From an uncultured Gammaproteobacteria bacterium (GTDB lineage Bacteria; Patescibacteriota; Microgenomatia; UBA1406), in assembly GCA_964414145.1 (NCBI GenBank), contig CAYPVH010000002.1, positions 59,369 through 123,368 on the forward strand: DNA of 64,000 bases, read 5' to 3'. A model generated the notes under the pieces. The model ran no database searches, had not been told where the DNA came from, and was given only the letters and a program-made list of their open reading frames with translations. Shown piece after piece: positions 1 through 64,000 of the stretch. Within the stretch, counting starts at the first letter, position 1. Every line of letters begins with the position of its first letter. The position numbers were made by a program, and so were the translations under genes.

Positions 1-283
1 TTAATGTTAACAAAGAAAATAAACCATGACCAGAACCTATATCTAAATGTTTATCGAGTGGTTTTATATCTACATGTTCAATTAATTTTACAAACCTCCT
101 TTTAAAGTTGTTTTCATTTTTAATATATTGTTTAAGTGAATAATCGGTGTTGTTTGGATAATCCTTTATTTTTGAGAGAGCTGGGTTGTAAGCAATTTTA
201 CAGTTGACACATTCAAATAAATTAGATTTCTCGACTTTTTTATAAAATTTGGTTTTTGCGCCACAAATAATGCAAACAGTCAT
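1..283 (-). CDS. Class I SAM-dependent methyltransferase, 5' part only (runs off the left edge), with an N-terminal CxxC...CxxC zinc ribbon
   Basis: Not in the ORF track. Reverse-complement translation from ATG 283..281 gives MTVCIICGAKTKFYKKVEKSNLFECVNCKIAYNP...KPLDKHLDIGSGHGLFSLLTL. LDIGSGxG resembles SAM-binding motif I. The frame stays open to position 1. Confidence 0.6.
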   Translation of the reverse strand, partial: MTVCIICGAKTKFYKKVEKSNLFECVNCKIAYNPALSKIKDYPNNTDYSLKQYIKNENNFKRRFVKLIEHVDIKPLDKHLDIGSGHGLFSLLTL

Positions 284-286
284 TTA

Positions 287-1315
287 TTATTGAAAATTAT
301 TATAGAAGTTAAGCGACCTTTCGACGGCAATATTCCAGTTTTCTTGTGGTAATAAATTATGTTCAGCGCCAGGGTACGAATAATACTCTATTTCAACTTC
401 TAAACTATCAAGCTTATTGTATAGTTCGTTAGACCAGTCAAGCGGTACCGCGTCATCTAACGTACCCTGATGTAGTTGTATGGGTGCCTTAATCCATTTG
501 TAATAATTGGGGGGTGAAAAGTTTTCGATATTATAATTTACTTCAAATTCTGCAATTACCTTTCTAAGCGCTTTTCCATTATCTACAAATTCATCTGTGA
601 AGTATAAAACCGAATATGGAAATGGTTTAGAAACAGGTGCCCACAAAACTGTTGGGTAATTTTTACCGGTTATAGCTAAAACAGAAAGGGCAATATGGCC
701 GCCGTTACTATGCCCCCAAATAACTGTTTTTTCTGGGTTTACTCTTATTTCTTCTATGCCTTTTTCTGCCAGTGCCGCATTGATGTTTTTAACAGATGCT
801 AGCATATCTAGTGCTGTTGTGTAAGTTTGGAACCGTTCTTCTAGCGAATCAGAAGATGGGTTATCGGAAGAACCATAACCTAGAAAGTCGGGCGCAACAG
901 TTACAAAACCATTCTCAGCTAATGTTTTACCAACATTATTTGTTCCAATCCCGGTTGAATAAATAGATTTATCAACAAAGCCCCTGAATAGCACTGCTAC
1001 AGGTAATAACTCACCTTGATTAGGAATATTGATCAAACCACTAACTTTCTTGCCCTGGGTTGTAAAATAGAAAATAAATGAAGTATGGGTTTCGTATTCA
1101 CCAATAATTTCACCTATTTCAATTTTACTCCCGGTGTTGTTTCTATTACTTTCTTTTAAAGATTTAAACGAATACTTTTTTAATGGGTAACCAAAAATTT
1201 CTTTTTCAATAAACGGACTTATTTGATTTTGATTTGTTGTATATATTCTGCTTAGGAAAATGCCAGAAAACATACCTACGATAAGCGCAAATATTATTAG
1301 AAGTTTATTTATCAT
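287..1315 (-). CDS. Membrane-anchored alpha/beta-hydrolase (serine hydrolase, dienelactone hydrolase / S9 peptidase-like)
   Basis: 342-aa ORF with an N-terminal TM (LLIIFALIVGMFSGIFL), the nucleophile elbow GHSNGG (GxSxG), and later D and H contexts (GTLDDAVP, GAEHNL). Confidence 0.65.
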   Translation of the reverse strand: MINKLLIIFALIVGMFSGIFLSRIYTTNQNQISPFIEKEIFGYPLKKYSFKSLKESNRNNTGSKIEIGEIIGEYETHTSFIFYFTTQGKKVSGLINIPNQGELLPVAVLFRGFVDKSIYSTGIGTNNVGKTLAENGFVTVAPDFLGYGSSDNPSSDSLEERFQTYTTALDMLASVKNINAALAEKGIEEIRVNPEKTVIWGHSNGGHIALSVLAITGKNYPTVLWAPVSKPFPYSVLYFTDEFVDNGKALRKVIAEFEVNYNIENFSPPNYYKWIKAPIQLHQGTLDDAVPLDWSNELYNKLDSLEVEIEYYSYPGAEHNLLPQENWNIAVERSLNFYNNFQ

Positions 1316-1382
1316 GTTAGCTTAAAATTTAATATAGGGCAATGCAGAAACATACAATGACTAAATTGTAGACTATAGTCCC

Positions 1383-1410
1383 TTGTAAAATATTTGTTAA
1401 TGTTTATAAA
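1383..1410 (+). promoter_or_regulatory. Putative sigma70-type promoter of the 1419 gene (TTGTAA-16-TATAAA), with the -10 box 8 nt from the ATG
   Basis: TTGTAA at 1383..1388 and TATAAA at 1405..1410, with the ATG at 1419. There is no room for a Shine-Dalgarno sequence. Confidence 0.3.
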
Positions 1411-1418
1411 TTTACTAT

Positions 1419-4094
1419 ATGAGATCATTCTATCAAAACTCCATTATAGTTTTATTGATCTGTTTGACAATAGCATATTTATTTCCAAATTGGAGTAATG
1501 CATTAGGCAGCTATTCAAAAAGTGAAAGTAATCCATTAATAGTTCATTTTAATGAAGAATATTCTGAATTAATGCAGAGTCATATATTTAAGGGAAATGA
1601 TAAGTACCGTGGCTTATTTTCTTTAAAAAGCACGACTAATAATAAATACAATATAGTGTTATGTGAGTCAAACGACGGAATTAACTGGGATATTATAAAA
1701 ACAGTACTATCTTCCGATACTGATCTTTTTGCCCCGCGATTATTAGAACTTAATGATGGAATTAATAAAATATATTATACGAAACATGATTTTGATAAAT
1801 ACAGGATATACTCGGTTGACTGTGATTCAAATTATGATTGTGGTGAAAAAACACTGTTATTTGAACCTACTGACTCATATGAAAGCAACGGGTCTTTTAG
1901 TGCCTTTCCTTTTATAAATAATGATAAAAAAATAATATTTTATGGTGTGTGGGGTCTTAATGGTTTTTCAATAAGATTATTAATCGAAGATAGTAATGGT
2001 GAAATTCATAAGTGTAGTACCGAAATAGTTAGTTCTGCTGATTCACCTTTTATAGTGGAAGAAGACAATAAATTTGTTATGTATTATCACCAAAGTTCTG
2101 GTGGTGGAATTAATCATGTTTATACAGAGGATGAGGATATTAACTGTTTAACGAGTTGGAATTATGGTGGAAATGTTATTACCAAAGGTGAGGATTATGA
2201 TTTCCATCATATAATTTCTCCCTCAGTCATAAATAGTTATGGTAAGAGTTACTTATATTATAGTGGACTGGGTAGTGCTGGTTGGTCCCTCAATTTGGCT
2301 ATTCGTGAATTGGAAAAACCCAAAACAAAAACAGTCATTATTCCTGGAATGTTTGCGTCTTGGAACAAAGATGCAGTACTACACGAAACATTTGTAGACC
2401 TATTTAGCTGGGAATTAAACCCAATGGTTGATGAATACAATGGTATTGTAGAAAGCTTGGTAAACGCCGGTTATCAGCAGAATACCGATTTATTTGTATT
2501 TAATTATGACTGGCGAAATAGTATAGAAACTACAGCTGAAAACCTAAATGCATATGCAGAACAAAATATATTTACAAGTAATCCGAACGAAAAAATAGAT
2601 CTTGTTGGCCATTCTTTAGGTGGCTTAATTGCACGGGTATATGCTCAGAAATACCCAAACAAAGTAAATAAAGTGGTAACTGTTGGTAGCCCTCACAAAG
2701 GGGCCGCCCCTGTATATAAAGCGCTTGCCGGCGGCGAGTTGGAAACCACTAATTCTATAGAATATTTAGCTCAAAAACTAATGCTGCAGTTATATAAAAA
2801 CACCATTCAAACAGATAGAGAAGTTATTAATACCAAGCTGCCCGTTCTTAAAGATTTATTTCCTACATATAGTTTTTTGTTGAACGAAAATATGCAAACG
2901 ATAGATATTTCAAATATGACTATAGAAAACATATTGTTTACATTATTAAACCAAGACTATACAAATATTTCAGACAAGCTAGTAACGCTAGCTGGCGCTA
3001 AAACACAAACAACACACGGTTATAAAACAAAACTACCTACAAAGTTAGACAAGTTACTTGGTAATTATGTAGACGGGCGCCCAATAGAAAACATATATGA
3101 CCAGGGCGACAACGCTGTGCTTAAGAGTAGTGCCTTGTTTGGTACAAACAAGCAGGTTCTTGATTTACTGGATCATGGCGAAATAATATATAAAAAGGAA
3201 GGAATTAAAAAAATAATGGATAGCTTGGAAATTAGCTACAACGAAGCTGAAATTATTGAAGGTAGCAAAACCAATCTTTTCCCGTCACTTTTGTTTTTAG
3301 TCTTGTCTCCTGTTGAATTGCAGGTACAAACAAATGGTAATGTTTATACAGAAAATCAGGGTTTAATTTTTATTCCCAATCCCATATCGGGTGAATATTT
3401 AATTAAAGCTACAGGCAAAGAGCCGGGTAAATTTTCCATAATTATTTATTATTTGTCCAACGAAAAAGAAGTCTGGAAACGATTAGAAGGTGAAGTAGCT
3501 AGTAATAACCCAACAGAACAAGAATTTAACTACGTGTTTAATTTAAACACCAGCACTAATGAGCTAACTTTTAATAAAGAAGATTTGCTTTTAGAATTAA
3601 TTACATACTTAAACATTCTAAATGAAACGGTAAATAACAAAAATATAGATAGTGCTGCTAAAGAACTTATTAAGCTACAAAAAAGCAAAAATCTTAATAA
3701 ACAAAATTATATTAGAAGTATTCTAGATAAAACTCATACAAAATTATTTAATGCCAGAAAAGAAGTAAATAACACTACACTTCAAAACAGCCTACTAAAC
3801 GCGGTACAAAAATTAGAAGATATTTACCCCTTATATGTTCAAAGTCAGTACTACAAGAAGTATGTTAAAACACTAGAGCAAAAACTAACTAAAGCTAACT
3901 TTCAGTTGCGTAAAGCAGAAAATTTTTTAACCGGTAAAAAGAATGTAAATAGAAATATAAAAGCAAATGCTGTTATTTTACAGCTTGCTTGGGAAAAATA
4001 TTACTTAGCAAAGACTAGTTTAGAAAACAATAGTTTATCTGCTGCTTCAATATTGCTAAGAACTGTAAACCGTATAATCCCTCAACTAAATTAG
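1419..4094 (+). CDS. Large secreted LCAT/PGAP1-like lipase-family alpha/beta-hydrolase with N-terminal beta-rich and C-terminal helical regions
   Basis: 891 aa with an N-terminal signal (IIVLLICLTIAYLF). The central region has VIIPGMF...NYDWRNS...LVGHSLGGLIARVYAQKYP...VTVGSPHKGA, i.e. the YDWR + GHSLGG pattern typical of LCAT/lipase families. The N-terminal ~300 aa are beta-propeller-like (unverified). The C-terminus is K/N/L-rich and helical. Confidence 0.6.
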   Translation: MRSFYQNSIIVLLICLTIAYLFPNWSNALGSYSKSESNPLIVHFNEEYSELMQSHIFKGNDKYRGLFSLKSTTNNKYNIVLCESNDGINWDIIKTVLSSDTDLFAPRLLELNDGINKIYYTKHDFDKYRIYSVDCDSNYDCGEKTLLFEPTDSYESNGSFSAFPFINNDKKIIFYGVWGLNGFSIRLLIEDSNGEIHKCSTEIVSSADSPFIVEEDNKFVMYYHQSSGGGINHVYTEDEDINCLTSWNYGGNVITKGEDYDFHHIISPSVINSYGKSYLYYSGLGSAGWSLNLAIRELEKPKTKTVIIPGMFASWNKDAVLHETFVDLFSWELNPMVDEYNGIVESLVNAGYQQNTDLFVFNYDWRNSIETTAENLNAYAEQNIFTSNPNEKIDLVGHSLGGLIARVYAQKYPNKVNKVVTVGSPHKGAAPVYKALAGGELETTNSIEYLAQKLMLQLYKNTIQTDREVINTKLPVLKDLFPTYSFLLNENMQTIDISNMTIENILFTLLNQDYTNISDKLVTLAGAKTQTTHGYKTKLPTKLDKLLGNYVDGRPIENIYDQGDNAVLKSSALFGTNKQVLDLLDHGEIIYKKEGIKKIMDSLEISYNEAEIIEGSKTNLFPSLLFLVLSPVELQVQTNGNVYTENQGLIFIPNPISGEYLIKATGKEPGKFSIIIYYLSNEKEVWKRLEGEVASNNPTEQEFNYVFNLNTSTNELTFNKEDLLLELITYLNILNETVNNKNIDSAAKELIKLQKSKNLNKQNYIRSILDKTHTKLFNARKEVNNTTLQNSLLNAVQKLEDIYPLYVQSQYYKKYVKTLEQKLTKANFQLRKAENFLTGKKNVNRNIKANAVILQLAWEKYYLAKTSLENNSLSAASILLRTVNRIIPQLN

Positions 4095-4096
4095 AT

Positions 4097-4795
4097 CTAA
4101 CTAAACTGCAGCATTTTTTCGATTTTACTAAGGTTATGAAGCGTGTAATTTTTGTTTTTGTTTGAAAGCAAATTATTGTCTATTAATTTATATATTTCGC
4201 GGCTGGCGGTTTCGCGCGAAACACCGGCTAAAGCAGCAATTTCTTTATGAGTTATAGAAGATTTTATTTCGGCTTGGTTATCTGTTTTTTTACTGTTTAC
4301 AATTACATAACTATAAAAGGCCATTAATACTTTGGTGGTTGACAGGCTTAGCATTTGGTTTTCCAGGCACTTTAGGTTATATAAAGACCGCTGAACCAAT
4401 CTTTGCAAAACGGCTTCCAGTAAAAAATTATCTTTTTTTACTGCGTCGCAGAGTGTTTTTTCTGGTGTTTGCCAGGCTTCGGTATTTGAGCAGGCTTCGT
4501 AGTAATACTGACTGGTATGATTAAATAGATCGTATATGGGAAATACCTGGTTTTGCCCGAATAAGTTAAGTGTTTTTTCGTCGCCTTTGTGATCTAGCAA
4601 ATATTGGCGCACAATTCCTTTTTTTATTAAATAACAGTATTTATTACCACTGCTTTCAATATCAATAATTGTCTCGCCCTTCTTAAATTTAACGAGCTCA
4701 AATGTTTTGAAAAACTTACTTATATAATGGGCTAAATTGTTATCCACTATACAAAGTATAATACAATTCCTATTTTTGTATGTGACGATTGTCAC
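4097..4795 (-). CDS. Crp/Fnr-family transcriptional regulator (cNMP-binding domain + C-terminal HTH)
   Basis: 232 aa. FKKGETIIDIESSGNKYCYLIKKGIVRQY matches a cNMP-binding beta-roll, and the C-terminal THKEIAALAGVSRETASREIYKL is a Crp-type HTH. The track start is GTG 4795..4793, inside a CRP-type palindrome, so the true start is uncertain (an alternative GTG lies at 4747). Confidence 0.8.
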   Translation of the reverse strand: MTIVTYKNRNCIILCIVDNNLAHYISKFFKTFELVKFKKGETIIDIESSGNKYCYLIKKGIVRQYLLDHKGDEKTLNLFGQNQVFPIYDLFNHTSQYYYEACSNTEAWQTPEKTLCDAVKKDNFLLEAVLQRLVQRSLYNLKCLENQMLSLSTTKVLMAFYSYVIVNSKKTDNQAEIKSSITHKEIAALAGVSRETASREIYKLIDNNLLSNKNKNYTLHNLSKIEKMLQFS

Positions 4796-4796
4796 A
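4781..4796. promoter_or_regulatory. Perfect CRP-type palindrome TGTGA-N6-TCACA
   Basis: The sequence tgtgacgattgtcaca reads TGTGA cgattg TCACA, and the longer arms TGTGAC/GTCACA are also complementary. It overlaps the annotated GTG start of the Crp/Fnr gene and lies 11 nt downstream of a minus-strand TATAAT (4813..4808). Confidence 0.6.
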
Positions 4797-4903
4797 ATAC
4801 AGGAATTATTATAGTCATAAAATATTTTGTAAAAGTATTTTTACTATATTACAGAAAAATATGAGCAAACAATGTAATAAGGGTTGAATTAGATACTTTT
4901 TAT

Positions 4904-4923
4904 AAATACACAACATTTGTGTT
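4904..4923 (+). promoter_or_regulatory. Copy 1 of a shared 20-nt box AAATACACAAnATTTGTGTT (core palindrome ACACAAnATTTGTGT), abutting the -35 of the adhesin operon
   Basis: AAATACACAACATTTGTGTT is 19/20 identical to 13515..13534. The core ACACAAC-A-TTTGTGT at 4908..4922 is a 7-bp inverted repeat with one mismatch. Confidence 0.55.
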
Positions 4924-4951
4924 TGACAAAATTTGACCAAGGTTATAGTAT
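4923..4951 (+). promoter_or_regulatory. Putative promoter of the adhesin operon (TTGACA-17-TAGTAT, or TTGACA-15-TATAGT)
   Basis: TTGACA at 4923..4928. TAGTAT at 4946..4951 and TATAGT at 4944..4949 are the two -10 options. The ORF-track TTG start at 4917 reads through this promoter. Confidence 0.35.
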
Positions 4952-4982
4952 TGTATTTCAGGAAATTATTATAATAAACTAT

Positions 4983-5399
4983 ATGTTTCTAAAAAATAAA
5001 ACCAGGGGCAGGTTGTTTAGCTTTTTATCACTTTTGTCTATTTTATTTCAGTTACTTACTCCTTATTTGCTTTTTTTACCACCTGGAGTTGCTTTAGCTA
5101 AAGAAACAATAGTAGCAAAAGTAGACTTTGATAACAACACCAACGAATTTTTAGTAGAAGTGAATAGCAAAGAAAACCTAGAGTATTTGTTGGTATACAG
5201 GCAAAACGAAAAAAACGAAGCAATCACAGGTAAAGTAGAAAATGCAGAAGCCGATTTTAACAAAAAATTATTTGCCGGAACTTGTTCTGCAAACGGGGCT
5301 TGTGTTAGCCATAAAGTAGAAAAAGGTATTTTAAAATTTATATTGAAAGCCAGAATTATTTTAATGCCAAAAGATTTATTATTGAAAATGGAAAGCTAA
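4983..5399 (+). CDS. Signal-peptide-bearing small ORF, probably the displaced 5' end of the giant adhesin gene
   Basis: ATG 4983 gives MFLKNKTRGRLFSFLSLLSILFQLLTPYLLFLPPGVALAKE (n-h-c signal peptide) and then a beta-rich domain. The adhesin reading frame is already open from 5315, so the two frames overlap across an A5 run at 5320..5324. Confidence 0.5.
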   Translation: MFLKNKTRGRLFSFLSLLSILFQLLTPYLLFLPPGVALAKETIVAKVDFDNNTNEFLVEVNSKENLEYLLVYRQNEKNEAITGKVENAEADFNKKLFAGTCSANGACVSHKVEKGILKFILKARIILMPKDLLLKMES

Positions 5400-5428
5400 A
5401 TATAGTTTATGAATCGGATGAGGGCGAT

Positions 5429-8400
5429 ATGGAACTAGCAAGCCAAGAAGAAGACTGGCTAAAAACTGATAACGAGATTACCCCCACACCAATTCCAGGA
5501 CCAACACAAATTATACAACCTACAATTATTCCAACCCCAACCGGGGACATATTAAATGAAGGAATTAACATAGAAAGAAACCCAACCCCATATTCTGAAA
5601 TAGGAACGGTTGAAACAGAGGTTGTGGAAACGTATCAATGTTTGCAGAATTCATTAAACGGTTGTGTTATTACAGATAAAGAAGATTACTCGCCGAATGA
5701 AGTGGTTTTAATTTCTGGACATGGGTTTATTCCTAACACTCCATATGTTTTGGTAATTGCGTCTGAAACGGGGCAACTAGCGGAACAATTTGGAATTTTA
5801 ACCAATAAAGAAGGCAGTTTTGAATATAGTTATCAACTAGATGGTACATACCGACCAAACTATAGCGTGTTTGTTTATGATTCAAATAATAACTTAGTTA
5901 CAGAAACAAGCTTTACGGATTCGCCACCGTCTGAATGTATCTCTGATACTGATTGGGCAGATGATGAACCTGGACAAAAAGACTTAACAGAAATGTGCAC
6001 AGATTATTCCGAATGGTCAGCTTTTTTAGAGGTCTCTTGGAATTGGGATGATATAGCCTGGAGTGGTAATAACACCGGTGATGCATGTAGTCTTTTTGAT
6101 AATGACAATGATGGATATGCTAACTATGCAGTTTGTGTTCAAGTAACTGATGAGCCTGCTGTTTTTGATTCACAATATTTGTACACCTGTAATGATACAA
6201 GTGCTGTTCGATGTTTTGATAGCACTCTAAAAACCCCAAGCGCTAACACAATATGTGTTGCATCAGTACAATCTGGTACCAACCCTTTCGATTTAGGAAG
6301 TGATACAGTTGCAGATTGTAAAATTAACACTTTAGATGTTGGTGGAAGTCCTACGATTCTATTAGATGTATGTTCATATCCATCAGCTCAACCAAATTCT
6401 GATCCTTCTGATTGTATTGTTGCTTCAACAGCAAATCAAACTGGATTTCTCGAAGTTAAGAAAGTAATAGATCCTTCAACCGATTCTGGTTTGTTCAATT
6501 TACAGATTGATGGTACAACATATAAATATGACGCAGGAAATAACGGGTCGACTGGAGAAAAAATCGTTGACGCCGGCAATCATATAATTAGAGAAACAGC
6601 CGGAACGGCAACCACTTTAACTGACTATACATCTTCAATTGAATGTAAAGATGCTAATGGTTCAGGATCGATTGTTGCCCAAATCACTGGTCCCGGACCC
6701 TTAACAGTTCCGGTTGAAAATAATGATGATATAGTTTGTACCATTACAAATACTTATCAAGGGGGCTCTGTTACAATAATTAAAGATAGGGTTCCAGACT
6801 ATCCAGAATCTTTTCAATTTACCGGGGATTTGGGTAGTTTCGATTTATCTGGTGATAGTACAGCTGTTGACTACCAAAAAACATTTACTAATTTAACACC
6901 TCAAACCTATGTAGTCACCGAGCTTGAACCAAGCGAAACATATCTAGACTCAATTAGTTGTACAGGTGACACCGATAACGGGACGGTAGTTAATCTTGAT
7001 AATAATAGTGTCAATATTGATTTAGACCAGAACGAAGATATTGTTTGTACATTTACAAACAAAGAAAGAGGTTCAATCTCCGGAACTAAATGGGAAGATA
7101 TGAATGGTAATGGAATTAGAGATGCAGAGGATTTACCAATTTCCGGCTGGACGGTTAAACTTGATAAAGATGCAGATGGCGTAATAGACCAAACTACTAC
7201 GACTGATGGTAACGGTGATTATACTTTTAACAATCTTCTCCCCGGAACATATAAAGTATTGGAAGAATCGCCTTACCCTTGGAATGTTTCCTACCCTTCG
7301 TCGGGTATAAATTATTATAACGGAATTGTTTTAACTACTGGTGATAGTCTAACTGGCTATAATTTTGGAAATTATAAAAATGGCGAAATCAAAGGCTATA
7401 AATGGGAGGATATTAATGGTGATGGCAATAAAGATAATGGTGAGGGAGCGCCAGATAATCAGTGGCAGATTAAATTATGGAAAGAAATAGATGGGATACC
7501 GGTAGATCAAGGTAGCTCAGTTTATTCTAATCCAACTACTGGAGCTTTTACTTTCGGTGTCACGCCAGGAACTTATTATTTAAGTGAGGTTATGCAGGAA
7601 GGTTGGCTGCAGACTTATCCGACCAACGCAGTTTTGGCCCCTGATGGAGTTACTAGGTTACTTGGACCAATAGTGATCACCTCGGGTTCAATTAGCGAAA
7701 ATAACAATTTTGGTAATGTTCAACAAGGTTCTATTTCAGGATACAAATATGAAGATATGGATGGCGACTTGTCAACAACAGAAGATTTAAGTAGTATTTT
7801 TGGCTGGACAATAGATCTATATGAATGTATTGATGATTTTGATAATTGTCTTATTAAAGAAACTACTCAAACAGACAATGATGGCTATTATATTTTTGAA
7901 AACTTGTTGCCCGGTCTTTACAAAATTATAGAAGCATTACCGGGTGGCTGGACAAACATACTACCAATAACAATAAACGGGGAATTAACAGCAGGTGAAG
8001 TAAGCACTGAAAACAATTTCATCAACTTTGAAAACGTGTCTATAACCGCATGCAAAGTTGAAGATAACGACGGTCTTGTAAACACAACCGAAGACCAAAC
8101 TTTTGTTAACGGCTGGGAAGTAACCTTAACAAAAAATGATATATCAGATACTCAACTAACAGAAACGGATGGTTGTTATACTTGGAGTAATTTAGAACCA
8201 GGAGATTATGCACTTTCAGAAGAAGCAAGAAATGGCTGGACAAACTTAAATAGCTCAACACATAGTTTTGGAATTGTTGAAAGTGGGCAGAGTTATAGTT
8301 ATACATTTGTCAATAGCCGTCTTGGTGAAATTATTGTTGAAAAGCAGGTTTTGCCAGATGGTTACTATCAAACTTTTGCTTTTAATGGCGAAGTTTCGGG

Positions 8401-11400
8401 TATGATTGGCGATGGTCAGCAACTATCAAAAACTGTGTTACCAGGTACTTACACTGTTTCCGAATCTATGCCCTATACTTCAGGTTATCAACTAAAAAAT
8501 ATTGTTTGTGATGATGATAATTCAGTTTCTAATATTCAAGCAGGAACTGCTACATACATAGTAGAGCCGGGAGAAACTGTTAAGTGTACTTTTACAAATG
8601 AAATGTTTGGTTCAATAACTGCCAAAAAATTTCACGATTATAATCAAGATGAAACTCAGAATGCAGGTGAACCTAGTCTGCCAAATTGGCAAATGAGCTT
8701 TTATGACGGTTTTGGCTGTGAAGAAGAAAATAATACGTGGAGCAGTACAACGGGCACTGACGGGACTGTTACAATGTATTCATTACTCCCGGGTGAATAT
8801 TCTGTGAAAGAGAGATTAGTAGAGGGGTGGATGAATACTACAGACTTATGCCAGAACATAATAGTTGCTCCTGGTGAAAACACGTCTGTAGATTTTGGAA
8901 ATTTGCAACTAGGATCATTAATTGTTCACAAATTTGAAGATATAGATGGGGATGGTGTCAAACAAGCAAGCGAGCCCTATGTTGAAAATTGGAGAATGAC
9001 TTTGCATAACGGAAACAGTTGTACAAATCAGAATCAAATAGACGAAGGATTTACCAACGAGAACGGTGAGTATGAATTTTCAAATTTAACGCCTGGAATT
9101 TACAGTGTATTTGAATGGCCACAGAACGGTTGGACTAATTCCACAGGTAATCCTTGTAAAACCGTAACTTTAACAGCAAACCAAAATACAACAGTAGAAT
9201 TTGGGAATTATAAAACGGGCTTTATTGAAGGTAGAAAATTTGAAGATTTAAACAGTAGTGGCTCTTATAATACTGGTGAACCATTTTTACCCGGTTGGAC
9301 TATAAGACTTTATAATGATAAAGATGGTTCCTGGCAAGATAATGATATTGAAAGCATTACAGATGGATCGGGTTGGTATCGTTTTAGTGATTTAAGTATG
9401 GGTCGGTATAAAATTTGTGAAGTAATGCAATCTGGTTGGACACAGACTGTACCAACAGGGACAGTAAATAATGAGGAGTCTAATGAAGCGCCGCGCTGTC
9501 GTGTAGTTACGGTTGACGAGTCTGGTGAAGTATTGAGGCGGAATTTTGGCAATGTTCAGTATGGTTCAGTTCGGGTTCATAAGTTTGAAGATTTAAACAA
9601 CAATTCCATATTCAATGACGATGAGCCATTGCTTGATAATTGGGTTATTCAACTTGGTAATGAAACCAAAACAACCGTAAACGGAATAGCAGAATTTAAT
9701 AACCTAATTCCAGGTAATTACGGTCTTACTGAACTTACTTATCTTACAGATTGGCAATTAACAAACATTTATTGTGATAATGTTGATTTTGCCATAGATT
9801 CTAGTAATCAATATAATGTTACTGTTGCATCGGGTGAGAATGTTAATTGCTATGTAGGAAACTACCAACTTGGTTTAATTCAGGGGCGAAAATATTATGA
9901 CTATAACCAAAATGGCAGTAAAGATAGCGATGATACCTGGTTAAAAGGTTGGGTTATTAGATTGTATAAAGATGTAAGAGGAATTTGGCAAGACATTAGT
10001 GAAACCAGAACAACTAGTAATAATGGGCTGTTCAGATTTGAAAACCTTGAACCTGGTACTTACTACACATGTGAAGTACTTCAAGAAGGCTGGCAGCAAA
10101 CCGGACCGGTTTTGGGTGGCCAACGAATAGTTAACCAATCACCAAATAGTAATATTGATGAAGCGCCTGTGTGTTGGCAGTCTGTTATTAATCAATCCGG
10201 AACAAGAAGAACAGGGCGCCGATTTGGTAATGTCCAATATGGAAATATATTAGTAACAAAATATAACGATTTGAATAATAACGGTCAAAGAGATCCAGAA
10301 GAACTGGTATTACCAGATTGGGAAATCACCTTGAAAAAAGTGCAAGACTCAGATTATGCTGAATCGTCTCTTACAGATATTGAAGGAAGTGTTCAATTTA
10401 ATAACCTACTAGAAGCTGAATACTATTTGTCTGAAACCATGAAAGAGGGTTGGCAGCAAACAGATATTACTTGTTATTTAGAAGAACAAGAATCAGTTAC
10501 CGAAGATGTTCAGGTAGATTTAGTAGATCCATATGACTCAGAAAACGGACAATATTTGCTAAACCTTAATCCAGGAGAAACTTACAACTGTGAGATTGGT
10601 AACCACTATGCACCACCAATCCTAACTATAGCCAAATCCAACAACGTATGGCCAACAACCACAACACCAGGCAACTCAGTAGAATACAAAATTGTACTAG
10701 ATGTAGAAGATAATAATATTAAAAACGTAAAAGTAACCGACTTGCCCCCAGAAGGGTTTACCTATAGAGGGGGCAGTTACAAAGTGCTCTTAACTCGAGG
10801 AGGAACAACCACAGATATCACTAGCCAAGTGAATGAGCCGGTCTACCATTCACCAGGAGTATGGGGTCTTGGAGATCTGGAAAAAGATGACCAGGTTACC
10901 ATGATTTACACTGCTGACATTCAAGGCAGTACAGATTTTGGTTTGTATAAAGACTTAGCCTTTGCTTATGGTTGCCCCATTGGCCAAGAACAATGTAGTG
11001 TAACCGATGAGGAGGCAGTAGTTGCGAGCTCAGTAGACTCAGGTACCGCCGATGACGGGGTAGTAAACGAAAATTTTGTCGGTACAAAAGTTAACATAAA
11101 CCAAGAAACAACAGAAACAAACACCTTTAGTGTAGAAAAAGAAGAAGAGAAGAAAGAAGAGGGAAGTGTGCTAGGGGCCTCGACTGGTTTACCAGCTACC
11201 GGTTCAGTAACACTGATTACTCAAATTGCCCTGGTAAGCATGCTTGGCTCATTGTTACTATTAGCCATAAATTTACTCAGAAAGAAAAAGGCACATATTG
11301 TTTCTCTGCTAGTATTAACTGCTATCTTTTTTAACATTACTCAAGTAAACGCTGCTGAAATCACCAGTGTAAGATTAGAAGAGCCAAAGTCCCCAACAAA

Positions 11401-12289
11401 CGAGAATAGTTTTAATTTAGAGTTTGTTGCTATGGATATGGCAAATAGCCAAATTCAGGTTGAATGCTATAAAAAGGGCCCAACAGACTCAACATATACA
11501 AAGTTTGATACTACAAAAAATTTAAAGGCAGGCGGGAACAGCGGTCAGTGTGTAGTAAACTCAAGTGTTATGCCTGAGAATGGCTCGTACGGGTTTTATG
11601 TTATAGCAACCGGTTCGATGCAGGTAAGCAGTGAGTATGTAATTGTTGATTACAACTCAAGCAGACCAAGTACTCCTGTAAGTTATAGCAAAGATAAAAT
11701 AGACTCTTGTCACTATAAGATTAAATTCAAAACAGCCGACGACGGAGATAGGACTAATGGTGTAGAAATTTATAGGTCGGGAAACAATAGTTTTAATATC
11801 GACTCGAGTAATAAGATAGCCACAGTAAGCGTTGGTTCCAACGAAGAAAAAGAATATACAGACTCGGTTCCAGATTGCGGAAAGGATTACTACTATGCAA
11901 TTCGGGCAGTTGACCAGTTTGGCAATGTTTCTTCTGTGATTGGCGACAAAAATATAAAATTTATAACTAGCTCAACAACAATCACAACTACAGTTACCGA
12001 CACTACAGAAACGGAGGCAATTCCTGTAACAACTAATGAGTCTCAAGTTAGGCCAGATAATACAGATGAAACGGGTAGTTCACAAGAATCGGGTACAAAA
12101 AAAGACACTGAAGACAATACAGATATAGAAACAGAACAGGGTGAAGTACTGGGTGTTCAAGAACAAAAAAAATTATTGGATAAACTAAAGTCTTTTGTGG
12201 TTAAAAATAAAGGAATTGCTGGTTTAATTGTTTTGTTCGTAGTAGTATTGATTTATGTTCTTATTCAGAAAATCAAAAAAGCTAAGTAA
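5429..12289 (+). CDS. Giant cell-surface adhesin-like protein. Order of parts: PT linker, Cys-rich domain, prealbumin/SpaA-like folds, about 10 SdrD-B/Cna-B-like repeats, DUF11-like domain, internal LPATG sorting signal, then an FN3-containing membrane module
   Basis: 2286 aa. The recurring unit is G-S-I-x-G-x-K-[WF]-E-D-x-N-G-[ND]-G-x-x-D...GW...T-D-x-x-G-x-Y-x-F-x-N-L-x-P-G-x-Y. A DUF11-like stretch reads LTIAKSNNVWPTTTTPGNSVEYKIVL...VKVTDLPPEGF. LPATG is at residues 1921-1925. There is no N-terminal signal peptide; the product starts in a PT-rich linker (TPTPIPGPTQIIQPTIIPTPTG). Confidence 0.85.
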   Translation: MELASQEEDWLKTDNEITPTPIPGPTQIIQPTIIPTPTGDILNEGINIERNPTPYSEIGTVETEVVETYQCLQNSLNGCVITDKEDYSPNEVVLISGHGFIPNTPYVLVIASETGQLAEQFGILTNKEGSFEYSYQLDGTYRPNYSVFVYDSNNNLVTETSFTDSPPSECISDTDWADDEPGQKDLTEMCTDYSEWSAFLEVSWNWDDIAWSGNNTGDACSLFDNDNDGYANYAVCVQVTDEPAVFDSQYLYTCNDTSAVRCFDSTLKTPSANTICVASVQSGTNPFDLGSDTVADCKINTLDVGGSPTILLDVCSYPSAQPNSDPSDCIVASTANQTGFLEVKKVIDPSTDSGLFNLQIDGTTYKYDAGNNGSTGEKIVDAGNHIIRETAGTATTLTDYTSSIECKDANGSGSIVAQITGPGPLTVPVENNDDIVCTITNTYQGGSVTIIKDRVPDYPESFQFTGDLGSFDLSGDSTAVDYQKTFTNLTPQTYVVTELEPSETYLDSISCTGDTDNGTVVNLDNNSVNIDLDQNEDIVCTFTNKERGSISGTKWEDMNGNGIRDAEDLPISGWTVKLDKDADGVIDQTTTTDGNGDYTFNNLLPGTYKVLEESPYPWNVSYPSSGINYYNGIVLTTGDSLTGYNFGNYKNGEIKGYKWEDINGDGNKDNGEGAPDNQWQIKLWKEIDGIPVDQGSSVYSNPTTGAFTFGVTPGTYYLSEVMQEGWLQTYPTNAVLAPDGVTRLLGPIVITSGSISENNNFGNVQQGSISGYKYEDMDGDLSTTEDLSSIFGWTIDLYECIDDFDNCLIKETTQTDNDGYYIFENLLPGLYKIIEALPGGWTNILPITINGELTAGEVSTENNFINFENVSITACKVEDNDGLVNTTEDQTFVNGWEVTLTKNDISDTQLTETDGCYTWSNLEPGDYALSEEARNGWTNLNSSTHSFGIVESGQSYSYTFVNSRLGEIIVEKQVLPDGYYQTFAFNGEVSGMIGDGQQLSKTVLPGTYTVSESMPYTSGYQLKNIVCDDDNSVSNIQAGTATYIVEPGETVKCTFTNEMFGSITAKKFHDYNQDETQNAGEPSLPNWQMSFYDGFGCEEENNTWSSTTGTDGTVTMYSLLPGEYSVKERLVEGWMNTTDLCQNIIVAPGENTSVDFGNLQLGSLIVHKFEDIDGDGVKQASEPYVENWRMTLHNGNSCTNQNQIDEGFTNENGEYEFSNLTPGIYSVFEWPQNGWTNSTGNPCKTVTLTANQNTTVEFGNYKTGFIEGRKFEDLNSSGSYNTGEPFLPGWTIRLYNDKDGSWQDNDIESITDGSGWYRFSDLSMGRYKICEVMQSGWTQTVPTGTVNNEESNEAPRCRVVTVDESGEVLRRNFGNVQYGSVRVHKFEDLNNNSIFNDDEPLLDNWVIQLGNETKTTVNGIAEFNNLIPGNYGLTELTYLTDWQLTNIYCDNVDFAIDSSNQYNVTVASGENVNCYVGNYQLGLIQGRKYYDYNQNGSKDSDDTWLKGWVIRLYKDVRGIWQDISETRTTSNNGLFRFENLEPGTYYTCEVLQEGWQQTGPVLGGQRIVNQSPNSNIDEAPVCWQSVINQSGTRRTGRRFGNVQYGNILVTKYNDLNNNGQRDPEELVLPDWEITLKKVQDSDYAESSLTDIEGSVQFNNLLEAEYYLSETMKEGWQQTDITCYLEEQESVTEDVQVDLVDPYDSENGQYLLNLNPGETYNCEIGNHYAPPILTIAKSNNVWPTTTTPGNSVEYKIVLDVEDNNIKNVKVTDLPPEGFTYRGGSYKVLLTRGGTTTDITSQVNEPVYHSPGVWGLGDLEKDDQVTMIYTADIQGSTDFGLYKDLAFAYGCPIGQEQCSVTDEEAVVASSVDSGTADDGVVNENFVGTKVNINQETTETNTFSVEKEEEKKEEGSVLGASTGLPATGSVTLITQIALVSMLGSLLLLAINLLRKKKAHIVSLLVLTAIFFNITQVNAAEITSVRLEEPKSPTNENSFNLEFVAMDMANSQIQVECYKKGPTDSTYTKFDTTKNLKAGGNSGQCVVNSSVMPENGSYGFYVIATGSMQVSSEYVIVDYNSSRPSTPVSYSKDKIDSCHYKIKFKTADDGDRTNGVEIYRSGNNSFNIDSSNKIATVSVGSNEEKEYTDSVPDCGKDYYYAIRAVDQFGNVSSVIGDKNIKFITSSTTITTTVTDTTETEAIPVTTNESQVRPDNTDETGSSQESGTKKDTEDNTDIETEQGEVLGVQEQKKLLDKLKSFVVKNKGIAGLIVLFVVVLIYVLIQKIKKAK
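7070..10600 (+). repeat. Protein-level tandem array of about 10-11 diverged SdrD-B/Cna-B-like domains (about 95-115 aa each) with Ca-binding-like D/N-x-D/N-G loops
   Basis: Unit starts are GSISGTKWEDMNGNG, GEIKGYKWEDINGDG, GSISGYKYEDMDGD, VSITACKVEDNDG, GSITAKKFHDYNQDE, GSLIVHKFEDIDGDG, GFIEGRKFEDLNSSG, GSVRVHKFEDLNNNS, GLIQGRKYYDYNQNG and GNILVTKYNDLNNNG. The units have diverged at the DNA level, with no long identical DNA repeats seen. Confidence 0.6.
11189..11290 (+). other. Complete sortase sorting signal located internally (LPATG + 25-aa hydrophobic segment + RKKK)
   Basis: The codons tta cca gct acc ggt at 11189..11203 encode LPATG. They are followed by SVTLITQIALVSMLGSLLLLAINLL and RKKK, and the ORF continues with no stop. 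Confidence 0.8.
11291..12286 (+). other. Embedded second surface-protein module: signal-peptide-like segment, two FN3-like domains, T/E-rich linker, C-terminal TM + KIKKAK
   Basis: AHIVSLLVLTAIFFNITQVNA|AE has an AxA-like cleavage context. The FN3 hallmark is ...YYYAIRAVDQFGNVSS. The module ends GIAGLIVLFVVVLIYVLIQKIKKAK. Confidence 0.6.
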
Positions 12290-12914
12290 AACTGCCAATT
12301 CTAATTCTTTCCAGTTAAAAAATCTACTAAAATTAATCTTATTATTATCATTGATAATACTGTTTCTTATTTATTTTCCGGTTGTAAAAGAAGAAATACT
12401 TTACTTTTTTAATAAGCCTGATTTTACCCGCAGCGTATCGTTAACCAAAAAAGCCAACAAGAATGTTATAAAACCGGTTAATAACCAATTTGCCATTGTT
12501 ATACCAAAAATAAACGTTAATAGCTCTGTGGTTGAAAATGTTAGTCCATTCAATTCAGAAGAATACCAGACCGCCCTAACAAAAGGAGTAGCGCATTCAA
12601 TCACTTCGGCAGTACCCGGAAAAGGTCAGAATGTTTTTATCTTTGCTCATTCCGCAGGTAATTTTTACTATGCAAATAGGTTTAATGCAATTTTTTATTT
12701 AATTCACAAACTAGATCTGAATGACAACATTTATATTATATATAAAGGCAAAAAACATCATTATCAAGTTAAGAAAAAAATAATTGTAGATTCAAAAAGA
12801 ACAGATTATCTTTATCCACAGTTTAGTAATAACGAAAGCCTAACGCTTATGACTTGCTGGCCGCCGGGAACAACTTTAAAAAGGCTAATTGTAGTAGCCA
12901 ATATTGTAGAGTAA
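12255..12914 (+). CDS. Sortase (transpeptidase, N-terminal membrane anchor)
   Basis: 219 aa with a basic N-terminus and TM (LLKLILLLSLIILFLIYF). Catalytic contexts are IFAHS (His), TLMTCWPPG (TLxTC Cys) and KRLIVV (Arg). The ATG at 12255 overlaps the adhesin 3' end by 35 nt. Confidence 0.85.
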   Translation: MFLFRKSKKLSKTANSNSFQLKNLLKLILLLSLIILFLIYFPVVKEEILYFFNKPDFTRSVSLTKKANKNVIKPVNNQFAIVIPKINVNSSVVENVSPFNSEEYQTALTKGVAHSITSAVPGKGQNVFIFAHSAGNFYYANRFNAIFYLIHKLDLNDNIYIIYKGKKHHYQVKKKIIVDSKRTDYLYPQFSNNESLTLMTCWPPGTTLKRLIVVANIVE

Positions 12915-12931
12915 TTGCTAATCTATTGTTA

Positions 12932-13492
12932 ATGCCAACAAAATTACAAAAAAAACTTACAGCTCTTACGTTGTTGGTATTAATATTGATACTCAACGAG
13001 CTATACCCAAATCTATCGGCTTATATTAATGACTTTTGGGAAGTTAATAATATTAAGCAAGAAAAGGTAGTTGTCAGTGACTTAAATAAAACTGTGGTAG
13101 TTGCGCGAGTTATTGATGGGGATACAGTTGAGTTAAGTACTGGTGAAAAAGTAAGGTATATTGGCATTGATACCCCCGAAGTTAATAACAATAGTTATAA
13201 GTCGCAGTGTTTTGCTACACAAGCAAAAGCGGCCAACAAAAGGCTGGTTTTAGGTAAACAAGTAATATTGGAAAAAGACGTGTCAAATACAGATAGGTAT
13301 GACAGGTTATTAAGGTATGTGTACGTTGTTAACAAAACAGGTAAAAAAATATTTATAAATAAACAATTAGTTAAGGAAGGTTACGCAACAGTCTTTACTT
13401 ACCCGCCAGATGTTAGATATGCAGAGGTATTTGTAAAGGCAGAAAAGCATGCTCGGAACAATAATAAAGGGCTATGGGCAATGTGTAGGTGA
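12932..13492 (+). CDS. Membrane-anchored thermonuclease (staphylococcal nuclease / SNase family)
   Basis: From ATG 12932: MPTKLQKKLTALTLLVLILIL (TM), then ARVIDGDTVEL...VRYIGIDTPE...DRYDRLLRYVY...LVKEGYA, the classic SNase signature. The track start at 12854 is an upstream extension overlapping the sortase. Confidence 0.8.
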   Translation: MPTKLQKKLTALTLLVLILILNELYPNLSAYINDFWEVNNIKQEKVVVSDLNKTVVVARVIDGDTVELSTGEKVRYIGIDTPEVNNNSYKSQCFATQAKAANKRLVLGKQVILEKDVSNTDRYDRLLRYVYVVNKTGKKIFINKQLVKEGYATVFTYPPDVRYAEVFVKAEKHARNNNKGLWAMCR

Positions 13493-13511
13493 TGTATAGT
13501 AAAAAATATGG

Positions 13512-13539
13512 TTGAAATACACAAAATTTGTGTTACAAT
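13512..13539 (+). promoter_or_regulatory. Promoter TTGAAA-16-TACAAT of the sortase-fusion gene, with the -10 box 8 nt from ATG 13548
   Basis: TTGAAA at 13512..13517 and TACAAT at 13534..13539. The ORF-track TTG start at 13512 is the -35 hexamer read as a codon. Confidence 0.55.
13515..13534 (+). promoter_or_regulatory. Copy 2 of the shared 20-nt box, filling the -35/-10 spacer (perfect palindrome ACACAAA-A-TTTGTGT)
   Basis: AAATACACAAAATTTGTGTT. The core at 13519..13533 is a perfect 7-bp inverted repeat around a central A. Confidence 0.6.
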
Positions 13540-13547
13540 TTACAATT

Positions 13548-14834
13548 ATGAGTATTAAAAAACACAACCAACAAACCCTTTCTGTTAAAAAAACTAATTC
13601 TATTGTTCAGAAGCTTTCTACATTTTTCCTTGTTGTTATTTTTTCACTTTTCCTTTTAACTACAACTAATGTTTGGGCAGATGACACGGCAACAGGTTCG
13701 GCTCAAATAGAATCAGAGAATACACCTACTCCAACAGAAACCGAAAAGAAATGCCCTGAGGGTTCAGATTGGGTAAAGGTTGATAATAATAAAGCAGGTG
13801 ACGATGATAATAGCGATGATGTCATTTCTTACACAGATCCAAGCGGAAATACTATTAGTGGGGTTTGTGTAAAGGGGGGTAAAGAAGGTACTAGCCCAAA
13901 TGGATACCTGGAATACTTTTATGAAGATGGTCCTTATATGTATGATGGTGCTTTATGTTTTACAATTTCGGGTATAGGAACCGATAAAGTTACAATTACA
14001 TATAGTGGAGATGGTGTTTGTGCAGAACTATCTCATGCTAGTTTTTATACAGGTGAGCCTACGCCCACTCCTACAGATGAAATAACTCCTACAGACGAGA
14101 TTACACCAACAGATGAAATAACACCAACAGAAGAAATAACAGAAGCGCCTACCCCAACAACTGAGCCAACTTCTACCCCAACACCAACGGAACAGGAAGA
14201 TAATAACGATGATGATGATAATGATGATAACAACGATGACAATAATGATGACAATAACGACTCTAATAATAATATTGGTGGCGCCGAATCTAACCCGGTG
14301 GTTTTAGCAGCTATCGAAACAACCAGGCCACAGGTACTTTCAGCTGTAGACAACTATAACCCGTTACTTGATTCCATTAAAAAAACAGGTAAAGTTTTGG
14401 GAATAAGTACAAAAAAGTTACCAAAAACCGGAGTTAAAGTAGCTAACTGGGCAATGCCTAAATACCCATCAAGTAATAAAGCTATGGAAAATTCCTACAT
14501 AGTTATCAATAAGATAGGAATTAACGCCCCACTGTACCAAGCCAGCAATATAGGTGAAGACTTGTTAGTAGGCGACAGTGAAATACTAAATACCGGCAAT
14601 ATGTATTACGGCCACAATTCTCGCTCTGCTTTTGAAAGTCTATGGCAGTTAAGAAAAGGCGACAGCATAATTGTAACCAAAAACGGTAACACCCAAGTAT
14701 ATACGGTTAATAGCACAGCATATATAAACGAAACAGAAGTTGAAAAAACCAATACGGGTAGCAACGAAATCAGTTTGGTAACCTGTGTTTTGGGTAATTC
14801 AAATTTAAGACTAGTAGTTAAAGCAAGTAAATAA
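13548..14834 (+). CDS. Sortase-domain fusion protein. Order of parts: signal/anchor, 4-Cys domain, PT repeats, D/N tract, LPKTG motif, C-terminal sortase catalytic domain
   Basis: 428 aa from ATG 13548. STFFLVVIFSLFLLTTTNVWA|DD is the signal. The C-terminal ~110 aa have YYGHNS (His), LVTC (Cys, TGT 14784..14786) and LRLVV (Arg), aligned like the neighbouring sortase. LPKTG lies about 20 aa before the catalytic domain. Confidence 0.8.
   Translation: MSIKKHNQQTLSVKKTNSIVQKLSTFFLVVIFSLFLLTTTNVWADDTATGSAQIESENTPTPTETEKKCPEGSDWVKVDNNKAGDDDNSDDVISYTDPSGNTISGVCVKGGKEGTSPNGYLEYFYEDGPYMYDGALCFTISGIGTDKVTITYSGDGVCAELSHASFYTGEPTPTPTDEITPTDEITPTDEITPTEEITEAPTPTTEPTSTPTPTEQEDNNDDDDNDDNNDDNNDDNNDSNNNIGGAESNPVVLAAIETTRPQVLSAVDNYNPLLDSIKKTGKVLGISTKKLPKTGVKVANWAMPKYPSSNKAMENSYIVINKIGINAPLYQASNIGEDLLVGDSEILNTGNMYYGHNSRSAFESLWQLRKGDSIIVTKNGNTQVYTVNSTAYINETEVEKTNTGSNEISLVTCVLGNSNLRLVVKASK
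14073..14144 (+). repeat. 4 x 18-bp in-frame tandem repeat encoding (T)DEITP units
   Basis: The units are acagatgaaataactcct / acagacgagattacacca / acagatgaaataacacca / acagaagaaataacagaa. Confidence 0.85.
14199..14273 (+). repeat. GAT/AAT/AAC/GAC low-complexity tract encoding a pure D/N acidic stretch
   Basis: It encodes DNNDDDDNDDNNDDNNDDNNDSNNN. Confidence 0.8.
14418..14432 (+). other. LPKTG pentapeptide inside the sortase-fusion protein, not followed by a TM or charged tail
   Basis: The codons tta cca aaa acc gga. The context is GKVLGISTKKLPKTGVKVANWAMPKYPSSNK, followed by the sortase domain. Confidence 0.8.
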
Positions 14835-14838
14835 CAAA

Positions 14839-15225
14839 ATGGCAAAGTCAACAAAAAAAAGGGGAGTTAGGGTAGGCAAAATTAAACCGGTAAAACCAGG
14901 GCTAAGTATCAATCAAAAGAATTTAATCACCTTGTTTGCTATTGTGCTAGTTGCTTCCGCTATTTTTATTTTCTTTATAACAAAAAGAGTGGTAAATACT
15001 AGGTCTGAACAAAAAGCCGCTCAAATTAAAAAAGAACAGCAAGTAATGGCCAAGCAAACATTAATTAGCCAGCTTGGCTTGGGAAAAGCCTGGAAAATTA
15101 CAGAAGAAAATTCGGGTAAAACAGTCATTAAATTGGAAAAAGATGTGCAAAACAGTGCAGTTAAACCTACTATTTTGTTAATTAAATCAAGTTACTCAAA
15201 CACTAGCCCTGCAGACTACTCATAA
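14839..15225 (+). CDS. Single-pass membrane protein, function unknown (possibly the 5' part of a longer gene)
   Basis: 128 aa with a basic N-terminus and TM (LITLFAIVLVASAIFIFFI). It ends at TAA 15223..15225, and the next ORF (15262) is in the same frame. Confidence 0.55.
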   Translation: MAKSTKKRGVRVGKIKPVKPGLSINQKNLITLFAIVLVASAIFIFFITKRVVNTRSEQKAAQIKKEQQVMAKQTLISQLGLGKAWKITEENSGKTVIKLEKDVQNSAVKPTILLIKSSYSNTSPADYS

Positions 15226-15261
15226 AAAATAGTACAAGGGGCTTATTCTACACTTCCTTCA

Positions 15262-15483
15262 TTGAGCTACTACAAAGATAATATTATTGAGGAAGATGAG
15301 CTTTATATAAGGGAATTGATGGGTAGTTATTACATTAATAAAGACACAAAAGTAAGCTTAATGCAAAACCTTTATTTAAAAGAAAGCACAATTTGGGTAT
15401 TAACCGCCTCATACAGTAATAGCGAAATAGAAACAGAAATAAAAGGGGCCTTAAGCGAGATTCAAAAAAAGTACATCAAGTAA
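15262..15483 (+). CDS. Hypothetical 73-aa ORF, in frame with 14839..15225 (possible continuation)
   Basis: It has a TTG start with no SD or promoter. 15262-14839 = 423 (a multiple of 3), and only one stop codon separates the two ORFs. Confidence 0.35.
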   Translation: MSYYKDNIIEEDELYIRELMGSYYINKDTKVSLMQNLYLKESTIWVLTASYSNSEIETEIKGALSEIQKKYIK

Positions 15484-15487
15484 TTTT

Positions 15488-15763
15488 CTACTCTTCTTTT
15501 TCTACACTAATAGTGCATTCTTTAACCAGGGCGGCTATGGCGCCAACAGCGGCAAGAACAGGCACCAGCATTGTGCCAACTACCCCAACAGTTAAAGGGA
15601 ATTCCATTAAAGACTTACCTTCTTTATTTTTAATAATAATTTTTCGTACATTACCTTCTTTAACCACTTCTTTAATTTTTTTAACCAGGTTTTCACTATT
15701 TATAGTGTAGGAACTTACCTTTGTTTTGGTGGATTTCTTTTTTTCGGTAGTTTTTTTGCTCAT
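15488..15763 (-). CDS. Small membrane-associated protein, DUF4342-like
   Basis: 91 aa with a K-rich N-terminus, then KIIIKNKEGKSLMEFPLTVGVVGTMLVPVLAAVGAIAALVKECTISVEK, which resembles the DUF4342 pattern. Confidence 0.5.
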   Translation of the reverse strand: MSKKTTEKKKSTKTKVSSYTINSENLVKKIKEVVKEGNVRKIIIKNKEGKSLMEFPLTVGVVGTMLVPVLAAVGAIAALVKECTISVEKEE

Positions 15764-15816
15764 TTCTTTTCTTAAGAAAGATTTATGTTTTTTTGATATT
15801 TGTAATAATAGATTTA

Positions 15817-16254
15817 TTAACGAAACAAATCTAATAATTTTTTAAAATAAGTTGGGGATCGAAGTTTTTTCAAATACTGAGCCCATTCCTCTTCTGCTTT
15901 GTACTTCTTTTTTAATCTTTCGGTAGTTTTTTTCATTTCCTCTACTACTCTTTTTTCTTCATTATTGTCTAACCAATATCCGTGCATATTTTCACAGTAG
16001 TCAAGATGTAAATCATTAAGCCTATAATTGAAACCAACCATTTGCTTGTTACATTTTGGACATTTTAATCTAGATAATTTCTTATTCCACACTAAAGTTC
16101 CTTTTGATTCGTCATTACTGAGAACTGTGTCTTCTAATTGATCAAGCTCACTAAAGTCAAGCCATAAACCGCCACAGTTGGAACATTTGTCTACTATAAT
16201 ATCCTGATAAAGTTTACGGGTAAGACGCTCATGGTCACAATTTGGACATTTCAT
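15817..16254 (-). CDS. Double zinc-ribbon protein (TFIIB-type zf, two CxxC...CxxCGGxWLD units)
   Basis: From ATG 16254: MKCPNCDHERL...CSNCGGLWLDFSELDQL and CPKCNKQM...YCENMHGYWLDNNE. The track start at 16278 is a TTG extension. Confidence 0.6.
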   Translation of the reverse strand: MKCPNCDHERLTRKLYQDIIVDKCSNCGGLWLDFSELDQLEDTVLSNDESKGTLVWNKKLSRLKCPKCNKQMVGFNYRLNDLHLDYCENMHGYWLDNNEEKRVVEEMKKTTERLKKKYKAEEEWAQYLKKLRSPTYFKKLLDLFR

Positions 16255-16291
16255 GAAATTAATTTTAGCAGAAAGCAATATAAAAAACTAG

Positions 16292-16365
<74 letters not shown>

Positions 16366-16388
16366 AAACATAATTATCAATACCAAAA

Positions 16389-16394
16389 ATTATA
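16389..16394 (-). promoter_or_regulatory. Possible -10 box (TGcTATAAT, extended -10) for tRNA-Val
   Basis: The minus strand reads ctttgTGcTATAATttttgg about 24 nt upstream of the tRNA 5' end. Confidence 0.3.
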
Positions 16395-16429
16395 GCACAA
16401 AGAAGTGCAGACAGCCCATAAGTAATAAT

Positions 16430-17464
16430 TTAACTGTCTTTAAGTAAATTATGTGATATTCCCAAGAATATAAACAAAGAAAGAATGGTAGATCCCCCTG
16501 CAGATATTAACGGCAACGGAACGCCAACAACCGGCAATACTCTTAAATTCATACCGATGTTAAAAATAAAAGGAACTAAAATATAAGTCAGTAGGCCAAT
16601 AGTAAAATAAGTGTAAATTTTGTTGTCGGTGTTATTTCTAATACTGCTGATGATGTTAATGAACAAAATGGTAAAAATTGTAACAAATATTAATCCACCA
16701 ACAAAGCCAAACGACTCAACCAGGGCAGCAAAAACAAAATCGGTATTCGCCTCTGGTAAAAAACTTAATTTAGATTGAGTTGCACTTATTATTCCCTTAC
16801 CAAAAAAAGATCCAGAACCAATAGCAATTTCAGATTGTAGGGAATTGTAGTTTATTCCACTCAGGTCAAAATTAGGGTTTAAAAACGAAGTTAGTCGCTG
16901 AAGTTGATAAGGTTTTAAAACTTTAGGCAGATAAAGTAAAGCAGGTATAACAGGGATTAACAGAAAAACAAAAAATTTAAGGGAAGTTCCGGAATAATAA
17001 ATTATAGAACCAAGTGAAGCAGCCAACACAATAGCAGTTCCTAAATCAGGCTGTTTAAAGATTAAGAAAAAAGGAATCAGTATTAGTAATAAATACTTTA
17101 TTAGCTCAATAAATCTATTAATTGGCTTTTTCAAAAGCATGATGCTTAAGCTGAAAGTAAAAAAAGGGGCAAATAATACCGAAGGTTGAATTCCAAAACC
17201 AAAAATATAAAACCACCTTTTTGATCCTCTGGTAAAATCGGCAAAAAACAATAATACTAACAGTAAAAATACACCAAATACAGAAAACGCGTGGGCAAGT
17301 TTTATTAATGCGTGGCGATCAAGTTTGAGTATAAAATAGTAAACGCCTACCGATATTATTAAAAAAATAAAATGAACTATTGATTCGTTCATTCCAAATA
17401 ACGACTGGGTTAAAACGCCTATACTGCCAAGGATTAGTGCTAATACTAGTATTTTATTCTGCAC
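16430..17464 (-). CDS. rodA: SEDS-family peptidoglycan polymerase RodA
   Basis: 344 aa and polytopic. Signatures are QPDLGTAIV, LPEANTDFVFAALVESFGFVGG and GVPLPLISAGGST. This is a second SEDS gene besides ftsW. Confidence 0.8.
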   Translation of the reverse strand: MQNKILVLALILGSIGVLTQSLFGMNESIVHFIFLIISVGVYYFILKLDRHALIKLAHAFSVFGVFLLLVLLFFADFTRGSKRWFYIFGFGIQPSVLFAPFFTFSLSIMLLKKPINRFIELIKYLLLILIPFFLIFKQPDLGTAIVLAASLGSIIYYSGTSLKFFVFLLIPVIPALLYLPKVLKPYQLQRLTSFLNPNFDLSGINYNSLQSEIAIGSGSFFGKGIISATQSKLSFLPEANTDFVFAALVESFGFVGGLIFVTIFTILFINIISSIRNNTDNKIYTYFTIGLLTYILVPFIFNIGMNLRVLPVVGVPLPLISAGGSTILSLFIFLGISHNLLKDS

Positions 17465-20400
17465 GGTTTACTTCAATAGAGTCTGTACTAATAAAATCGG
17501 CATCTTTGGCTAATACTTTTTGCATTAGTTCTTTTCGATATTTACTTGGAATATTTGGTACTTTTATATTAATCATGTCAGTTACCGAACAGCCAATTTT
17601 TTTTCGTTTACGTTGAATAACGCGAATCATGTCTCTAACCTTACCTTCCCACTTTAACTCTGGTGTTAAAATAGTGTCTAGTGAAACAGATGTTTTACTG
17701 CCTTTTTTTATAACAACTCTTTTTATATTAAGTTCACCGGCTAATAATTTCTCATATTCGGGTAAATTATCTATAAGTTTCGGGTATTTTTCAGCGTCAA
17801 GTGTAAATATGATTTCAGCTAAAGGTTGCCTTACTTTTATTTGCTCTTTCTTTCTTTCAGAATGACCCATTTCTGCTGCTTCTCTAATTTTTTCTATATC
17901 TTTGTTCAGGGCTTGATTTTGTTTTTTGGTGTTTAAATTCAGCGGCCAGCTATCTAGGTGTACAGAATCATATTTGGTTTCTAGAAAAGAATATATTTCT
18001 TCACTAAAAAAAGGTAAAAAAGGTGAAAGAATAACAATGATATTGTATAAACAATAATAAAGAGTATTGTAAAAATATGATTTATCTTCTTCAGAGCTAC
18101 TATTATTCCAAACTCTGTTTCTTGATAACCTAATGTACCAAGTAGACAAGTCATCAACAAAACGCTCAATTTCGAGTGAAGCAAGATGTGGTTTAAAGGT
18201 TTTTAAGGCTTTTTTAACAGTTTCTTTTGTTTCAAAAAGTCTTGAAATAATCCACTCGTCAAGTAGGGGTAGATTATTGGGATTATCTAACTTCGATAGA
18301 GTATAATTTTCAACTTTCCATTTATCTAATTGCGAGTATGTTAGGAAAAATTTTAATATATTCCAGAGCGGTATATGAAAAGACCGCTTTATTTCTTCGG
18401 CTTTGTTATATCCAAAAAGCAGATTTCTTTTTGGATCTTGTTTAAGGTATAACCACCTCATAACATCAACGCCAATTTTATCGGCACCCTCGTTAAACTC
18501 AATCATGTTACCCGTTGACTTATGCATTGGGTTTCCTTTCTCATCAAGTAAAGTTGCAAAACCGAGTACGGTTTTAAATGGGTTTGTTTGTTCCAAAACA
18601 GTTGCCATGGCAATTAATGAGTAAAACCAATTCTTGAACTGACCGGGAAAACTTTCGGTGATAAAGTCTGCCGGAAACCATTTTTGCCAATGTTCTTTAT
18701 TAGTTAAATAGCTTACTTTACCAGTTTTTGGGTCTTTGATAGTTGAGAAGGGAACAATTCCGGCATCGAGCCATGGGTTTCCTACATCACTAATTCGTTC
18801 AGCAGCGCCTTTGCAGTGGGGGCATTTGATTTTAACCAAATCAATCCAGGGTTTGTGGGGTGAGTGCCCCTCAAATTCCTTCCACCCTGCTACTGCGGCT
18901 TTTTCAAGCTCTTCTTTGCTTTCAATTACGGTAAAATTTTTGCACTGACTACATTCGTAAATAGGTAAGGCTAAACCCCAGTAACGATTTTTTTTACTGA
19001 TTAACCAGTCGTGCATGTTGGTTAACCAATCAAGTTCTCTTTCTAAGCCAAACTTAGGAATCCAGTTAATCTCTTTGGTTGTGCTGATCATCATTTCTCT
19101 AAGTGTTTTGGTTCTTTTTTGGTTCTTGTTGCTTTTTGTGCCAAACTTGGTTTTAGATTTTTTGTCCATGGCAATGTACCACTCATCTGCTACCTTCCAA
19201 ACCAGTTCTGTTTTACAACGCCAACAACCCGGGTACCGATGTTTATAAGGCTCAATCTTAAAAACCCAGTCAACCCCCGGCTTCTGATCTTCTTTAACTA
19301 AATAATCAAGTATAATTCTAGGATCATTTTTGGCGTTTTTACCGGTTAAAAAACCTAAACCATCAAGGTAGCTGGCGTTGTCGCTAATTACCGGAATCAT
19401 TGGTAGTCCATGCAACTTCCCTAATTTAAAGTCTTCAACACCAGCGCTTACGGCTGTATGTATAAGTCCGGTCCCTTCTGCAGTGGAAACGGGAAGTATA
19501 TTAGAGTCAGTTGCTATTACAATGTGAAATTTACTAGGATACAGTTGTGAAACGTCTTTTACTGCCGGTAAAAAATCAAATGGGGCAGAATATTTTAATC
19601 CAACAAGTTCATTACCCTTAATTGTTTGAATAATTTTTTTATACTCTTTGCCAAAGACTCTTGAAACTGCTTCGGTTGCAACCCAGTATTTTTTTCCGGT
19701 AGTTCCTTCTACCAAGGAATAAGACATATCTTTATCAACTGCAACGGCAATATTTGCAGGAATGGTCCAGGGGGTAGTGGTCCATACAAGTAACGATTCA
19801 TCTTTCCTGTCTAATATGGGTAGCTCCAGGTATATTGATTCATGTGTTACTTCTTTATAATCTTCGGTTAGCATTTCGTGTTGTGAAATAGCTGTTTCAC
19901 ACCTTGGGCACCAAGGAACAGATTCTCTACCTTTATATATCCAACCTTCTTTGTAACAAGTGTGCAGAAAGTACCAAATCATATAATTATTATCATCCGA
20001 CATAGTGTAGTAGGAATTATCCCAATCCATAAAGTAACCAAGGCGTTTACTCTGTTGAGTTTGAATTTTTGAAAATTTTTCAACGCGATCTTTACAGAGT
20101 TGAACGAATTTATCGATCGATGCAATTTTATTATTGGGCACCAAGTTTTCAATATCTTTTTTAGATTTTAGTTTAAGTTCTTTTTCCACCTCAACTTCCA
20201 CCCATAAGCCTTGGCAGTCAAACCCATTTTGAAACCGTTGTTTAAACCCTTGCAAATTATGAAATTTTTGCCATAAGTCCTTGTAGCTTCTGCCCCAACC
20301 GTGATGAACTCCCATTGGGTTGTTTGCAGTAATTGGGCCATCAATAAAAGAAAAATTTTTTGTGCTGTTTTGATTTTTCTTTAAGTATTTGTTAACTATT

Positions 20401-20477
20401 TTGTTTTTTTCCCAATAATCAAGCCACTTTTTTTCCAATAATGGAAAATCGGGAACTGTTGGTAGTGACTTGTTCAT
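17454..20477 (-). CDS. ileS: Isoleucyl-tRNA synthetase
   Basis: From ATG 20477: MNKSLPTVPDFPLLEKKWLDYW. It has a HIGH-type motif (PMGVHHGWGR), a KMSKS-type motif (MHKSTGN), and CP1 editing-region similarity. The track start at 20570 would overlap ftsZ. Confidence 0.9.
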   Translation of the reverse strand: MNKSLPTVPDFPLLEKKWLDYWEKNKIVNKYLKKNQNSTKNFSFIDGPITANNPMGVHHGWGRSYKDLWQKFHNLQGFKQRFQNGFDCQGLWVEVEVEKELKLKSKKDIENLVPNNKIASIDKFVQLCKDRVEKFSKIQTQQSKRLGYFMDWDNSYYTMSDDNNYMIWYFLHTCYKEGWIYKGRESVPWCPRCETAISQHEMLTEDYKEVTHESIYLELPILDRKDESLLVWTTTPWTIPANIAVAVDKDMSYSLVEGTTGKKYWVATEAVSRVFGKEYKKIIQTIKGNELVGLKYSAPFDFLPAVKDVSQLYPSKFHIVIATDSNILPVSTAEGTGLIHTAVSAGVEDFKLGKLHGLPMIPVISDNASYLDGLGFLTGKNAKNDPRIILDYLVKEDQKPGVDWVFKIEPYKHRYPGCWRCKTELVWKVADEWYIAMDKKSKTKFGTKSNKNQKRTKTLREMMISTTKEINWIPKFGLERELDWLTNMHDWLISKKNRYWGLALPIYECSQCKNFTVIESKEELEKAAVAGWKEFEGHSPHKPWIDLVKIKCPHCKGAAERISDVGNPWLDAGIVPFSTIKDPKTGKVSYLTNKEHWQKWFPADFITESFPGQFKNWFYSLIAMATVLEQTNPFKTVLGFATLLDEKGNPMHKSTGNMIEFNEGADKIGVDVMRWLYLKQDPKRNLLFGYNKAEEIKRSFHIPLWNILKFFLTYSQLDKWKVENYTLSKLDNPNNLPLLDEWIISRLFETKETVKKALKTFKPHLASLEIERFVDDLSTWYIRLSRNRVWNNSSSEEDKSYFYNTLYYCLYNIIVILSPFLPFFSEEIYSFLETKYDSVHLDSWPLNLNTKKQNQALNKDIEKIREAAEMGHSERKKEQIKVRQPLAEIIFTLDAEKYPKLIDNLPEYEKLLAGELNIKRVVIKKGSKTSVSLDTILTPELKWEGKVRDMIRVIQRKRKKIGCSVTDMINIKVPNIPSKYRKELMQKVLAKDADFISTDSIEVNRAE

Positions 20478-20496
20478 AGGGAGTATTATACAATAA

Positions 20497-21558
20497 CTAG
20501 CCACTTTTTTTGCGTAAGAAAGCTGGAATTTCAAGCTCGTCGAGTTGTTCTTCGTTCTTGAAAGTAACAACCTGTTCTTTAGCAGCTTCGATCTTTTTAT
20601 TTTTTATATCGTTAAAACGGGTGGCTACTAACGTAACCTTTATTTCGTCGTGCATTTCCGGATCAATGGCAGCGCCAAATATTACCTGTGCATTTGGATC
20701 GGCATTTTGAGTTATAAGTTCGGCAATTTCATTAACTTCTTGCATTTCCAGGTTTTCTCCACCAACAATATTAAATAGAATACCTTTGGAACCATCTATC
20801 GAAAATTCAAGCAGTGGCGATATCATTGATTGTTTTACAGCCTGCATTGCTCGTCTTTCACCAGTCCCTACACCAATACCCATAATTGCAGTTCCGGCGC
20901 TTTGCATTATAGTTTTAACATCGGCAAAATCAACATTTATTAAGCCGGGTAAGGTAATAATTTCGGATAAGCCTTTTACTCCTTGAGTAAGTACGGTGTC
21001 AACTTCTCTGAAGGCATCCAGAAGTGTAAGTTTTTTTTCACCAATATCAAGTATTTTTTGATTAGGAATTGTAATTAAAGCGTCGACTTTTTCTTTAAGT
21101 GCTTTTATGCCGTCGTTTGCCACAAGCATGCGCTTACCGCCTTCAAAGTTAAATGGCTTTGTTATAACTGCAATAGTTAGGGCACCGGTTTGTTTGGCAA
21201 CTTCGGCAACAATAGGAGCAGCACCGGTACCAGTACCACCACCCTCACCACAAGTAATAAATACAAGATCGGCTCCTTCAATATACTCACTTATTTTTTC
21301 TCTTGATTCTTCAGCCGCTTGTTTACCAACCTCAGGATCACCACCTGCTCCTAAACCCTTGGTTATCTTATCACCAATCTGTAGTTTTGAATTAGCTCTA
21401 TTGGTAAGTAGTGCCTGTGCATCTGTGTTAATTGCTAAAAAATCAACTCCTTCAATTTTTTCCGAGTTGATCATAGCAGAAACTGCATTACAGCCACCAC
21501 CGCCAACACCAACTAACTTAATTTTGGCCACTTTTTTAGCGTCGGGTTTAATTAACAT
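20497..21558 (-). CDS. ftsZ: Cell division GTPase FtsZ
   Basis: IKLVGVGGGGCNAV, and GGGTGTGAAPIVAE (tubulin signature GGGTGTG). Confidence 0.97.
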   Translation of the reverse strand: MLIKPDAKKVAKIKLVGVGGGGCNAVSAMINSEKIEGVDFLAINTDAQALLTNRANSKLQIGDKITKGLGAGGDPEVGKQAAEESREKISEYIEGADLVFITCGEGGGTGTGAAPIVAEVAKQTGALTIAVITKPFNFEGGKRMLVANDGIKALKEKVDALITIPNQKILDIGEKKLTLLDAFREVDTVLTQGVKGLSEIITLPGLINVDFADVKTIMQSAGTAIMGIGVGTGERRAMQAVKQSMISPLLEFSIDGSKGILFNIVGGENLEMQEVNEIAELITQNADPNAQVIFGAAIDPEMHDEIKVTLVATRFNDIKNKKIEAAKEQVVTFKNEEQLDELEIPAFLRKKSG

Positions 21559-21561
21559 AAT

Positions 21562-22878
21562 TTACTTTGCTCCGGGAATAAAACTTTTAAAAAAGTCCAT
21601 TGCTTTTTGCAGGCTTTCTTTTACTTCAATTTTTTTAAACATTTGTGATATATCGGGAATTGAATTAGCTCTGGTTGTGTGAACATAGTTATTTGAATAT
21701 AAGAGTGCGCCAACAAGAGCAGCATAACTGGGTTCTTTAAGTTCGTCGGCTATTCCCTCAAGTTCTTTCGGATACCCAGTACGAATAGATAAGTTAAGGG
21801 ACGAGCGTAAAGTTTTGGTTATATAGGGCGTTAGAGCGCCACCACCGGTAATAATAACACCGGAAGGTATTTGATCTTTTAAACCGGCATTATTTATTTC
21901 TTTTTCTATGTATTCGGCAATTTCTTCTAATCTTGGTCTGATTATTCCGTCAACTAATATTTTCTTGGAAACGCTACCGGTATCTTCGTTTAAGTGAAGT
22001 GAGCTAATATCTAACTCGTCATGGCTAAATTTTAATTCATCTGTTTTTTTGGTTACACGAACACTACTTCCTCCGACAACTTTGTCTTTATTACCTGCCG
22101 ACAAGAATAACTTAATTTTATCAGCCGAAGGAAGCGAAACTCTAAGGCCGGCAGCAATATCTGAGGTAACATTTTTGGAGCCCAGTGGAATAACGGCAGA
22201 ATGAACAACTGAATTATCAACAAAAAAACTAACATCACTTGTACCAGCCCCAATATCAACCAAAACACAACCAAGTTCTTTTTCTGTTTCGGTTAAAACC
22301 GACTCAGAAGAAGCCAAACCTGAAAAAACAAAGCTATCAACTTGAACCCCAAGTAAGTTACACACTTTTCTAATGTTATTAAGGTTAATTGCACTTGCCG
22401 AAATAATATGAGTATCTACTTCAAGCCTAATTCCCGCCATACCCACAGGATTTTTTATATTTGTTTGGCCATCAACTATAAACTGCTGCGGTAGAACGTG
22501 AATAATTTCCCTATTGCCACCCAGAGATATGGCTTTAGCTGATTCAATTACTCTTGCCACATCTTCTTCGGTAATATCTTGATTTTGGTAAGTAACGGCA
22601 ACAATGCCGTGAGAGGTTTGAGCGGCAATGTTTGGTCCGCTGGTAATTAAGATTGCACTGTTAACTCTTGTACCTGCCATTCTCTCAGCTTGAGACAAGC
22701 ATTCTTCTAAAGATTTTGTTGCTTCTTGAATATCAACCACTTGCGCTCTCTTTATTCCTCTTGATTTACTTGAGGCAAATCCCAGAATTCTAATTTTGGG
22801 TTGTGGGCTGTCGTCAAGAGTAGCTATAGCGCAGGCTACTTTGTCGGAACCAAGTTCAATTGCTGTTATTGTATTCAT
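21562..22878 (-). CDS. ftsA: Cell division protein FtsA (actin-like ATPase)
   Basis: 438 aa with AIELGSDKVACAI, VDIGAGTSDVSFF and IITGGGALTP motifs. It lies immediately upstream of ftsZ. Confidence 0.9.
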   Translation of the reverse strand: MNTITAIELGSDKVACAIATLDDSPQPKIRILGFASSKSRGIKRAQVVDIQEATKSLEECLSQAERMAGTRVNSAILITSGPNIAAQTSHGIVAVTYQNQDITEEDVARVIESAKAISLGGNREIIHVLPQQFIVDGQTNIKNPVGMAGIRLEVDTHIISASAINLNNIRKVCNLLGVQVDSFVFSGLASSESVLTETEKELGCVLVDIGAGTSDVSFFVDNSVVHSAVIPLGSKNVTSDIAAGLRVSLPSADKIKLFLSAGNKDKVVGGSSVRVTKKTDELKFSHDELDISSLHLNEDTGSVSKKILVDGIIRPRLEEIAEYIEKEINNAGLKDQIPSGVIITGGGALTPYITKTLRSSLNLSIRTGYPKELEGIADELKEPSYAALVGALLYSNNYVHTTRANSIPDISQMFKKIEVKESLQKAMDFFKSFIPGAK

Positions 22879-23606
22879 AAGGTAAAACTAGGTATATCAA
22901 ATAATAAATTTATCTCGTTCGGCTTAATCCCTTTAATATCAAAAGACTTTAATATATTGTGCAAAATAATAGCATTTTTATCAATCTGTTTTCTAGTCGA
23001 TAAAGTAATTCTAGGCAAATCTTCATTTTCAACTATTTGAAGCTGATTATTTTTGTTTATATTTATGGTGCTAAACTTAATAGGGAACTGTTTTTTTTTG
23101 GAAATTAGCTTTAGCGCGTAATTTATTTCTTGCTGCTTTAAATATACACCTGGTTTAGTTTCGTATTCGCGCAGTACTTGAAAATACTTAATTGTTGGTA
23201 TAAACGGGGTTTCTTTTTGCCTTTGCTTAATAATTTTGCCATCCTTGCTTAACATAATATAGTTACCATTATTCAATAGTTGTGCTACAACTTTTTCTAC
23301 TTCTATTGAAATATGTAGCCTATCTGGAAATACTTTTTTAATTTTAATAGATCTGTAATGAGGATAGTTGGCTAATATTGTTTGCTGTACTTCATTTAGG
23401 TTAAGCAATAAAATATTATTAAAGAGCAACTTTTCTTGTATTGAGTTTTTTAAGGGTAAATTACTTTCAATTTTTTTAACTCTGAAAACTACAGAAAAAC
23501 CGATTCCCAAAAAAAAGCAGATTAAAGCAATAAATATAAAAATAATTATAAACTTAAGCGAATGTTTTTTCGACAAATTCTCTTGGTTGTTGAATAAGTT
23601 TTTCAT
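22875..23606 (-). CDS. ftsQ: Cell division protein FtsQ/DivIB (TM + POTRA)
   Basis: 243 aa with an N-terminal TM (FIIIFIFIALICFFLGIGF) and a POTRA-like region (IKIKKVFPDRLHISIEVEKVVAQL). It sits between murG and ftsA. The start overlaps murG by 53 nt and may be mis-set. Confidence 0.7.
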   Translation of the reverse strand: MKNLFNNQENLSKKHSLKFIIIFIFIALICFFLGIGFSVVFRVKKIESNLPLKNSIQEKLLFNNILLLNLNEVQQTILANYPHYRSIKIKKVFPDRLHISIEVEKVVAQLLNNGNYIMLSKDGKIIKQRQKETPFIPTIKYFQVLREYETKPGVYLKQQEINYALKLISKKKQFPIKFSTININKNNQLQIVENEDLPRITLSTRKQIDKNAIILHNILKSFDIKGIKPNEINLLFDIPSFTL

Positions 23607-24642
23607 ACATTTGTAAATTGCTAAATCTTTTAGTTATCTGATTACGGTTCTTATAAATTTCGTCAACTAAAAGCGGTAGTTCATAAGCATTTCTACTCTG
23701 ATCAAATATTTTAGCAACTTTGTGGTTTTCAAGAATTCTGGCTTGTAGTAATTGTTCGTTTTCTGCTGACCAGGGAAGTGGAATTAAAATACTGGGTTTT
23801 TTAAAATAAATCAGTTCAAAGAAAGTATTGGCGCCCGACCTGGAAATAACAACAGAGGCTTTATTAAGAAGATATGCTATTTCACCGGGGAATATAAATC
23901 GTACCGGCATATAGTTACTTATCTTTTCCTTTTGGGCCGTACTAAAGTCATTAAACTTATTGTCTCCGGTCTGATGTATTACGTGGTATTTGGTGGTAAG
24001 TTTTACTATATTCTTACTTATTATTTTGTTAATGCTGTGCGAACCACTGCTGCCACCAAGAACCAGTATTAGGGGTTTATTGCTATTAACATACCAAGTA
24101 GGTTTTATATCTTTTTGAAGTATATTTTTTCGTATTGGAATTCCCACAATTTTAGTATTATTTTTTGGGAATAATTTCTTTGACTCTGGAAATGTTACAA
24201 AAATTTTGTTGGCAAATTTGGCAATTAGCCGATTAGCTATGCCTGGATAGATAGTTTGTTCATGAAGATATATTGGTATTTTGAAAATTCGGGCTGCTGT
24301 GCAAACCGGAACTGAAACATAACCCCCAAATGAAAATATCAGGTCTGGTTTTTCAACAGTAATTATCCGAACCGATGAAATTATACTTATCACAACTTTA
24401 AATAATTCTAAAACTGCAGATAGTGAGAATTGGCGAATTAATCTACCCGTGTTTAATGTGTAAAATTTAATATTATTTTTTGCAGACATTACCCGATACT
24501 CCAAACTACTGTCTGCTTGTTCTTTGAAAGCACTTTTGCGACCAACAAATACAACATCTATATTTTGGTTAATAAGCTCGTCGGCTAAAGCTAAACTTGG
24601 TGAAAAGTGCCCACCGGTTACTAGTATTTTCTTATATTTCAC
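23554..24642 (-). CDS. murG: UDP-GlcNAc:lipid I GlcNAc transferase MurG
   Basis: ILVTGGHFSPSLALADEL, LVLGGSSGSHSIN and SRSGANTFFEL match the MurG GT28 N- and C-terminal domain patterns. Confidence 0.88.
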   Translation of the reverse strand: MKYKKILVTGGHFSPSLALADELINQNIDVVFVGRKSAFKEQADSSLEYRVMSAKNNIKFYTLNTGRLIRQFSLSAVLELFKVVISIISSVRIITVEKPDLIFSFGGYVSVPVCTAARIFKIPIYLHEQTIYPGIANRLIAKFANKIFVTFPESKKLFPKNNTKIVGIPIRKNILQKDIKPTWYVNSNKPLILVLGGSSGSHSINKIISKNIVKLTTKYHVIHQTGDNKFNDFSTAQKEKISNYMPVRFIFPGEIAYLLNKASVVISRSGANTFFELIYFKKPSILIPLPWSAENEQLLQARILENHKVAKIFDQSRNAYELPLLVDEIYKNRNQITKRFSNLQMYEKLIQQPREFVEKTFA

Positions 24643-25736
24643 TGCTTATTTTGTTTAAAAATGTTTAATAAAATTCCTGTCATCGCATAAAAACTTAGCA
24701 GTGACGAGCCACCATACGAAATGAAGGGTAGGGGAATGCCGGTAAGAGGTGTTAATCCAACTACAGCCGCCAGGTTGATAAAAGTTTGAACCAGCATAGT
24801 AAACAAAATACCAGCGGCTAGTAAAAAGCCCAAGGCATCTTTGGTTTTTTTAATATTTTTATAGATTTGAAAAAATAAAAATATATAGGCGGATATAACC
24901 AATATAGACCCGATAAAACCAAAGTTTTCACCAATAATGGCGAAAATAGAATCGGTGTGAGCTTCAGGTAAAAATTGATATTTTTGCCTGGAATTGCCAT
25001 ATCCGCTTCCCAGTAATCCACCCAAAGATAGAGCGATGTTAATTTGGTTTACATGATAACCAATTCCTTGCGGGTCGATAGACGAGTTTAAAAAGGTTAA
25101 TACTCTTTTCATACGGTAACTTGAAGTTGCTATGAGCAAAGCCCCGCCAAAGAATCCGGTAACAGATAAAAATAACATATGAACCAATGGCGAACCCGAA
25201 ACAAAATAGAGAAAAACAGAAAGCATACCAAGCATGGCTGCTGTTCCAAGGTCTGGTTGTAGCATGACTAGTGCAATTAAAAAGCTGGTTAACAAAATAA
25301 AGGCAAAAAAACGACCTCTTTCTTTAAATGAAAACCAAGAAGACAGGTATATTATTAGAGTAAGTTTTGTAAGTTCTGATGGTTGTAATGTAAAACTTCC
25401 GATTTTTAACCACCGTTTAGCGCCAAGGATTGTTGTAGACAAACCAGGTATAAATATGAGAATTAAAAGAATAATATTTACAACAAGTAAAAGCAAAGAG
25501 AAATAATATAAACGATGGTAATCTAAGAGATAAAAAAAAATAAATACCAATATTGAAATAATAAACCATTGTAGCTGATGCTTAACAAAGAAAAACGAGT
25601 CGTTATAAATTCTATCCGAAGTAATTGAAGAGGCCTCATATATCATAAATATTCCAAAAATGGTCAAAAAAAAGGGAATAAGAAAAACAAAGTTATTAAA
25701 CCCTAACTTTATTTTCTTTGGTTGTCTTTTAATCAT
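24639..25736 (-). CDS. ftsW: SEDS-family lipid II polymerase/flippase-like FtsW
   Basis: QPSELTKL, QPDLGTAAM, LPEAHTDSIFAIIGENFGFIG and GIPLPFISYGGSS. It sits between murD and murG. Confidence 0.88.
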   Translation of the reverse strand: MIKRQPKKIKLGFNNFVFLIPFFLTIFGIFMIYEASSITSDRIYNDSFFFVKHQLQWFIISILVFIFFYLLDYHRLYYFSLLLLVVNIILLILIFIPGLSTTILGAKRWLKIGSFTLQPSELTKLTLIIYLSSWFSFKERGRFFAFILLTSFLIALVMLQPDLGTAAMLGMLSVFLYFVSGSPLVHMLFLSVTGFFGGALLIATSSYRMKRVLTFLNSSIDPQGIGYHVNQINIALSLGGLLGSGYGNSRQKYQFLPEAHTDSIFAIIGENFGFIGSILVISAYIFLFFQIYKNIKKTKDALGFLLAAGILFTMLVQTFINLAAVVGLTPLTGIPLPFISYGGSSLLSFYAMTGILLNIFKQNKQ

Positions 25737-27084
25737 TTAGTTTATTGAAATAATAGTTGAATTGCTCTGCTCGGTCAAATTCATTAAGAAATGAAGCAAA
25801 CGATGTAGCGGAAGGTGAAAAAAGAACTACAGAATTAGAATCTACAAACTTTTTTAAAGCAATAAATAAATTTTTCAGATTTTTATACTCGCCATAGTTT
25901 TTAACCTGTCTTGCAACTCTATTCTTAATAAGATCAGTAAAACTACCAGGCAAATAATAAATACCATAAGCATATTTATTCAAGTTAACAACCAAATCAC
26001 CTATAGGTAGATTTTTACTATTACCTCCTAAAATTAAGTGTAATTTTTTATTCGGGTATATTTTTGCTATTGCCTTAATTGCTTTCTCGCAAGCTATTGG
26101 GGTTGTACTGGTGGAGTCGTTATAGAAAGGAGTAGAGTTATAATTACCGATGTATTGTAATCTGTAGGGTAGACCAGGAAAATTACAAACTGCTTTTTCT
26201 ATAATTTCTGGGCTAATATTGAGTAGTTTGGCTATCTTAGAAGCTAGGGCAATGTTTTCAAGATTATGGTCACCTATTAATTGTTTTTTTGTTAGCTTAC
26301 CTTTATAGTCTTTTGATGTAAACGTGTTTAACTTACCCTTTCTAAGACTATTGATAATTGGAAACTCGGAAAGTGTTGATTTATTTACAAACAGTTGATC
26401 GGTACTGGATTGATATTTAAATATTTCAAATTTATCTTGAACATACTGATCCATATTTTTATAGAAATTAAGATGATCCGGGTAAATATTTGTTAAAGCG
26501 GCTATGTTTGTGCTTATTTTAAGATCACCGAAGTTATTCAATTGCCAAGAAGACAATTCAAGCAAAACAATATCGCCTTCTTTTACTTTGCCAAACAATC
26601 TTAATGCTGATTTACCGGGAATATTTCCAGCTAGATAAACTTTTCTTTTAAGGTTGGCAGATTTTAGGATTGAGTAAAGCAGATGGGTTGTTGTGCTTTT
26701 ACCCCTGGTTCCGGTTATTCCTATTGAATAACAGGTTGAATTTTTTAAAAAAAAGGCGGTAGGCATAAGAATGGTTTTGTTTTCTTTTTTGGCGTAGTTG
26801 ATAAACACATTATCGGGCCTAATTGCAGGATTTTTAATTATTAGATCTGCCTTATCGATACTTTTATAGTTGTGCTCACCAAGAATATATTTGATTGAAT
26901 ATTTAGATAATTTTTGGATTGCCGGAGTTAGCTCTTTTTTCGTTTTTAAGTCGGTGACAACTACGTTTGCACCCAGTTTTGAAAAAAAACTAGCTGCCTC
27001 TATACCTCCACCAAGCAACCCAAGACCGAAAATCAGAACGTTTTTGTTTTTAAACTGATGCTTTATTTTAAAAAGGCTATCCAT
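25729..27084 (-). CDS. murD: UDP-N-acetylmuramoylalanine--D-glutamate ligase MurD
   Basis: N-terminal Rossmann VLIFGLGLLGGG, the Mur ligase P-loop GITGTRGKSTTT, and dcw position after mraY. Confidence 0.88.
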   Translation of the reverse strand: MDSLFKIKHQFKNKNVLIFGLGLLGGGIEAASFFSKLGANVVVTDLKTKKELTPAIQKLSKYSIKYILGEHNYKSIDKADLIIKNPAIRPDNVFINYAKKENKTILMPTAFFLKNSTCYSIGITGTRGKSTTTHLLYSILKSANLKRKVYLAGNIPGKSALRLFGKVKEGDIVLLELSSWQLNNFGDLKISTNIAALTNIYPDHLNFYKNMDQYVQDKFEIFKYQSSTDQLFVNKSTLSEFPIINSLRKGKLNTFTSKDYKGKLTKKQLIGDHNLENIALASKIAKLLNISPEIIEKAVCNFPGLPYRLQYIGNYNSTPFYNDSTSTTPIACEKAIKAIAKIYPNKKLHLILGGNSKNLPIGDLVVNLNKYAYGIYYLPGSFTDLIKNRVARQVKNYGEYKNLKNLFIALKKFVDSNSVVLFSPSATSFASFLNEFDRAEQFNYYFNKLND

Positions 27085-28103
27085 AAACCAAATAGTGAAG
27101 CAATTAAGGCACTAAGCCAGAGCCGAAAAACAATTTTAGGCTCAGACCAACCTCTTAATTGTAAATATAAATGAAATGGGGCTACAGGAAAAAATTTACG
27201 TTTTAAGTATTTTTTTGATAACAGTTGAACTAATGAAGAGCCAATTTCTACAATAAAAACAAAACCAATAATAGGTAGTAGGAAAGCTTTACCTAGTAAT
27301 AAACCGATAATAGCATAAGTTGCACCAAAAGCTAGTGCCCCGGTATCTCCCAAAATAATTCTAGCTGGATGAACATTGAAATATAAGAAAGTTATTAATC
27401 CGCCAATCCACACAGCTAAGAAAATTGATAGCACAGTATCAAGTAGAGAAGATGAAATAACCCAAAAAATTAATAGATTAATTAGTAGTACCCCAGACGA
27501 CAAGCCGTCGAGCCCATCAGTAATGTTAAAGGCATTAGCAAAGGCAACAATAATAAAAAGAGCAAAGAGTATATAAAGTGGTCCAAGTGTTAAGGTGCCA
27601 AAAAAGGGAATATGAATAAAATTAATACCTAACCAGTAATAAAGCCAAACACTAACAACTAAGGCCAAAACCAGCTCTATGATTAGTTTATGCCTTAATC
27701 TTAAGCCAAAAAAGTTCTTTGCACCCCAAGCAAATATTTTTTGAGAATCGTCATATAAACCAAGTGACGCAAAAGAGAACAAGGTAAAGAAAATAATTAC
27801 CGCTTCTTTGCTTACGTTCTTGAAAACAGAAATAATTGGAACATCAAATAAATAAAACAAAAATAGAAAGAAAAAAGAAAGGAGTAAAGTTGTTGTTACA
27901 ATAAGTAGACCACCACCAACCGGAACCCCAGCTTTCTTTTTATGAAAAAAATCGAATATTGGTGCTAATTTATTAAATGGATCTTTTGTTTTTTGGATTT
28001 GCCTTTGAAATTTAATTTTATAGAGTAGATTAATGAATGGAATCATTAAAAATGAATTGAATACAAAGGAAAACAAAAGTATTCCCAAATAAAGACTTGC
28101 CAT
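27063..28103 (-). CDS. mraY: Phospho-N-acetylmuramoyl-pentapeptide transferase MraY
   Basis: GGGLLIV, NAFNITDGLDGL and GDTGALAFG motifs in a polytopic protein. Confidence 0.92.
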   Translation of the reverse strand: MASLYLGILLFSFVFNSFLMIPFINLLYKIKFQRQIQKTKDPFNKLAPIFDFFHKKKAGVPVGGGLLIVTTTLLLSFFFLFLFYLFDVPIISVFKNVSKEAVIIFFTLFSFASLGLYDDSQKIFAWGAKNFFGLRLRHKLIIELVLALVVSVWLYYWLGINFIHIPFFGTLTLGPLYILFALFIIVAFANAFNITDGLDGLSSGVLLINLLIFWVISSSLLDTVLSIFLAVWIGGLITFLYFNVHPARIILGDTGALAFGATYAIIGLLLGKAFLLPIIGFVFIVEIGSSLVQLLSKKYLKRKFFPVAPFHLYLQLRGWSEPKIVFRLWLSALIASLFGLWIAFLK

Positions 28104-28112
28104 ATTTTTAAA

Positions 28113-28493
28113 TTATAAATTTAGGTTGTTTAGTATTTTCGGACCAAAAATTAGTAACCCAACTAGTACTGCATAGATAGAGTAAATTAGAACTGCAGCT
28201 GCCGACGTGTCTTTTGCTTTTTTAATGATAGGATTAAAATCCTGTGTTACCGCGTCTGTTGTTTGTTCAATGCTTGTATTTAATAATTCCAGTGCTAGTA
28301 CCGTAAAAATTACAGTTATAACAACCAGCCATTCAAGATAACTAATAGAAAAAAAAAGGGAAATAACCAAAACCAAAATAACAGCGAATATGTGGATTTT
28401 AAAGTTAATCTGGCTTTTAAAAGCCCAATTAAGCCCAGCAAAGGCATTGGCAAAACCCTGCGCAATACTTCTTTTTTTTACAAATTTTTGCAT
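28113..28493 (-). CDS. dgkA: Diacylglycerol/undecaprenol kinase (prokaryotic DagK family)
   Basis: From ATG 28493: MQKFVKKRSIAQGFANAFAGLNWAF. It has three TMs, ELLNTSIEQTTDAV and KKAKDTSAAAVL. The track start at 28559 overlaps the upstream gene. Confidence 0.75.
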   Translation of the reverse strand: MQKFVKKRSIAQGFANAFAGLNWAFKSQINFKIHIFAVILVLVISLFFSISYLEWLVVITVIFTVLALELLNTSIEQTTDAVTQDFNPIIKKAKDTSAAAVLIYSIYAVLVGLLIFGPKILNNLNL

Positions 28494-28522
28494 CGCATAT
28501 ATTAATTTAATTTTATTATAGT

Positions 28523-29527
28523 TTATTTTGTTGCTCGGTTGGCAATTATATAATTCCAAATATAACTGGCAAGTTTATTGCTGTCGTGCCTCAGTAAGCT
28601 TCTTGATAGTTTGTCTCCGGCGGTTTGTTTATTGATAACATTACTAATAAAATCGGCTCTGTGAATTTTGTATTCGGTATTTTTTTTGAGATTATCGATA
28701 ATTTTAATTTCACCTTTTGATTCATACCTTTCCTCAATACTCTGGTCAATTATTGAGTTATTAACTAATACATGATCAAATGCATCAGAGCCAAGTATTT
28801 TAGTATATATTTTAATAAAATCACTTGCAGAAAAATTATCTGTTTGACCCATTTTATTCATTAGGTTTAAGATAAATATTTTTGTAGCCTTGCTTTCTTT
28901 ATATGCGTCAACAATATCACTGAAAATAAAATTTGGGATAATGCTGGTGTACAGATCACCCGGGCCAATAATTATATAATCTGCTTCACGAATACAGCTG
29001 ACCGCTTTCTGGTTTACAGCAACTTGCTTGTCTAGAAACAGTTTTTCAATTGCAGATCTTTTTTCTTTTTTGTCAATTAATGCCTCTGTCTTAATTAGAT
29101 GGCCATTTTTTAGTTTAGCTACAATGTTAGTTTTTTCTAATGTAACAGGAATAACAGTTCCTTTTGTTTGTAAGATATACTCGGCAAGTTCGATTCCTTT
29201 TTCAAAGTCGCCGGTTATTTTTTCAAGTACTGTTAAGAAAATGTTGCCAAAGTTATGACCGCTAAAATCACCATTGTGAAAGCGATATAAAAAAAGTTCT
29301 CGCCAAATTTGAGGTGATTTGGACATGGCAATTAGTGCTTGTCTAACGTCGCCAGGAGGAAGTACACCATATTGGTCCCTTAGCCTGCCAGTACTACCAC
29401 CACTATCCATCATAGTAACTACTGCTGTTAAGTCAGCTGTATATTTTTTTAAACCCGACAAAACCACAAAGCTACCGGTTCCTCCACCAACAACTATAAT
29501 TTTCTTATGTTTTTCCATTTTTTTCAT
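28523..29527 (-). CDS. yvcK: YvcK/CofD-family (UPF0052) gluconeogenesis / cell-shape factor
   Basis: IIVVGGGTGSFVVLSGLK...LTAVVTMMDSGGSTGRLRD...GPGDLYTSIIPN. Confidence 0.8.
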   Translation of the reverse strand: MKKMEKHKKIIVVGGGTGSFVVLSGLKKYTADLTAVVTMMDSGGSTGRLRDQYGVLPPGDVRQALIAMSKSPQIWRELFLYRFHNGDFSGHNFGNIFLTVLEKITGDFEKGIELAEYILQTKGTVIPVTLEKTNIVAKLKNGHLIKTEALIDKKEKRSAIEKLFLDKQVAVNQKAVSCIREADYIIIGPGDLYTSIIPNFIFSDIVDAYKESKATKIFILNLMNKMGQTDNFSASDFIKIYTKILGSDAFDHVLVNNSIIDQSIEERYESKGEIKIIDNLKKNTEYKIHRADFISNVINKQTAGDKLSRSLLRHDSNKLASYIWNYIIANRATK

Positions 29528-30746
29528 TTGGGAATAATATACTTCCTGGCATGATAAGACTTTCTTTGCCTATCTTTGTGCCCGGCATTAGATTAACACC
29601 AACCCCAATTTTGCTATTAGCTCCAATGATTGCTCCCAGTTTAACACGATTTGTGTTAACGCGTATTTCTTCTGAATAGGAATAGATTGGTTGCTGATCG
29701 AACCTCCAGTTTGCCGTAACTGTGTTGGCACCTAAACTGCAACCGGTGTCTATTACACTATCGCCAACATAGTTGCGATGTAGCATTACATTATTTGCCA
29801 AGTAACTCCTGGCAACTTCGCTATGAGCGCCTATAATACAATCTTTGCCAATATGAGAATCTCTTATTAATACGTGATCTCCAATAATTGTGTTTTTACC
29901 AATAAAAACAGGACCGGAAATTTTTACAAAAGATCCAATTTTAACGTTTTCCTCAATATATACATTTCCGATAATATTTGCTGTTGGATCGGTTTCTGTC
30001 GAATTAATTGTTCTGCTGTTGATATTTTTTAAGAATAATGACATTGCATCTAAAATATGCCAAGGATATTTAAGTGTAGCAAAGTCATCTGTGCTTATGA
30101 CATAAGCAGATTTTTCTGTTTGCAGCAGAGAATTTATAGCGTCTTCGTAGGTTATGGAAAGATTTTTTTTAATCAGAACTTTTTTTAATACAGACGAATT
30201 CCGAAAATAATCAAAAACGAAACGAAAAAGGTTAAGGTTTGATGGTACTTCGTCTTCTGGTGGCTTTTCCCAAATTTGTTCAACCTGTTTTGTTTTTTTA
30301 TCTACTTTTAAATACCCACCGGGCACATATGATTTAACAGGAGTTGCAGACAAAACTATTGCGTTATCTTTAGTACTGTTTTGTAAATCAACAATAGTCT
30401 TTTCCGAAAAAATATCATTACTGTTTACAACCAAAGTTGGATTAGTATTACTGATTTTCTCTAAAGCAGCGATTATGGCGCCGGATTGATCTGGCAGTTT
30501 TTGAATAATCGTTGATACCCTTTTGAGCTTATGGGTTTTAATAAGATTACTGATTTGTAAATAATTTGCTTCATTAGTAATTACGAAAAATCGTACCTCA
30601 ACTCCTTTTTTTCTAAAAAAATGAGTATATCTACGAATTTGGTAAATTACTAAAGGAATACCAAAAAAGGTAATCAAATTTTTCTCCTCAAGTGGCCAAA
30701 ATCTCTTGCTAAGACCACCTGCCAACAGAATAATGTTAAGCTTCAT
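29505..30746 (-). CDS. Sugar-phosphate nucleotidyltransferase with a C-terminal left-handed beta-helix (GlmU/GCD1-like architecture)
   Basis: From ATG 30746: MKLNIILLAGGLSKRFWPL (NTP-transferase G-loop). The C-terminal hexapeptide repeats read IGNVYIEENVKIGSFVKISGPVFIGKNTIIGDHVLIRDSHIGKDCIIG. Sugar specificity cannot be read from the sequence. Confidence 0.7.
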   Translation of the reverse strand: MKLNIILLAGGLSKRFWPLEEKNLITFFGIPLVIYQIRRYTHFFRKKGVEVRFFVITNEANYLQISNLIKTHKLKRVSTIIQKLPDQSGAIIAALEKISNTNPTLVVNSNDIFSEKTIVDLQNSTKDNAIVLSATPVKSYVPGGYLKVDKKTKQVEQIWEKPPEDEVPSNLNLFRFVFDYFRNSSVLKKVLIKKNLSITYEDAINSLLQTEKSAYVISTDDFATLKYPWHILDAMSLFLKNINSRTINSTETDPTANIIGNVYIEENVKIGSFVKISGPVFIGKNTIIGDHVLIRDSHIGKDCIIGAHSEVARSYLANNVMLHRNYVGDSVIDTGCSLGANTVTANWRFDQQPIYSYSEEIRVNTNRVKLGAIIGANSKIGVGVNLMPGTKIGKESLIMPGSILFPNEKNGKT

Positions 30747-30861
30747 AAGTAGCAATAATTATACTCTAATTATATAGGTGTTGCAAAGCACAACCGGTTT
30801 TCAATTTATACAAGCTTTATAATTTGTATTTCTTGTATAAATAGTATAAAATATTCTACTT

Positions 30862-31176
30862 ATGGATGACTTTGCCGTTATTAAAACTGGTGGAAAACAA
30901 TATATTGCCAAAAAAGGCGAAACCCTAGTTGTTGATAAACTTAATGCAGAAGAAAACAAAAACATTGAGTTTGACAAGGTTTTACTTGTGGTTAATGAAA
31001 AGGGTTTTCAAATTGGTAAACCATATTTAAAAGGGGCAAAGGTTGTGGCTAAAGTTGTTAAACAGGACAAAGGTGAAAAAATTAGAGTTGCCAGATTCAG
31101 AGCCAAATCAAGGTATTGCAAGGTTACAGGATTCAGACGAATGTTAACAGAAATTAAAATAGTTGATATAAAGTAA
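30862..31176 (+). CDS. rplU: 50S ribosomal protein L21
   Basis: FAVIKTGGKQYIAKKGETLVVDKL...RFRAKSRY. Confidence 0.93.
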   Translation: MDDFAVIKTGGKQYIAKKGETLVVDKLNAEENKNIEFDKVLLVVNEKGFQIGKPYLKGAKVVAKVVKQDKGEKIRVARFRAKSRYCKVTGFRRMLTEIKIVDIK

Positions 31177-31181
31177 TTTAA

Positions 31182-31427
31182 ATGGCACATACAAAAGCAA
31201 AAGGTTCGGCGAGAATTAACAAAGACTCCATATCCAAAAGACTTGGGGTTAAAAAGTTTGGTGGTGAGGTAGTTAATACCGGAATGATTATTGTTAGGCA
31301 ACGAGGTACCAAATTTAAAGCAGGGGACGGAGTAAGGATGGGAAAGGATCACACACTTTTTTCTATTAAACAAGGGAAAGTTGAATTTTATAATAAGTTG
31401 GGTAAGCCCCATATAAGAGTTGTCTAA
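31182..31427 (+). CDS. rpmA: 50S ribosomal protein L27 (no N-terminal propeptide)
   Basis: [29 protein letters not shown]...[27 protein letters not shown]. Confidence 0.95.
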
Positions 31428-31965
31428 TCAAAATTCCATCAATCAAGTAATTAAAATTATCAAAGATTCAGGCACTAACCCCTTACGAAAGGCGTATTTG
31501 ATTGCAAAAATTATCAAAGAGAAAGATCTCTCAAAGAAAGAGTTGGCTTATTTAATTGATAAAAGTCCAAGCTATGTATCAAATTATTTAAGACTTGTTG
31601 AATTACCCGAAGCTATAAAAGATGCTCTGTTATCGGGTGTAATATCGGAAGGCCACGGCAGAGCCCTTTCATTTCTTGAAGACAGTGCCGATGCTACTAA
31701 AATCTATGAAGCAATTTTAAGATACGGGTATTCGGTTCGAGAAGTTGAAAAAGAAGTAAATAAACACCGAAAAAATAAAAGAAGATACGGAAAGGTTTCA
31801 GATGAATTGAAAGAAATGGAAGCTAAAGTACAAATAAAAACAGGGGCTAAAACAAACGTTAGAAGAAGCCGGAAAGAACTGGTTTTTACAATGCAGTTAC
31901 CCTTAGGAATAGTTGGAATTAGAAAGTTAAAACATATTCTTGACTTGATAATTACAAAAGGTTAA
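31420..31965 (+). CDS. ParB/Noc-type HTH protein lacking the N-terminal ParB (CTPase/Srx-like) domain
   Basis: 181 aa. [47 protein letters not shown] matches the ParB HTH + GHARAL-like segment, but only about 25 aa precede it. The TTG start overlaps the rpmA stop. Confidence 0.6.
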
Positions 31966-31969
31966 ATTT

Positions 31970-32608
31970 TTAAAAACTATATTCAACGGCGGTAATCTTA
32001 CCCATTCTAGCTACCGGGTAATATCTGAAGAATACTCTACCAACAATATTATTCATAGGCACAAAACCAAACTCTCTTGAGTCCGATGATCCCGGTCTAT
32101 TATCTCCCATTACGAAAAATGAATCTGCAGGTACTATAACTTCTGTATTGTCCTGCATAAAGCCAGCTGGAAAAACAGGAGTTTCAACATCGATATAAGT
32201 TTCTGTTAATACTTGATCATTTATGAAAACTTTGCCGTCTGTTATTTTAACCTTTTCATTAGGTAATCCAATAACTCTTTTGATAAAGTCAATATCGGGG
32301 TTTTCCGGAGATTTAAGAATAACAACATCACCTCTTTTGGGTGATGTAAATTTGTAGCTGATTTTGTCAGTTAATACATATTCTTTATCTTCGTACGTTG
32401 GGAACATCGAATTTCCTTTTATTTGATGAGGTTGCATTAAAAATAAATAGATTACAATAAAAAAAGCCCCACCAAGCGCAATACTTTGAAGAAAGTCAAA
32501 TATTAAGTCCACAAATCGTGCAAACACACCCTTTTTTTCTAAATTACTATTATTACTGTCATACTGACTGCCGCTTATCCATCCTGAGTTGGCTGAATCA
32601 TTTTCCAT
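31970..32608 (-). CDS. lepB: Signal peptidase I
   Basis: TM, then IKGNSMFPT (the catalytic Ser box SMxPT), DFIKRVIGLP (Lys box) and GDNRPGSSDSR. Confidence 0.9.
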   Translation of the reverse strand: MENDSANSGWISGSQYDSNNSNLEKKGVFARFVDLIFDFLQSIALGGAFFIVIYLFLMQPHQIKGNSMFPTYEDKEYVLTDKISYKFTSPKRGDVVILKSPENPDIDFIKRVIGLPNEKVKITDGKVFINDQVLTETYIDVETPVFPAGFMQDNTEVIVPADSFFVMGDNRPGSSDSREFGFVPMNNIVGRVFFRYYPVARMGKITAVEYSF

Positions 32609-32616
32609 AGTGATAA

Positions 32617-32622
32617 ATTCTA
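32617..32622 (-). promoter_or_regulatory. Putative -10 box (TAGAAT) 8 nt upstream of the lepB ATG
   Basis: The minus strand reads ataTAGAATttatcactATG. Confidence 0.3.
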
Positions 32623-32632
32623 TATTTTTTTT

Positions 32633-32641
32633 TGCTAGAAT
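32633..32641 (+). promoter_or_regulatory. Putative extended -10 box (TGcTAGAAT) 6 nt upstream of the topA ATG
   Basis: The sequence is tttTGcTAGAATacaacaATG, with no SD possible in the gap. Confidence 0.4.
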
Positions 32642-32647
32642 ACAACA

Positions 32648-34654
32648 ATGGACTTAATTATTGTTGAATCACCAACAAAAGCGAAAACATTTAACAAATA
32701 TATAAACAGTAAGAAATATTTGGTTGTTTCGAGTATGGGGCATATTCGTGACTTACCCAAAAAAAAGTTAGGAATAGATTTGGAAAATAACTTTGATTTG
32801 GAATACGAAATAATTCCAGGGAAAAATAAAATCATTGATCCATTAATAAAGGAAGCAAAGAAAGCAAAAAAGATTATCCTTGCCACAGACCCGGACCGAG
32901 AAGGTGAAGCAATAGCTTATCACATTAAGCAGGTTTTGATAAAAAAAGTTAAAAAGGATACGCAGTTTGATCGTATTGTTTTTCACGAAATTACCGAAGA
33001 TGCTTTAAAAGAAGCGTTGGCAGAATCCAAAGAAATAAATAAAAAACTCTTTGATGCGCAGCAAGCAAGAAGAGTACTGGATAGAATTGTTGGTTATAAG
33101 GTATCTCCATATTTATGGAAACGTTTTTCAAAGAGCTGGCTTTCAGCAGGAAGAGTTCAATCTGTAGCACTACGCTTTATAGTTGAAAGAGAAAAAGAGC
33201 GAAGTGCCTTTAAATCTAACTATTATTACGTTATTAAGGCAAATTTTCTATCTCAAAAAATTAATCTTGAAGCCAAGTTAATTGAACTTAAAGGTAAACC
33301 TTTTTACACATCGGATAAAATAGATTTATTTGATGGTAGCTATGAGTTTCAAAAAACACTTTTAAAAACTGATAGTCAGGTAAAACCAGAGGTAGAAAGA
33401 TTAGAAAAAGAAAAATACATAGTTGGTGAAATAAAGGAAAGCAATAGCCTAAGAAAACCACCGGCCCCGTTTACTACTTCAACTCTACAACAAAAGGCAG
33501 TTAACCTTTTTGGGTACAGTGCCAAAAGAACTATGAGAATCGCACAATCTTTATATGAGCATGGTTTTATAACATATCATCGAACCGATTCATATAACCT
33601 GTCTGACAAATTTATTAATGATTGTCGAAGTAGAATTGTTAAAAAATATGGAAAAGAATACCTTTCTTCAACAAAGCGTATATTTAAGCAGAAGTCAAAA
33701 TTGGCACAAGAAGCTCATGAGGCGATTAGGCCAACAGATATAACTAAAGACTCAGGCAGTAATAGTATTACCAAGCTTAGGAGTGATGAGCAAAAAATAT
33801 ATGCCTTAATTTACAACCGTGCTCTAGCTACTCAAATGAAAGAGGCTCATCTTATTAATCAAAAAATTATTATCAAATCTGGTTCAAACGATAAATTTAG
33901 TACAGACTTTCAAGAAATAAAATTTTATGGTTATTTAATACTAGAAAAAGAGCACTTAAACAAAGATAAGAGTTTGGTTAAGAACTTAAAAGAAGATACT
34001 GATATGCAAATGAAAAATTTAAATGTTGAAAACAAAGAAACGCTACCACCCCCAAGGTATAGCGAAGCTTCTTTAATCAAAACATTAGAAAAACAAGGAA
34101 TTGGTAGACCGTCAACATATGCACCAATCATATCCTTGATTCAGGAGCGATATTATGTGAGCAAGGAAGGTAGAGAACTAATTCCAACTGATTTAGGAAG
34201 CACAGTATCTGATTTATTGGTGGCGAATTTTAAACAGATATTCGACATCAACTTTACCGCACAGATGGAAAATGACCTTGATGGAATTGCTATCGGTAAA
34301 AGAGAGTGGAAAAAAATTGTTAAAGATTTTTACAAACCCTTTAAAAAGAATCTTGACGAGGCATACAAAGAAACAGAAAAAATAAAAGTCGAAGAAAAAA
34401 CAGATAAGAAATGCCCCAAATGTAAAAGTGACTTGGTAATCAAGCTTTCTAGGTTTGGTAAATTTTATGCTTGTTCGGCATTTCCTAACTGTCGGTATAC
34501 CGAAAATTATTTGGAAAAAATAGGGACTACTTGCCCTAAGTGTGGTAAGGGAAACGTTATAGTCAGGTTTTCCAGAAAAAAGAGAAAGTTTTATGCTTGT
34601 GATACTTATCCCAAGTGTGATTATACTTCGCTGTGGCCGCCAAAAGATAAATAA
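32648..34654 (+). CDS. topA: DNA topoisomerase I (type IA) with two C-terminal Cys4 zinc ribbons
   Basis: Toprim region MDLIIVESPTKAKT...LATDPDREGEAIAYH, the active-site region ITYHRTDS, and C-terminal CPKCKSDL...CSAFPNC and CPKCGKG...CDTYPKC. Confidence 0.95.
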   Translation: MDLIIVESPTKAKTFNKYINSKKYLVVSSMGHIRDLPKKKLGIDLENNFDLEYEIIPGKNKIIDPLIKEAKKAKKIILATDPDREGEAIAYHIKQVLIKKVKKDTQFDRIVFHEITEDALKEALAESKEINKKLFDAQQARRVLDRIVGYKVSPYLWKRFSKSWLSAGRVQSVALRFIVEREKERSAFKSNYYYVIKANFLSQKINLEAKLIELKGKPFYTSDKIDLFDGSYEFQKTLLKTDSQVKPEVERLEKEKYIVGEIKESNSLRKPPAPFTTSTLQQKAVNLFGYSAKRTMRIAQSLYEHGFITYHRTDSYNLSDKFINDCRSRIVKKYGKEYLSSTKRIFKQKSKLAQEAHEAIRPTDITKDSGSNSITKLRSDEQKIYALIYNRALATQMKEAHLINQKIIIKSGSNDKFSTDFQEIKFYGYLILEKEHLNKDKSLVKNLKEDTDMQMKNLNVENKETLPPPRYSEASLIKTLEKQGIGRPSTYAPIISLIQERYYVSKEGRELIPTDLGSTVSDLLVANFKQIFDINFTAQMENDLDGIAIGKREWKKIVKDFYKPFKKNLDEAYKETEKIKVEEKTDKKCPKCKSDLVIKLSRFGKFYACSAFPNCRYTENYLEKIGTTCPKCGKGNVIVRFSRKKRKFYACDTYPKCDYTSLWPPKDK

Positions 34655-34660
34655 AAGCGT

Positions 34661-35458
34661 TTAAATAATTAATCCGGCAATTACCAGACCCAAACTTAAG
34701 AATAAAAGAATCACCGTTTTTGTTGTTATTCCTGTTTTGGGAATAGAGTCGGTTTCTGTAATCTCAGTAACCTGAGTTGGTTCGTTTTTTTCGTCTGGTG
34801 CTTTCGCCAGTGTTTGCGGTGTGGGGGTACTGGTGCTTACAACTTTAGCAAGATATCTGGTTGGGCTGGGAATAGGGGTAGAAGTGGTTTTGGAAGTTGG
34901 GATAACTGTTATCTGTGGTGTTGTGGTTGGTGCAATGGTTGTGGTTGGCACTGAAATAGTTGCAGTAGCTTCTGGGATATCTTCTGGGATATCTTCTGGG
35001 ATATCCTCTTCATCACTTGAAGTGGGGGTTACAGACTGCAAATTTTTTTGTGTATCTGGTTCTATTGACGGACTTATATTGGAAATGGTTTCGGTAGTAA
35101 AAGGGGTATAAATGGATGTAGGTTCAAGGTTTGCTCGAGGAATATAGGTAGTTTTATTATTATTCAAGAAATAAGTAACAATAAACATATTGATCACAAT
35201 TAATAAAACAACACTTATAGTTATAATTGGTTTAAGATTTCTTTTCGTTTGTTTATGATCTAATTTTTTAGCATTTTCAATTTTTTGGATATATTCTTTT
35301 GAATTCTCTTTTAAAGCATTTTGTTTCAAAGGAGCAACGTTTGGTTGTTTATTTTTCTTTTTTTCATCTATAAAATTTTTGGCTTGAAAAATAAAAATAG
35401 ACAAAACAACTATAAAAGCTATTACCGGTATAATTGGATAAGTAATTATAAAATTCAT
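34661..35458 (-). CDS. PT-rich surface protein with a C-terminal IPKTG sorting signal
   Basis: 265 aa with two N-terminal hydrophobic segments, an EDIPEDIPEDIPE repeat and a T/P-rich region. The C-terminus reads DSIPKTGITTKTVILLFLSLGLVIAGLII, with no basic tail. Confidence 0.7.
   Translation of the reverse strand: MNFIITYPIIPVIAFIVVLSIFIFQAKNFIDEKKKNKQPNVAPLKQNALKENSKEYIQKIENAKKLDHKQTKRNLKPIITISVVLLIVINMFIVTYFLNNNKTTYIPRANLEPTSIYTPFTTETISNISPSIEPDTQKNLQSVTPTSSDEEDIPEDIPEDIPEATATISVPTTTIAPTTTPQITVIPTSKTTSTPIPSPTRYLAKVVSTSTPTPQTLAKAPDEKNEPTQVTEITETDSIPKTGITTKTVILLFLSLGLVIAGLII
34730..34744 (-). other. IPKTG sortase-type motif
   Basis: The minus strand reads att ccc aaa aca gga, followed by 22 mostly hydrophobic residues and the stop. 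Confidence 0.7.
34970..35005 (-). repeat. 3 x 12-bp perfect in-frame tandem repeat (EDIP units)
   Basis: The plus strand reads ttctgggatatc three times. Confidence 0.9.
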
Positions 35459-35470
35459 AATATGATTATT

Positions 35471-36778
35471 CTAATAAATAACAAGCAATAAACCAAATAA
35501 GCTAATACCGGAAGCTAGAATAATAAGTAGGCTGTTGTTAAAACCGGTTGTTGGAATTAACTTCTTTGAAATTGTGGGGTTAATTGGAGTTGGAACATTT
35601 GTAATAACAACTGCTGTAGTTGGTGTTGGGGAAGAGATGGTGGGTTCGCTAATAACAGTTGGAGTAGCAACCACTTTAGTTGGAGTGGGGCTGGTAGACG
35701 CAGAAGGAGTTGCTTCTCCAAGAACTGCCTCACCGCTTTTAATAACATAAAATGTTATGTTTTCTTGACGGTTTGAACTTTTTTCTTTTGCGTAAAGACT
35801 GTAAACTCCCGGTTTAAAGGCTTCTTTAGCCATGTATTGCCAGTTTCCTTTTTCGTCTATCATAACTATGGTACTAAATACATAGGGGTTGGTTTGTAGT
35901 TCAATAAAGGTATTTGGTTTTCCAACACCTCTAAATACCGGATAAAGACTGTTTACAATTCCTTGAGAACCGGGGTAGGTAATTAATTCATTATTTTGGT
36001 TAGTTTTTTTAATTCCAAGAACAGAGTTTTCGGGATCCAAATAATCATAATCCTTGCCCAAAACTACTGTTTTTAGCGGTTGGCTGTTGGAATACTTGGA
36101 CTTTATCTTACTTTTTTTTCTGTTATTGCCAATAATTGATAAATATAAAGTTTGGGAGTCGGTAAGTTTAATGCTTTTATTGTCATTATCTATCACAATT
36201 GGTAATGAAATAATCCACTCTCCGGTACTTTTACTAAGAGCCGTGAAGTTATTCTTGTTATTTTCAAAGTTAAGTTTGATAAGTGCACCAGACGCTGGTT
36301 TCAAGCTGTCATCGAGCACCTTACCAAAGATGGGAGGATGACTATAAGTTGGCAGTTTTTTGTTTAGGGTTCTAAATCTATATTCCTCATTAATAAATTT
36401 TTTACCCTCAATAACAATATGAAAGCTATATACAGTATTTTGTTGAAGATTAGAAATAGTAAAGTAGTGTATAAATCGGGAAGTTTGTTTATTAGTGTCT
36501 CGGTCATCAAACTTAACCATGTTGGTGTTAATTCCCGTTCCATACTTAATTAAGGCGTTGTTTTCGCTGGTGGTAATAAAACTAATAGTTGCAGAGGTAT
36601 CGGTAAGGTTGCTCAACCTTACCTCGGTCGGCGTACTTGCTTTACCGGCTCTTGAAACAATATTTCCCTTTTGATTGTTATTTAAAAACAGAGCTAATCC
36701 TACAGTAACAACTATGATTATTCCATAAGCCAATAAGCTTGGTATTCTTTTTTTTTCATGAAGAAAATAATAGGTCAT
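35471..36778 (-). CDS. FN3-containing surface protein with a C-terminal IPTTG sorting signal
   Basis: 435 aa with an N-terminal TM. The FN3-like region reads PTEVRLSNLTDTSATISFITTSENNALIKYGT...NTVYSFHIV. It continues with beta-rich domains and a PT-rich stalk, and ends KKLIPTTGFNNSLLIILASGISLFGLLLVIY. Confidence 0.7.
   Translation of the reverse strand: MTYYFLHEKKRIPSLLAYGIIIVVTVGLALFLNNNQKGNIVSRAGKASTPTEVRLSNLTDTSATISFITTSENNALIKYGTGINTNMVKFDDRDTNKQTSRFIHYFTISNLQQNTVYSFHIVIEGKKFINEEYRFRTLNKKLPTYSHPPIFGKVLDDSLKPASGALIKLNFENNKNNFTALSKSTGEWIISLPIVIDNDNKSIKLTDSQTLYLSIIGNNRKKSKIKSKYSNSQPLKTVVLGKDYDYLDPENSVLGIKKTNQNNELITYPGSQGIVNSLYPVFRGVGKPNTFIELQTNPYVFSTIVMIDEKGNWQYMAKEAFKPGVYSLYAKEKSSNRQENITFYVIKSGEAVLGEATPSASTSPTPTKVVATPTVISEPTISSPTPTTAVVITNVPTPINPTISKKLIPTTGFNNSLLIILASGISLFGLLLVIY
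35543..35557 (-). other. IPTTG sortase-type motif
   Basis: Residues 408-412 of the 435-aa product, placed by frame arithmetic from 36778. They are followed by 23 hydrophobic residues and the stop, with no basic tail. Confidence 0.65.
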
Positions 36779-36981
36779 TTTTTTTGTTCTAGTGTTTCTA
36801 AGAAATCCACATCTGGTAGAGGTTTTATATCTACTTTTAAACTTGTTTCATATTCAACAGTTAATTTACTGTTCTTTTCAATATGATATATCTCAACCAT
36901 GATCCATGCAAATATTGTTAATAAAAAGATTAATGACAAATAAAAAAATTCGCGTCGGTATGTAAACTTAATTTTTTTCAT
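36775..36981 (-). CDS. Small single-pass membrane protein, unknown function
   Basis: 68 aa with a TM (FFYLSLIFLLTIFAWIMVEIY). Its stop overlaps the start of the next gene by 4 nt. Confidence 0.5.
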   Translation of the reverse strand: MKKIKFTYRREFFYLSLIFLLTIFAWIMVEIYHIEKNSKLTVEYETSLKVDIKPLPDVDFLETLEQKK

Positions 36982-36993
36982 ATAAACCTATCA

Positions 36994-37560
36994 CTATCTT
37001 ACATAGTAGTAGGTTTCTATATTAGTAGTCAAGTCCAAAAGAGCGCTACTTGTACTAATGTCATGTTTTTGAATTGTCATGTTTTTATAAACAAAAACAC
37101 GCCGTGAGTTAGCTATCGTGTTCAGTAGCTCTGTGGTATCTGTGTATGTACCACTTCCACCTATGTTTATATCAATACTATTTAAACCAAGGTTTTTTGG
37201 AGGAACAATGCTAAAATCTTTTAAACTAAAAGTATCGAGGTTAATGTTTTGATTTAATATTTTTGCAGTGTCTTCGATTTTCGGTTCATCTGGCATCGCT
37301 TCGTCTATTAATGCTTTTTTGTTTAATATAACCATGTATTTTGATTGCGCTTGAATAATTTGTTGTATTTTTTCTTCTAAAACGCGATTTACTTCTTCAT
37401 ATTCCTTTTTCTCCTTGTTTAATGTAAGAATCATACCAAGCGATGGTCTAACTGCAAATATGGCAAAGAAAGCAATAGTAATAATTATGAAAGAAATTAC
37501 TTTATAGTCTTTGTTAACCTTTTGTTCTTTTTTATGCTTCATTATTAACTTTAATTTCAA
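36994..37560 (-). CDS. PilO-like bitopic membrane protein (TM + coiled coil + alpha/beta domain)
   Basis: 188 aa with a basic N-terminus, TM (VISFIIITIAFFAIFAV), a coiled coil (KEKKEYEEVNRVLEEKIQQIIQAQ), LIDEAMPDEP, and then a mixed alpha/beta C-terminal domain. The call rests on architecture only. Confidence 0.4.
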   Translation of the reverse strand: MKLKLIMKHKKEQKVNKDYKVISFIIITIAFFAIFAVRPSLGMILTLNKEKKEYEEVNRVLEEKIQQIIQAQSKYMVILNKKALIDEAMPDEPKIEDTAKILNQNINLDTFSLKDFSIVPPKNLGLNSIDINIGGSGTYTDTTELLNTIANSRRVFVYKNMTIQKHDISTSSALLDLTTNIETYYYVR

Positions 37561-38056
37561 AGTAGTAAATATTTTGTTCTTTGGTTATTTTTTCAACTGT
37601 AACTTTCTTATTCAAAACGGTTTCTAATCTTAGTTGCATTCTTTTAATGTCTATGGCCTCATATGTTTTACCAAATACAACCACTAAGTTATCATGAAGC
37701 TCTACTTTAGACAAATTAACAGATTCGGGTATGTTGCTTAAGGTTTCTGTAAGCACAAGGTACTGAGCTTGAGAAGTATTGTAAACATTAACTAAGTTTT
37801 GTGTCTTTTCGGCCAGTAGGTTGTTGTGTTGAATCATTTCTTCAGAAACCAAAATAATTTGGTTTTTCTCATCGATTGCTTCTTTTAAATCTATGACTTG
37901 CTGATCTAAAATAATTTTTACAAAGAAAACTACTAGCACAAGTAATTGAGTTAGCACAATAATATATTTAGCATAAGAATTCAGAAAAGAAGTTGCCTCG
38001 GACAATAAACTAACTGTCTTCTTTTCGAGAAGATTAAATTTAAAGTTTTTAGCCAT
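37532..38056 (-). CDS. PilN-like bitopic membrane protein (N-terminal FNLL motif + TM + coiled coil)
   Basis: 174 aa. MAKNFKFNLLEKK resembles the PilN N-terminal INLLP motif. It has a TM (YIIVLTQLLVLVVFFVKIIL) followed by a coiled coil. Confidence 0.45.
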   Translation of the reverse strand: MAKNFKFNLLEKKTVSLLSEATSFLNSYAKYIIVLTQLLVLVVFFVKIILDQQVIDLKEAIDEKNQIILVSEEMIQHNNLLAEKTQNLVNVYNTSQAQYLVLTETLSNIPESVNLSKVELHDNLVVVFGKTYEAIDIKRMQLRLETVLNKKVTVEKITKEQNIYYFEIKVNNEA

Positions 38057-38062
38057 TGATCT

Positions 38063-38296
38063 TTATTTTTTTACTTTACTTAGTCTAGCTTTAAGTCTAG
38101 ATGCTTTATTTTTGTGTATGACTCCCTTTTTGGCAGCTCTGTCTACTAAAGACACTGTTTCTTTCAGCTGTTCTTTGGTTGGTTTTGAAACATACTTTTT
38201 CACTGCTTTTTTGTACCTACTCTTGTAGGCACTGTTCACTTCTTGTCTCTTTTTGTCTTGCCGCATTTTCTTTTTTGCTGATTTTATGTTAGGCAT
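38063..38296 (-). CDS. rpsT: 30S ribosomal protein S20
   Basis: MPNIKSAKKKMRQDKKRQEVNSAYKSRYKKAVKK...IHKNKASRLKARLSK. Confidence 0.92.
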   Translation of the reverse strand: MPNIKSAKKKMRQDKKRQEVNSAYKSRYKKAVKKYVSKPTKEQLKETVSLVDRAAKKGVIHKNKASRLKARLSKVKK

Positions 38297-38367
38297 TATA
38301 TTTAGACTATTATAACTTTTAATAATATAATATAGATGGTACTAATTATACAACAAAGATATTATTG

Positions 38368-40050
38368 ATGTGGCACCAACTAAAAAATTTATATAAAAGT
38401 AAGCAAAGCACACTCTATGCTTCAACTATAGTGGTTGCACTAACACTATTTGTTGCCAGAATTTTAGGTCTGGTTAAATTAAGGGTATTAACCGGGTATT
38501 TTGACAAGAGCCAACTAGATCTTTTTTTTGCCGCATTTCGGCTACCAGATTTTATTTTTGAGGTTTTTGTTGCCGGTTCAATTTCATCTTGCTTTATCCC
38601 AATAATTTCGGAAATAGTAGATAAAAAGAAAAACGGTAAAGACGAAATAATGATATTTTCGCAATCACTATCATTGATCTTCTTATTTTCTTGGATAATT
38701 ATTTTTTTGGTAATGAAAATATTTGCAAAAAATATAGTTGAAATACTGGTGCCCGGCTATACTGCGGCACAAGTAAATATGGTTTCTTCAATGTCCCTAA
38801 CCATTCTTTTTTATCAGGTTCCGTTCTTACTTTTGGGTAATGTATTATCTGCAATTCTACAGACAGAAAAACAATTTTTAATACCCGGCATAGCTCCTGC
38901 TTTTTATAATTTGGGAATTATTGCCGGTGTTATCTTGTTTGCGCAAAAACATGGTCTATATGGCGCCTTATATGGCGTAGGTATTGGTTCTGTTTTGTAC
39001 TTTATTACTTTGTTTTTAGGTGTATATATTCTTGGTTATCCAATAAAGATTAAAATATATTTGTTTGATAAAAAAATTAAACGTTTTTTCAATCTATTTT
39101 GGCCCAGGTTCTTTAATTCGTTAACTGCACAAGTTGATGCCACGGTAGATTTGGCTTTGTCAACCCTAAGAGGAGTAGGAAGTTATTCATCTTTTTACTT
39201 AGCTAGAAACCTACAAATTTTACCGGTCAGTTTTTTTGGTATTGCCGTGTCTCAAACTGCTTTACCTTTTTTTTCCAGGCTATATCATCAGAATAAAAAG
39301 GAAGAATTAATGCAACTCTTGGTTAAGTTTGTTTTACAAATAACTTTTATTATGATGCCGTTTGTTATTTTTTTTACAGCGCTCAGAGTACCAATTGTCC
39401 GTCTATTTTTTGGAGGCGACAAGTTTGACTTATTAGCTACACAAAGAACTGCAAATGTATTGTCAATATTTGCTTTGTCGTTGCCTTTTCATACTGTATA
39501 TTACCTTATCACGAGAGCCTATTTTGCTATACAAGACACAAAAACCCCTTTTGTTACCGGAGTTATTTTTACTCTATCAAATACGCTTTTAAGTATCATA
39601 TTTATCAAAGTTTTAAATTTACCTGTTTATTTTTTAGCATTATCATTTACAACATCAATTACTTTAAACACTGCTGTTTTATTTTATCTCCTAGTTAAAA
39701 AACTGGATTCGGTAAAAATTGTTCCTGTTTTGGGCAAGTTTTTATTAATGGGTTTGAATACAATTGCTACTACTTTTGTAGTTTGGGTTAGTCTAAAGTT
39801 ACTGGATGGACTAGTTTTTGATACGGGAAGAACAATAAATCTTTTTATATTAACAATGATATGTGTCTTTATTGGTAGTATGGTTTATTTATATTTATCA
39901 TGGATATTTGTTCCTGCCGAACTAAAAAGTGTTCTCAGCTTAGTTTATAGATTTAGTTTCTTTAAGAAAACCATTTCTAAATATAAAGAAATTTTTTATA
40001 CTGGTAAGACCGATATTCCTTTAGAAGATAAGCAAGAGCAAAAATTATGA
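38368..40050 (+). CDS. murJ: Lipid II flippase MurJ (MviN, MOP superfamily)
   Basis: About 560 aa and polytopic. LGLVKLRVLTGYFDKSQLDLFFAAFRLPDFIFEVFVAGSISSCFIP matches the MurJ N-terminal pattern. The start is ATG 38368 or TTG 38365. Confidence 0.8.
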   Translation: MWHQLKNLYKSKQSTLYASTIVVALTLFVARILGLVKLRVLTGYFDKSQLDLFFAAFRLPDFIFEVFVAGSISSCFIPIISEIVDKKKNGKDEIMIFSQSLSLIFLFSWIIIFLVMKIFAKNIVEILVPGYTAAQVNMVSSMSLTILFYQVPFLLLGNVLSAILQTEKQFLIPGIAPAFYNLGIIAGVILFAQKHGLYGALYGVGIGSVLYFITLFLGVYILGYPIKIKIYLFDKKIKRFFNLFWPRFFNSLTAQVDATVDLALSTLRGVGSYSSFYLARNLQILPVSFFGIAVSQTALPFFSRLYHQNKKEELMQLLVKFVLQITFIMMPFVIFFTALRVPIVRLFFGGDKFDLLATQRTANVLSIFALSLPFHTVYYLITRAYFAIQDTKTPFVTGVIFTLSNTLLSIIFIKVLNLPVYFLALSFTTSITLNTAVLFYLLVKKLDSVKIVPVLGKFLLMGLNTIATTFVVWVSLKLLDGLVFDTGRTINLFILTMICVFIGSMVYLYLSWIFVPAELKSVLSLVYRFSFFKKTISKYKEIFYTGKTDIPLEDKQEQKL

Positions 40051-41297
40051 GTCAACTAAAAATAACCGCCATAAATGCTATAAGAAATAAACTGCTGGGT
40101 AAAACAATTAATTACACCGATGCCTATGCAATAATGAGCTGTTTTAGTACCGGTGAACTGGGGGAGATATTTGTAGCTTATTTTACTGCTTCTTCTTTTA
40201 AAGATGGGTTTACCGATGAAGAACTGTATTATTTGGTAAAAGCAATGGTTGAAACTGGCGAGCGTTTTAATTTTGACGGAGTTGTAACAGACAAGCATTC
40301 GATTGGTGGGCTCCCTGGTACCAGAACAACATTAATCGTTGTTCCAATAATTGCCGCTGCTGGTTTTATAATTCCGAAAACATCATCTCGAGCGATTACT
40401 ACCCCAGCGGGTACGGCAGATTGTATGGAAATATTGGCTCCGGTAAACTTGTCATATCAAAAAATAGAAAATGTTGTTAATAAAACCGGGGGCTGTATTG
40501 TTTGGGGAGGACATCTAAAGATTGCCCCCGCAGATGACATTATTATTAATGTAGAAAAACCTTTATCGTTTGAATCGTATGACAAAATAATGATTTCTGT
40601 TCTAGCTAAGAAAATTGCTATGTCGTCAAAATATGTTGTTATTGATATTCCTGTTGGTCCAACAATGAAAATCAAATATGTTAAAGACGCACTGAAATTT
40701 TCTGAAAAAATGAAAAAACTTGCCGGCCGATTTTCAATTAATCTGGTTACAGATATTAATTACCAATTACAACCTGCGGGCAATGGTATTGGTCCTGTAT
40801 TTGAAACAAGCGACGCTTTGAAGGTTTTGTTTCAAACCCCTAACAGACCACTTGCTCTTGAATATAAAGCAATTCAGCTTGCTAGTCAGCTATTAGACTT
40901 GTGTTATGAGCAAAAAAAGATAAAAAAAGATGGACAAATAGTAGCTGAGGAGATATTAAGATCCGGAAAAGCTCTTCATAAATTCAAGGAGATAATCGAA
41001 GCTCAGGGGGGCAATCCAGATATAGATATAAATAACCTCAAAGGAGCAAAAAATACTAAAGAAATCAAATCAAATGTATCAGGAAAAATCAGATTTGTTA
41101 ATAACTTTAATATATGTGAAATTGCTAAAGTACTGGGAGCCCCAGAACAGAAGACGGCAGGAATGATATTGAACAAACGATTTGATGAAGAAGTTAAAAG
41201 TAATGATATACTAATAACAATGTATTCAGAAGAGAAGGAAAAGTTAGATAACGCAACAAACTTGATTAGTAAATTACCAGTTTATCAATTAAAATAA
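40047..41297 (+). CDS. Thymidine/AMP phosphorylase-family enzyme (archaeal-type DeoA-like)
   Basis: DKHSIGGLPGTRTTLIVVPIIAAAGFIIPKTSSRAITTPAGTADCMEILAP closely matches the phosphate/pentose-binding core of the family. Its start overlaps the murJ stop by 4 nt. Confidence 0.8.
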   Translation: MSQLKITAINAIRNKLLGKTINYTDAYAIMSCFSTGELGEIFVAYFTASSFKDGFTDEELYYLVKAMVETGERFNFDGVVTDKHSIGGLPGTRTTLIVVPIIAAAGFIIPKTSSRAITTPAGTADCMEILAPVNLSYQKIENVVNKTGGCIVWGGHLKIAPADDIIINVEKPLSFESYDKIMISVLAKKIAMSSKYVVIDIPVGPTMKIKYVKDALKFSEKMKKLAGRFSINLVTDINYQLQPAGNGIGPVFETSDALKVLFQTPNRPLALEYKAIQLASQLLDLCYEQKKIKKDGQIVAEEILRSGKALHKFKEIIEAQGGNPDIDINNLKGAKNTKEIKSNVSGKIRFVNNFNICEIAKVLGAPEQKTAGMILNKRFDEEVKSNDILITMYSEEKEKLDNATNLISKLPVYQLK

Positions 41298-41301
41298 CCA
41301 T

Positions 41302-41517
41302 ATGTTTACTAGATTTAAAAAAATAATAGAACCAATGCAATTATGGCTTTTAGGGACCGGCAGGTGTGTTGGTTGCGGGAAAGAGCTGAGCAAAATTAAG
41401 AATATTAAAAGTTTAAGTAAGGAAAACAAATTAATCAGTTGTGCCTGTAGTCGGCAATATGTATATAACATTGCCAAGAAGACTTATAGAAGAGCACTTC
41501 TAAGCGAAGCTAAATGA
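41302..41517 (+). CDS. Small basic Cys-containing protein, unknown function
   Basis: 71 aa with CVGCGKEL...CACSRQ. It overlaps mltG by 4 nt. Confidence 0.4.
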   Translation: MFTRFKKIIEPMQLWLLGTGRCVGCGKELSKIKNIKSLSKENKLISCACSRQYVYNIAKKTYRRALLSEAK

Positions 41518-42479
41518 AAAGACTGTTTTTTCCCTTGTTTATTCTGGTAATAATCTTCTTTTCTGCTTATCTTTGGTTTAGGGAAGGATTACTACCAGTT
41601 AACAGCGCAAGTCGTGAATCCGAAGTTTTTGTAATTCACTCTGGCGAAAGCGTTGATACGGTTGTTAGGAAACTGGAAAACCAAAGACTTATCAGGAACA
41701 AACTCGTTTTTAGAATTCTTATATCCTTAAAGGGTATTGAAAAATCTATACAAGCAGGTAACCATGTTTTAAGTCAATCAATGACTACCGATGAAATTGC
41801 AGAATCCTTAACTCATGGCACTTTGGACAAATGGGTAACAATCATTGAAGGTCTAAGAGTTGAAGAGGTTGGAGACATTCTGGCTACATCTCATGGAATT
41901 TCTGCATCAGAATTCACAGAAAAGGCAAAACAATTTGAAGGCTATTTATTTCCAGATACTTATTTAATTCCAACAGATACAGATGTTGATTCTATCATCA
42001 AAATGATGACAGATAACTTTGAAAACAAAGTTGGCAAAATTCTTACTACACAAAACACTGCTCACGGTTTAAGTAATCGAGAAGTTATTATTTTAGCCTC
42101 TTTGATTGAGAGGGAGGCACAAACGTACCAAGACAAAAGAATTGTTGCCGGAATATTATTTAATCGAATTGCTGACGGAATGCCACTACAAATAGACGCC
42201 ACCGTTCAGTTTGCCCTTGGCTATTCAATAGATGAAAAGAACTGGTGGCGAAAAGGACTAACGTATTCCGATTTGAAAGTTGATTCTCTTTACAACACTT
42301 ATACTAATACAGGCTTACCCCCAAGCCCAATTGCTAGTCCAGGGCTAGACTCAATTATGGCAGTCATAAATGCTAAAGAAACTAATTATTACTACTATAT
42401 ATCCGATAAGCAGGAAAATATGCACTATTCAACCACATTAGAAGAACACGAAGCTAAGGTATCTAGGTATCTTCGTTAA
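41514..42479 (+). CDS. mltG: Endolytic murein transglycosylase MltG (YceG-like)
   Basis: N-terminal TM, with EGYLFPDTY, ASLIEREA, NTYTNTGLPPSPIASPG and YYYY motifs. Confidence 0.88.
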   Translation: MKRLFFPLFILVIIFFSAYLWFREGLLPVNSASRESEVFVIHSGESVDTVVRKLENQRLIRNKLVFRILISLKGIEKSIQAGNHVLSQSMTTDEIAESLTHGTLDKWVTIIEGLRVEEVGDILATSHGISASEFTEKAKQFEGYLFPDTYLIPTDTDVDSIIKMMTDNFENKVGKILTTQNTAHGLSNREVIILASLIEREAQTYQDKRIVAGILFNRIADGMPLQIDATVQFALGYSIDEKNWWRKGLTYSDLKVDSLYNTYTNTGLPPSPIASPGLDSIMAVINAKETNYYYYISDKQENMHYSTTLEEHEAKVSRYLR

Positions 42480-42495
42480 TAATTTATACAAAACC

Positions 42496-43653
42496 CTAAT
42501 TTAACTGTTCTTTAGTAGTGTTATCTTTAATTGGTGTTGGGCTTAGGGGTTTACCGTCGCTTACTCTTTTTATTGCCATTTTAATATCGGTCCAATTATT
42601 GATGCCATTTTTAGGTATAAGTATAAATTGACCATCAGGTGAAAAACTACTGTCTAGATAGTTATCATCCGACAAAATTATTTTAACCAACTCATAATCC
42701 TTTGCTGTTGGTACCTTTTTTAGAAATAATTTTATATCATCGTAAATCATGTCGGTTTTAATATCTGTTGAAAGTTCGTCTAGTAGATTTGGTATTTTGG
42801 TAATCACAAATGGTGATAGAACCTTATTCTTTATAGCCTCTATTACTTTTTGTTGCCTTTTAGCTCTGGCAAAGTCTCCTCCGTCTTCTGGTGAGTGGCG
42901 GCTTCTGGAGTATTTAAGAGCCTGTAAACCATTCAGGTGAGTTTCACCCAAAACGAAACTCACTGTTTCGTATCGACAGGGAAAAGCGATTTGTGGTGAT
43001 TCGGTTGCCAAATTTAAATGTTCTTCAAGTTCATCACCTTCAAAGTTACATGAGTCGTTTTCTTTTCCTTCAACTGGGTATTTAGTATCAGTGAAAGACC
43101 GGTCAATGGAAACGTCAATACCGTCAATGGCATCAATTACTTTCACAAATGCATCGAAATCGATAGATATAACAGAATCGGTTTTCAATCCGGTAATTTG
43201 ATTAATAACATGACTCAGTAAACCGTTTTCGCTTTCCTGATTATACTTCTTTACATTAACATCGGGAAAGGTATTGGGAAATAGCTGCAGTTGGTATACT
43301 GTGTTGATTTTTGCAGCAAATTTATCACCTGACTTGGTTGGGAGAGAAACCCAAACATCTCTTGGAATTGAAATCAATAAGGCTCGCTTAGTTTCAAAAT
43401 TAACATGCGCAATCATAATTGTATCTGTTAAGTAGGTTCCCTCGTGTGCACCACCACCATAACCTAGTATTACTGTTGTGTATGTTGTTTTTGCTTTGCT
43501 AGCAATAGCGCTATTATTGCTACTTTGATGCTTAACCCCAATGGTCTTCAAAAAGTTAAGAGTTTTATACGTAAAAAAAATCATCAAGAGTAATAACAAG
43601 GAAAAAAAGAAGATAGTTAATTTTCTGATTCTTATCTTTGTTCGCCGGTGCAT
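42496..43653 (-). CDS. LytR-CpsA-Psr (LCP) family glycopolymer-peptidoglycan ligase
   Basis: From ATG 43653: MHRRTKIRIRKLTIFFFSLLLLLMIFF (anchor). Further signatures are LLISIPRDVWV, KINTVY and ALKYSRSRHS...GDFARAKRQQKVIEAI. Confidence 0.82.
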   Translation of the reverse strand: MHRRTKIRIRKLTIFFFSLLLLLMIFFTYKTLNFLKTIGVKHQSSNNSAIASKAKTTYTTVILGYGGGAHEGTYLTDTIMIAHVNFETKRALLISIPRDVWVSLPTKSGDKFAAKINTVYQLQLFPNTFPDVNVKKYNQESENGLLSHVINQITGLKTDSVISIDFDAFVKVIDAIDGIDVSIDRSFTDTKYPVEGKENDSCNFEGDELEEHLNLATESPQIAFPCRYETVSFVLGETHLNGLQALKYSRSRHSPEDGGDFARAKRQQKVIEAIKNKVLSPFVITKIPNLLDELSTDIKTDMIYDDIKLFLKKVPTAKDYELVKIILSDDNYLDSSFSPDGQFILIPKNGINNWTDIKMAIKRVSDGKPLSPTPIKDNTTKEQLN

Positions 43654-43723
43654 AAAATATAGTATATCCAAAATCAGCAACAGAAGTTTAAGTTTTTGAT
43701 ATATTATATGAAGTTTTACAAAC

Positions 43724-44323
43724 ATGAAAATTCATAGGAATATAGCTTTAATTATTGTAGATCTGCAGTGGGATTATTGTGCCGCCCAGGGTTTTGCAGG
43801 AAAGCTAGGCAGGGATTTGTCTTTAATTCAGAAAATAATACCCACCTTAAAACTTTTCTATCGAGAGTTTAAAAAAATGGAGTTACCGGTTATATTTACC
43901 AAATATATCGCTCGCAAAGACATTTCACCAAAGAATGTAAGAATTAATAAGGATAGAGAAGAACGTGCCAGGTTATGCTTACTTAATAGTAAAGGATCGG
44001 ATTTTTATGGTCTTAAACCAAAGACCGATGACATTATAATTACAAAATTTTATTATGATTCATTTGCTAAAACCAGCCTTTTGTCTCAGTTAAAATCTAT
44101 GAAGGTTAAAACTTTAATAATTTGTGGGGTTAGAACAGAACTGGGGGTTGATTCTACTGCAAAGAGAGCGGTTAGTGAGGGATTTACGGTTATTGTTTTA
44201 AAAGATTTAATTGCTACTTATAAAGAAAACAATAGGCAAAATAATCTATTTTTGCAGGTCTTCAATAGGTATTACGGCTACGCTCTTACCAGTAGTAATT
44301 TTTTAGATATGCTTTTAAACTAG
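43724..44323 (+). CDS. Isochorismatase-family cysteine hydrolase (nicotinamidase-like)
   Basis: IALIIVDLQWDYC, and TLIICGVRTELGVDSTAKRAVSEGF (catalytic Cys context). Confidence 0.75.
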   Translation: MKIHRNIALIIVDLQWDYCAAQGFAGKLGRDLSLIQKIIPTLKLFYREFKKMELPVIFTKYIARKDISPKNVRINKDREERARLCLLNSKGSDFYGLKPKTDDIIITKFYYDSFAKTSLLSQLKSMKVKTLIICGVRTELGVDSTAKRAVSEGFTVIVLKDLIATYKENNRQNNLFLQVFNRYYGYALTSSNFLDMLLN

Positions 44324-44387
44324 GGCATTGTATAGCTAACTCAATACGACCCAGAATAGGACCAAATGAAAAAAAATTGTTAGAAAA

Positions 44388-46079
44388 TTACTGATGAGAG
44401 TTTGTTTTTATTTTGTACATAAATAGAGAAAGTGCCCCTAAGCTTAAAGCAATAACGACTGTTAGAATTACGAAAACACTGGAACTGGAGTTTGTGTTTT
44501 GGTTATTGTCTTGTATTTCTTCCGATGATGGTAGGTTTTGGCTATAAGAAGGTTTTTGTGCAGCTAAGCTTTGTCTGAATTTTTGATCAGTTTCTATTTT
44601 ATTGGCTGTTGCCGTGTCATAAAGATTTATTCTGTTTTTGTTTAAATAACTGTTATTTTGGCTAATAAATTGATTTGTATCGGTTTCAGTAATAAAATTC
44701 CCCTGTGCGTCGCTAACTTTCAGTTTATAATTCGTTGGTGGCGTTACTGAGGAAGGAATAAATATATGACCGTAACTATCCGATTTCAAGGTTGTAAAAG
44801 CTTTATTATTCATCTGAGGGACTACTATTTCAATCTGGGCGTTTGGAATAACACGTCCATTTTTATCATATATATGACCAACTAAAAATGCCGGGACTGG
44901 CTTTATCGATCTTTGGGTGCTGCTAGTTTCTGAATTAGATGAAGTTGTGGTTTTATCAAGATTAACTTTCTTAGCCTGGATATCTATTTCCTGATCTTGA
45001 TTGATGGCACTATTATCTATATATAAATTAAATTTACCATTCTTATCAGCTTCAGTGTAACCAATAGCTCTAACACCGGAATATGCGTAAATAAGGCTTT
45101 TTGGGTGAGATACGGTTCCATAAACCATTTGATATGTTCTGCCGTCTTCTTTAAAAGAAGTAATTTCCATACTCATAATTTTAACCGGATTAACTGTGGG
45201 TTTATTGGGGTCATTGGGTACCAGAGGAATGTCGCGGTGCTCAATTTTACCTTTCTGAATAATCGGTTCACCGCTATAGAGATCGGTGTATACATCTTGT
45301 CTATTTTTTAAAGAATTAATGACTGTAGAACTTGCCGGGAACTGAAAACTTAACGCATCTGGTTTTAGGAAGTAAGTACCGTCCTCTACAAAAAAACTAA
45401 AAGCGCCGTCTTCGGCAACAATGAATGGATTTTTTATACCCGGCTGAGAAGGAATAGCGGATTTGTCTTTATCCAAAAGTGTTACAGCAAGATTGGGTAT
45501 GGGTTCTAGACTAACTGCGTCAAATACTCTACCATAAGGGTCCCATTTAATAGTGTTGCAATTTTCTGGATTTCCTTGAGCAACAGGCTGTTCAGGAACA
45601 AAAGTAGCCAGTTTTAAGGCAACGGTTGTTGCTTCGGTTGCTTCGCTATTCTCGTTAGCCGTATCATCCCCGAATTGAACAGCATAAAAAAGATGATCCT
45701 GACTACTTGGAGTAAAACTTTTTACCCTTAAACTTATGTTACCACCTGCGTCAGCAACAACCTGATCATTTGATAAGTCAAGTAACTTAAAATCTTCTCC
45801 AACGGTTAAACTAGCGTCTCCACAAGAAGATTGACCATTAATATCTGTGGCACATTGAAAACCGGCTTCAACTTTTCTCCAAATTTGGGCTTTTTTGTTC
45901 GCAAACAATCCGGTTCCGGTTAGTTGTGCAATATGTTCCTGATCGTCAATTTCGTCACCATGTAGGCAAAACATATTTATATTTGATGAATCTTCTTGTG
46001 CCAATAAAGTACCGGGCTTAACAAATAGTGATACGTAAAATAAAAATACAATGAACAAAAAGAATATTATTTTTCTCAT
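44388..46079 (-). CDS. Secreted, C-terminally membrane-anchored protein with carboxypeptidase-regulatory/prealbumin-like beta-sandwich repeats
   Basis: 563 aa with a signal (IIFFLFIVFLFYVSLFVKPGTLLAQE). Segments like GRVFDAVSLEPIPNLAVTLLD...EDGAFSFFVEDGTYFL and GHIYDKNGRVIPNAQIEIVV...SDSYGHIF are present. The C-terminal TM (VFVILTVVIALSLGALSLFMY) has no LPxTG. Confidence 0.45.
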   Translation of the reverse strand: MRKIIFFLFIVFLFYVSLFVKPGTLLAQEDSSNINMFCLHGDEIDDQEHIAQLTGTGLFANKKAQIWRKVEAGFQCATDINGQSSCGDASLTVGEDFKLLDLSNDQVVADAGGNISLRVKSFTPSSQDHLFYAVQFGDDTANENSEATEATTVALKLATFVPEQPVAQGNPENCNTIKWDPYGRVFDAVSLEPIPNLAVTLLDKDKSAIPSQPGIKNPFIVAEDGAFSFFVEDGTYFLKPDALSFQFPASSTVINSLKNRQDVYTDLYSGEPIIQKGKIEHRDIPLVPNDPNKPTVNPVKIMSMEITSFKEDGRTYQMVYGTVSHPKSLIYAYSGVRAIGYTEADKNGKFNLYIDNSAINQDQEIDIQAKKVNLDKTTTSSNSETSSTQRSIKPVPAFLVGHIYDKNGRVIPNAQIEIVVPQMNNKAFTTLKSDSYGHIFIPSSVTPPTNYKLKVSDAQGNFITETDTNQFISQNNSYLNKNRINLYDTATANKIETDQKFRQSLAAQKPSYSQNLPSSEEIQDNNQNTNSSSSVFVILTVVIALSLGALSLFMYKIKTNSHQ

Positions 46080-46088
46080 CTAAAAATA

Positions 46089-46116
46089 ACTATATAATAT
46101 TCAAATAGAATGTCAA
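46089..46116 (-). promoter_or_regulatory. Putative promoter TTGACA-16-TATAGT, with the -10 box 9 nt from ATG 46079
   Basis: The minus strand reads TTGACAttctatttgaatattaTATAGTtatttttagATG. Confidence 0.45.
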
Positions 46117-46123
46117 TATATCT

Positions 46124-46990
46124 TTAGTTTTGTGTCTTTTTTAGTTCTTCAAGAAGTTGCCTTTCTTTTCTTGATAAACTAGTGGGGAAATTGATTTTAA
46201 CAATTACATAAAGATCGCCATGGCGGTTGGAATTAGGATAGGGTAGTCCAAAGCCTTTTAGTCTAATTACAGTATTTGGCTGTGTTCCCGGTTTTATTTT
46301 CATTTTTATTTCTTTGTTTAATGCCGGTACTTTCATTTCCGAGCCCAGAATTGCATCTAAATAATTAATCTGTTTTTCGTAATACAGATCTTGCCCTTCC
46401 CGCTGGTATGTATTGCTTTTTCCTACTTCAATTACAATATCAAAGTTGGTAAAACGGATCCGGTTTCCTGTATCAACCCCCGATGGAATTTTAATTTTTT
46501 TGGATTCTCCTCGAATAACAATCTGTTTTTCAACTCCACTGGCTGCCTCATCAAAACTAATTCTAAGTCGATAAATAGGCTTTTGAACTCTTTCACCCCG
46601 TGGGCTTCTAACACCAAATATACTTTCAAAAATGTCGAATGGATCTGAATAGCCGCCACCTCCACCAAAACCAAAAGATTCAAAAATATCATTAATATTA
46701 CCAGCCTGAGTACTGTATCTAAAAGGACCCTGCTGAGACCCTGGCGGATAACCACCAGAGGCACCCCGAACTCCGGCATGACCAAATTGGTCGTAAGCCT
46801 TTCTTTTTTGAGCGTCTGAAAGAACTTCGAATGCTTGGGTAATTTCTTTAAACTTTTCGTTTGCCTCGGGTGACTTGTTACGATCAGGATGCCACTCCAT
46901 CGCAAGCTTTCGGTAAGCCTTTTTTATATCACCAAGTGTGGCATCCTTTCCAATGCCAAGTACTTCATAAAAATCTCTTTTGCTTGCCAT
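46124..46990 (-). CDS. DnaJ-class co-chaperone without the Cys-rich zinc-finger domain (type II / CbpA-like)
   Basis: The J domain reads [33 protein letters not shown] (HPD). It has a G/F region and C-terminal substrate-binding domains but no CxxCxGxG repeats. Confidence 0.85.
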
Positions 46991-47001
46991 ATTCTCTTAG
47001 T

Positions 47002-48903
47002 TTATTCAACTACTTCTCCTTCTTCTACATTTTCATCTGCTTTCTTGTCTTCTTTTTTTGTTGAGTCTTCCTTGCCTGGCTTTGTCTTTTTCTGTTCATC
47101 TTCTTTTTTAGTATCTTTGTACATGTGTTCACCTAACTTTGAAAGATTTTCGTTTAAAGAGGTTACAGCAGATTGTATATCTTCTTTACTGTCTTTTTCT
47201 TTAACCTTCTTTAGTTCTGCAAGCTTATCTTCGATATCTTTAACAATATCTTTGGGTGCCTTGTCTTTTGCGTCTTTCAGTGATTTTTCGGTTGTATAGA
47301 TAAGCGTATCAGCTTGATTTCTTATCTCAATTAATTCCTTTGTTTTTTTATCTTCTTCTTTGTGCTGCTCTGCTGCTTTTTTCATCTTATCAATTTCTTC
47401 GTCAGTTAAACCGGTTGATCCGGTAATTTTAATACTTTGTTCTTTGCCAGACGCCTTGTCTTGAGCAGTAACAGTTAAAATACCACTGGCATCAATATCA
47501 AATTTTACTTCTACCTGTGGTACACCTCTCGGTGCTGGCGGAATACCTTCTAAAATGAATCTACCTAAAGACTTGTTGTCTTTAGCCATTGGTCTTTCAC
47601 CTTGTAAAATATGAACCTCAACAGAAGTTTGATTATCTGCGGCTGTACTAAATACTTCTTGTTTTGAAGTAGGAATGGTTGTATTTCTTTCTATTAAAGG
47701 TGTCATTACGCCACCCAGCGTTTCAACTCCCAAGGTGAGTGGAGTAACGTCAAGCAAAACAACATCTTTAACATCTCCTGAAATAATTGCTGCTTGAATA
47801 GCGGCACCTATTGCCACAACTTCATCAGGATTAACTGTACGGTTAGGTTCTTTACCAAAAAACTCTTTAACTTTTTCAATTACTTTTGGCATTCGAGTCA
47901 TGCCGCCAACTAAAATTACTTCATTAATGTCGGTTGTTTTTAGTTTAGAGTCTTTTAACGCTTCTTCTACAGGCTTAAATGTTTTGTCGATTAATTCCAT
48001 TACCAAGGATTCCAGTTTCGATCTTGTTAGTTTAGTAACAAAATGAATTGGTTGACCATCTTTAACGGTAATGAACGGTAGATTGATTTCAGTTTCTTCT
48101 GTTGTTGACAGTTCTATTTTTGCTTTTTCTGCGGCTTCTTTTAGTCTTTGTAAAGCTTGAGGGTCTTTTCTTAGATCAATCCCATTTTCCTTTTTAAATT
48201 CGTTAGCCAGATAATCTTGTACCTCTTTATCAAAGTCATCACCACCAAGGTGTGTGTCTCCGTTGGTTGATTTTACCTGAAATACACCATCACCAAGTTC
48301 AAGAATAGTAATGTCAAAAGTGCCACCGCCAAGGTCATACACGGCAATATTATGGGCATTCTTTTTGTCTAGGCCGTAAGCTAGAGCAGCAGCGGTAGGT
48401 TCATTAATTATTCTAATTACTTCAAGTCCGGCAATTTCACCTGCTTGTTTTGTAGCTTGGCGTTGTGAATCGTCAAAATAAGCCGGTACGGTAATCACGG
48501 CTTTGTCTACGGTATCCCCTAAATATGCTTCTGCATCTTTTTTCATTTTAGTTAAGATCATGGCAGAAATTTCTTGTGGAGTGTAAGTTTTGTTATTAAC
48601 TTCGACAACCGCCATGTCGTCTCGGCCACTTTTTATTGTATACGGTAGCCAGTCTTTACTTTTTTTTACAACATTGCTTGAGTATTTTCGACCCATTAAT
48701 CTTTTAATGGAAAAAATTGTATTTTCAGGTTTAATTATCATCTGTCGTTTTGCTACTTCCCCAACAACTCGTTTAACAGGATCAACAACAGAGGGGGTTG
48801 TATTCCTACCTTCTGCAGAAGGAACAACTTTTGTTTTACCACCTTCCATGATTGCAACTATCGAGTTGGTTGTGCCCAGATCAATTCCGATTGTTTTTGC
48901 CAT
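47002..48903 (-). CDS. dnaK: Hsp70 chaperone DnaK
   Basis: [18 protein letters not shown] and [13 protein letters not shown] signatures, 633 aa. Confidence 0.97.
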
Positions 48904-48933
48904 ATTTTTTTATATTTAACTATTAATGAATTT

Positions 48934-49422
48934 TTATTTACCAACTGTAACTATTGCCGGTTTTATTAGCATATCTTGCAACATATAACCTTTCTGATGG
49001 ACTTCAATTACCGTGTCTTTTTTGCCATTTTCCTCAGCAGTATCTGTACTAACACATTCCATTATTTCCGGATCAAATTTTTGGCCAAGTGGGTTTATAC
49101 AAGTAACACCAAGGTTTTCTAAAACAGTGTTAAATTTTTGCTGAATTAAAAGTAAACCCTTGTCTTCAGAAAACTTCAGAGCTTTGTCTACATCTTCCTT
49201 AACTGGTATAAACTTTTCGATAATATCTGTTTTTACCATTCTTACGTTGTTTGCAACATCTGAGTTTATTCTTTTCTGTAAGTTTTGATAGTCGGCTAGA
49301 GCCCGTAAATACAAGTTATTTTGTTTTTCCAGTTCTTTTTTTACCTCTTCAAGCTCTCTACTAATATTTTGAAGCGAATCTTTTTGCGTATCTGTTGCTT
49401 TTGGTTTTATCTGTTTGTTCAT
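48934..49422 (-). CDS. grpE: Nucleotide exchange factor GrpE
   Basis: LRALADYQNLQKR...FDPEIMECV...GYMLQDMLIKPAIVTV. It sits between hrcA and dnaK. Confidence 0.9.
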   Translation of the reverse strand: MNKQIKPKATDTQKDSLQNISRELEEVKKELEKQNNLYLRALADYQNLQKRINSDVANNVRMVKTDIIEKFIPVKEDVDKALKFSEDKGLLLIQQKFNTVLENLGVTCINPLGQKFDPEIMECVSTDTAEENGKKDTVIEVHQKGYMLQDMLIKPAIVTVGK

Positions 49423-50171
49423 TTCTGTTGTTTGTTTAATACTTCTTTAATAATAGTAGTTGTATGAGCAATAAGTGGTAAGTTACTTGAGTATTCAAGT
49501 CGACAGGGCCCCACGATTCCGATTGCCCCTCGAAAATCCGGACCTTCAAATTGTGAAAAAATTCCACCCATATTGCGCATTGATTGATAAATATAGTCTT
49601 CACCAATTAATACCTGAAGTTCAATATTATCTTCGGATATGATGTCGTTGAGAACCTTTGCCCAATAATTATAATCTTCAAGATATTCAAAAATATCTTG
49701 TGTTTCTTCACCAAGAGCAAACTCTTTAAGCAATAAGAGATTACTGAGTCCGGTGAAATATCTGAAACCGGTGTTTAGATACACTATTGATAGCAACTTA
49801 CTTTTTTTGGCTAATGCAGTTGTTGTTTCTTCTAAAAAACGAAATATATCATCCTGATAATCCCAAATTTCGTTTTTTATTGATACTTCCTCGGCGGTTG
49901 ATAGCTGTTTTTTAGGAAGTAATGAATTTATATAAAGACGGAATGCTTTTGGGGTAGGAATTCTACCTGAGGATATATGGGGTTTATGAATAAATCCAAG
50001 CTTACCTAAGGTAACCATTTCGTTTCTTATTGTTGCTGGAGAAAAGCCAAGCTTAAATTTTTTCTCTAGGAACTCAGAACCAATACTGGTTCCGGACTGT
50101 ATGTACTCATCAATAATTGCCTTGAGTATCTTGATTTGTCTTTCGCTTAATTCGCTTATTGTTTCTACCAT
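49419..50171 (-). CDS. hrcA: Heat-inducible transcription repressor HrcA (short form)
   Basis: From ATG 50171: MVETISELSERQIKILKAIIDEYIQSGTSIGSEFL...SPATIRNEMVTLGKLGFIHKPHISSGRIPT. The track TTG start at 50207 is actually the -35 hexamer. Confidence 0.85.
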   Translation of the reverse strand: MVETISELSERQIKILKAIIDEYIQSGTSIGSEFLEKKFKLGFSPATIRNEMVTLGKLGFIHKPHISSGRIPTPKAFRLYINSLLPKKQLSTAEEVSIKNEIWDYQDDIFRFLEETTTALAKKSKLLSIVYLNTGFRYFTGLSNLLLLKEFALGEETQDIFEYLEDYNYWAKVLNDIISEDNIELQVLIGEDYIYQSMRNMGGIFSQFEGPDFRGAIGIVGPCRLEYSSNLPLIAHTTTIIKEVLNKQQK

Positions 50172-50197
50172 TAGCAGTATTGTAGTATGTCTGCTAA
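50171..50197 (-). promoter_or_regulatory. CIRCE-like HrcA operator (TTAGCAGAC-N9-TACTGCTAA)
   Basis: The minus strand reads TTAGCAGACatactacaaTACTGCTAA. This gives 14/18 matches to the consensus TTAGCACTC-N9-GAGTGCTAA with N9 spacing kept. It overlaps the -10 box and abuts the hrcA ATG. Confidence 0.65.
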
Positions 50198-50207
50198 ATT
50201 TTGTCAA
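50179..50207 (-). promoter_or_regulatory. Promoter TTGACA-17-TACAAT of the hrcA-grpE-dnaK-dnaJ operon
   Basis: The minus strand reads TTGACAaaatttagcagacatacTACAATactgctaATG. The -10 box ends 7 nt before the ATG. Confidence 0.6.
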
Positions 50208-50227
50208 GAAAAAAATTATAAAAAGAA

Positions 50228-50824
50228 TTACCTAAACAGTCTTGGTCGTCCTAATACATAGTTAAGTTTTTCTATTTTCCTAATGCCTATTTTGGTTGCA
50301 GGAACTCCACCAAAAATAGTTAGTTCCGGTACGTCTTTTGTTACAACAGCACCGGCAGCAATAATAGCTCCGCGCTTTATAGTAACTCCGGGTAAAATGA
50401 TCGTTCTGGGTCCAATAAAAACATAGTCTTCGATAACTACTTTTTCAACTACAGGTTCAAATTTACTACTGCCAATGTCATGTTTTGATGTGTAAATCAT
50501 GACTTCGGAAGCAATGTCTACATGATTGCCTATTTCAATTTTGCCCCTTGAGTCAAGCGTTACTCCTTCGCCCACAATTGTATCCCTGCCTATTTCAATT
50601 TTGCCCAATGTGTAAAGTTTCACATCTGAGTGAACTGTAGAACCTTTTCCCAACTTTATACCTATCAGAGATAAAACCAGTCTGCGTATAAGATGAGATG
50701 GAAAAAGGGAAATTATATGAACAATATAAATTAAAAGTTCTTCAAAAACTGAATAGATTCGGACAACTGTTTTGTCTATGATTTGTTTTTTACTTAATGG
50801 CTTTCCGTATTTGTCTTTAAGCAT
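50228..50824 (-). CDS. Hexapeptide-repeat (LbH) O-acetyltransferase, WcaF/maltose acetyltransferase-like
   Basis: The hexapeptide turns read [31 protein letters not shown]...[36 protein letters not shown]. Confidence 0.7.
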
Positions 50825-50915
50825 AATAGTTTATTACTTAAGTGATATTTTAATTTAATTGACTATCGAAAGCAAAAGAAACTTATTTATGTAGCGGTTA
50901 TTCGTGAAGGTAAGG

Positions 50916-52985
50916 ATGAGCTTGGAAGAAAATGACAAACAAAATTTGCTAAAATTGAACGACAAAATGAAATTTAATCTTAAAGCCAGTTTTAAGTTGA
51001 TGGGGGACCAGGGTAAGGCGGTCGATAAGCTGATATTGGCGATTAATGATGGAGTTAAACAACAAACACTTCTTGGTGTTACCGGGTCTGGTAAAACTTT
51101 CACCATTGCAAATGTAATCGAGCGTTTAAATATTCCCACGCTTGTAATTTCTCATAACAAAACTCTTGCCGGCCAGCTATATCAGGAATTCAGAGATTTT
51201 TTTCCGGAAAACGCTGTGTCTTATTTTGTTTCGTATTATGACTTTTATCAACCCGAAGCCTATGTTCCTTCTTCAAACACGTATATTGAAAAAGAAGCCC
51301 AAATAAACGAATTAATCGACAAATTACGACTTCAGTCAACAAGTAACATTTTGTCTCGGAAAGATACATTGGTAATTTCTTCGGTTTCTTGTATTTATAA
51401 CATTGGGCACCCGGAGAAATATAAAGAAAATACAGTAACGGTTAAATTAGGAATAAAAATTATCAGAAAAGAATTATTTAAAGAACTGGCTTTACTCCAG
51501 TATAGTCAAAGCCAATTTGATTTTAAACGATCTACTTTTCGTGACCGAGGTGAAAACATAGACATCTATTTGTCGTATGCCGACTTGGCATTAAGGATTA
51601 ACCTTTTTGCGAATAAAATTACAGGTTTATCTTTAATAGACCCTCTGACTGGAGAGGTAAAAAACAGTTTAAAAGAATTTACAATCTATGCTGCCAAGCA
51701 TTATGTTTTGGGTAAAGACAATATTGATCAAATATTTGCAAAAATAGAAGGGGATTTAAAAAGTGAAGTTGCTGCCTTTAAAAAAGAAAAGAAGTTAGTC
51801 GAAGCAGACAGACTACAAAAAAGAGTCACGCGTGATTTGGAAATGATTAAAGAGGTTGGATATGTTTCAGGTATTGAAAATTATTCGCGTTATTTTGACG
51901 GTCGTCAATTAGGAGAGGCGCCATATACATTAATTGACTATTTTAACTACAGTTACGGAAATAACTGGTTGTTGGTTGTTGACGAGTCACATATGACGAT
52001 TCCACAAATAAGAGGAATGTATCGAGGTGATCAAAGTCGCAAGGCTAATTTGGTAAATTATGGGTTTAGGTTAAAAGCCGCATTTGACAATAGACCACTC
52101 CAGTTTAATGAATACAGTGAAAAAGTTAAACAAACTATTTATGTGTCAGCAACACCAGCAGAGTGGGAAGTAAAGATTTCCGGTCAAGTGGTTGAGCAAT
52201 TAATTAGACCAACCGGAATTCCTGACCCAAAAATTTTTATTAGACCTGTCGAAAATCAGTTACCTGATTTAATAGCAGAAATAGAAAAAAGAGCCGCCAA
52301 AAAACAACGTGTTCTTGTTACAACGCTTACAAAAAGAATTGCAGAAGATTTAACTGTATATCTGAAAGAAAAGGGCATTAAGGCTAGTTATTTACACAGC
52401 GATATAAAAACCTTGGAAAGATCAGATATTCTTGATTCTTTAAGAAAGGGCAGTTTTTCTGTTTTAATTGGTATAAATTTATTAAGAGAGGGTTTAGATT
52501 TACCCGAAGTAACATTGGTAGCTATATTAGATGCTGATAAAGAAGGCTTCTTACGTAGTAAAACTGCATTAATCCAAACAATGGGTAGAGCTGCTAGAAA
52601 TGTTGAAGGAGAGGTGATAATCTATACAGATAAGATAACCAAATCAATACAAGGAGCAATTAAAGAAGTAAGCAGAAGAAGAGCCAGGCAAATAGAATAT
52701 AACAAAGCCAATAACATCGTTCCTAAAACGATAATCAAACCAATCAGAGAAAAGGTAATAATTTCGGATCAAGAAGATCTTAAAAACTATTTTTCCGTAA
52801 AAACACGTAATTACCGATCAGTTGAAATTGATGATATACTACCCTCTTCTTTAACAAAGTACGATAAAGCTAAAATTATAAAACAACTTAGACGCCAGAT
52901 GAAAAAAGAAGCAGAAAATTTGAATTTTGAATTTGCTGCAATTATTCGAGATAAAATTAAGCAGTTAGACAAAGATTCTATTTAA
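50916..52985 (+). CDS. uvrB: Excinuclease ABC subunit B
   Basis: FKLMGDQGKAVDKL, GVTGSGKTFT, DESH, and a C-terminal UVR motif (FEFAAIIRDKIKQL). ATG 50916 is preceded by AAGGTAAGG. The track GTG at 50904 is less likely. Confidence 0.95.
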   Translation: MSLEENDKQNLLKLNDKMKFNLKASFKLMGDQGKAVDKLILAINDGVKQQTLLGVTGSGKTFTIANVIERLNIPTLVISHNKTLAGQLYQEFRDFFPENAVSYFVSYYDFYQPEAYVPSSNTYIEKEAQINELIDKLRLQSTSNILSRKDTLVISSVSCIYNIGHPEKYKENTVTVKLGIKIIRKELFKELALLQYSQSQFDFKRSTFRDRGENIDIYLSYADLALRINLFANKITGLSLIDPLTGEVKNSLKEFTIYAAKHYVLGKDNIDQIFAKIEGDLKSEVAAFKKEKKLVEADRLQKRVTRDLEMIKEVGYVSGIENYSRYFDGRQLGEAPYTLIDYFNYSYGNNWLLVVDESHMTIPQIRGMYRGDQSRKANLVNYGFRLKAAFDNRPLQFNEYSEKVKQTIYVSATPAEWEVKISGQVVEQLIRPTGIPDPKIFIRPVENQLPDLIAEIEKRAAKKQRVLVTTLTKRIAEDLTVYLKEKGIKASYLHSDIKTLERSDILDSLRKGSFSVLIGINLLREGLDLPEVTLVAILDADKEGFLRSKTALIQTMGRAARNVEGEVIIYTDKITKSIQGAIKEVSRRRARQIEYNKANNIVPKTIIKPIREKVIISDQEDLKNYFSVKTRNYRSVEIDDILPSSLTKYDKAKIIKQLRRQMKKEAENLNFEFAAIIRDKIKQLDKDSI

Positions 52986-53024
52986 TAATTTAATATAATG
53001 ACTATACAAATAATCAGTTGAAAC

Positions 53025-53606
53025 ATGGATAGATTAAAAAATTGGTTTAAAAACCTACCAGACAAAAAAAAGTATCTTGAATTAATAACAGCTACCTTAA
53101 CAATTCCGGTATTACTAACAGTGGTATTTAATAATATTAGTGCAATTCGTGAAAAAAAAGAAAATAAAGAAACTGAACCAAAAAATAATTTTGAAAAAAC
53201 TTTACCGACACCAACAACTGAACCACTACCTTCACAAAAGCCGGAAGAATCATGTATTGATGAAATTGGTCCTGTGAAAATTAAATACCCACTTGAGAAC
53301 AGTACCGTTACACAAAACCCCCTAGATATAGACATTAGTTATGAAAAAGACAAGTATTGCACACTTCTTTGGTCTTACCGAATAAATTCAGGTAACTGGT
53401 CGGATTATACTGATAAATCAATCTCAATTTATAATTTAAATTCGGGTAATATACTACTTGAAGTAAAAGTAAAAAGCATTGTTTCCAATGACGAGATAAT
53501 TTTACAGCGAAATTTTGTTTATCAAAATAATCAGAATGTACCAACGCCAACAGCTATTATACCAACCCCAACAGAGTCGTCAAATTCAGCAGTGCTTAGC
53601 CAGTAA
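53025..53606 (+). CDS. Membrane-anchored protein with PT linkers and a beta-sandwich-like ectodomain, unknown function
   Basis: 193 aa with a TM (LELITATLTIPVLLTVVF), TLPTPTTEPLPSQKP and a C-terminal PTPTAIIPTPTES. Preferred over the antisense 117-aa ORF. Confidence 0.5.
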   Translation: MDRLKNWFKNLPDKKKYLELITATLTIPVLLTVVFNNISAIREKKENKETEPKNNFEKTLPTPTTEPLPSQKPEESCIDEIGPVKIKYPLENSTVTQNPLDIDISYEKDKYCTLLWSYRINSGNWSDYTDKSISIYNLNSGNILLEVKVKSIVSNDEIILQRNFVYQNNQNVPTPTAIIPTPTESSNSAVLSQ

Positions 53607-54195
53607 AAAACATTTCTTTCACTTTCGGCAATTTATTACGTTCTTTTAATTGGAGTAATTTTAAGGTTAGTTCTTTGTCTCTGAAATTATTACTAATAAC
53701 AATTTCAAAAAAATCTTCAAAATTCACCTTGAGAATCTCTATTTTCTCTCCGGAGTCAGGAGTGGTTGGCTGGACTACCGAACAATGTTTAGCAATAAAC
53801 CAGTAAACGCTCCATTCAATAACTCCGGTTGGTTGCTCACTGTACCAGAATTTTAATTTCTTAGATTTCATACCTGTTTCTTCTAATAATTCTCTTTTAG
53901 CAGTTTCCTCTATACGCTCATTGTCATCTACAACACCACCAACACAACTATAAAACGGCTTAGTTCCCGGTTGTGACTGTTTTGTTAAAATTATTTTGCT
54001 TTTGTCGACTATTGGCAGTAAACTCACTGAACTTCTTCTTTTGGCTTTTTCAAAAGTTGAATATGAACCATCAAATAATTGCTGTTCCCATTGATAAATA
54101 CTAAATCTTATACCGGAAAAAACACACTTGCCATTTTTTGGTATTGGTTGACTTGAAGTAGGCTCTTTGATTTTCACTAGTGAAAAGTATATCAA
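53596..54195 (-). CDS. NUDIX hydrolase
   Basis: The Nudix box is GGVVDDNERIEETAKRELLEETG (GX5EX7REUXEEXGU). Confidence 0.85.
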   Translation of the reverse strand: MIYFSLVKIKEPTSSQPIPKNGKCVFSGIRFSIYQWEQQLFDGSYSTFEKAKRRSSVSLLPIVDKSKIILTKQSQPGTKPFYSCVGGVVDDNERIEETAKRELLEETGMKSKKLKFWYSEQPTGVIEWSVYWFIAKHCSVVQPTTPDSGEKIEILKVNFEDFFEIVISNNFRDKELTLKLLQLKERNKLPKVKEMFFTG

Positions 54196-54234
54196 TAAAC
54201 CGGGATATTAAAGAATAAACAACAAGAAAGTTAG

Positions 54235-54240
54235 TATAAT
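54235..54240 (+). promoter_or_regulatory. Putative -10 box TATAAT 7 nt upstream of ATG 54248
   Basis: The sequence reads ttagTATAATacataatATG. Confidence 0.35.
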
Positions 54241-54247
54241 ACATAAT

Positions 54248-55027
54248 ATGAATACCAAAAAAATAATAGAAAAACTAAAGCAAGACTACCCATCAAAAAA
54301 AATAATTATTAATACCGAAGACAAGCCAGAAGAAATAATTTGTGAAATAGAACCTTCAATTGATCATCCAGACTATAGTACGGCAATTGCGGTTATTGAT
54401 AAGTCAGCACTTCATTTTCATAAAGAGACGGCAGTAATATATTACGTTCTAGAAGGTACGTTAAACCTGTTTATTGAAAACAACAAGCAAGTGTTAAAAA
54501 AAGATGAATATGCAATAATCCAGCCGGGTGAAAAACATTATTCCAAAGGTAATGAAACATGGGTTTTAGTTTATTCAGAACCGGGTTGGACAAAAGATGA
54601 CCACATATTTGAGGAAAAGGAAGAGGCAGAAATTGACTTCAGAGGTAGTCAACAAAAGATTTTAGTTAATAACTACAAAGAGTCTTTTAATTTTTATAGA
54701 AATACACTAGGTTTAATCGTTAGGTATGGAGATGAAAAAAGTAATTTTGCCGAATTTGAAGTTGGCGGTGACTCTTTTTCAATATATTCGTATAGTAGTT
54801 TTTCCAAGTTGCATAAATTGAAAGAACTAAAAGATACAGACAAACCTAATCAAAAAAGTTTACTAACTCTTACCGTTGCAGATATTAATGCTGCATATAA
54901 GAGCTTGATGAGCAAAAAAGTAAAAGCGATAACTGAGCCAATCAAGAATGATCAACTGGGGTTGAAGGTTTTCTATATTTATGATCCCGAAAATAATTTA
55001 ATCGAGCTAAATCAGATATTAGACTAA
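54248..55027 (+). CDS. Cupin-domain + glyoxalase/VOC-domain fusion protein
   Basis: The N-terminal half has HFHKETAVIYYVLEGTLNL...IIQPGEKH (cupin motifs). The C-terminal half has FYRNTLGL...FEVGG...LKVFYIYDPENNLIEL (VOC-like). Confidence 0.55.
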   Translation: MNTKKIIEKLKQDYPSKKIIINTEDKPEEIICEIEPSIDHPDYSTAIAVIDKSALHFHKETAVIYYVLEGTLNLFIENNKQVLKKDEYAIIQPGEKHYSKGNETWVLVYSEPGWTKDDHIFEEKEEAEIDFRGSQQKILVNNYKESFNFYRNTLGLIVRYGDEKSNFAEFEVGGDSFSIYSYSSFSKLHKLKELKDTDKPNQKSLLTLTVADINAAYKSLMSKKVKAITEPIKNDQLGLKVFYIYDPENNLIELNQILD

Positions 55028-55087
55028 TATTATTTTCATATTTACCTAAGATTTTGTTAGCCGTATTTTGATATAATTTTCCTTTCT

Positions 55088-58009
55088 ATGGATACAATAA
55101 ATATTAAGGGGGCAAAGGTTCATAATCTAAATAATATCTCTCTCAGTTTTCCTAAAAATAAATTGGTTGTTTTTACTGGAGTTTCGGGTTCAGGTAAAAG
55201 TTCACTGGCCTTTGACACAATTTACGCTGAAGGACAAAGAAGGTATGTTGAGTCTCTTTCCTCATATGCCAGGCAATTTTTGGGAATAATGGAGAAACCA
55301 GATGTAGAAATAATCGAAGGCTTATCTCCGGCTATTTCCATTGATCAAAAAACATCATCTCATAATCCCAGATCAACCGTGGGTACCGTAACCGAAATCT
55401 ATGATTATTTAAGATTACTTTATGCCAGGGTCGGTCATCCTCATTGTCCGGATTGTGGTAGAGAAGTAAAAAAAATGTCACCTCAAGAGATAGCCGACAG
55501 AATTATTAGTCATGTCAATGAACTCCTTGATAAAAATAAAAATGAACCGGTTCGCTTTATGATCTTGTCGCCACTTGTTAAGCAAAGAAAGGGAGAATTT
55601 AAGGACCTGTTTGATAATCTAAGATTTAAAGGTTACACAAGGGTTAGAATTGATGGCTATTTTTATAATTTGAATGAGGATCTATATTTATTAAAAAACA
55701 ATAAACACGATATTGATCTTGTGGTTGACAGGTTTAGTATTAACCATAAATACTTAAAGGAAGAACTGAATAAGAAGGAATTTAATACAAGAATATATAA
55801 GTCTGTAGAACAATCTACAACGCTTTCCGACGGACTGGTGGTTTTTTTGCTTGTAAAAGATTCAAATTTTAATATTAGTGACAGTCCAACAAAAACTACC
55901 GAAGAGCTATATTCCGAAAATTTTTCTTGCCCGTTTTGTCACGTATCTTTTACCGAAATTGAACCAAGGTTGTTTTCTTTTAATTCGCCCGTTGGCGCCT
56001 GTAATAAATGTAAAGGGCTTGGGGTTGTTATGGCTGTTGACCAACAGAAAGTAATGAATCAATCCCTATCAATTGCGGAAGGTGCACTATTTCCTTTCCA
56101 GAAGATTTTCTTTCTAGACACCTGGTTTGCTAGGCTGTTTAGAGTTTTTTTGAAGAAAAACCAAATAGACGAAAATACTCCTCTAGTTAATTTAAGCAAA
56201 GACCAAGTCAATAAGCTGCTTTATGGCACAAATGAGGTTTACAGTGTTAGGGGAAAGAACAGAGATAATGAGCTAACAACAATATACGAAAAGTGGCACG
56301 GTTTAGTAAGCGAGGTAGAGAAAAAATATTATGAAAGTAATTCTGATTACTCCAGAGGTGATTTGCAAAAATATATGAACGAGGAAACTTGCCCTGAATG
56401 TTCGGGTGATAAATTGAATTCAAAAGCTCTGGGTGTTGTTATTAGCGGTCTTAATATTGCCAACTTTACCAAGAAATCTATAAAAGAGGAAATTATCTTT
56501 ATTAAGGATCTACCCAAAAGCTTAACAGATAGGGAAAACGAAATTGCTCGTACAATTTTGAAAGAAATTAGCACTAGATTGGAGTTCTTGGATAAGGTTG
56601 GTTTGGGTTATTTGTCACTTGAAAGGCGGGCTAATACTCTTTCTGGTGGAGAAGCACAAAGAATCAGACTCGCGTCTCAAATCGGTACCGGATTAACGGG
56701 TATTACATATGTATTGGATGAACCATCTATTGGCTTACATTCTAAAGATGTTAATCGACTTATATCGGCGCTTGATAGAATGAGGGATTTGCAAAATACA
56801 GTTATTGTTGTAGAGCATGACTACGAAACTATAAGATCGGCAGATTGGTTGGTTGACTTTGGTAAATATGCCGGAAAAAACGGTGGCAACATAATTTATA
56901 ACGGTGAATATAGAGGAATATTGAACTGTAAGGAATCACTTACGGGTGCATTTTTAAAGAAAAATAAAAAAGTTATTACAAAAAGAAACAACGAACTTCC
57001 TGCTAACTATATTGAATTTAACAATTGTAACAAACATAATTTAAAGAATATTAATGTAAAAATTCCTTATAATCGAATATCAGCAATTACAGGAGTTTCG
57101 GGGAGTGGTAAGTCAACGTTACTTCTTGAAACTATTTATCCATCCCTAAAGGCGTTAACAGAAAACAAAGTAGGGTATTACAAAAAACAGTCGCAGAATG
57201 TTGCCGGTGGAGCAATGATTCAACGAACAGTTCTAATAGATCAGTCACCAATTGGCAGAACACCACGTTCAAATCCGGCCACGTATACTGGTGTTTTTAC
57301 AGACATTCGTGATGTTTACGCTTCAACGGTAGACGCCAAAGCACAGGGTTTTAATGCCGGAAGATTTTCGTTTAATGTAAAAGGGGGAAGATGCGAAAAT
57401 TGTAAAGGTGCGGGGGTTATTAAAGTAGAGATGCAATTTTTAGCTGATGTTTATGTTAAGTGTGATGTATGTGTTGGGAAAAGATATAACTTGGAAACAT
57501 TGAGTATAAAATATAAAAACAAAACTATTAATGAGGTTCTTGATATGACCGTTGACGAAGCGGCTGAATTTTTTGTAAATCATTGGAAAATAACTCGTAC
57601 CCTGAGAATTTTACAAAGCGTTGGTTTGGGTTATATTGAGCTCGGCCAGTCGGCCCCAACGCTTTCGGGTGGTGAAGCACAGCGGGTAAAGTTAGCCAAA
57701 GAACTTTATACCAACATTAATTCACACACTATTTATTTACTTGACGAACCCACAACAGGATTACATATGTACGACGTAAATAAACTTGTTAAGGTATTGC
57801 GAAATTTGGTTGAGCAGGGGAATACTGTTGTTGTTATTGAACACAACCTCGATATTATTAAAAATTCGGACTACATAATAGATCTTGGAAAAGAAGGAGG
57901 CGAAAAAGGGGGAGAAGTAATTTATCAGGGTAATATTGAGGGGTTATTAAATGAAACAGATTCAGATACTGCGCATTATTTAAAGGAATATCTCGATGAA
58001 GGTTACTAA
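55088..58009 (+). CDS. uvrA: Excinuclease ABC subunit A
   Basis: Two ABC modules (GVSGSGKSSLAFDT; GVSGSGKSTLL), LSGGEAQR twice, and zinc modules (CPDCG..., CENCKGAG). Confidence 0.96.
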   Translation: MDTINIKGAKVHNLNNISLSFPKNKLVVFTGVSGSGKSSLAFDTIYAEGQRRYVESLSSYARQFLGIMEKPDVEIIEGLSPAISIDQKTSSHNPRSTVGTVTEIYDYLRLLYARVGHPHCPDCGREVKKMSPQEIADRIISHVNELLDKNKNEPVRFMILSPLVKQRKGEFKDLFDNLRFKGYTRVRIDGYFYNLNEDLYLLKNNKHDIDLVVDRFSINHKYLKEELNKKEFNTRIYKSVEQSTTLSDGLVVFLLVKDSNFNISDSPTKTTEELYSENFSCPFCHVSFTEIEPRLFSFNSPVGACNKCKGLGVVMAVDQQKVMNQSLSIAEGALFPFQKIFFLDTWFARLFRVFLKKNQIDENTPLVNLSKDQVNKLLYGTNEVYSVRGKNRDNELTTIYEKWHGLVSEVEKKYYESNSDYSRGDLQKYMNEETCPECSGDKLNSKALGVVISGLNIANFTKKSIKEEIIFIKDLPKSLTDRENEIARTILKEISTRLEFLDKVGLGYLSLERRANTLSGGEAQRIRLASQIGTGLTGITYVLDEPSIGLHSKDVNRLISALDRMRDLQNTVIVVEHDYETIRSADWLVDFGKYAGKNGGNIIYNGEYRGILNCKESLTGAFLKKNKKVITKRNNELPANYIEFNNCNKHNLKNINVKIPYNRISAITGVSGSGKSTLLLETIYPSLKALTENKVGYYKKQSQNVAGGAMIQRTVLIDQSPIGRTPRSNPATYTGVFTDIRDVYASTVDAKAQGFNAGRFSFNVKGGRCENCKGAGVIKVEMQFLADVYVKCDVCVGKRYNLETLSIKYKNKTINEVLDMTVDEAAEFFVNHWKITRTLRILQSVGLGYIELGQSAPTLSGGEAQRVKLAKELYTNINSHTIYLLDEPTTGLHMYDVNKLVKVLRNLVEQGNTVVVIEHNLDIIKNSDYIIDLGKEGGEKGGEVIYQGNIEGLLNETDSDTAHYLKEYLDEGY

Positions 58010-59864
58010 GCTTGTCTGTTTTTTTGTTTCGTTACTGTTTTTTTTAGTTATTCCGAGAGTGGTTATTGCAGAAAATGTTGAGATTAATTCGAACGAGATA
58101 GTTGAGAGCCGTTATTATGACGTTTATACCCTTGATGAATCTAAGGATGTTAATATTGAGCGAATAATCGAAATGAAGAATACAACGGCTAGGCTTTATG
58201 TAAGTCAGTATTCAATAATGTTTCAGAATATTGATCAGATTAAAGAATTAGAAATCTATGAAGATAATAACTTAGCGGATTATTCTAAAACAAAGAATCA
58301 AGATAAATTAATAATTCAAATTAAGCTGAGTCAACCGGCTATTGGTAATAATACTGTTAAAAAAATCAGAATTAAGTACAGAATTGAAAATTTCATTAAT
58401 CAGTCGGGTGACTTTCGTGAACTAATGATACCCGTAAGTAAAAGTTCAAATTCAGAAAAGCTAATTAGCTATGAGGCGATTGTGAAAACACCCACTAACT
58501 ATCCACCACTTGGCATATCAAAACCACCGGTTACACAAGTTAGTGAAGGTGTATATAGTTGGGGAGATTTGTCTGGGCTGCAAAATCAATCACTTTATAT
58601 ATCTTTTTCCGAAGTAGCAAAGTACAAGGTAAAGTTAAAATACTCGCTTAAAAATGATGCGCCGTACTCTAGGCGCTTGATGATACCGTTTGTTCCCGAT
58701 GGTGCTTACCAGAAGCCTTATATTTCCAGTATAAGACCACAGCCCGAGCAAACTAAAATTGATGAAGATGGTAATTATCTTGGAATATATAAGGTACCAC
58801 CAAATACTGTGATGGAAGTAAATTACGAAGGAATAGTTGAACTTTACAGTAAAGTAAGACCAGAACTTCAACAGTATTTTAGTAATTTACTTAAACCGAG
58901 ATTAAAATCCAGATATTTAACACAGGAAAAATTTTGGCAGTTTTCAACTGCTTCCTTGGAAAAACTGGATAAAGAAAACTTGGACACAGCGAGAGATATA
59001 TATCAGTACGTAGTCAAGACACTTGAATACGATACAGGGAGAATAAATGTTGATTTAAAGCGGATGGGGGCAGAGTGGATTATTAATAATCCGAAAAATG
59101 GGGTTTGTATGGAATTTACAGACCTTTTTATTGCAATTGCTAGAGAAAGGGGTATTGCTGCCCGGGAAGTTGTAGGGTATGCTGTTAATAATAATAGCGA
59201 CTTAACCCCGGCTTCTTTTTTAGGTGATGTTTTGCATTCATGGCCGGAATACCTGGAAGTAACACAAGAGGTGTGGAAGCCTATTGATCCAACCTGGGGA
59301 AATACTACTGGTTTGGATTATTTCAACAATCTTGATTTGGCTCATATTGCCTTTGTTTATCATGGTAGAGACACAACTTATCCGTTGCCTCCGGGTGTTT
59401 ACAAAGAAAAGCCTAAAACAAAAGATGTATTTGTTGAAGCCTCAGAAGATTTACCTATCGAGAATACTAAAATAAGTGCATATATCGCAGAAGATTTTAA
59501 CTGGATTAGTGGGCAAAAAAATTATTTAACACTAAATCTTGATTCAAACAGCAATGTATTTTTATACGATCTGCATTTAGTGGTTTCAGACCAAGAAACT
59601 CAAAAGGTAATGGGTAAAGCTAAGCTTGAAGTTTTAGCACCATTTGAGAAAAAAGAACTAACTCTTAAAATGAATTTACCAAAGGTTAATTTAGAAAACA
59701 AAGGAATATTAAGTTTAAATGTAAATAACGGCAAGTCACTAATTTTAAAAAGTAACTATACTTTAAGGTCTCCTTTTTGGCATTACTACTCCCTTTATAA
59801 AGGAGTTATTATAGGAATTATAGTTGGCTTAATCATTCTAGTAGTAATTAAGCTTAAAAAATGA
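57996..59864 (+). CDS. Transglutaminase-like (Cys-His-Asp core) protein with an N-terminal signal and C-terminal TM
   Basis: GVCMEFTDLFIAIARERGIAAREVVGY...HSWPE...DPTWG has the transglutaminase-core Cys/His/Asp spacing. The signal is LVCFFVSLLFFLVIPRVVIA. The C-terminal TM is VIIGIIVGLIILVVI. It overlaps the uvrA stop by 14 nt and the uvrC start by 4 nt. Confidence 0.65.
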   Translation: MKVTKLVCFFVSLLFFLVIPRVVIAENVEINSNEIVESRYYDVYTLDESKDVNIERIIEMKNTTARLYVSQYSIMFQNIDQIKELEIYEDNNLADYSKTKNQDKLIIQIKLSQPAIGNNTVKKIRIKYRIENFINQSGDFRELMIPVSKSSNSEKLISYEAIVKTPTNYPPLGISKPPVTQVSEGVYSWGDLSGLQNQSLYISFSEVAKYKVKLKYSLKNDAPYSRRLMIPFVPDGAYQKPYISSIRPQPEQTKIDEDGNYLGIYKVPPNTVMEVNYEGIVELYSKVRPELQQYFSNLLKPRLKSRYLTQEKFWQFSTASLEKLDKENLDTARDIYQYVVKTLEYDTGRINVDLKRMGAEWIINNPKNGVCMEFTDLFIAIARERGIAAREVVGYAVNNNSDLTPASFLGDVLHSWPEYLEVTQEVWKPIDPTWGNTTGLDYFNNLDLAHIAFVYHGRDTTYPLPPGVYKEKPKTKDVFVEASEDLPIENTKISAYIAEDFNWISGQKNYLTLNLDSNSNVFLYDLHLVVSDQETQKVMGKAKLEVLAPFEKKELTLKMNLPKVNLENKGILSLNVNNGKSLILKSNYTLRSPFWHYYSLYKGVIIGIIVGLIILVVIKLKK

Positions 59865-61171
59865 AACTGAGTATTAGTACGGTAGGTTTTATGGATAAAA
59901 TCCCTAAAATAACCGGTGTTTATTATTTTCTAGACAAGCAAGATAAACCCATATATATTGGCAAGGCATTGAATATAAAATTAAGAATTGGGCAGCACTT
60001 TTACAACGCCAAAAATGAAGCCAAAGAAAAGGCTATTATTGATAGTTCACTTTATCTGAAATTTTCAGAAGTGAACTCGGAATTTGAAGCGCTTATTCTT
60101 GAAGCAAATTTGGTAAATAAATATCAGCCAAAATATAACGCTTCGCTAAAGGATGATAAAAGTCCAATCTACATTGTTATAACAAAAGAGAAGTATGGCA
60201 AGCTGTATTTAAAAAGAAAAAGAGATTTAACTGGTAATCGGTATAGTTATATTTTTGGCCCGCTTAACACTACAAGAGAAGCGAGAATAATACTAAGGAA
60301 AATCAGAAGAATCATTCCCTTTTGTACTGACAAGCGCTTGGGAAAAAAACCGTGCTTTTATAGTCAGATGCAGTTATGCAATCCGTGCCCAAACTATATT
60401 GAAAATTTAGCGGTTGTTAGCTTGAAAAAAGAACTGCAAAACAAATATCAAAGAAACATAGGCGACATAAAGAAACTTTTGTCGGGGTCGGGAGAAAGAA
60501 TACTTAAAAAATTAAGAATTGATATGAAAACACTCGCGAATAATAATGAATTTGAAAGGGCTGCCGAAACAAGAAACAGAATTTATTATTTAGAACGACT
60601 ATTTCAAGATTCTTTAATATTGGATGACAGATTAGAAGAGGCAAATTTTATTGCTGACCTAAGACAAAAAGAAAACTTATGTTTACAAGAGTTGTTTAAT
60701 TTTAAGGTTTTGAAAAGAGTGGAATGTTTTGATATAAGCAACACGAGCGGAAAGAACGCGACAGCTTCTATGGTAGTTTTTAAAGAAGGAGTACCGGTAA
60801 CAGATGAGTATAGAAGGTTTCGGATAAATACAAAAAGCAAGTCTGACCCGGAAATGCTTAGTGAAGCAATTAAAAGAAGATTAGCTCATTTTGATTGGGA
60901 AAGGCCGGATTTAATTGTTGTTGACGGGGGCAAGCCTCAGTTATTGGCAATTAAGACAGCGTTAAAGGGTTTAGGTGATAGAGTTCCAAAAATTATAGGT
61001 TTGGCAAAAAAACCCGATAGGGTAGTGTTAGTGGAAGGAGTTAAAACAGTTAAGCTTGCTTATAATTCTTTGGCGCTACATTATTTACAACGGTTGCGAG
61101 ACGAGGCGCACCGGTTTGCAAAAAAATACCATTTGCTTTTAAGAAAAAAGAGCTTTTTTAAAAATAACTGA
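59861..61171 (+). CDS. uvrC: Excinuclease ABC subunit C, short form lacking the C-terminal (HhH)2 domain
   Basis: GIY-YIG (GVYYFLDKQDKPIYIGKA), UVR domain (FERAAETRNRIYYLE), and the endonuclease region (ECFDISNTSG...PDLIVVDGGKPQL...IGLAK...LQRLRDEAHRFA). It ends at 436 aa. Confidence 0.85.
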   Translation: MKLSISTVGFMDKIPKITGVYYFLDKQDKPIYIGKALNIKLRIGQHFYNAKNEAKEKAIIDSSLYLKFSEVNSEFEALILEANLVNKYQPKYNASLKDDKSPIYIVITKEKYGKLYLKRKRDLTGNRYSYIFGPLNTTREARIILRKIRRIIPFCTDKRLGKKPCFYSQMQLCNPCPNYIENLAVVSLKKELQNKYQRNIGDIKKLLSGSGERILKKLRIDMKTLANNNEFERAAETRNRIYYLERLFQDSLILDDRLEEANFIADLRQKENLCLQELFNFKVLKRVECFDISNTSGKNATASMVVFKEGVPVTDEYRRFRINTKSKSDPEMLSEAIKRRLAHFDWERPDLIVVDGGKPQLLAIKTALKGLGDRVPKIIGLAKKPDRVVLVEGVKTVKLAYNSLALHYLQRLRDEAHRFAKKYHLLLRKKSFFKNN

Positions 61172-61213
61172 TTTCTTTATAATATGATTGTTTAAAGTTA
61201 TTCTGTAGTAATT

Positions 61214-61219
61214 TATAAT
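61214..61219 (+). promoter_or_regulatory. Putative -10 box TATAAT 8 nt upstream of ATG 61228
   Basis: The sequence reads aattTATAATatataaatATG. Confidence 0.3.
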
Positions 61220-61227
61220 ATATAAAT

Positions 61228-61635
61228 ATGAAAGGGTTAATTCGTAGCTTGGTGTTTTACACAGTCTCAATCTATCTTATTAGCTTATTGGTTCCCGGTT
61301 TTAAACTTAACTTAAACTTGTATGGTTTGTTAATTTGTGGCGCAGTTTTAGCTTTTCTTTTTATTTTTATTAATCCATTTTTTAAATTTTTATTATTGCC
61401 TATAAATATATTAACGATGGGTTTATTTTCCTTTTTTTCTCAAGTATTAACCTTCTTTGTTTTTCTCAAATTATTCCCTAAGCAAATAATTATTGAGAGT
61501 TGGAATTTATCTAGTTGGAGCTACTCACCGCTTGGATTAAATATAGACTCGTTAATTGTAAGTCCTTTTGTTACAATACTAATTGCAACAGTTCTTATTA
61601 GTTTAATTGTATCAATTTTGTCAATTTTATTATGA
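61228..61635 (+). CDS. DUF360 / phage-holin-family-4-like small polytopic membrane protein
   Basis: 135 aa. LISLLVPGFKL...FINPFFKFLLLPINILTMGLFSFF matches the YvlD/DUF360 pattern. Confidence 0.5.
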   Translation: MKGLIRSLVFYTVSIYLISLLVPGFKLNLNLYGLLICGAVLAFLFIFINPFFKFLLLPINILTMGLFSFFSQVLTFFVFLKLFPKQIIIESWNLSSWSYSPLGLNIDSLIVSPFVTILIATVLISLIVSILSILL

Positions 61636-61850
61636 AAAATCTTTTCTTAATAGTCTATGCGTTAGTGGCGGTGTCTGTTATTGTTCTGGTATTGCTACAA
61701 GGTAGGGGTGGGGGGTTAGGCAGCGCGTGGGGAGGCGGTGGAGGAGAGTCATTTTCAACCAGAAGAGGGGTAGAGAGATTTTCGTTCATTTTAACGATAG
61801 CTTTAGTAGGTTTATTTTTATTGCTGTCAATTGCCTACTTGTTTATATGA
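61632..61850 (+). CDS. secG: Preprotein translocase subunit SecG
   Basis: 72 aa with two TMs flanking a G-rich loop: VLVLLQGRGGGLGSAWGGGGGESFSTRRG. Confidence 0.85.
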   Translation: MKNLFLIVYALVAVSVIVLVLLQGRGGGLGSAWGGGGGESFSTRRGVERFSFILTIALVGLFLLLSIAYLFI

Positions 61851-63211
61851 GGGTAATTTTTAAAAGTACTCGCTATTATTACTGGTTAATTTCTGGTTTT
61901 TTTCGAAAGTATTCAAAAATTACAGTAATTGTGTTTGTGATTGCTTTTTTTGCGATTCTTTTTTCCCGATCGGTAGTTGACTCGCTTACGTATGTTTTTA
62001 CTTTAAAGAAAATAAAAATCGGATTGCTAGAACAACGAACCAGAGAAAGAATTCCACCCTCTGTTTTAACAAAAATATCTATGCCCATTGTGGATTTGGA
62101 TAAAAAAAATAATTTTAAACCAGGGTTGGCAAAAAAATGGATAGTATCAGATGGTGGTAAAAAATACCGGTTTATTTTCCCAGATAAACTGGCATGGAGA
62201 GACGGGATGCCTTTCAAGGTTCAAGACATTGATCTGGCACAATTTGATTTTACCAATATAAAGGTTGAGTATATAAACGACAAAGAAATATTGTTTTTGC
62301 TTGAACAGCCATTGTCAAACTTTCCTGGACTGCTAACAGTTCCGGTAATAAGAAGTGATTTGGTTGGAATAAATGGGCAGTACAAAATTTCTAGAATAAA
62401 GCGAGAGTATGGAGAAATAAGAAGCATTACCCTGCTTCCCAACGAATCAGGCTTACCGGTACTTGTATACAAACTTAATAATACTCAAGATGATTTAATT
62501 CTCGCTTACAAAATGGGCGAGGTTGACTTTATTGTTACAAATAACCAAGTAATGTCGGATACTTTTAAAAAGTGGCGTAATACAAAAATTGAAGAAAGTA
62601 TAGATTATCAGAAAATAGTAACCATTTTTATTAACACACAAAAAACTCCATTTGATAACAGAAACCTAAGAAGTGCTATTGCACTGGGTATTGATTATTC
62701 GAAATTAGAAATGTTTGGCCCTAGGGCTTTTTCTCCGATAAGTCCTATATCTTGGGCGTATAATCCTTCTGTTAGAGAACTAAACTTTGAACCGGAAATT
62801 AGTGCCAGTTTAGTTGAAAAAAATAACAGTACAGATAAGTTGGTAAAACTTTATTCACCCTACGAACTTAATAAAGTTGCCGAAATAATTAGAAAAGACT
62901 TGAACAATACCGGTTTAAATGTGGAAGTGAAATACTCTAATTATTTACCAAGTGACTATGACTTATTTTTAACAATTTGGGAACTACCCCAGGATCCGGA
63001 TCAATATATATTTTGGCACCAAACGCAAAAGCTAGGAAATTTTAGTAAGCTTAAAAATTTGAAGATAGACAAAGCTTTGGAAGATGGGCGGAGTGTAATT
63101 TCTAAAAATACCAGACGAGAAATATATTATAAATTTCAAGATACGATAATTGAAGAAGTGCCAGCAGTATTTTTGTTTTTCCCTAAACAATATTCAATTA
63201 TTCGAAAATAA
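61847..63211 (+). CDS. Membrane-anchored family-5 (peptide/nickel-type) ABC substrate-binding protein
   Basis: From ATG 61847 (ATGA overlap with secG): an N-terminal TM (ITVIVFVIAFFAILF), then GLAKKWIVSDGGKKYRFIFPDKLAWRDGMPFKVQDI, the typical SBP_bac_5 opening. The track start at 61727 lies inside secG. Confidence 0.7.
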   Translation: MRVIFKSTRYYYWLISGFFRKYSKITVIVFVIAFFAILFSRSVVDSLTYVFTLKKIKIGLLEQRTRERIPPSVLTKISMPIVDLDKKNNFKPGLAKKWIVSDGGKKYRFIFPDKLAWRDGMPFKVQDIDLAQFDFTNIKVEYINDKEILFLLEQPLSNFPGLLTVPVIRSDLVGINGQYKISRIKREYGEIRSITLLPNESGLPVLVYKLNNTQDDLILAYKMGEVDFIVTNNQVMSDTFKKWRNTKIEESIDYQKIVTIFINTQKTPFDNRNLRSAIALGIDYSKLEMFGPRAFSPISPISWAYNPSVRELNFEPEISASLVEKNNSTDKLVKLYSPYELNKVAEIIRKDLNNTGLNVEVKYSNYLPSDYDLFLTIWELPQDPDQYIFWHQTQKLGNFSKLKNLKIDKALEDGRSVISKNTRREIYYKFQDTIIEEVPAVFLFFPKQYSIIRK

Positions 63212-63214
63212 ATC

Positions 63215-63916
63215 ATGTCAACTTTATTTGTTGTTGGTTTGCCAATTGGTAACATCGGTGACATTACTCAAAGAGCTTTAGTAAAGCTTAGCGAATTAAG
63301 GTATTTAATTGTAGAAGATTCGCGTTCCGCCGGAAAAATTATTCGGATATTGGCACAGCAGAACCCAGAAATTAAGTTTAAAGACAAAGAATACATTACT
63401 TCTTATAAAGGAAGTTCCAGTAATAAATTGGATCAGATTAAAAGTATTCTAGATAATGGCAATGATATTGGTTTAATTTCAGACGCCGGTATGCCTGCAA
63501 TTTCAGACCCTGGGAGCAAAATTGTAGATTACATTAGGCGTACAAATCACCAAATTTCTGTACTACCCGGCCCAAGCGCAATGGTTTCAGCTTTAAGCTT
63601 ATGTGGTTTTGCAAGCTACAATAGTATTTTTATTGGTTTTTTGCCAAAGAAAAAAAGTGAGATTAAAAAAGTATTTGAAAAATTTATCGGTTTAAAGGTT
63701 AAGGGTGGCCAAAATATTGTTTTTTTTGAAAGCCCCAAAAGAATTCAAAGTACTATTTTATTATTAAAAGAAATGGTTCCTGACGAGAAAATATTTATTG
63801 GTAGAGAGTTAACTAAAATTTACGAAGAACTGATTTGGAAACAATTAAGCCAAATAAATACCAGTAATTTAGTAACAAAAGGGGAATACGTTGCGGTGCT
63901 AAACATTAGAAAGTGA
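63215..63916 (+). CDS. rsmI: 16S rRNA (cytidine1402-2'-O)-methyltransferase RsmI
   Basis: LFVVGLPIGNIGDITQRAL...LIVEDSR...SDAGMPAISDPG...PGPSA...FESPKR (tetrapyrrole-methylase-fold RsmI pattern). Confidence 0.88.
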   Translation: MSTLFVVGLPIGNIGDITQRALVKLSELRYLIVEDSRSAGKIIRILAQQNPEIKFKDKEYITSYKGSSSNKLDQIKSILDNGNDIGLISDAGMPAISDPGSKIVDYIRRTNHQISVLPGPSAMVSALSLCGFASYNSIFIGFLPKKKSEIKKVFEKFIGLKVKGGQNIVFFESPKRIQSTILLLKEMVPDEKIFIGRELTKIYEELIWKQLSQINTSNLVTKGEYVAVLNIRK

Positions 63917-63922
63917 TATAAT
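63914..63922 (+). promoter_or_regulatory. Putative extended -10 box TGaTATAAT, 6 nt upstream of ATG 63929
   Basis: The sequence reads agTGaTATAATatgcacATG. The TGA is also the rsmI stop codon. Confidence 0.3.
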
Positions 63923-63928
63923 ATGCAC

Positions 63929-64000
63929 ATGATACAAGACAAAATAAAACAAGACTTAATTGCGGCACAAAAAGGTAGAAGAACGGTTGAGGTATCTGTT
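63929..64000 (+). CDS. GatB/YqeY-domain protein, 5' end only (runs off the right edge)
   Basis: Not in the ORF track. MIQDKIKQDLIAAQKGRRTVEVSV resembles the YqeY N-terminus (..L..D.K.AMK.KD...L..LR). An alternative in-frame ATG lies at 63923. Confidence 0.45.
   Translation, partial: MIQDKIKQDLIAAQKGRRTVEVSV

Follow-up and report, generated by a model that had tools for sequence, protein, structure and literature searches.

Two copies of a 20-nt palindromic box, differing at a single central base, overlap the promoter-like sites of two sortase-linked surface-display units in the 64-kb stretch of DNA analyzed here (the window). We read this box, with a probability of about 0.55, as the operator of one homodimeric regulator that would co-repress both units by promoter occlusion. 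A palindromic operator on promoter DNA is a conventional, ordinary phenomenon, and as a cis-regulatory prediction the one made here is credible; the box owes its value to the organism and to the type of genes, i.e. surface display in a CPR bacterium. The large surface proteins and sortases of Patescibacteria/CPR are prime candidates for host attachment, and to our knowledge transcriptional regulation in these bacteria is almost unexplored. A cis-element common to the only two sortase units found in the region would provide a handle for regulator capture, regulon prediction and the reading of metatranscriptomes.

The two copies, AAATACACAACATTTGTGTT (nucleotides 4904 to 4923, copy 1) and AAATACACAAAATTTGTGTT (nucleotides 13515 to 13534, copy 2), are both on the plus strand and are identical at 19 of 20 positions, the sole difference being the central C4914 of copy 1, which is A13525 in copy 2. 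An inverted repeat with the structure ACACAA-N3-TTGTGT is perfect in both; in copy 1 its arms occupy nucleotides 4908-4913 and 4917-4922 around a dyad at 4915. Copy 2 has a perfect 7-1-7 palindrome, ACACAAA-A-TTTGTGT (nucleotides 13519-13533, dyad at 13526), while copy 1 has a C instead of an A at the innermost arm position. A preliminary description of this DNA had given the same coordinates and single-base difference, and had called copy 2 a perfect palindrome and copy 1 a palindrome with one mismatch, all of which agrees with the sequence. The dyad symmetry of both copies is compatible with a dimeric binding protein. When both strands of the window were scanned with the degenerate 20-mer allowing up to 3 mismatches, 2 matches were obtained against 0.09 expected, and none of 100 shuffles contained two or more such matches. 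The skeleton ACAC-N7-GTGT occurs exactly twice in the 64 kb, at the two box sites, both of them intergenic and located directly 5' of gene starts, and no variant with a spacing of N5, N6, N8 or N9 was found in the intergenic DNA of the window. In the other 22 intergenic segments the best match to the core had at least 4 mismatches at the 14 specified bases, which upholds the earlier statement that these segments lack the box. Elsewhere in the window the 15-nt core was matched 20 times with up to 3 mismatches, versus 16.5 expected, i.e. at chance level.

The window is part of a 145,107-bp NCBI contig and has a G+C content of about 33%, and its DnaK shows 76-78% identity to Roizmanbacteria proteins and 95% to one relative; the source is a Candidatus Roizmanbacteria-like (Microgenomates, CPR/Patescibacteria) genome. 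The first unit downstream of the box is a set of overlapping plus-strand ORFs (nucleotides 4983 to 13492), and this overlap suggests that they form one operon. It includes a 138-aa secreted protein with a signal peptide (4983-5399), a 2286-aa SdrD_B/SpaA-repeat adhesin with a C-terminal transmembrane segment and a basic tail (5429-12289), a sortase (12255-12914), and an SNase-family nuclease (12854-13492). The adhesin has eight SdrD_B domains and several SpaA prealbumin-like domains. Its end (nucleotides 12050-12289 of the plus strand) resembles a cell wall sorting signal, with a hydrophobic segment followed by the basic tail (…GIAGLIVLFVVVLIYVLIQKIKKAK); no canonical LPXTG is visible just upstream of the hydrophobic segment, and the recognition motif of the sortase in this adhesin may therefore be non-canonical. 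The ATG at 4983 is not preceded by a well-placed Shine-Dalgarno sequence. The second unit (13548 to 14834, plus strand) codes for a 428-aa sortase fusion, in which a signal peptide and a Cys-rich N-terminal domain are followed by a TPTDEI/acidic linker and, at the C terminus, by a sortase domain. The domain content confirms the gene annotation proposed earlier for both units, which have sortases and their likely substrates as a common theme and are the only two sortase units in the region. Right after the sortase-fusion gene there is a 214-codon frame for a membrane-anchored protein (14839-15484, plus strand) that is interrupted only by one in-frame TAA (15223-15225), which could reflect a nonsense mutation or pseudogene, a sequencing error, or read-through.

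The remaining genes of the window are housekeeping genes (the dcw cluster, IleRS, tRNA-Val, hrcA-grpE-dnaK-dnaJ and uvrBC), and those on this contig have relatives that are 78-95% identical to them. For the Crp-family gene adjacent to the first unit, the sortase fusion, and the 138-aa protein, no homologue was found that exceeds about 37% identity; among about 5.8 billion proteins the best relatives of the sortase fusion and the Crp-family protein showed 37% and 31% identity, respectively. The loci of these distant homologues of the sortase fusion and the Crp-family protein are not syntenic and do not have the box. The region from 4097 to 15225 looks like strain-specific accessory DNA. The term "island" that had been applied to it is only loosely justified: close homologues are missing, but neither an integrase nor a tRNA-derived att repeat was found in or near the region.

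A consensus scan placed a promoter-like site, TTGACA-17-TAGTAT, upstream of the adhesin operon (nucleotides 4923 to 4951, plus strand; −35 at 4923-4928 and −10 at 4946-4951) and another, TTGAAA-16-TACAAT, upstream of the sortase-fusion gene (13512 to 13539, plus strand; −35 at 13512-13517 and −10 at 13534-13539), each with 10 of 12 consensus matches and the latter with an extended −10 TG. The predicted transcription start sites, each uncertain by 2 nt or more, would be at about 4958 and about 13546, which would place the dyads of the two boxes at about −43 and about −20, respectively; the mRNA of the sortase fusion, with its ATG at 13548, would be nearly leaderless. Box 1 abuts the −35 hexamer of the adhesin operon; it had been described as ending in the TT of TTGACA, and the overlap is real although it amounts to one T rather than two bases. 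Box 2 had been described as filling the spacer between TTGAAA and TACAAT, which it does over the entire 16 nt, but it also reaches into both hexamers, taking up three bases at the end of TTGAAA and the initial T of TACAAT, and the TG of the extended −10 comes from its TGT. Each box overlaps the top-scoring, correctly oriented sigma-70-like promoter site directly 5' of its unit. Overall, hexamer pairs are no more frequent than background in DNA as AT-rich as this (70 versus 77 expected in 20 kb), and the assignment of both promoters is therefore plausible but not proven; pairs scoring at least 10/12 are rare, however, numbering about ten in 20 kb when both strands are counted. Just after box 1, nucleotides 4922-4938 of the plus strand contain a 10-bp-phased direct repeat, TTTGACA-AAA-TTTGACC, whose TTGACC is a second −35-like hexamer. 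Read on the minus strand as GGTCAAA-TTT-TGTCAAA, this repeat resembles the CtsR operator consensus, A/GGTCAAA-NAN-A/GGTCAAA.

By itself, the 19/20 identity is weak evidence of non-randomness because the window holds five pairs of 20-mers with this level of identity, against a mean of 0.6 when dinucleotides are shuffled. At least one of the remaining four pairs (13501-13520 and 38727-38746, AAAAAATAT(G/A)GTTGAAATAC) has a copy in a coding gene: its first copy is intergenic and extends into box 2 from the left, and its second copy lies inside the murJ coding sequence. We take this repeat as a chance match, and it cautions how readily such pairs arise. Both facts favor an explanation in which the box has no function, being either an accidental or historical likeness (for example a short stretch copied through gene conversion or illegitimate recombination) or the product of convergence on promoter-intrinsic features, with an incidental palindromy. 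Candidates for such features are the A-rich upstream stretch, the TTGAAAT-type −35 context and the extended −10 TGn, and it is in keeping with this explanation that bases of copy 2 double as −35 bases and as the TG of the extended −10. The identity of the two copies also extends on the left side over four non-palindromic bases (AAAT), for which the chance probability is about 0.01 and of which a symmetric dimer gives no explanation. However, the box pair is the sole palindromic one among the five, and no palindromic 19/20 pair was found in any of 60 whole-window shuffles. Furthermore, intergenic DNA amounts to 2,939 nt, 4.6% of the window, and includes both copies; when the intergenic DNA alone was shuffled, a 19/20 pair of any kind was found in 28 of 3000 trials (p≈0.009), and the chance that a given 20-mer is a 6-3-6 palindrome is about 0.003. 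As the pair is palindromic and both of its copies lie within this 4.6%, a shared palindromic box at both promoters is very unlikely to be due to chance, the product of p≈0.009 and about 0.003 making the combination of location, palindromy and 19/20 identity very improbable. The box also occupies different promoter elements in each copy, so a shared promoter-intrinsic role fails to explain an identity of 20 nt. On balance we regard a similarity without function as unlikely.

Comparison with other genomes and metagenomes bears on the same question. A scan of 185,579 species-representative genomes, a collection to which the genome of the window does not belong, with AATACACAANATTTGTGTT produced 28 matches, which include a Clostridia cluster that corresponds to a conserved coding segment and otherwise look random; none of the genomes with these matches has two copies. 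The exact box was not found in any CPR genome among these representatives, all those of Roizmanbacteria included. A metagenome scan with ATACACAANATTTGTGTT gave at least 120 matches. Among the matches listed, most are in unrelated DNA, many of them in ORF-free and probably eukaryotic termite-gut DNA, and none is on a contig from the window's own samples. Loci with two copies, also among the matches listed, consist of coding domain repeats (L038), an ORF-poor contig (L037), and a contig with closely spaced copies (L137). Two other contigs, unrelated to the window, have layouts similar to a box in a promoter, which speaks for a similarity without function. In one of them (L072, 1735-1765) the arrangement TTGAAA-TACACAATATTTGTGT-TAAAAT resembles copy 2 and is located 18 nt upstream of a gene for a xylose-isomerase-like TIM-barrel protein; the other (L131, 4137-4163) has 27 nt in common with copy 1, including TTGACAA, and no plus-strand gene downstream. 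This extended likeness is marginal, with p about 0.05 when compared to flank extension among unrelated matches.

The flanks of the two boxes do not align, with the similarity stopping at the box edges, and the proteins encoded downstream are unrelated; a duplicated promoter-plus-gene segment was rejected on these grounds. A 20-nt island of identity in dissimilar DNA is the expected product of selection on a binding site. According to the operator reading, one homodimeric, sequence-specific protein would bind ACAC-N7-GTGT across the A/T-rich center, making its outer half-site contacts about 11 bp apart, i.e. one helical turn. Occlusion, the simplest mechanism because both sites overlap core promoter DNA, would repress both core promoters, and the two sortase-dependent surface-display units would be switched on and off together. 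The gene for the protein would be located outside the region examined. The data behind this reading are thin, as they come from a single genome and a pair of sites. That a dimeric protein co-regulates the units is something that we infer from anatomy only, and the binding of a protein, its dimeric state, the sign of regulation and the positions of the transcription start sites are likewise deduced from the sequence.

Dyads at about −43 and about −20 do not guarantee one mode of action. The same factor could activate the adhesin operon and repress the sortase-fusion promoter, which would result in reciprocal expression of the two units. Box 1, located just upstream of TTGACA with a 1-nt overlap and with its dyad at about −42/−43, would be positioned like the site of class II activators (CRP/FNR-type), which sit at −41.5, and box 2 in the spacer would be at a classic repressor position. 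Yet promoters that depend on an activator usually have poor −35 elements, whereas in the adhesin promoter the −35 (TTGACA) already matches the consensus and the spacer is 17 nt long, which makes a dual mode of action less likely; in addition, the start sites on which these distances depend are predictions that may be off by 2 nt or more. We consider this dual role distinctly unlikely. A more specific proposal, to which we give slightly less credit still, is that a lineage-specific regulator of an episymbiotic CPR bacterium would use the box as a two-way switch, turning the adhesin operon on and the sortase fusion off. If this were true, the cell would toggle between surface-display states, for example host attachment versus a free state, and the circuit would be among the first host-attachment gene circuits defined in Microgenomates.

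The predicted RNA hairpins of the two boxes have folding energies of −3.6 and −5.5 kcal/mol, with z values of −0.23 and −0.60, no better than those of shuffles, no terminator-like site or T-tract was found at either box, and the only Rfam match in the window is tRNA-Val. A hairpin, a terminator or another structured RNA was rejected as an explanation of the box because of the weak folds, the lack of a T-tract, and the lack of an Rfam match at the boxes, and the first two of these make a role at the DNA level fit better than one at the RNA level. The weakness of the hairpin also bears on whether the copies are members of a family of short palindromes repeated in intergenic DNA throughout the genome, comparable to REP or MITE elements, of which two happen to be in the window. 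They are palindromic, intergenic and nearly identical, copy 2 starts 23 nt past a stop codon, and the window covers 64 kb, leaving about 0.9 Mb if the genome has the roughly 1 Mb that is typical of CPR bacteria. Nevertheless, elements of the REP type tend to be longer and to fold more stably, whereas here the hairpin is short and weak, there is no similarity past 20 nt, and the 64 kb contain two copies with none, even degenerate, in the remaining intergenic segments. Membership in such a family appears quite improbable.

The two copies form a direct repeat that exactly encloses unit 1 (nucleotides 4924-13514), each has internal dyad symmetry like recombinase core sites, and the genes of the island are missing from the nearest database relatives. 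They could thus be thought of as recombination sites, in which case excision, as a form of phase or content variation, would remove an 8.6-kb adhesin-sortase-nuclease cassette and leave the sortase-fusion gene behind a hybrid box. Against this idea, the arms of 6-7 bp with a 1-3-bp center fit neither family of recombinases, as the cores of tyrosine recombinases have spacers of 6-8 bp and those of serine recombinases have arms of about 12 bp around a 2-bp center. No recombinase or integrase was found in or near the island, nor was a tRNA-derived att repeat. Several JGI samples contain short (1-2 kb) contigs of the same population, and those that were aligned (L029 and L030) are 100% identical to the window. 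Where JGI contigs of other samples extend over box 1 they are identical to the window, no deleted variant was seen among the contigs retrieved, and no junction contig was found among the metagenome matches listed. Excision by recombination at the box is therefore very improbable, and the copies are not obviously the att repeats of a tRNA-linked island, since no recombinase, tRNA repeat, fitting geometry or deleted variant was recovered.

If the box is the operator of a dimeric protein, an obvious candidate for its cognate factor would be the Crp/Fnr-family regulator encoded divergently from unit 1 (nucleotides 4097 to 4795, minus strand), which includes a cNMP-binding domain and an HTH_Crp_2 domain. 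The protein likely starts at the GTG at 4747. On the same strand a predicted promoter, TTTACA-17-AATAAT (4833-4805), is followed by a GTG at 4795, and the predicted mRNA would be leaderless or nearly so. The closest solved relatives of the protein are CprK and NtcA, and its recognition helix, SRETASR, aligns with SRETVGR of E. coli CRP, keeping the R-E-x-x-x-R pattern. Over the start region of its gene lies TGTGACGATTGTCACA (nucleotides 4781-4796, plus strand), the only perfect TGTGA-N6-TCACA in the window, which is probably the protein's own, autoregulatory site. The half-sites of the box are everted relative to this site. On the grounds of the CRP-type helix and the perfect canonical site of its own, the Crp-family protein is disfavored as the factor that would bind the box, and the opinion already expressed in the preliminary description, which pointed to the reversed half-sites, is thereby strengthened.

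A CRP/FNR-type site was also considered independently of this protein. The box shares with such sites the TGTG/CACA-type half-sites, the dyad symmetry, a distance of about one helical turn between half-site centers, and a position near −41.5 or overlapping promoters. It differs in having the structure ACACA-N5-TGTGT, with everted half-sites separated by N5 instead of N6, and the eversion makes canonical docking of a CRP fold impossible. The sole CRP-like match that touches a box, TGTGT-TACAAT-TTACA (nucleotides 13529-13544), has 2 mismatches and a quality that is expected at chance frequency. This class was rejected in view of the everted half-sites and the presence of a perfect site elsewhere (at 4781-4796).

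Among other operator classes, the NrdR box is similar in its outer ACAC...GTGT palindrome, its A/T-rich center, its location in promoter DNA and its proposed role in repression. NrdR boxes are 16 bp long, with conserved C4, A6, A8, T9, T11 and G13, and precede nrd genes in pairs whose members are joined by a linker of 15-16 bp (PMC13584703). The box described here is 15 bp long rather than 16, its critical C and G lie 7 bp apart instead of 8, and there is a single box per locus, with no second one in the flanks. No match to ACAC-N8-GTGT was found in the window, nor was a zinc-ribbon/ATP-cone NrdR seen there. An NrdR box was rejected because of the wrong spacing, the single boxes, and the presence of adhesin and sortase genes in place of nrd genes. 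A resemblance to LacI/PurR operators, as represented by the PurR box ACGCAAACGTTTGCGT, consists of the very similar arm pattern ACnCAAA/TTTGnGT in a palindromic site that overlaps a promoter and would repress it. Operators of the LacI family have an even length (16 bp) and a central CpG for insertion of the hinge helix, unlike the box, whose length is odd and whose central base is A or C, with no CpG; the window contains no gene of the LacI family. The occluding operators of the LexA, Fur and TetR types are also comparable, as palindromes of about 15 bp located over the −35, the spacer or the −10 and serving a regulon with one theme. The proposed regulon here differs in having two known members, and the box sequence is not known to match a consensus of the LexA, Fur or TetR type.

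Apart from the Crp-family protein, the DNA-binding-type proteins of the window comprise HrcA, a protein with a ParB-HTH and one with a double zinc ribbon; none of them is linked to the box, and no candidate for the cognate regulator was found. The double zinc-ribbon protein, which was considered as an NrdR-like candidate, was rejected because it lacks an ATP-cone and nothing connects it with the box. It is encoded by a 153-aa ORF (146 aa from the first ATG) at nucleotides 15817-16278 of the minus strand, which lies beside tRNA-Val on the island's right-hand border and includes two TFIIB-type zinc ribbons (PF13453 twice). Its only relative in the PDB is 8yoz, an 82-aa "transcription factor zinc-finger domain" protein.

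What the first reader, a model, noticed from the sequence alone, without database searches (positions are those of the whole stretch)
4983..5431. Giant adhesin lacks a signal peptide, while the upstream ORF supplies one and joins its frame at an A5 run
The 2286-aa LPATG protein starts (MELASQEEDWLKTDNEITPTPIPGPTQ...) directly in a PT-rich linker with no signal peptide, yet sortase substrates must be exported. The preceding 138-aa ORF (ATG 4983) has a clear signal peptide and a beta-rich domain.

The adhesin frame is open upstream to 5315 and there encodes protein-like sequence (RYFKIYIESQNYFNAKRFIIENGKLNIVYESDEGD-MELAS). The two frames overlap over gtagAAAAAggt (A5 at 5320..5324). One extra A would read ...SHKVEKRYFKIY... 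and give a single ~2.4k-aa precursor with a signal peptide.

Options are a homopolymer sequencing or assembly error, a genuine frameshift (on/off switching of the adhesin by tract-length change), or ribosomal slippage on the A run.

Counter-evidence: a GAGGG lies 4 nt before ATG 5429 and could serve as an SD for independent initiation.
Basis: partly seen in the sequence, partly recalled or inferred. Interest (0 to 1): 0.55.

Follow-up and report, generated by a model that had tools for sequence, protein, structure and literature searches.

The report
Frameshift-split giant surface adhesin gene
A 2,435-codon cell-surface adhesin gene of an uncultured Microgenomates (CPR) bacterium has lost one base in a short T/A tract near its start, which cuts its export signal off from the protein body; this is most likely ordinary gene inactivation, not a special decoding device.

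Summary
ORF1 (4983-5399) carries a signal peptide. The 2286-aa adhesin ORF (5429-12289) has none. The adhesin frame is open from 5315.

The two ORFs were once one gene. 87 relatives were found, and most are single ORFs of 1000-2800 aa whose N-terminus aligns in one piece across the junction. One of them (P0125) sits in a syntenic locus. AlphaFold folds the repaired N-terminus as one beta-sandwich (pLDDT 92) with the break inside a strand.

The near-invariant RGILK motif is still read in the ORF1 frame after that run. Profile scoring places the missing base in T4A4T3 (5329-5339), and the A5 site scores 11 bits lower.

The same broken state appears in four assemblies from at least three read sets, so an assembly error is unlikely. 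No intact allele is on record.

T_TTA_AAA (5330-5336) is an in-phase -1 slippery heptamer that would restore the ancestral protein exactly. However, it has no stimulatory structure, it is not an efficient heptamer in E. coli, and it is not conserved. Other family members are broken nearby by different lesions.

Verdict: a genuine 1-nt deletion, giving an "off" or pseudogene state, with rare leaky slippage possible. Interest is low to moderate.

The parts
4923..4951 (+). Promoter-like site (TTGACA-17-TAGTAT) upstream of ORF1. Nothing comparable lies immediately upstream of ATG 5429; two weaker 9/12 matches lie at 5317-5344 and 5565-5594.
   Evidence: This is a consensus match only (10/12), and the number of sites in the region is not above the shuffled expectation.
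4983..5099 (+). Signal peptide codons (aa 1-39, predicted cleavage VALA|KE). Homologous to the signal peptides of the intact family members (LLxQSxxPF motif).
   Evidence: AF2 models aa 4-30 as a helix.
4983..5336 (+). Part of ORF1 that is still in the ancestral frame (aa 1-118): the signal peptide plus the first two thirds of the N-terminal beta-sandwich, ending in KGILK.
   Evidence: Family alignment A1; profile scoring.
5320..5324 (+). Disfavoured.
   Evidence: Repair here scores 195.5 bits against 206.6 at 5333-5336 and removes the conserved Gly115.
5329..5339 (+). T4A4T3 tract, the most likely place of the 1-nt deletion. It contains the in-phase heptamer T_TTA_AAA (5330-5336), on which a -1 slip would give ...GILK-IYIES...
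   Evidence: The syntenic orthologue reads CGT GGG ATT CTT AAA ATA GAG at this point.
5337..5399 (+). Out-of-frame tail of ORF1 (FILKARIILMPKDLLLKMES) and its TAA stop.
   Evidence: There is no counterpart in the family alignment.
5336..5428 (+). Adhesin-frame codons upstream of ATG 5429 (IYIESQNYFNAKRFIIENGKLNIVYESDEGD). They encode the rest of strand 114-121 and strands 126-135 and 138-145 of the N-domain.
5429..12289 (+). Annotated 2286-aa adhesin ORF. It contains a PT-rich linker, a Cys-rich domain, SpaA-type and 8 SdrD_B repeats, and LPATG. Its Met1 aligns with an internal, mostly Leu position of the family (aa 150 of the repaired protein).
11189..11290 (+). Internal sorting signal: LPATG (11189-11203), a hydrophobic segment and RKKK.
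11291..12289 (+). C-terminal module in the same ORF: a second signal-like segment (AHIVSLLVLTAIFFNITQVNA|AE), a ~280-aa domain (ITSVRLEEPKSPT...), and a terminal TM segment plus basic tail. Conserved in the family.
   Evidence: No Pfam or NCBIfam family matches.
12255..12914 (+). Sortase gene overlapping the adhesin 3' end by 35 nt. The same arrangement is seen in relatives L011 and L013.
13512..14834 (+). Second protein with a C-terminal sortase domain.

Best explanation
ORF1 and the 2286-aa ORF are two pieces of one 2435-codon gene. The gene encodes a sortase-processed giant surface adhesin of a Microgenomates-group (CPR/Patescibacteria) bacterium.

A single base has been lost from the T4A4T3 tract at 5329-5339. 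The most likely event is A5->A4 in TTA AAA ATT, inside the codons for the conserved RGILK-I beta-strand of the N-terminal Ig-like domain.

Consequences:
- ORF1 now makes a signal peptide plus a truncated domain with a 20-aa nonsense tail.
- The adhesin body has no export signal. If it is made at all, by re-initiation at ATG 5429, it stays in the cytoplasm and cannot reach the sortase.
- The gene is therefore switched off, as a recent pseudogene or an "off" allele fixed in this population.

Full-length exported adhesin can arise only by reversion or by rare unprogrammed -1 slippage on T_TTA_AAA. That slip would happen to restore the ancestral sequence exactly.

Shown: one ancestral gene, the position of the lesion to within about 10 nt, and reproducibility across assemblies.
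Inferred: loss of function, and the low level of slippage.
For: 1. Single-ORF relatives. An exhaustive HMMER search with the fused N-terminus gave 87 hits. Most are 1000-2800 aa proteins that align in one stretch, query aa 2-165 to their aa 2-165.
2. Alignment A1 (30 sequences) is gap-free across the junction. R114, G115 and K118 are >=90% conserved, and Met150 (ATG 5429) sits at an internal, mostly Leu position.
3. Synteny. In L011/L012 the orthologue P0125 (1300 aa, one ORF) lies between the same 891-aa LCAT-like hydrolase and an overlapping sortase, followed by FtsW and IleRS.
4. Structure. AF2 of the repaired N-terminus gives mean pLDDT 92.2 and one beta-sandwich. The junction after K118 lies inside strand 114-121, and strands 126-135 and 138-145 are encoded upstream of ATG 5429.
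5. Site. Profile scores peak at 5333-5336 at 206.6 bits, against 195.5 for A5. ORF1 alone scores 139.7.
6. The lesion is real. Identical T4A4T3 is found in Logan SRR12447095, JGI 3300076582 and JGI 3300076587, and the last differs by a SNP at 6159.
7. Internal control. All 23 A>=5 runs, 7 T>=5 runs and 95 A/T>=4 runs inside the 6.9-kb ORF are in frame, and 93% of the window is covered by long ORFs.
8. No signs of programming. There is no downstream structure (z +0.77 and +0.85), the organism shows no SD usage, and in E. coli U_UU.A_AA.A is not among the efficient heptamers, which are V_VV.A_AA.R and U_UU.A_AA.G (PMC4066793).
9. Other family members are broken in the same domain by unrelated lesions: a 1-nt deletion (L005/L006), a 20-nt tandem duplication (L007), a 5-nt tandem duplication (L014) and an in-frame TAA (L008). 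That pattern fits mutational inactivation and not one conserved recoding signal.
Against: - The 6.9-kb downstream ORF has no second lesion, so the break is recent or the ORF is still under selection.
- The tract left behind is a perfect in-phase X_XXY_YYZ heptamer whose slip product equals the ancestral protein. However, any A5->A4 deletion after a TTA codon would produce this.
- Another family member (P0179) is shifted by -1 at the very same Lys codon.
- Read-level heterogeneity could not be examined.
- Nothing is known about frameshifting efficiency on CPR ribosomes.
Confidence: 0.7

Rival explanations
1. Ribosomal -1 frameshifting on T_TTA_AAA (5330-5336) is used to make biologically meaningful amounts of the signal-peptide-bearing full-length adhesin. 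This could be a programmed device or a tolerated "translational correction" of the indel, with ORF1 as the default product.
For: - The heptamer is in the exact phase, and the slip product GILK-IYIES equals the family consensus.
- The 0-frame stop lies 60 nt downstream.
- The 2286-codon downstream ORF is intact.
- P0179 has a -1 shift at the same Lys codon, with A_AAA followed directly by TAA.
- Translational correction of indels is a recognised category (abstract of PMC5009743).
Against: - There is no stimulatory structure downstream and no SD usage.
- In E. coli, heptamers without stimulators give at most about ten times a ~0.05% background, and U_UU.A_AA.A is not in the efficient class.
- Orthologues, including the syntenic one, are unshifted single ORFs.
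- Other split members carry lesions that a -1 slip cannot repair: 5-nt and 20-nt duplications and a TAA.
Confidence: 0.12
2. The break is one state of a reversible on/off switch of the adhesin in the population. Alleles with 4 or 5 A (or T) coexist or alternate under selection, for example from phage or from host attachment.
For: - The lesion lies in a homopolymer tract.
- Surface adhesins are typical targets of such switching (general knowledge).
- At least five family lineages carry independent 5' lesions, two of them tandem duplications, which revert easily.
Against: - The tracts are only 4 nt long, far below the 7-8 nt or more typical of contingency loci (general knowledge).
- All four assemblies show the same state.
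- No intact allele turned up in the 5.8-billion-cluster search.
- The gene contains longer runs (A7 at 12097, A8 at 12165) that are stable.
Confidence: 0.1
3. Homopolymer sequencing or assembly error: the real genome has an intact gene.
For: The lesion is a single-base difference in a homopolymer context.
Against: - It is reproduced in four assemblies made by different pipelines (the NCBI MAG, Logan and two JGI assemblies) from at least three read sets, one of them with a distinguishing SNP.
- All 95 A/T>=4 runs in the rest of the ORF are in frame.
- Coding density in the window is 93%.
Confidence: 0.04
4. Two separately functional genes: a small secreted ORF1 protein, and an adhesin that starts at ATG 5429 (behind GAGGG) and is exported by another route.
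For: - GAGGG lies 4 nt before the ATG.
- A stand-alone N-domain protein exists in one relative (P0149, L009).
- In L014 the downstream ORF also begins at the equivalent MEL.
Against: - ORF1 lacks the last 2.5 strands of its domain and ends in an out-of-frame tail.
- Met150 is an internal position of the domain.
- This genome shows almost no SD motifs.
- Sortase substrates need Sec export, and the ORF has no N-terminal hydrophobic segment.
Confidence: 0.04

Closest known systems
Sortase-anchored SpaA / SdrD-type (prealbumin-like, Cna-B-like repeat) surface adhesins of Gram-positive bacteria
   Same: - 8 SdrD_B and 4 SpaA-type domains.
- An LPATG motif followed by a hydrophobic segment and a basic stretch.
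- An adjacent, overlapping sortase gene.
   Different: - The organism is a CPR (Microgenomates) bacterium.
- The signal peptide is separated from the body by a frameshift.
- LPATG is internal, 366 aa before the C-terminus, and is followed by a second signal-like segment, a ~280-aa domain and a TM anchor.
- The N-terminal domain has no Pfam family and no PDB match below E 1e-3.
Frameshift-inactivated or phase-off surface protein genes (homopolymer contingency loci of Neisseria, Haemophilus and Campylobacter; general knowledge)
   Same: A 1-nt change in a homopolymer near the 5' end uncouples the export signal from a surface protein.
   Different: - The tract is only 4 nt long.
- No length heterogeneity is seen among four assemblies.
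- Relatives are broken by non-repeat lesions as well.
Programmed -1 frameshift sites of dnaX and of IS1/IS3 transposases (X_XXZ_ZZN heptamer plus stimulators; PMC4066793)
   Same: An in-phase heptamer T_TTA_AAA lies in the overlap of two ORFs, the second in the -1 frame, and the fusion product is the meaningful protein.
   Different: - There is no stimulatory hairpin, pseudoknot or SD.
- The heptamer class is not efficient in E. coli.
- The shift is not conserved in orthologues.
The unnamed family of Microgenomates giant adhesins recovered here (P0125-P0210)
   Same: - Signal peptide with the LLxQSxxPF motif.
- N-domain with YAGTCS...C.xH.V.RGILK.
- The E-x-x-W-L helix, the PT linker, and the internal LPXTG followed by a C-terminal module.
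- A syntenic locus.
   Different: This copy is split by a 1-nt deletion. Most members are intact single ORFs.

Membership tests
Sortase-dependent LPXTG surface protein | N-terminal Sec signal peptide on the same polypeptide | tested here: not met
   ORF 5429-12289 has no N-terminal hydrophobic segment. The signal peptide is present only on ORF1, or on the repaired 2435-aa reading.
Sortase-dependent LPXTG surface protein | LPXTG motif followed by a hydrophobic segment and a basic tail at the C-terminus | tested here: inconclusive
   LPATG, a TM segment and RKKK are present at aa 1921-1954, but 332 further residues follow them. The motif is met; the C-terminal position is not.
Sortase-dependent LPXTG surface protein | Sortase gene in the locus | tested here: met
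   Pfam Sortase matches ORF 12255-12914 at E 4.6e-21 and ORF 13512-14834 at E 1.7e-13. The best NCBIfam match is class C, below its cut-off.
Sortase-dependent LPXTG surface protein | Repetitive Ig-like stalk domains (SpaA / SdrD_B) | tested here: met
   SdrD_B E 1.3e-70 (8 stretches); SpaA E 1.7e-44 (4 stretches).
Programmed -1 ribosomal frameshift site | Slippery X_XXY_YYZ heptamer in phase within the ORF overlap | tested here: met
   T_TTA_AAA at 5330-5336, with 0-frame codons TTA (5331-5333) and AAA (5334-5336).
Programmed -1 ribosomal frameshift site | Stimulatory element: a downstream hairpin or pseudoknot, or an upstream SD-like sequence | tested here: not met
   Downstream 100 nt folds at -10.4 kcal/mol, z +0.77. 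The region 5300-5400 gives z +0.85. The genome shows almost no SD usage.
Programmed -1 ribosomal frameshift site | Frameshift and motif conserved in orthologues | tested here: not met
   Most of the 87 relatives, including the syntenic one, are unshifted single ORFs. The split relatives carry different lesions.
Programmed -1 ribosomal frameshift site | Frameshift product demonstrated | not testable with these tools
   This needs proteomics or a reporter assay.
Phase-variable contingency locus | Hypermutable simple-sequence tract (homopolymer of about 7 nt or more, or tandem repeats) at the switch point | tested here: not met
Phase-variable contingency locus | Tract-length variation between or within populations | tested here: not met
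   Four consensus assemblies carry the identical tract, and no intact allele was found. Read-level variation is not testable here.
Microgenomates giant-adhesin N-domain family (unnamed) | Signal peptide plus a beta-sandwich with YAGTCS...RGILK, followed by the ExxWL helix and a PT linker, at the N-terminus of a giant adhesin | tested here: met
The alignment is gap-free. AF2 pLDDT is 92.2.

The most novel reading that the evidence does not exclude
The break is not decay. It is one instance of recurrent, selected switching-off of this adhesin in Microgenomates populations. At least five lineages carry independent lesions in the same N-terminal domain: two 1-nt deletions at the same Lys codon, 5-nt and 20-nt tandem duplications, and a nonsense codon. 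Residual expression in this lineage would come from -1 slippage on T_TTA_AAA, which regenerates the ancestral protein.
Probability: 0.12. Interest if true: 0.6.

Novelty: new member of a known kind. Interest (0 to 1): 0.3.

Why it matters
- Annotation. The two ORFs should be annotated as one frameshifted gene. A surface-protein census of this MAG would otherwise count a "secreted 138-aa protein" and a "cytoplasmic 2286-aa LPXTG protein", and neither exists as such.
- Biology. For CPR bacteria, whose episymbiotic life depends on attachment, it shows that a giant sortase-processed adhesin is off in a natural population. Relatives are often broken in the same region.
- What it does not show. It does not reveal a new decoding mechanism.
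- By-product. The family analysis showed that an LPXTG sorting signal lying about 370 aa upstream of the C-terminus, followed in frame by a second signal-like segment and a membrane-anchored domain, is conserved. That architecture is more unusual than the frameshift itself.

Tried and rejected
- Word-indexed homologue search with the fused 166-aa N-terminus found only ORF1 itself. The exhaustive HMMER search was needed.
- With a single protein, the genome-contig scan gave one irrelevant 35% match (L010), and the metagenome-contig scan gave nothing. Taxonomy was therefore inferred from IleRS hits.
- Pfam and NCBIfam have no family for the N-domain or for the C-terminal module.
- Foldseek against the PDB gave only generic Ig/FN3-like matches, all with E > 1e-3.
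- P0187 could not be located on a contig. P0190's contig ends just after its stop, so it is uninformative.
- Shift at the A5 run: rejected, 11 bits worse and it loses Gly115.
- Transcriptional slippage: rejected, because the runs of 4-5 nt are too short (general knowledge).
- An alternative genetic code: rejected, because no in-frame stop is involved in this window.
- GAGGG as a ribosome-binding site: rejected, because the genome lacks SD motifs.
- Apparent clustering of lesions at RGILK is not claimed as significant. Short ORFs are detectable only if they break at about aa 85-170, and other members break at about aa 85, 147 and 152 (P0204, P0203, P0153).
Full report
**1. Checking the observation.**
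ORF1 (ATG 4983 to TAA 5399, 138 aa) begins with a typical Sec signal: MFLKNKTRGRLFSFLSLLSILFQLLTPYLLFLPPGVALA|KE. The large ORF (5429-12289, 2286 aa) begins MELASQEEDWLKTDNEITPTP. A hydropathy scan of the large ORF finds hydrophobic segments only at aa 1925, 1955 and 2255, so it has no N-terminal export signal. The adhesin frame is open from 5315, and A5 is at 5320-5324. Pfam finds 8 SdrD_B and 4 SpaA-type domains in the large ORF. It also finds sortase domains in ORFs 12255-12914 and 13512-14834. The exception is that LPATG lies 366 aa before the C-terminus.

**2. Whether the two ORFs are one gene.**
The closest homologues of the adhesin's first 330 aa (P0001, P0003, P0004, P0005) are single ORFs that carry their own signal peptide followed by a PT-rich linker. 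P0009 aligns from the signal peptide through an N-terminal domain and an EEEDWL motif into the linker, across the junction, as one ORF.

An exhaustive HMMER search with the fused 166-aa N-terminus found 87 proteins at E <= 1e-3, 44 of them at E <= 1e-10. Most are 1000-2800 aa long and align in a single stretch, query aa ~2-165 to their own aa ~2-165.

One of these, P0125 (1300 aa), lies in a locus syntenic with the window. The locus has the same 891-aa LCAT-like hydrolase upstream, a sortase overlapping the 3' end, then FtsW and IleRS. Residue 1 of the window's adhesin ORF aligns with residue 149 of P0125. The ancestral gene was therefore a single ORF. The ATG at 5429 is an internal codon, and in the 30-sequence alignment that column is mostly Leu.

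**3. Where the break is.**
The family has a near-invariant motif...YAGTCS..G.C..H.V.RGILK(I/V/T).V.... The adhesin frame continues with IYIESQNYFNAKRFIIENGKLNIVYES, which matches IEVKSETWLMSKRFIVENGSLNLIEES in relatives.

I built a profile from the 29 relatives and scored every possible one-base repair between 5313 and 5396:

| Repair position | Tract | Score (bits) |
|---|---|---|
| 5333-5336 | A4 | 206.6 |
| 5329-5332 | T4 | 205.9 |
| 5337-5339 | T3 | 204.2 |
| none (ORF1 alone) | - | 139.7 |

The lesion therefore lies in T4A4T3 (5329-5339). The most likely event is TTA AAA ATT changing to TTA AAA TT, although the exact run cannot be resolved. The repaired gene encodes 2435 aa with no internal stop.

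AlphaFold2 on the repaired N-terminus with the family alignment gives mean pLDDT 92.2 and one beta-sandwich. Its strands are 45-50, 55-60, 66-74, 77-85, 92-97, 99-101, 107-109, 114-121, 126-135 and 138-145, followed by helix 154-162. The junction after K118 is inside a strand. Two and a half strands are encoded in the adhesin frame upstream of ATG 5429. The fold has no PDB match below E 1e-3 and no Pfam family.

**4. Whether the lesion is real.**
The ORF1 protein, with its out-of-frame tail, is encoded on a Logan contig from SRR12447095 and on contigs of two JGI metagenomes (3300076587 and 3300076582). All three carry the same T4A4T3. The 2177-nt JGI contig differs from the window by one SNP (6159 C>A, Ala244Asp), so it is not a copy of the same consensus.

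Within the adhesin ORF, all 23 A>=5 runs (up to A8), 7 T>=5 runs and 95 A/T>=4 runs are in frame. Long ORFs cover 93% of the window. A generic homopolymer error is therefore unlikely. No intact allele appeared in the word-indexed search, which would have picked up near-identical sequences. Read-level heterogeneity could not be examined.

**5. Whether the frameshift is programmed.**
The remaining sequence T_TTA_AAA (5330-5336) is an in-phase X_XXY_YYZ heptamer. A tandem -1 slip would give ...GILK-IYIES..., which is exactly the ancestral protein. This is intriguing, but it is also what any A5->A4 deletion after a TTA codon leaves behind. Several results argue against programming:
- The 100 nt downstream fold no better than shuffles (z +0.77), and 5300-5400 gives z +0.85.
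- In the systematic E. coli study, the efficient classes are V_VV.A_AA.R and U_UU.A_AA.G, which excludes U_UU.A_AA.A. Motifs without stimulators reach at most about ten times a ~0.05% background (PMC4066793).
- Orthologues are unshifted.

**6. Other broken family members.**
Several short hits turned out to be split genes.

| Protein | Locus | Lesion |
|---|---|---|
| P0179 | L005/L006 | Reads CAG GGG TTG ATA AAA TAA, then continues in the -1 frame with IKIDNANWF. This is a 1-nt loss at the same Lys codon. |
| P0182 | L007 | 20-nt tandem duplication (GGATTGTTAAAGACTAGAGT x2) across GLLKTRV. |
| P0189 | L014, syntenic | 5-nt tandem duplication (GGCTT x2) about 17 codons later. Its downstream 1732-aa ORF also starts at the equivalent MEL. 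|
| P0154 | L008 | In-frame TAA 9 codons after the Lys. |
| P0149 | L009 | A genuine stand-alone N-domain protein. |

The variety of lesions argues for mutational inactivation and against a shared recoding signal. I do not claim a hotspot. Only breaks at about aa 85-170 yield ORFs detectable by my query, and other members appear to break at about aa 85, 147 and 152.

**7. Organism.**
IleRS in the window is 60-63% identical to named proteins of Candidatus Roizmanbacteria and other Microgenomates-group or Patescibacteria MAGs. G+C content is about 33%.

**8. Verdict.**
This is a genuine 1-nt deletion in a short T/A tract that splits one giant sortase-processed adhesin gene. It detaches the signal peptide and two thirds of the N-terminal domain from the rest. 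The gene is most likely off, either as a recent pseudogene or as an "off" allele fixed in the sampled populations (confidence 0.7). Rare adventitious -1 slippage on T_TTA_AAA, or reversion, are the only routes to a functional product.

The rival explanations and their confidences are:
- meaningful -1 frameshifting: 0.12
- reversible population switching: 0.10
- sequencing or assembly artefact: 0.04
- two independent functional genes: 0.04

The proposed site and the predicted junction peptide are wrong, and the SD counter-argument does not apply.

**9. Side observation.**
In 22 of 26 long family members that have an LPXTG, the motif lies 352-391 aa before the C-terminus. It is followed by a TM segment, a basic stretch, a second signal-like segment ending in an AxA-like site, a conserved domain starting LS(V/I)RL.(E/Q)PKSPT, and a terminal TM anchor. 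Four members have a canonical C-terminal signal. The syntenic orthologue aligns continuously through this region. A full-text search for "internal LPXTG" found no paper. This looks like a conserved polyprotein layout and deserves its own follow-up.

Noticed in passing
window 11189-12289; also P0125, P0126, P0131 and 19 others: The LPXTG sorting signal is internal. LPATG, a TM segment and RKKK are followed in frame by a second signal-peptide-like segment (..VNA|AE), a ~280-aa domain of unknown family (ITSVRLEEPKSPT...) and a C-terminal TM anchor. The layout is conserved in 22 of 26 long family members with an LPXTG, and 4 have a canonical C-terminal signal. It suggests a polyprotein cut by sortase, and perhaps by signal peptidase. 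No family match and no paper were found.
   Followed up: partly
L005/L006 1440-1497; L007 2700-2790; L014 2870-2930; L008 2860-2890: Other members of the adhesin family are split in the same N-terminal domain by independent lesions: a 1-nt deletion at the same Lys codon, a 20-nt tandem duplication, a 5-nt tandem duplication (in a syntenic locus) and an in-frame TAA. The apparent clustering may be an ascertainment effect.
   Followed up: partly
window, upstream of all ~48 long ORFs: Besides GAGGG before ATG 5429, only 3 of the other 47 listed ORF starts have an SD-like motif within 3-13 nt, and those are weak. Leaders are A/T-rich. The organism seems not to rely on Shine-Dalgarno initiation.
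   Followed up: partly
window 4857: Two independent assemblies (Logan contig L001 and JGI contig L003) both begin exactly at window position 4857, just upstream of ORF1. The syntenic relative L011 lacks the divergently oriented Crp-like regulator gene (4097-4795) that sits here. This may be a strain-variable junction.
   Followed up: no
window 12255-14834: Downstream of the adhesin lie three genes: a sortase overlapping its 3' end by 35 nt, a 212-aa protein with a staphylococcal-nuclease domain (12854-13492), and a 440-aa protein whose only recognisable part is a C-terminal sortase domain. Both sortases score below every NCBIfam class cut-off, with class C the best match.
   Followed up: partly
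window 6159: This is the only difference between the window and the 2177-nt JGI contig L003. It is C>A, changing Ala244 to Asp in the adhesin ORF, and is evidence of population microdiversity.
   Followed up: yes
L009 2501-2866: One relative encodes the signal peptide plus N-domain as a genuine stand-alone 121-aa protein, followed by an unrelated zinc-ribbon gene. The N-domain can therefore exist on its own.
   Followed up: no

What the first reader, a model, noticed from the sequence alone, without database searches (positions are those of the whole stretch)
34661..38056. PilN/PilO-like membrane pair in one tight operon with two IPxTG-sorted surface proteins, with no other pilus genes nearby
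Directly after rpsT (6-nt gap) come five tightly packed or overlapping minus-strand genes:
- a PilN-like protein (MAKNFKFNLLEKK.. + TM + coiled coil);
- a PilO-like protein (TM + coiled coil + alpha/beta domain);
- a 68-aa TM protein;
- a 435-aa FN3 protein ending in IPTTG + hydrophobic tail;
- a 265-aa PT-rich protein ending in IPKTG + hydrophobic tail.

In type IV pilus systems the PilN N-terminal INLLP peptide is held by the actin-like PilM, and PilN/PilO form the inner-membrane alignment platform. Here there is no pilM, pilB, pilC, pilin or prepilin peptidase gene anywhere in the window. The cargo-like genes instead carry sortase signals. This could be a PilN/O-type scaffold repurposed for organising sortase-dependent surface assembly. 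The PilN/PilO calls rest on architecture and a short motif only.
Basis: inference. Interest (0 to 1): 0.6.

Follow-up and report, generated by a model that had tools for sequence, protein, structure and literature searches.

The report
Pilus-platform genes joined to wall-anchored proteins
In a large group of ultra-small (CPR/Microgenomates) bacteria, the genes for two membrane "platform" proteins of the type IV pilus machine lie apart from all other pilus genes, in one tight operon with cell-wall-anchored surface proteins, which may show how these bacteria fasten the pilus machine to their wall.

Summary
Five tightly packed minus-strand genes follow rpsT at 34661-38056.

- **Identity.** P1 is a divergent PilN. 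Of 124 family members, 118 match Pfam PilN, the profile finds M. xanthus PilN at 1e-7, and the AF2 model (pLDDT 90) best matches GspL/PilN periplasmic domains. P2 is PilO: 76 of 80 orthologues match Pfam PilO, and PDB PilO is found at 1.6e-8.
- **Conservation.** The order rpsT-pilN-pilO-small TM-three-β-sandwich protein-LPxTG protein recurs in about 90 loci from Roizmanbacteria and other Microgenomates. It holds down to about 20% identity, with overlapping start and stop codons.
- **What is absent.** None of these loci has pilM, pilB, pilC or a pilin gene within 10 kb.
- **Sorting signals.** P4 and P5 are the only two ORFs in the window with a [LI]PxTG motif plus a hydrophobic tail. Two sortase genes lie 20 kb away.

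Best reading (confidence 0.45): these are the cell's real PilN/PilO. PilM is encoded elsewhere and docks on the conserved INLL peptide. The downstream proteins tie the platform to peptidoglycan through sortase.

Whether a second pilMNO set exists elsewhere in the genome could not be tested. I rate this a new variant of a known kind, interest 0.55.

The parts
38063..38296 (-). rpsT (ribosomal protein S20), the first gene of the probable transcription unit
   Evidence: ORF. Pfam Ribosomal_S20p in the orthologous position in L001-L004, L085, L086, L092. Lies directly upstream of pilN in 82 of 84 loci, with a median gap of -4 nt. The best minus-strand promoter-like site in the region lies just upstream of it, which is weak evidence in AT-rich DNA.
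37532..38056 (-). P1, a divergent PilN: cytoplasmic FNLL peptide, TM, long coiled coil, and a ββαββ ferredoxin-like domain
   Evidence: The window protein itself has no Pfam PilN hit. Its family has 536 clusters at E<=0.001. 118 of 124 sampled members match PF05137 PilN, best 7.8e-16. The family profile finds PDB 3jc8 PilN at 1e-7. AF2 pLDDT is 90. Foldseek's top hits are the periplasmic domains of GspL (XcpY, EpsL, PulL) with target TM-scores of 0.72-0.80; PilN 4bhq, EpsM and PilO are also listed.
36994..37542 (-). P2, PilO (TM, coiled coil, α/β domain). Start taken as the ATG at 37542; the mechanical ORF starts at the TTG at 37560
   Evidence: Pfam PilO E=0.001, 19.7 bits against a cutoff of 22, covering 7-144 of 145 profile positions. 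76 of 80 orthologues match PilO, best 3.7e-11, and 44 of 80 match T2SSM_b. Profile against the PDB: 3jc8 PilO at 1.6e-8, then 2rjz and 5uvr. JGI names near-identical P0010 'Tfp pilus assembly protein PilO'.
36775..36981 (-). P3, a 68-aa bitopic membrane protein with a conserved W-x-x-x-[DE]-[IL]-[YV]-H motif at the outer end of the TM. Function unknown; always follows pilO
   Evidence: One TM at about residues 10-28. Homologue found in 77 of 84 loci. Median pilO-small gap -4 nt. Also present in the reduced trio in L089 and in L091 and L092. No Pfam or NCBIfam match.
35471..36778 (-). P4: signal peptide or anchor, a rod of three β-sandwich (FN3/Ig-like) domains, a PT-rich wall-spanning linker, and IPTTG plus a hydrophobic C-tail (a sortase-type sorting signal without a charged tail)
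   Evidence: Pfam Pur_ac_phosph_N 2.7e-8; fn3 and Big_13 below cutoff. AF2 pLDDT 82: TM 14-34, β-domains at 50-136, 147-245 and 270-345, disordered 350-413, TM 415-434. Foldseek gives only generic FN3/Ig rods. In 60 homologues P409 is conserved in at least 90% and G412 is invariant. Present at this position in 62 of 64 loci with enough sequence.
34661..35458 (-). P5: TM1, basic loop, TM2, a PT-rich stalk, and IPKTG plus a hydrophobic C-tail. A probable membrane-to-wall tether if sortase processes it
   Evidence: TM segments at 1-19, 74-92 and 242-260. The same architecture is seen in L001, L019 and L066. In other loci it is split into a 2-TM protein plus a separate LPxTG protein. 55 of 64 loci have an LPxTG-type signal in gene +4 or +5, LPETG being the commonest. 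NCBIfam LPXTG_anchor scores only 10.2 bits against a cutoff of 15.9.
12255..12914 (+). Sortase, a candidate processing enzyme for P4 and P5. Not linked to the module
   Evidence: Pfam Sortase 4.6e-21. Below all NCBIfam class cutoffs, closest to class C.
13512..14834 (+). Second sortase-domain protein, with the C-terminal catalytic domain at residues 361-439. Not linked to the module
   Evidence: Pfam Sortase 1.7e-13. NCBIfam hits are weak, closest to class C.
38365..40050 (+). murJ (lipid II flippase), the divergent neighbour of rpsT. Context, not shown to be part of the module
   Evidence: Pfam MurJ in the orthologous position in L002, L003, L086, L091, L092. phmmer finds it in 8 loci.

Best explanation
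The five genes, probably co-transcribed with rpsT, form a conserved envelope module of Microgenomates (CPR) bacteria.

Shown:
- P1 and P2 are true, divergent PilN and PilO. They are bitopic proteins with a coiled coil and a ferredoxin-like outer domain, the pair that forms the inner-membrane alignment platform of type IV pilus and type II secretion machines.
- They are always followed by a small bitopic protein, by a three-β-sandwich rod with a PT-rich linker and a P-x-x-G plus hydrophobic C-terminal signal, and by one or two proteins ending in LPxTG plus a hydrophobic tail.
- The module is never next to pilM, pilB, pilC or pilin genes.

Inferred:
- PilN/PilO still serve the cell's type IV pilus machine.
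- The rest of that machine (pilB/T/C/M/D and pilins) sits at a separate locus, and PilM docks on the conserved cytoplasmic (I/F)-N-L-L peptide of PilN.
- The three downstream proteins are lineage-specific outer partners of the platform.
- Sortase cleaves the P4 and P5 signals and links the proteins covalently to peptidoglycan through lipid II.
- P5 would stay in the membrane through its N-terminal TM hairpin, so the platform would be fastened to the wall.
- In a cell with no outer membrane, this would do the job that PilP, PilQ, TsaP and FimV do in diderms: fix the machine in the envelope against extension and retraction forces, and perhaps mark the passage through the wall.
For: PilN identity.

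PilO identity.

PilM-docking motif conserved: I in 106, N in 116, L in 117, L in 87 and P in 63 of 124 members. The role of this peptide in binding PilM comes from published T. thermophilus and P. aeruginosa PilM:PilN structures, which I cite from memory.

Synteny:
- Across 84 loci, rpsT is found in 82, pilO in 83, the small gene in 77 and FN3 in 68 by phmmer.
- Of 64 loci with enough sequence, 62 have the FN3-position gene and 55 an LPxTG-type signal in gene +4 or +5. Median junctions are -4 to +2 nt through to the FN3 gene.
- The same module is seen around distant PilN members at about 20% identity.
- It survives a rearrangement in L091.

Sorting signal conserved in P4. Sortases are in the window, and a sortase family is reported as near-ubiquitous in Microgenomates (PMC6744442).

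The closed Microgenomates genome Ch65 is reported with a single T4P locus containing PilA, minor pilins, PilD, PilB, PilT, PilC and PilM, with no PilN or PilO listed (PMC7143001).
Against: - No PilM, PilB, PilC or pilin gene could be shown in this genome; only 64 kb of it is visible.
- I could not check whether a T4P locus elsewhere carries its own pilN/pilO. In Saccharibacteria the T4P loci do (PMC11623550).
- In the window's own clade the motif is FNLL-E/K, so the proline is lost.
- The sorting signals lack the usual positively charged tail and fall below the NCBIfam LPXTG_anchor cutoff.
- In most Roizmanbacteria the P4 motif is PPVSG, not LPxTG.
- No sortase is syntenic with the module, except one about 5 kb away in L091.
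- The P4 fold is a generic Ig/FN3 rod with no link to any pilus component.
- No physical interaction between the module's proteins has been tested.
Confidence: 0.45

Rival explanations
1. The PilN/PilO pair has been detached from pili and works as a membrane scaffold that organises the sortase-dependent anchoring or assembly of the co-encoded surface proteins. Its cytoplasmic peptide may be held by another actin-like protein such as FtsA. On this reading the module is a new trans-envelope complex tied to wall biogenesis.
For: - Never adjacent to pilM, pilB, pilC or pilin genes in about 90 loci.
- Always co-encoded with proteins carrying sorting signals.
- Overlapping stop and start codons with rpsT (median gap -4 nt), which would fit steady expression.
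- Recurrent wall-biogenesis neighbours: murJ, LytR_cpsA_psr, FemAB, YceG, a sortase.
- Partial precedent: C. perfringens pilN and pilO mutants secrete less of the surface-fibre protein BsaA, and pilC was not among the genes required (PMC11580942).
Against: - The PilM-docking INLL(P) motif is strongly conserved.
- The pilN-pilO-small trio occurs without FN3 or LPxTG genes in L089.
- Sortase is not part of the conserved neighbourhood.
- T4P genes are reported as near-universal in CPR, and a Microgenomates T4P locus is reported with PilM but no listed PilN/PilO.
Confidence: 0.25
2. Neighbours only. PilN, PilO and perhaps the small protein are ordinary pilus-platform genes. The FN3 and LPxTG genes are unrelated wall proteins that happen to share a compact operon in a streamlined genome.
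For: - CPR genomes are dense, and the operon also contains the unrelated rpsT.
- The FN3 and LPxTG genes are missing from L089 and separated from pilN-pilO by murJ in L091.
- The P4 fold gives no functional link to pili.
Against: - The order is kept in 62 of 64 loci, across proteins that have diverged to 20-30% identity, with junctions of -4 to +2 nt.
- Even after the L091 rearrangement, both halves stay around the same murJ-rpsT pair.
- Retention of this kind over such divergence usually reflects shared function. This step is inference.
Confidence: 0.15
3. Not PilN/PilO at all, but DivIC/FtsB-like or other coiled-coil bitopic division proteins misread from their architecture.
For: - The window's P1 has no direct Pfam PilN hit.
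- The first PDB search with the shallow profile returned only coiled-coil noise.
- The dcw cluster lies 10-15 kb away.
Against: - Transitive profile evidence: 118 of 124 members match PilN and 76 of 80 match PilO.
- PDB PilN is found at 1e-7 and PilO at 1.6e-8.
- The fold match to GspL/PilN domains has target TM-scores up to 0.80 at 1.4-2.6 Å rmsd.
Confidence: 0.03

Closest known systems
PilM-PilN-PilO alignment subcomplex of type IVa pili (for example M. xanthus PDB 3jc8, T. thermophilus, P. aeruginosa), and the homologous GspL/GspM of type II secretion
   Same: P1 and P2 are homologous to PilN and PilO by profile and by fold. They share the bitopic topology, the coiled coil, the ferredoxin-like outer domain, the adjacent pilN-pilO order and the N-terminal INLL(P)-type peptide.
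   Different: No pilM lies upstream, and no pilB, pilC, pilP, pilQ or pilin gene is nearby. Here the pair is fused into an rpsT operon and followed by proteins carrying sortase-type signals. In the window's clade the motif lacks the proline.
Complete T4P loci of Saccharibacteria (TM7x: pilB/C/T/M/N/O/D plus pilins; PMC11623550), and the single T4P locus of the Microgenomates genome Ch65 (PMC7143001)
   Same: Same superphylum, monoderm-type envelope, no PilQ. PilN and PilO families are reported as enriched in CPR (PMC6744442).
   Different: In TM7x, pilM, pilN and pilO sit inside the T4P loci. Here they sit apart from any T4P gene. The Ch65 description lists PilM but no PilN or PilO at the T4P locus, which is what one would expect if the rpsT-linked pair supplies them.
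LPXTG cell-wall-anchored surface proteins and sortases of Gram-positive bacteria
   Same: P4 and P5 share the architecture: a PT-rich wall-spanning segment, a [LI]PxTG-like pentapeptide and a hydrophobic C-terminal segment. Sortase genes are present in the genome.
   Different: There is no positively charged tail. The motif is often PPVSG in P4 orthologues. The signals fall below the NCBIfam LPXTG_anchor cutoff. P5 keeps an N-terminal TM hairpin, so it would be tied to both membrane and wall. No adjacent sortase, and no SpaA/CnaB pilin domains.
Pam pili of CPR bacteria (bioRxiv 10.64898/2026.03.03.709456)
   Same: A CPR-specific envelope system reported in Saccharimonadia and Microgenomatia. 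Its PamR is a tandem-FnIII protein with a C-terminal TM helix, proposed to anchor a filament, which superficially resembles P4.
   Different: The Pam operon has donor-strand pilins and chaperone-like PamC/PamD next to ATP synthase genes. It has no PilN or PilO, and the paper proposes no sortase step. None of those features is seen here. I could not compare sequences.
T4P-assisted secretion of the BsaA surface fibre in Clostridium perfringens (PMC11580942)
   Same: A monoderm in which PilN and PilO affect export or assembly of a non-pilin surface protein, with LPXTG proteins and a sortase in the neighbourhood.
   Different: There pilN and pilO are part of a canonical pilMNO set, and the link is genetic, not a conserved operon.

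Membership tests
PilN (Pfam PF05137) | Sequence-profile membership | tested here: met
   Met only transitively. The window protein alone gives no PilN hit. Its family was retrieved by HMM at E down to 1e-26, and 118 of 124 members match PF05137, best 7.8e-16. The family profile finds PDB 3jc8 PilN at 1e-7.
PilN (Pfam PF05137) | Bitopic topology: short cytoplasmic N-terminus, TM, coiled coil, ferredoxin-like periplasmic domain | tested here: met
   AF2 pLDDT 90: helix 17-107, then ββαββ at 114-171. Foldseek's top hits are GspL periplasmic domains with target TM-scores of 0.72-0.80, and PilN 4bhq is also listed.
PilN (Pfam PF05137) | Conserved N-terminal INLLP peptide that binds PilM | tested here: inconclusive
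   The family consensus is INLLP: I 106, N 116, L 117, L 87, P 63 of 124. The window protein has FNLLE, keeping N-L-L but not I or P. Binding to PilM was not testable.
PilN (Pfam PF05137) | Encoded directly downstream of pilM | tested here: not met
   The upstream gene is rpsT in 82 of 84 loci and a Mg-chelatase/ComM-type gene in L089. It is never pilM.
PilO (Pfam PF04350) | Sequence-profile membership | tested here: met
   The window protein scores 19.7 bits, just under the cutoff of 22, but covers 7-144 of 145 positions. 76 of 80 orthologues match, best 3.7e-11. PDB PilO 3jc8 is found at 1.6e-8, with 2rjz and 5uvr also listed.
PilO (Pfam PF04350) | TM, coiled coil and α/β core fold; heterodimer with PilN | not tested
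   One TM is predicted at residues 11-29. Adjacency to pilN is conserved in 83 of 84 loci.
Complete type IVa pilus system | PilB ATPase, PilC platform, PilM, prepilin peptidase and pilins encoded with PilN/PilO | tested here: not met
   None is found in the 64-kb window or within 10 kb in about 90 related loci. Whether they exist elsewhere in the genome cannot be tested with these tools.
LPXTG sortase substrate (NCBIfam TIGR01167) | LPXTG-type pentapeptide followed by a hydrophobic segment | tested here: met
   IPTTG and IPKTG, each followed by 21-24 mostly hydrophobic residues. In the P4 family the P is conserved in at least 90% of 60 homologues and the G is invariant. 55 of 64 loci have LPxTG-type signals in gene +4 or +5.
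LPXTG sortase substrate (NCBIfam TIGR01167) | Positively charged C-terminal tail; score above the model cutoff | tested here: not met
   The proteins end ...LLLVIY and ...VIAGLII with no K or R, and the same holds across orthologues. P5 scores 10.2 bits against a cutoff of 15.9; P4 has no hit.
LPXTG sortase substrate (NCBIfam TIGR01167) | A sortase encoded in the genome | tested here: met
   Two Pfam Sortase-domain genes in the window, at 4.6e-21 and 1.7e-13. Their class is unresolved. Actual cleavage cannot be tested here.
Sortase-assembled (Gram-positive) pilus | Pilin subunits with SpaA/CnaB domains and an adjacent class C sortase | tested here: not met
   P4 has FN3, Pur_ac_phosph_N and Big_13 domains only. 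No sortase is found within 10 kb of the module in the 80 GTDB loci. A SpaA-domain giant protein with sortases does exist 20 kb away, as a separate locus.
Pam pilus operon (CPR) | Donor-strand pilins PamA/B, membrane-anchored chaperones PamC/D, ATP synthase neighbourhood | tested here: not met
   The gene content and neighbours of the module differ (compared with the paper). No sequence comparison was possible because the Pam sequences are not held.
DivIC/FtsB-type division proteins | Short bitopic coiled-coil protein without a ferredoxin-like domain | tested here: not met
   P1 has a confident ββαββ domain that matches GspL/PilN. P2 matches PilO.

The most novel reading that the evidence does not exclude
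The rpsT-linked PilN/PilO pair is a paralogue that no longer serves pili. It would form the membrane base of a previously unrecognised trans-envelope complex specific to Microgenomates. Its cytoplasmic INLL peptide would be held by an actin-like protein (PilM or FtsA). Its outer domains would position a small TM protein, a three-β-sandwich rod and PT-rich tethers for covalent, sortase-mediated attachment to nascent peptidoglycan. In effect it would be a membrane-to-wall rivet coupled to wall synthesis (murJ, FemAB and LCP are neighbours).
Probability: 0.2. Interest if true: 0.8.

Novelty: new variant of a known kind. Interest (0 to 1): 0.55.

Why it matters
Type IV pili are thought to be central to how CPR/Patescibacteria attach to hosts, move and take up DNA. 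How the machine is held in an envelope with no outer membrane and no secretin is not known.

This module is a concrete candidate for the missing wall-side part of the machine. It is ancient, tightly packed and lineage-wide. It couples the PilN/PilO platform to a β-sandwich rod and to proteins with sortase-type signals.

If the pair turns out not to serve pili, it would instead be a reuse of a secretion-machine platform for wall anchoring, which I have not seen described.

Either way the work gives testable assignments to five gene families that are mostly labelled "hypothetical", and it separates out an rpsT-linked PilN subfamily of several hundred sequence clusters.

Tried and rejected
- **Direct family scans of P1** gave nothing useful: Pfam only an Alsin DH hit at E=0.017, NCBIfam only GspM at E=0.14. 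The shallow 9-sequence profile found only coiled-coil noise in the PDB. The exhaustive profile search was needed.
- **The word-indexed homologue search** found only 9 P1 relatives and 2 P2 relatives. That wrongly suggested a tiny family.
- **The search for related loci with the 124-sequence alignment** failed because no stretch was conserved enough. It was repeated with 30 sequences. The pattern used, Y[LFA]RY..., excludes the window's own YAKY clade, so the window's species was not retrieved.
- **Extending the window** failed. Look-ups of the genes at both window edges returned only contigs under 2 kb. The 145-kb NCBI contig carrying the identical P4 (P0160) is not on record for retrieval, and cluster look-ups returned no names or accessions. 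So the rest of the genome, and any pilM/pilB/pilC in it, stayed out of reach.
- **The P4 fold search** returned only generic FN3/Ig rods and gave no functional clue.
- **The Pam pilus operon** was considered as an identity for the module and rejected on gene content.
- **The Ch65 paper's supplement** held no pil gene table.
- **The gene upstream of pilN in L089** was tested as a possible pilM. It is a Mg-chelatase/ComM-type ATPase.
- **FemAB linkage** was checked. It holds in only 5 of 84 loci plus L092 and L093, and FemAB is absent from the window.
- **The promoter and terminator scan** was uninformative in this AT-rich DNA: 23 sites found against 18.5 expected.

Full report
**Observation.**
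- P1: 37532-38056, 174 aa, MAKNFKFNLLEKK....
- P2: 36994-37560. The better start is the ATG at 37542, giving 182 aa, as in homologues P0010 and P0011.
- P3: 36775-36981, 68 aa.
- P4: 35471-36778, 435 aa, ...KLIPTTG plus a hydrophobic tail.
- P5: 34661-35458, 265 aa, ...SIPKTG plus a hydrophobic tail.

The rpsT gene ends 6 nt before P1, and the other junctions range from an 11-nt overlap to a 12-nt gap. The window is a low-GC (about 31-37%) CPR-type genome. It carries a dcw cluster, dnaK/dnaJ/grpE, uvrABC, topA and murJ. I found no pilM, pilB, pilC, pilD or pilin gene, whether by reading all ORFs, by Pfam on the ambiguous ones, or by six-frame motif scans.

**What P1 and P2 are.** P2 scores just under the Pfam PilO cutoff (19.7 against 22 bits) but covers almost the whole model. 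A profile of its orthologues finds M. xanthus PilO (PDB 3jc8) at 2e-4, improving to 1.6e-8 with 80 sequences, followed by P. aeruginosa PilO structures. Of 80 proteins in the same position in related loci, 76 match Pfam PilO.

P1 alone matches nothing. An exhaustive HMM search with its nine close homologues found 536 clusters at E<=0.001, and many of them start with the canonical PilN INLLP motif. Of 124 sampled members, 118 match Pfam PilN, best 7.8e-16. Their profile finds M. xanthus PilN at 1e-7.

An AlphaFold model of P1 (pLDDT 90) shows a free N-terminal peptide, one long TM plus coiled-coil helix (17-107) and a ββαββ domain. Foldseek's five best hits are the periplasmic domains of GspL (XcpY, EpsL, PulL), the type II secretion counterpart of PilN, with target TM-scores of 0.72-0.80. 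Thermus PilN, EpsM and PilO appear lower in the list.

**Conservation.** Close relatives at about 50% identity keep rpsT-P1-P2-small-FN3-~220 aa between murJ and topA. A scan of GTDB species representatives returned 80 loci, nearly all Candidatus Roizmanbacteria or other Microgenomates.
- With the window proteins as queries across 84 loci, rpsT was found in 82, pilO in 83, the small TM protein in 77 and the FN3 protein in 68.
- The order is invariant.
- Median gaps are -4 nt (rpsT-pilN), +1, -4 and +2 nt.
- More distant PilN members at about 20% identity sit in the same arrangement: L085, L086, L092 and L093.
- In L091 the module is split around murJ, with pilN-pilO-small on one side and rpsT-224 aa-FN3 on the other, and a sortase lies 5 kb away.
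- In L089 only pilN-pilO-small is present, behind a ComM-type ATPase.

No sampled locus has pilM, pilB, pilC or a pilin within 10 kb.

**The downstream proteins.**
- P3 is a bitopic protein with a conserved W-x-x-x-[DE]-[IL]-[YV]-H motif.
- P4 is modelled (pLDDT 82) as an N-terminal hydrophobic helix, three β-sandwich domains, a 60-residue disordered PT-rich linker and a C-terminal helix. Its fold matches are generic FN3/Ig rods. Across 60 homologues the P and G of the C-terminal P-x-x-G are at least 90% conserved and invariant, respectively. A K-[KR]-I-P-T motif precedes the N-terminal hydrophobic core.
- P5 and its orthologues share TM1, a basic loop and TM2. After that comes either a PT-rich stalk ending in LPxTG plus a tail, or a small globular domain with a separate LPxTG protein encoded next.
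- Of 64 loci with enough sequence, 62 have the FN3-position gene. Of those, 43 carry a strict P-x-[TSA]-G signal, most often PPVSG. An LPxTG-type signal is present in gene +4 or +5 in 55 loci, most often LPETG.
- In the window, P4 and P5 are the only two of 189 long open segments with such a signal.
- None of these signals has the usual basic tail, and they fall below the NCBIfam LPXTG_anchor cutoff.
- The window encodes two sortase-domain proteins 20 kb away, beside a 2,286-aa SpaA/SdrD-type protein. A sortase family is reported as near-ubiquitous in Microgenomates (PMC6744442).

**How it most likely works.** Shown: PilN and PilO homology, the conserved operon, the conserved sorting-type signals, and the absence of other pilus genes nearby. 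Inferred: the rest.

The cytoplasmic INLL(P) peptide is among the most conserved features of this PilN subfamily. In canonical systems it is the handle by which PilM holds PilN. That comes from published PilM:PilN structures, which I cite from memory. A PilM-type partner therefore probably exists.

The closed Microgenomates genome Ch65 is described as having all its T4P components at one locus: PilA, minor pilins, PilD, PilB, PilT, PilC and PilM. PilN and PilO are not listed (PMC7143001). I therefore favour, at 0.45, the reading that the rpsT-linked pair is the machine's ordinary platform encoded apart from the rest. On that reading P3, P4 and P5 are lineage-specific wall-side partners that sortase fixes to peptidoglycan. 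They would stand in for PilP, PilQ and TsaP in a cell without an outer membrane.

**Rivals.**
It explains the complete separation from pilus genes and the wall-biogenesis neighbours: murJ, LCP, FemAB and YceG. It also has a partial precedent in C. perfringens (PMC11580942).
- Mere co-location in a compact genome (0.15) is hard to square with conservation of the order at 20% identity.

**Comparison and novelty.** In Saccharibacteria, pilM, pilN and pilO lie inside complete T4P loci (PMC11623550). The recently described CPR Pam pili are a different, chaperone-usher-like system without PilN or PilO. My searches found no description of an rpsT-linked pilN-pilO-FN3-LPxTG module. I file it as a new variant of a known kind.

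**Limits.** Only 64 kb of the genome is visible, and attempts to reach the rest failed. Sortase processing, the PilM partner and any contact between module proteins are all untested.

Noticed in passing
window 4917-14834 (+): A separate sortase and adhesin locus. It holds a 160-aa ORF, a 2,286-aa protein with 7 SdrD_B and several SpaA/prealbumin-like domains (5429-12289), a sortase (12255-12914), a thermonuclease-like ORF (12854-13492, judged by eye) and a second sortase (13512-14834). The giant protein ends in a TM plus KKAK tail but shows no LPxTG. The second sortase has a long PT/D/N-rich N-terminal part with an internal LPKTG that is not followed by a TM.
   Followed up: partly
L092 14266-15228; L093 8879-9841; L006, L007, L066, L076, L078 (5.4-6.7 kb downstream of pilN): A FemAB-family gene lies co-directionally after the module in the loci that have the murJ-rpsT arrangement. 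FemAB enzymes build the lipid II peptide cross-bridge, which is the acceptor used by sortases. The gene is absent from the window.
   Followed up: partly
window 36775-36981 (-), and orthologues such as L056 11110-11295 and L092 11271-11459: The small TM protein has a conserved W-x-x-x-[DE]-[IL]-[YV]-H motif at the outer end of its helix (window FAWIMVEIYH, L056 IIAWVIIDIYH, L092 AIWTVYDIYH). It matches no known family.
   Followed up: no
window 36640-36778 (-), the P4 N-terminus, and alignment A5: The P4 family has a conserved K-[KR]-I-P-T motif just before the hydrophobic core, and an x-[RK]-A-x site about 10 residues after it. This recalls specialised Gram-positive signal peptides of the YSIRK type. 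Whether the N-terminus is cleaved is unknown.
   Followed up: partly
window 38365-43725, and L086, L091, L092: Wall-biogenesis genes recur around the module in distant lineages: murJ (divergent from rpsT), YceG/MltG-like (41514-42479), LytR_cpsA_psr (42496-43725; also in L086 and L091) and signal peptidase LepB (31970-32608). Most Roizmanbacteria instead have recO-like, glyS and a 153-aa TM gene upstream of rpsT.
   Followed up: partly
window 40047-41297 (+) and 28523-29527 (-): An AMP/thymidine-phosphorylase-family gene (Glycos_transf_3 in the orthologous position in L002 and L003), and a CofD/YvcK-like gene beside the dcw region. Both appear to be ordinary housekeeping genes and seem unrelated to the module.
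   Followed up: no
window 44388-46079 (-) and 57996-59864 (+): Two further large envelope proteins. One is a 563-aa protein with a CarboxypepD_reg domain and a C-terminal TM. The other is a 622-aa transglutaminase-core protein with a C-terminal TM. Neither has an LPxTG-type motif.
   Followed up: partly
loci L008, L010, L012 and many other CAY*/CAZ* records: Many GTDB records that carry this clearly Microgenomates-type module are titled 'uncultured Gammaproteobacteria bacterium'. This looks like a labelling artefact of the submission.
   Followed up: no
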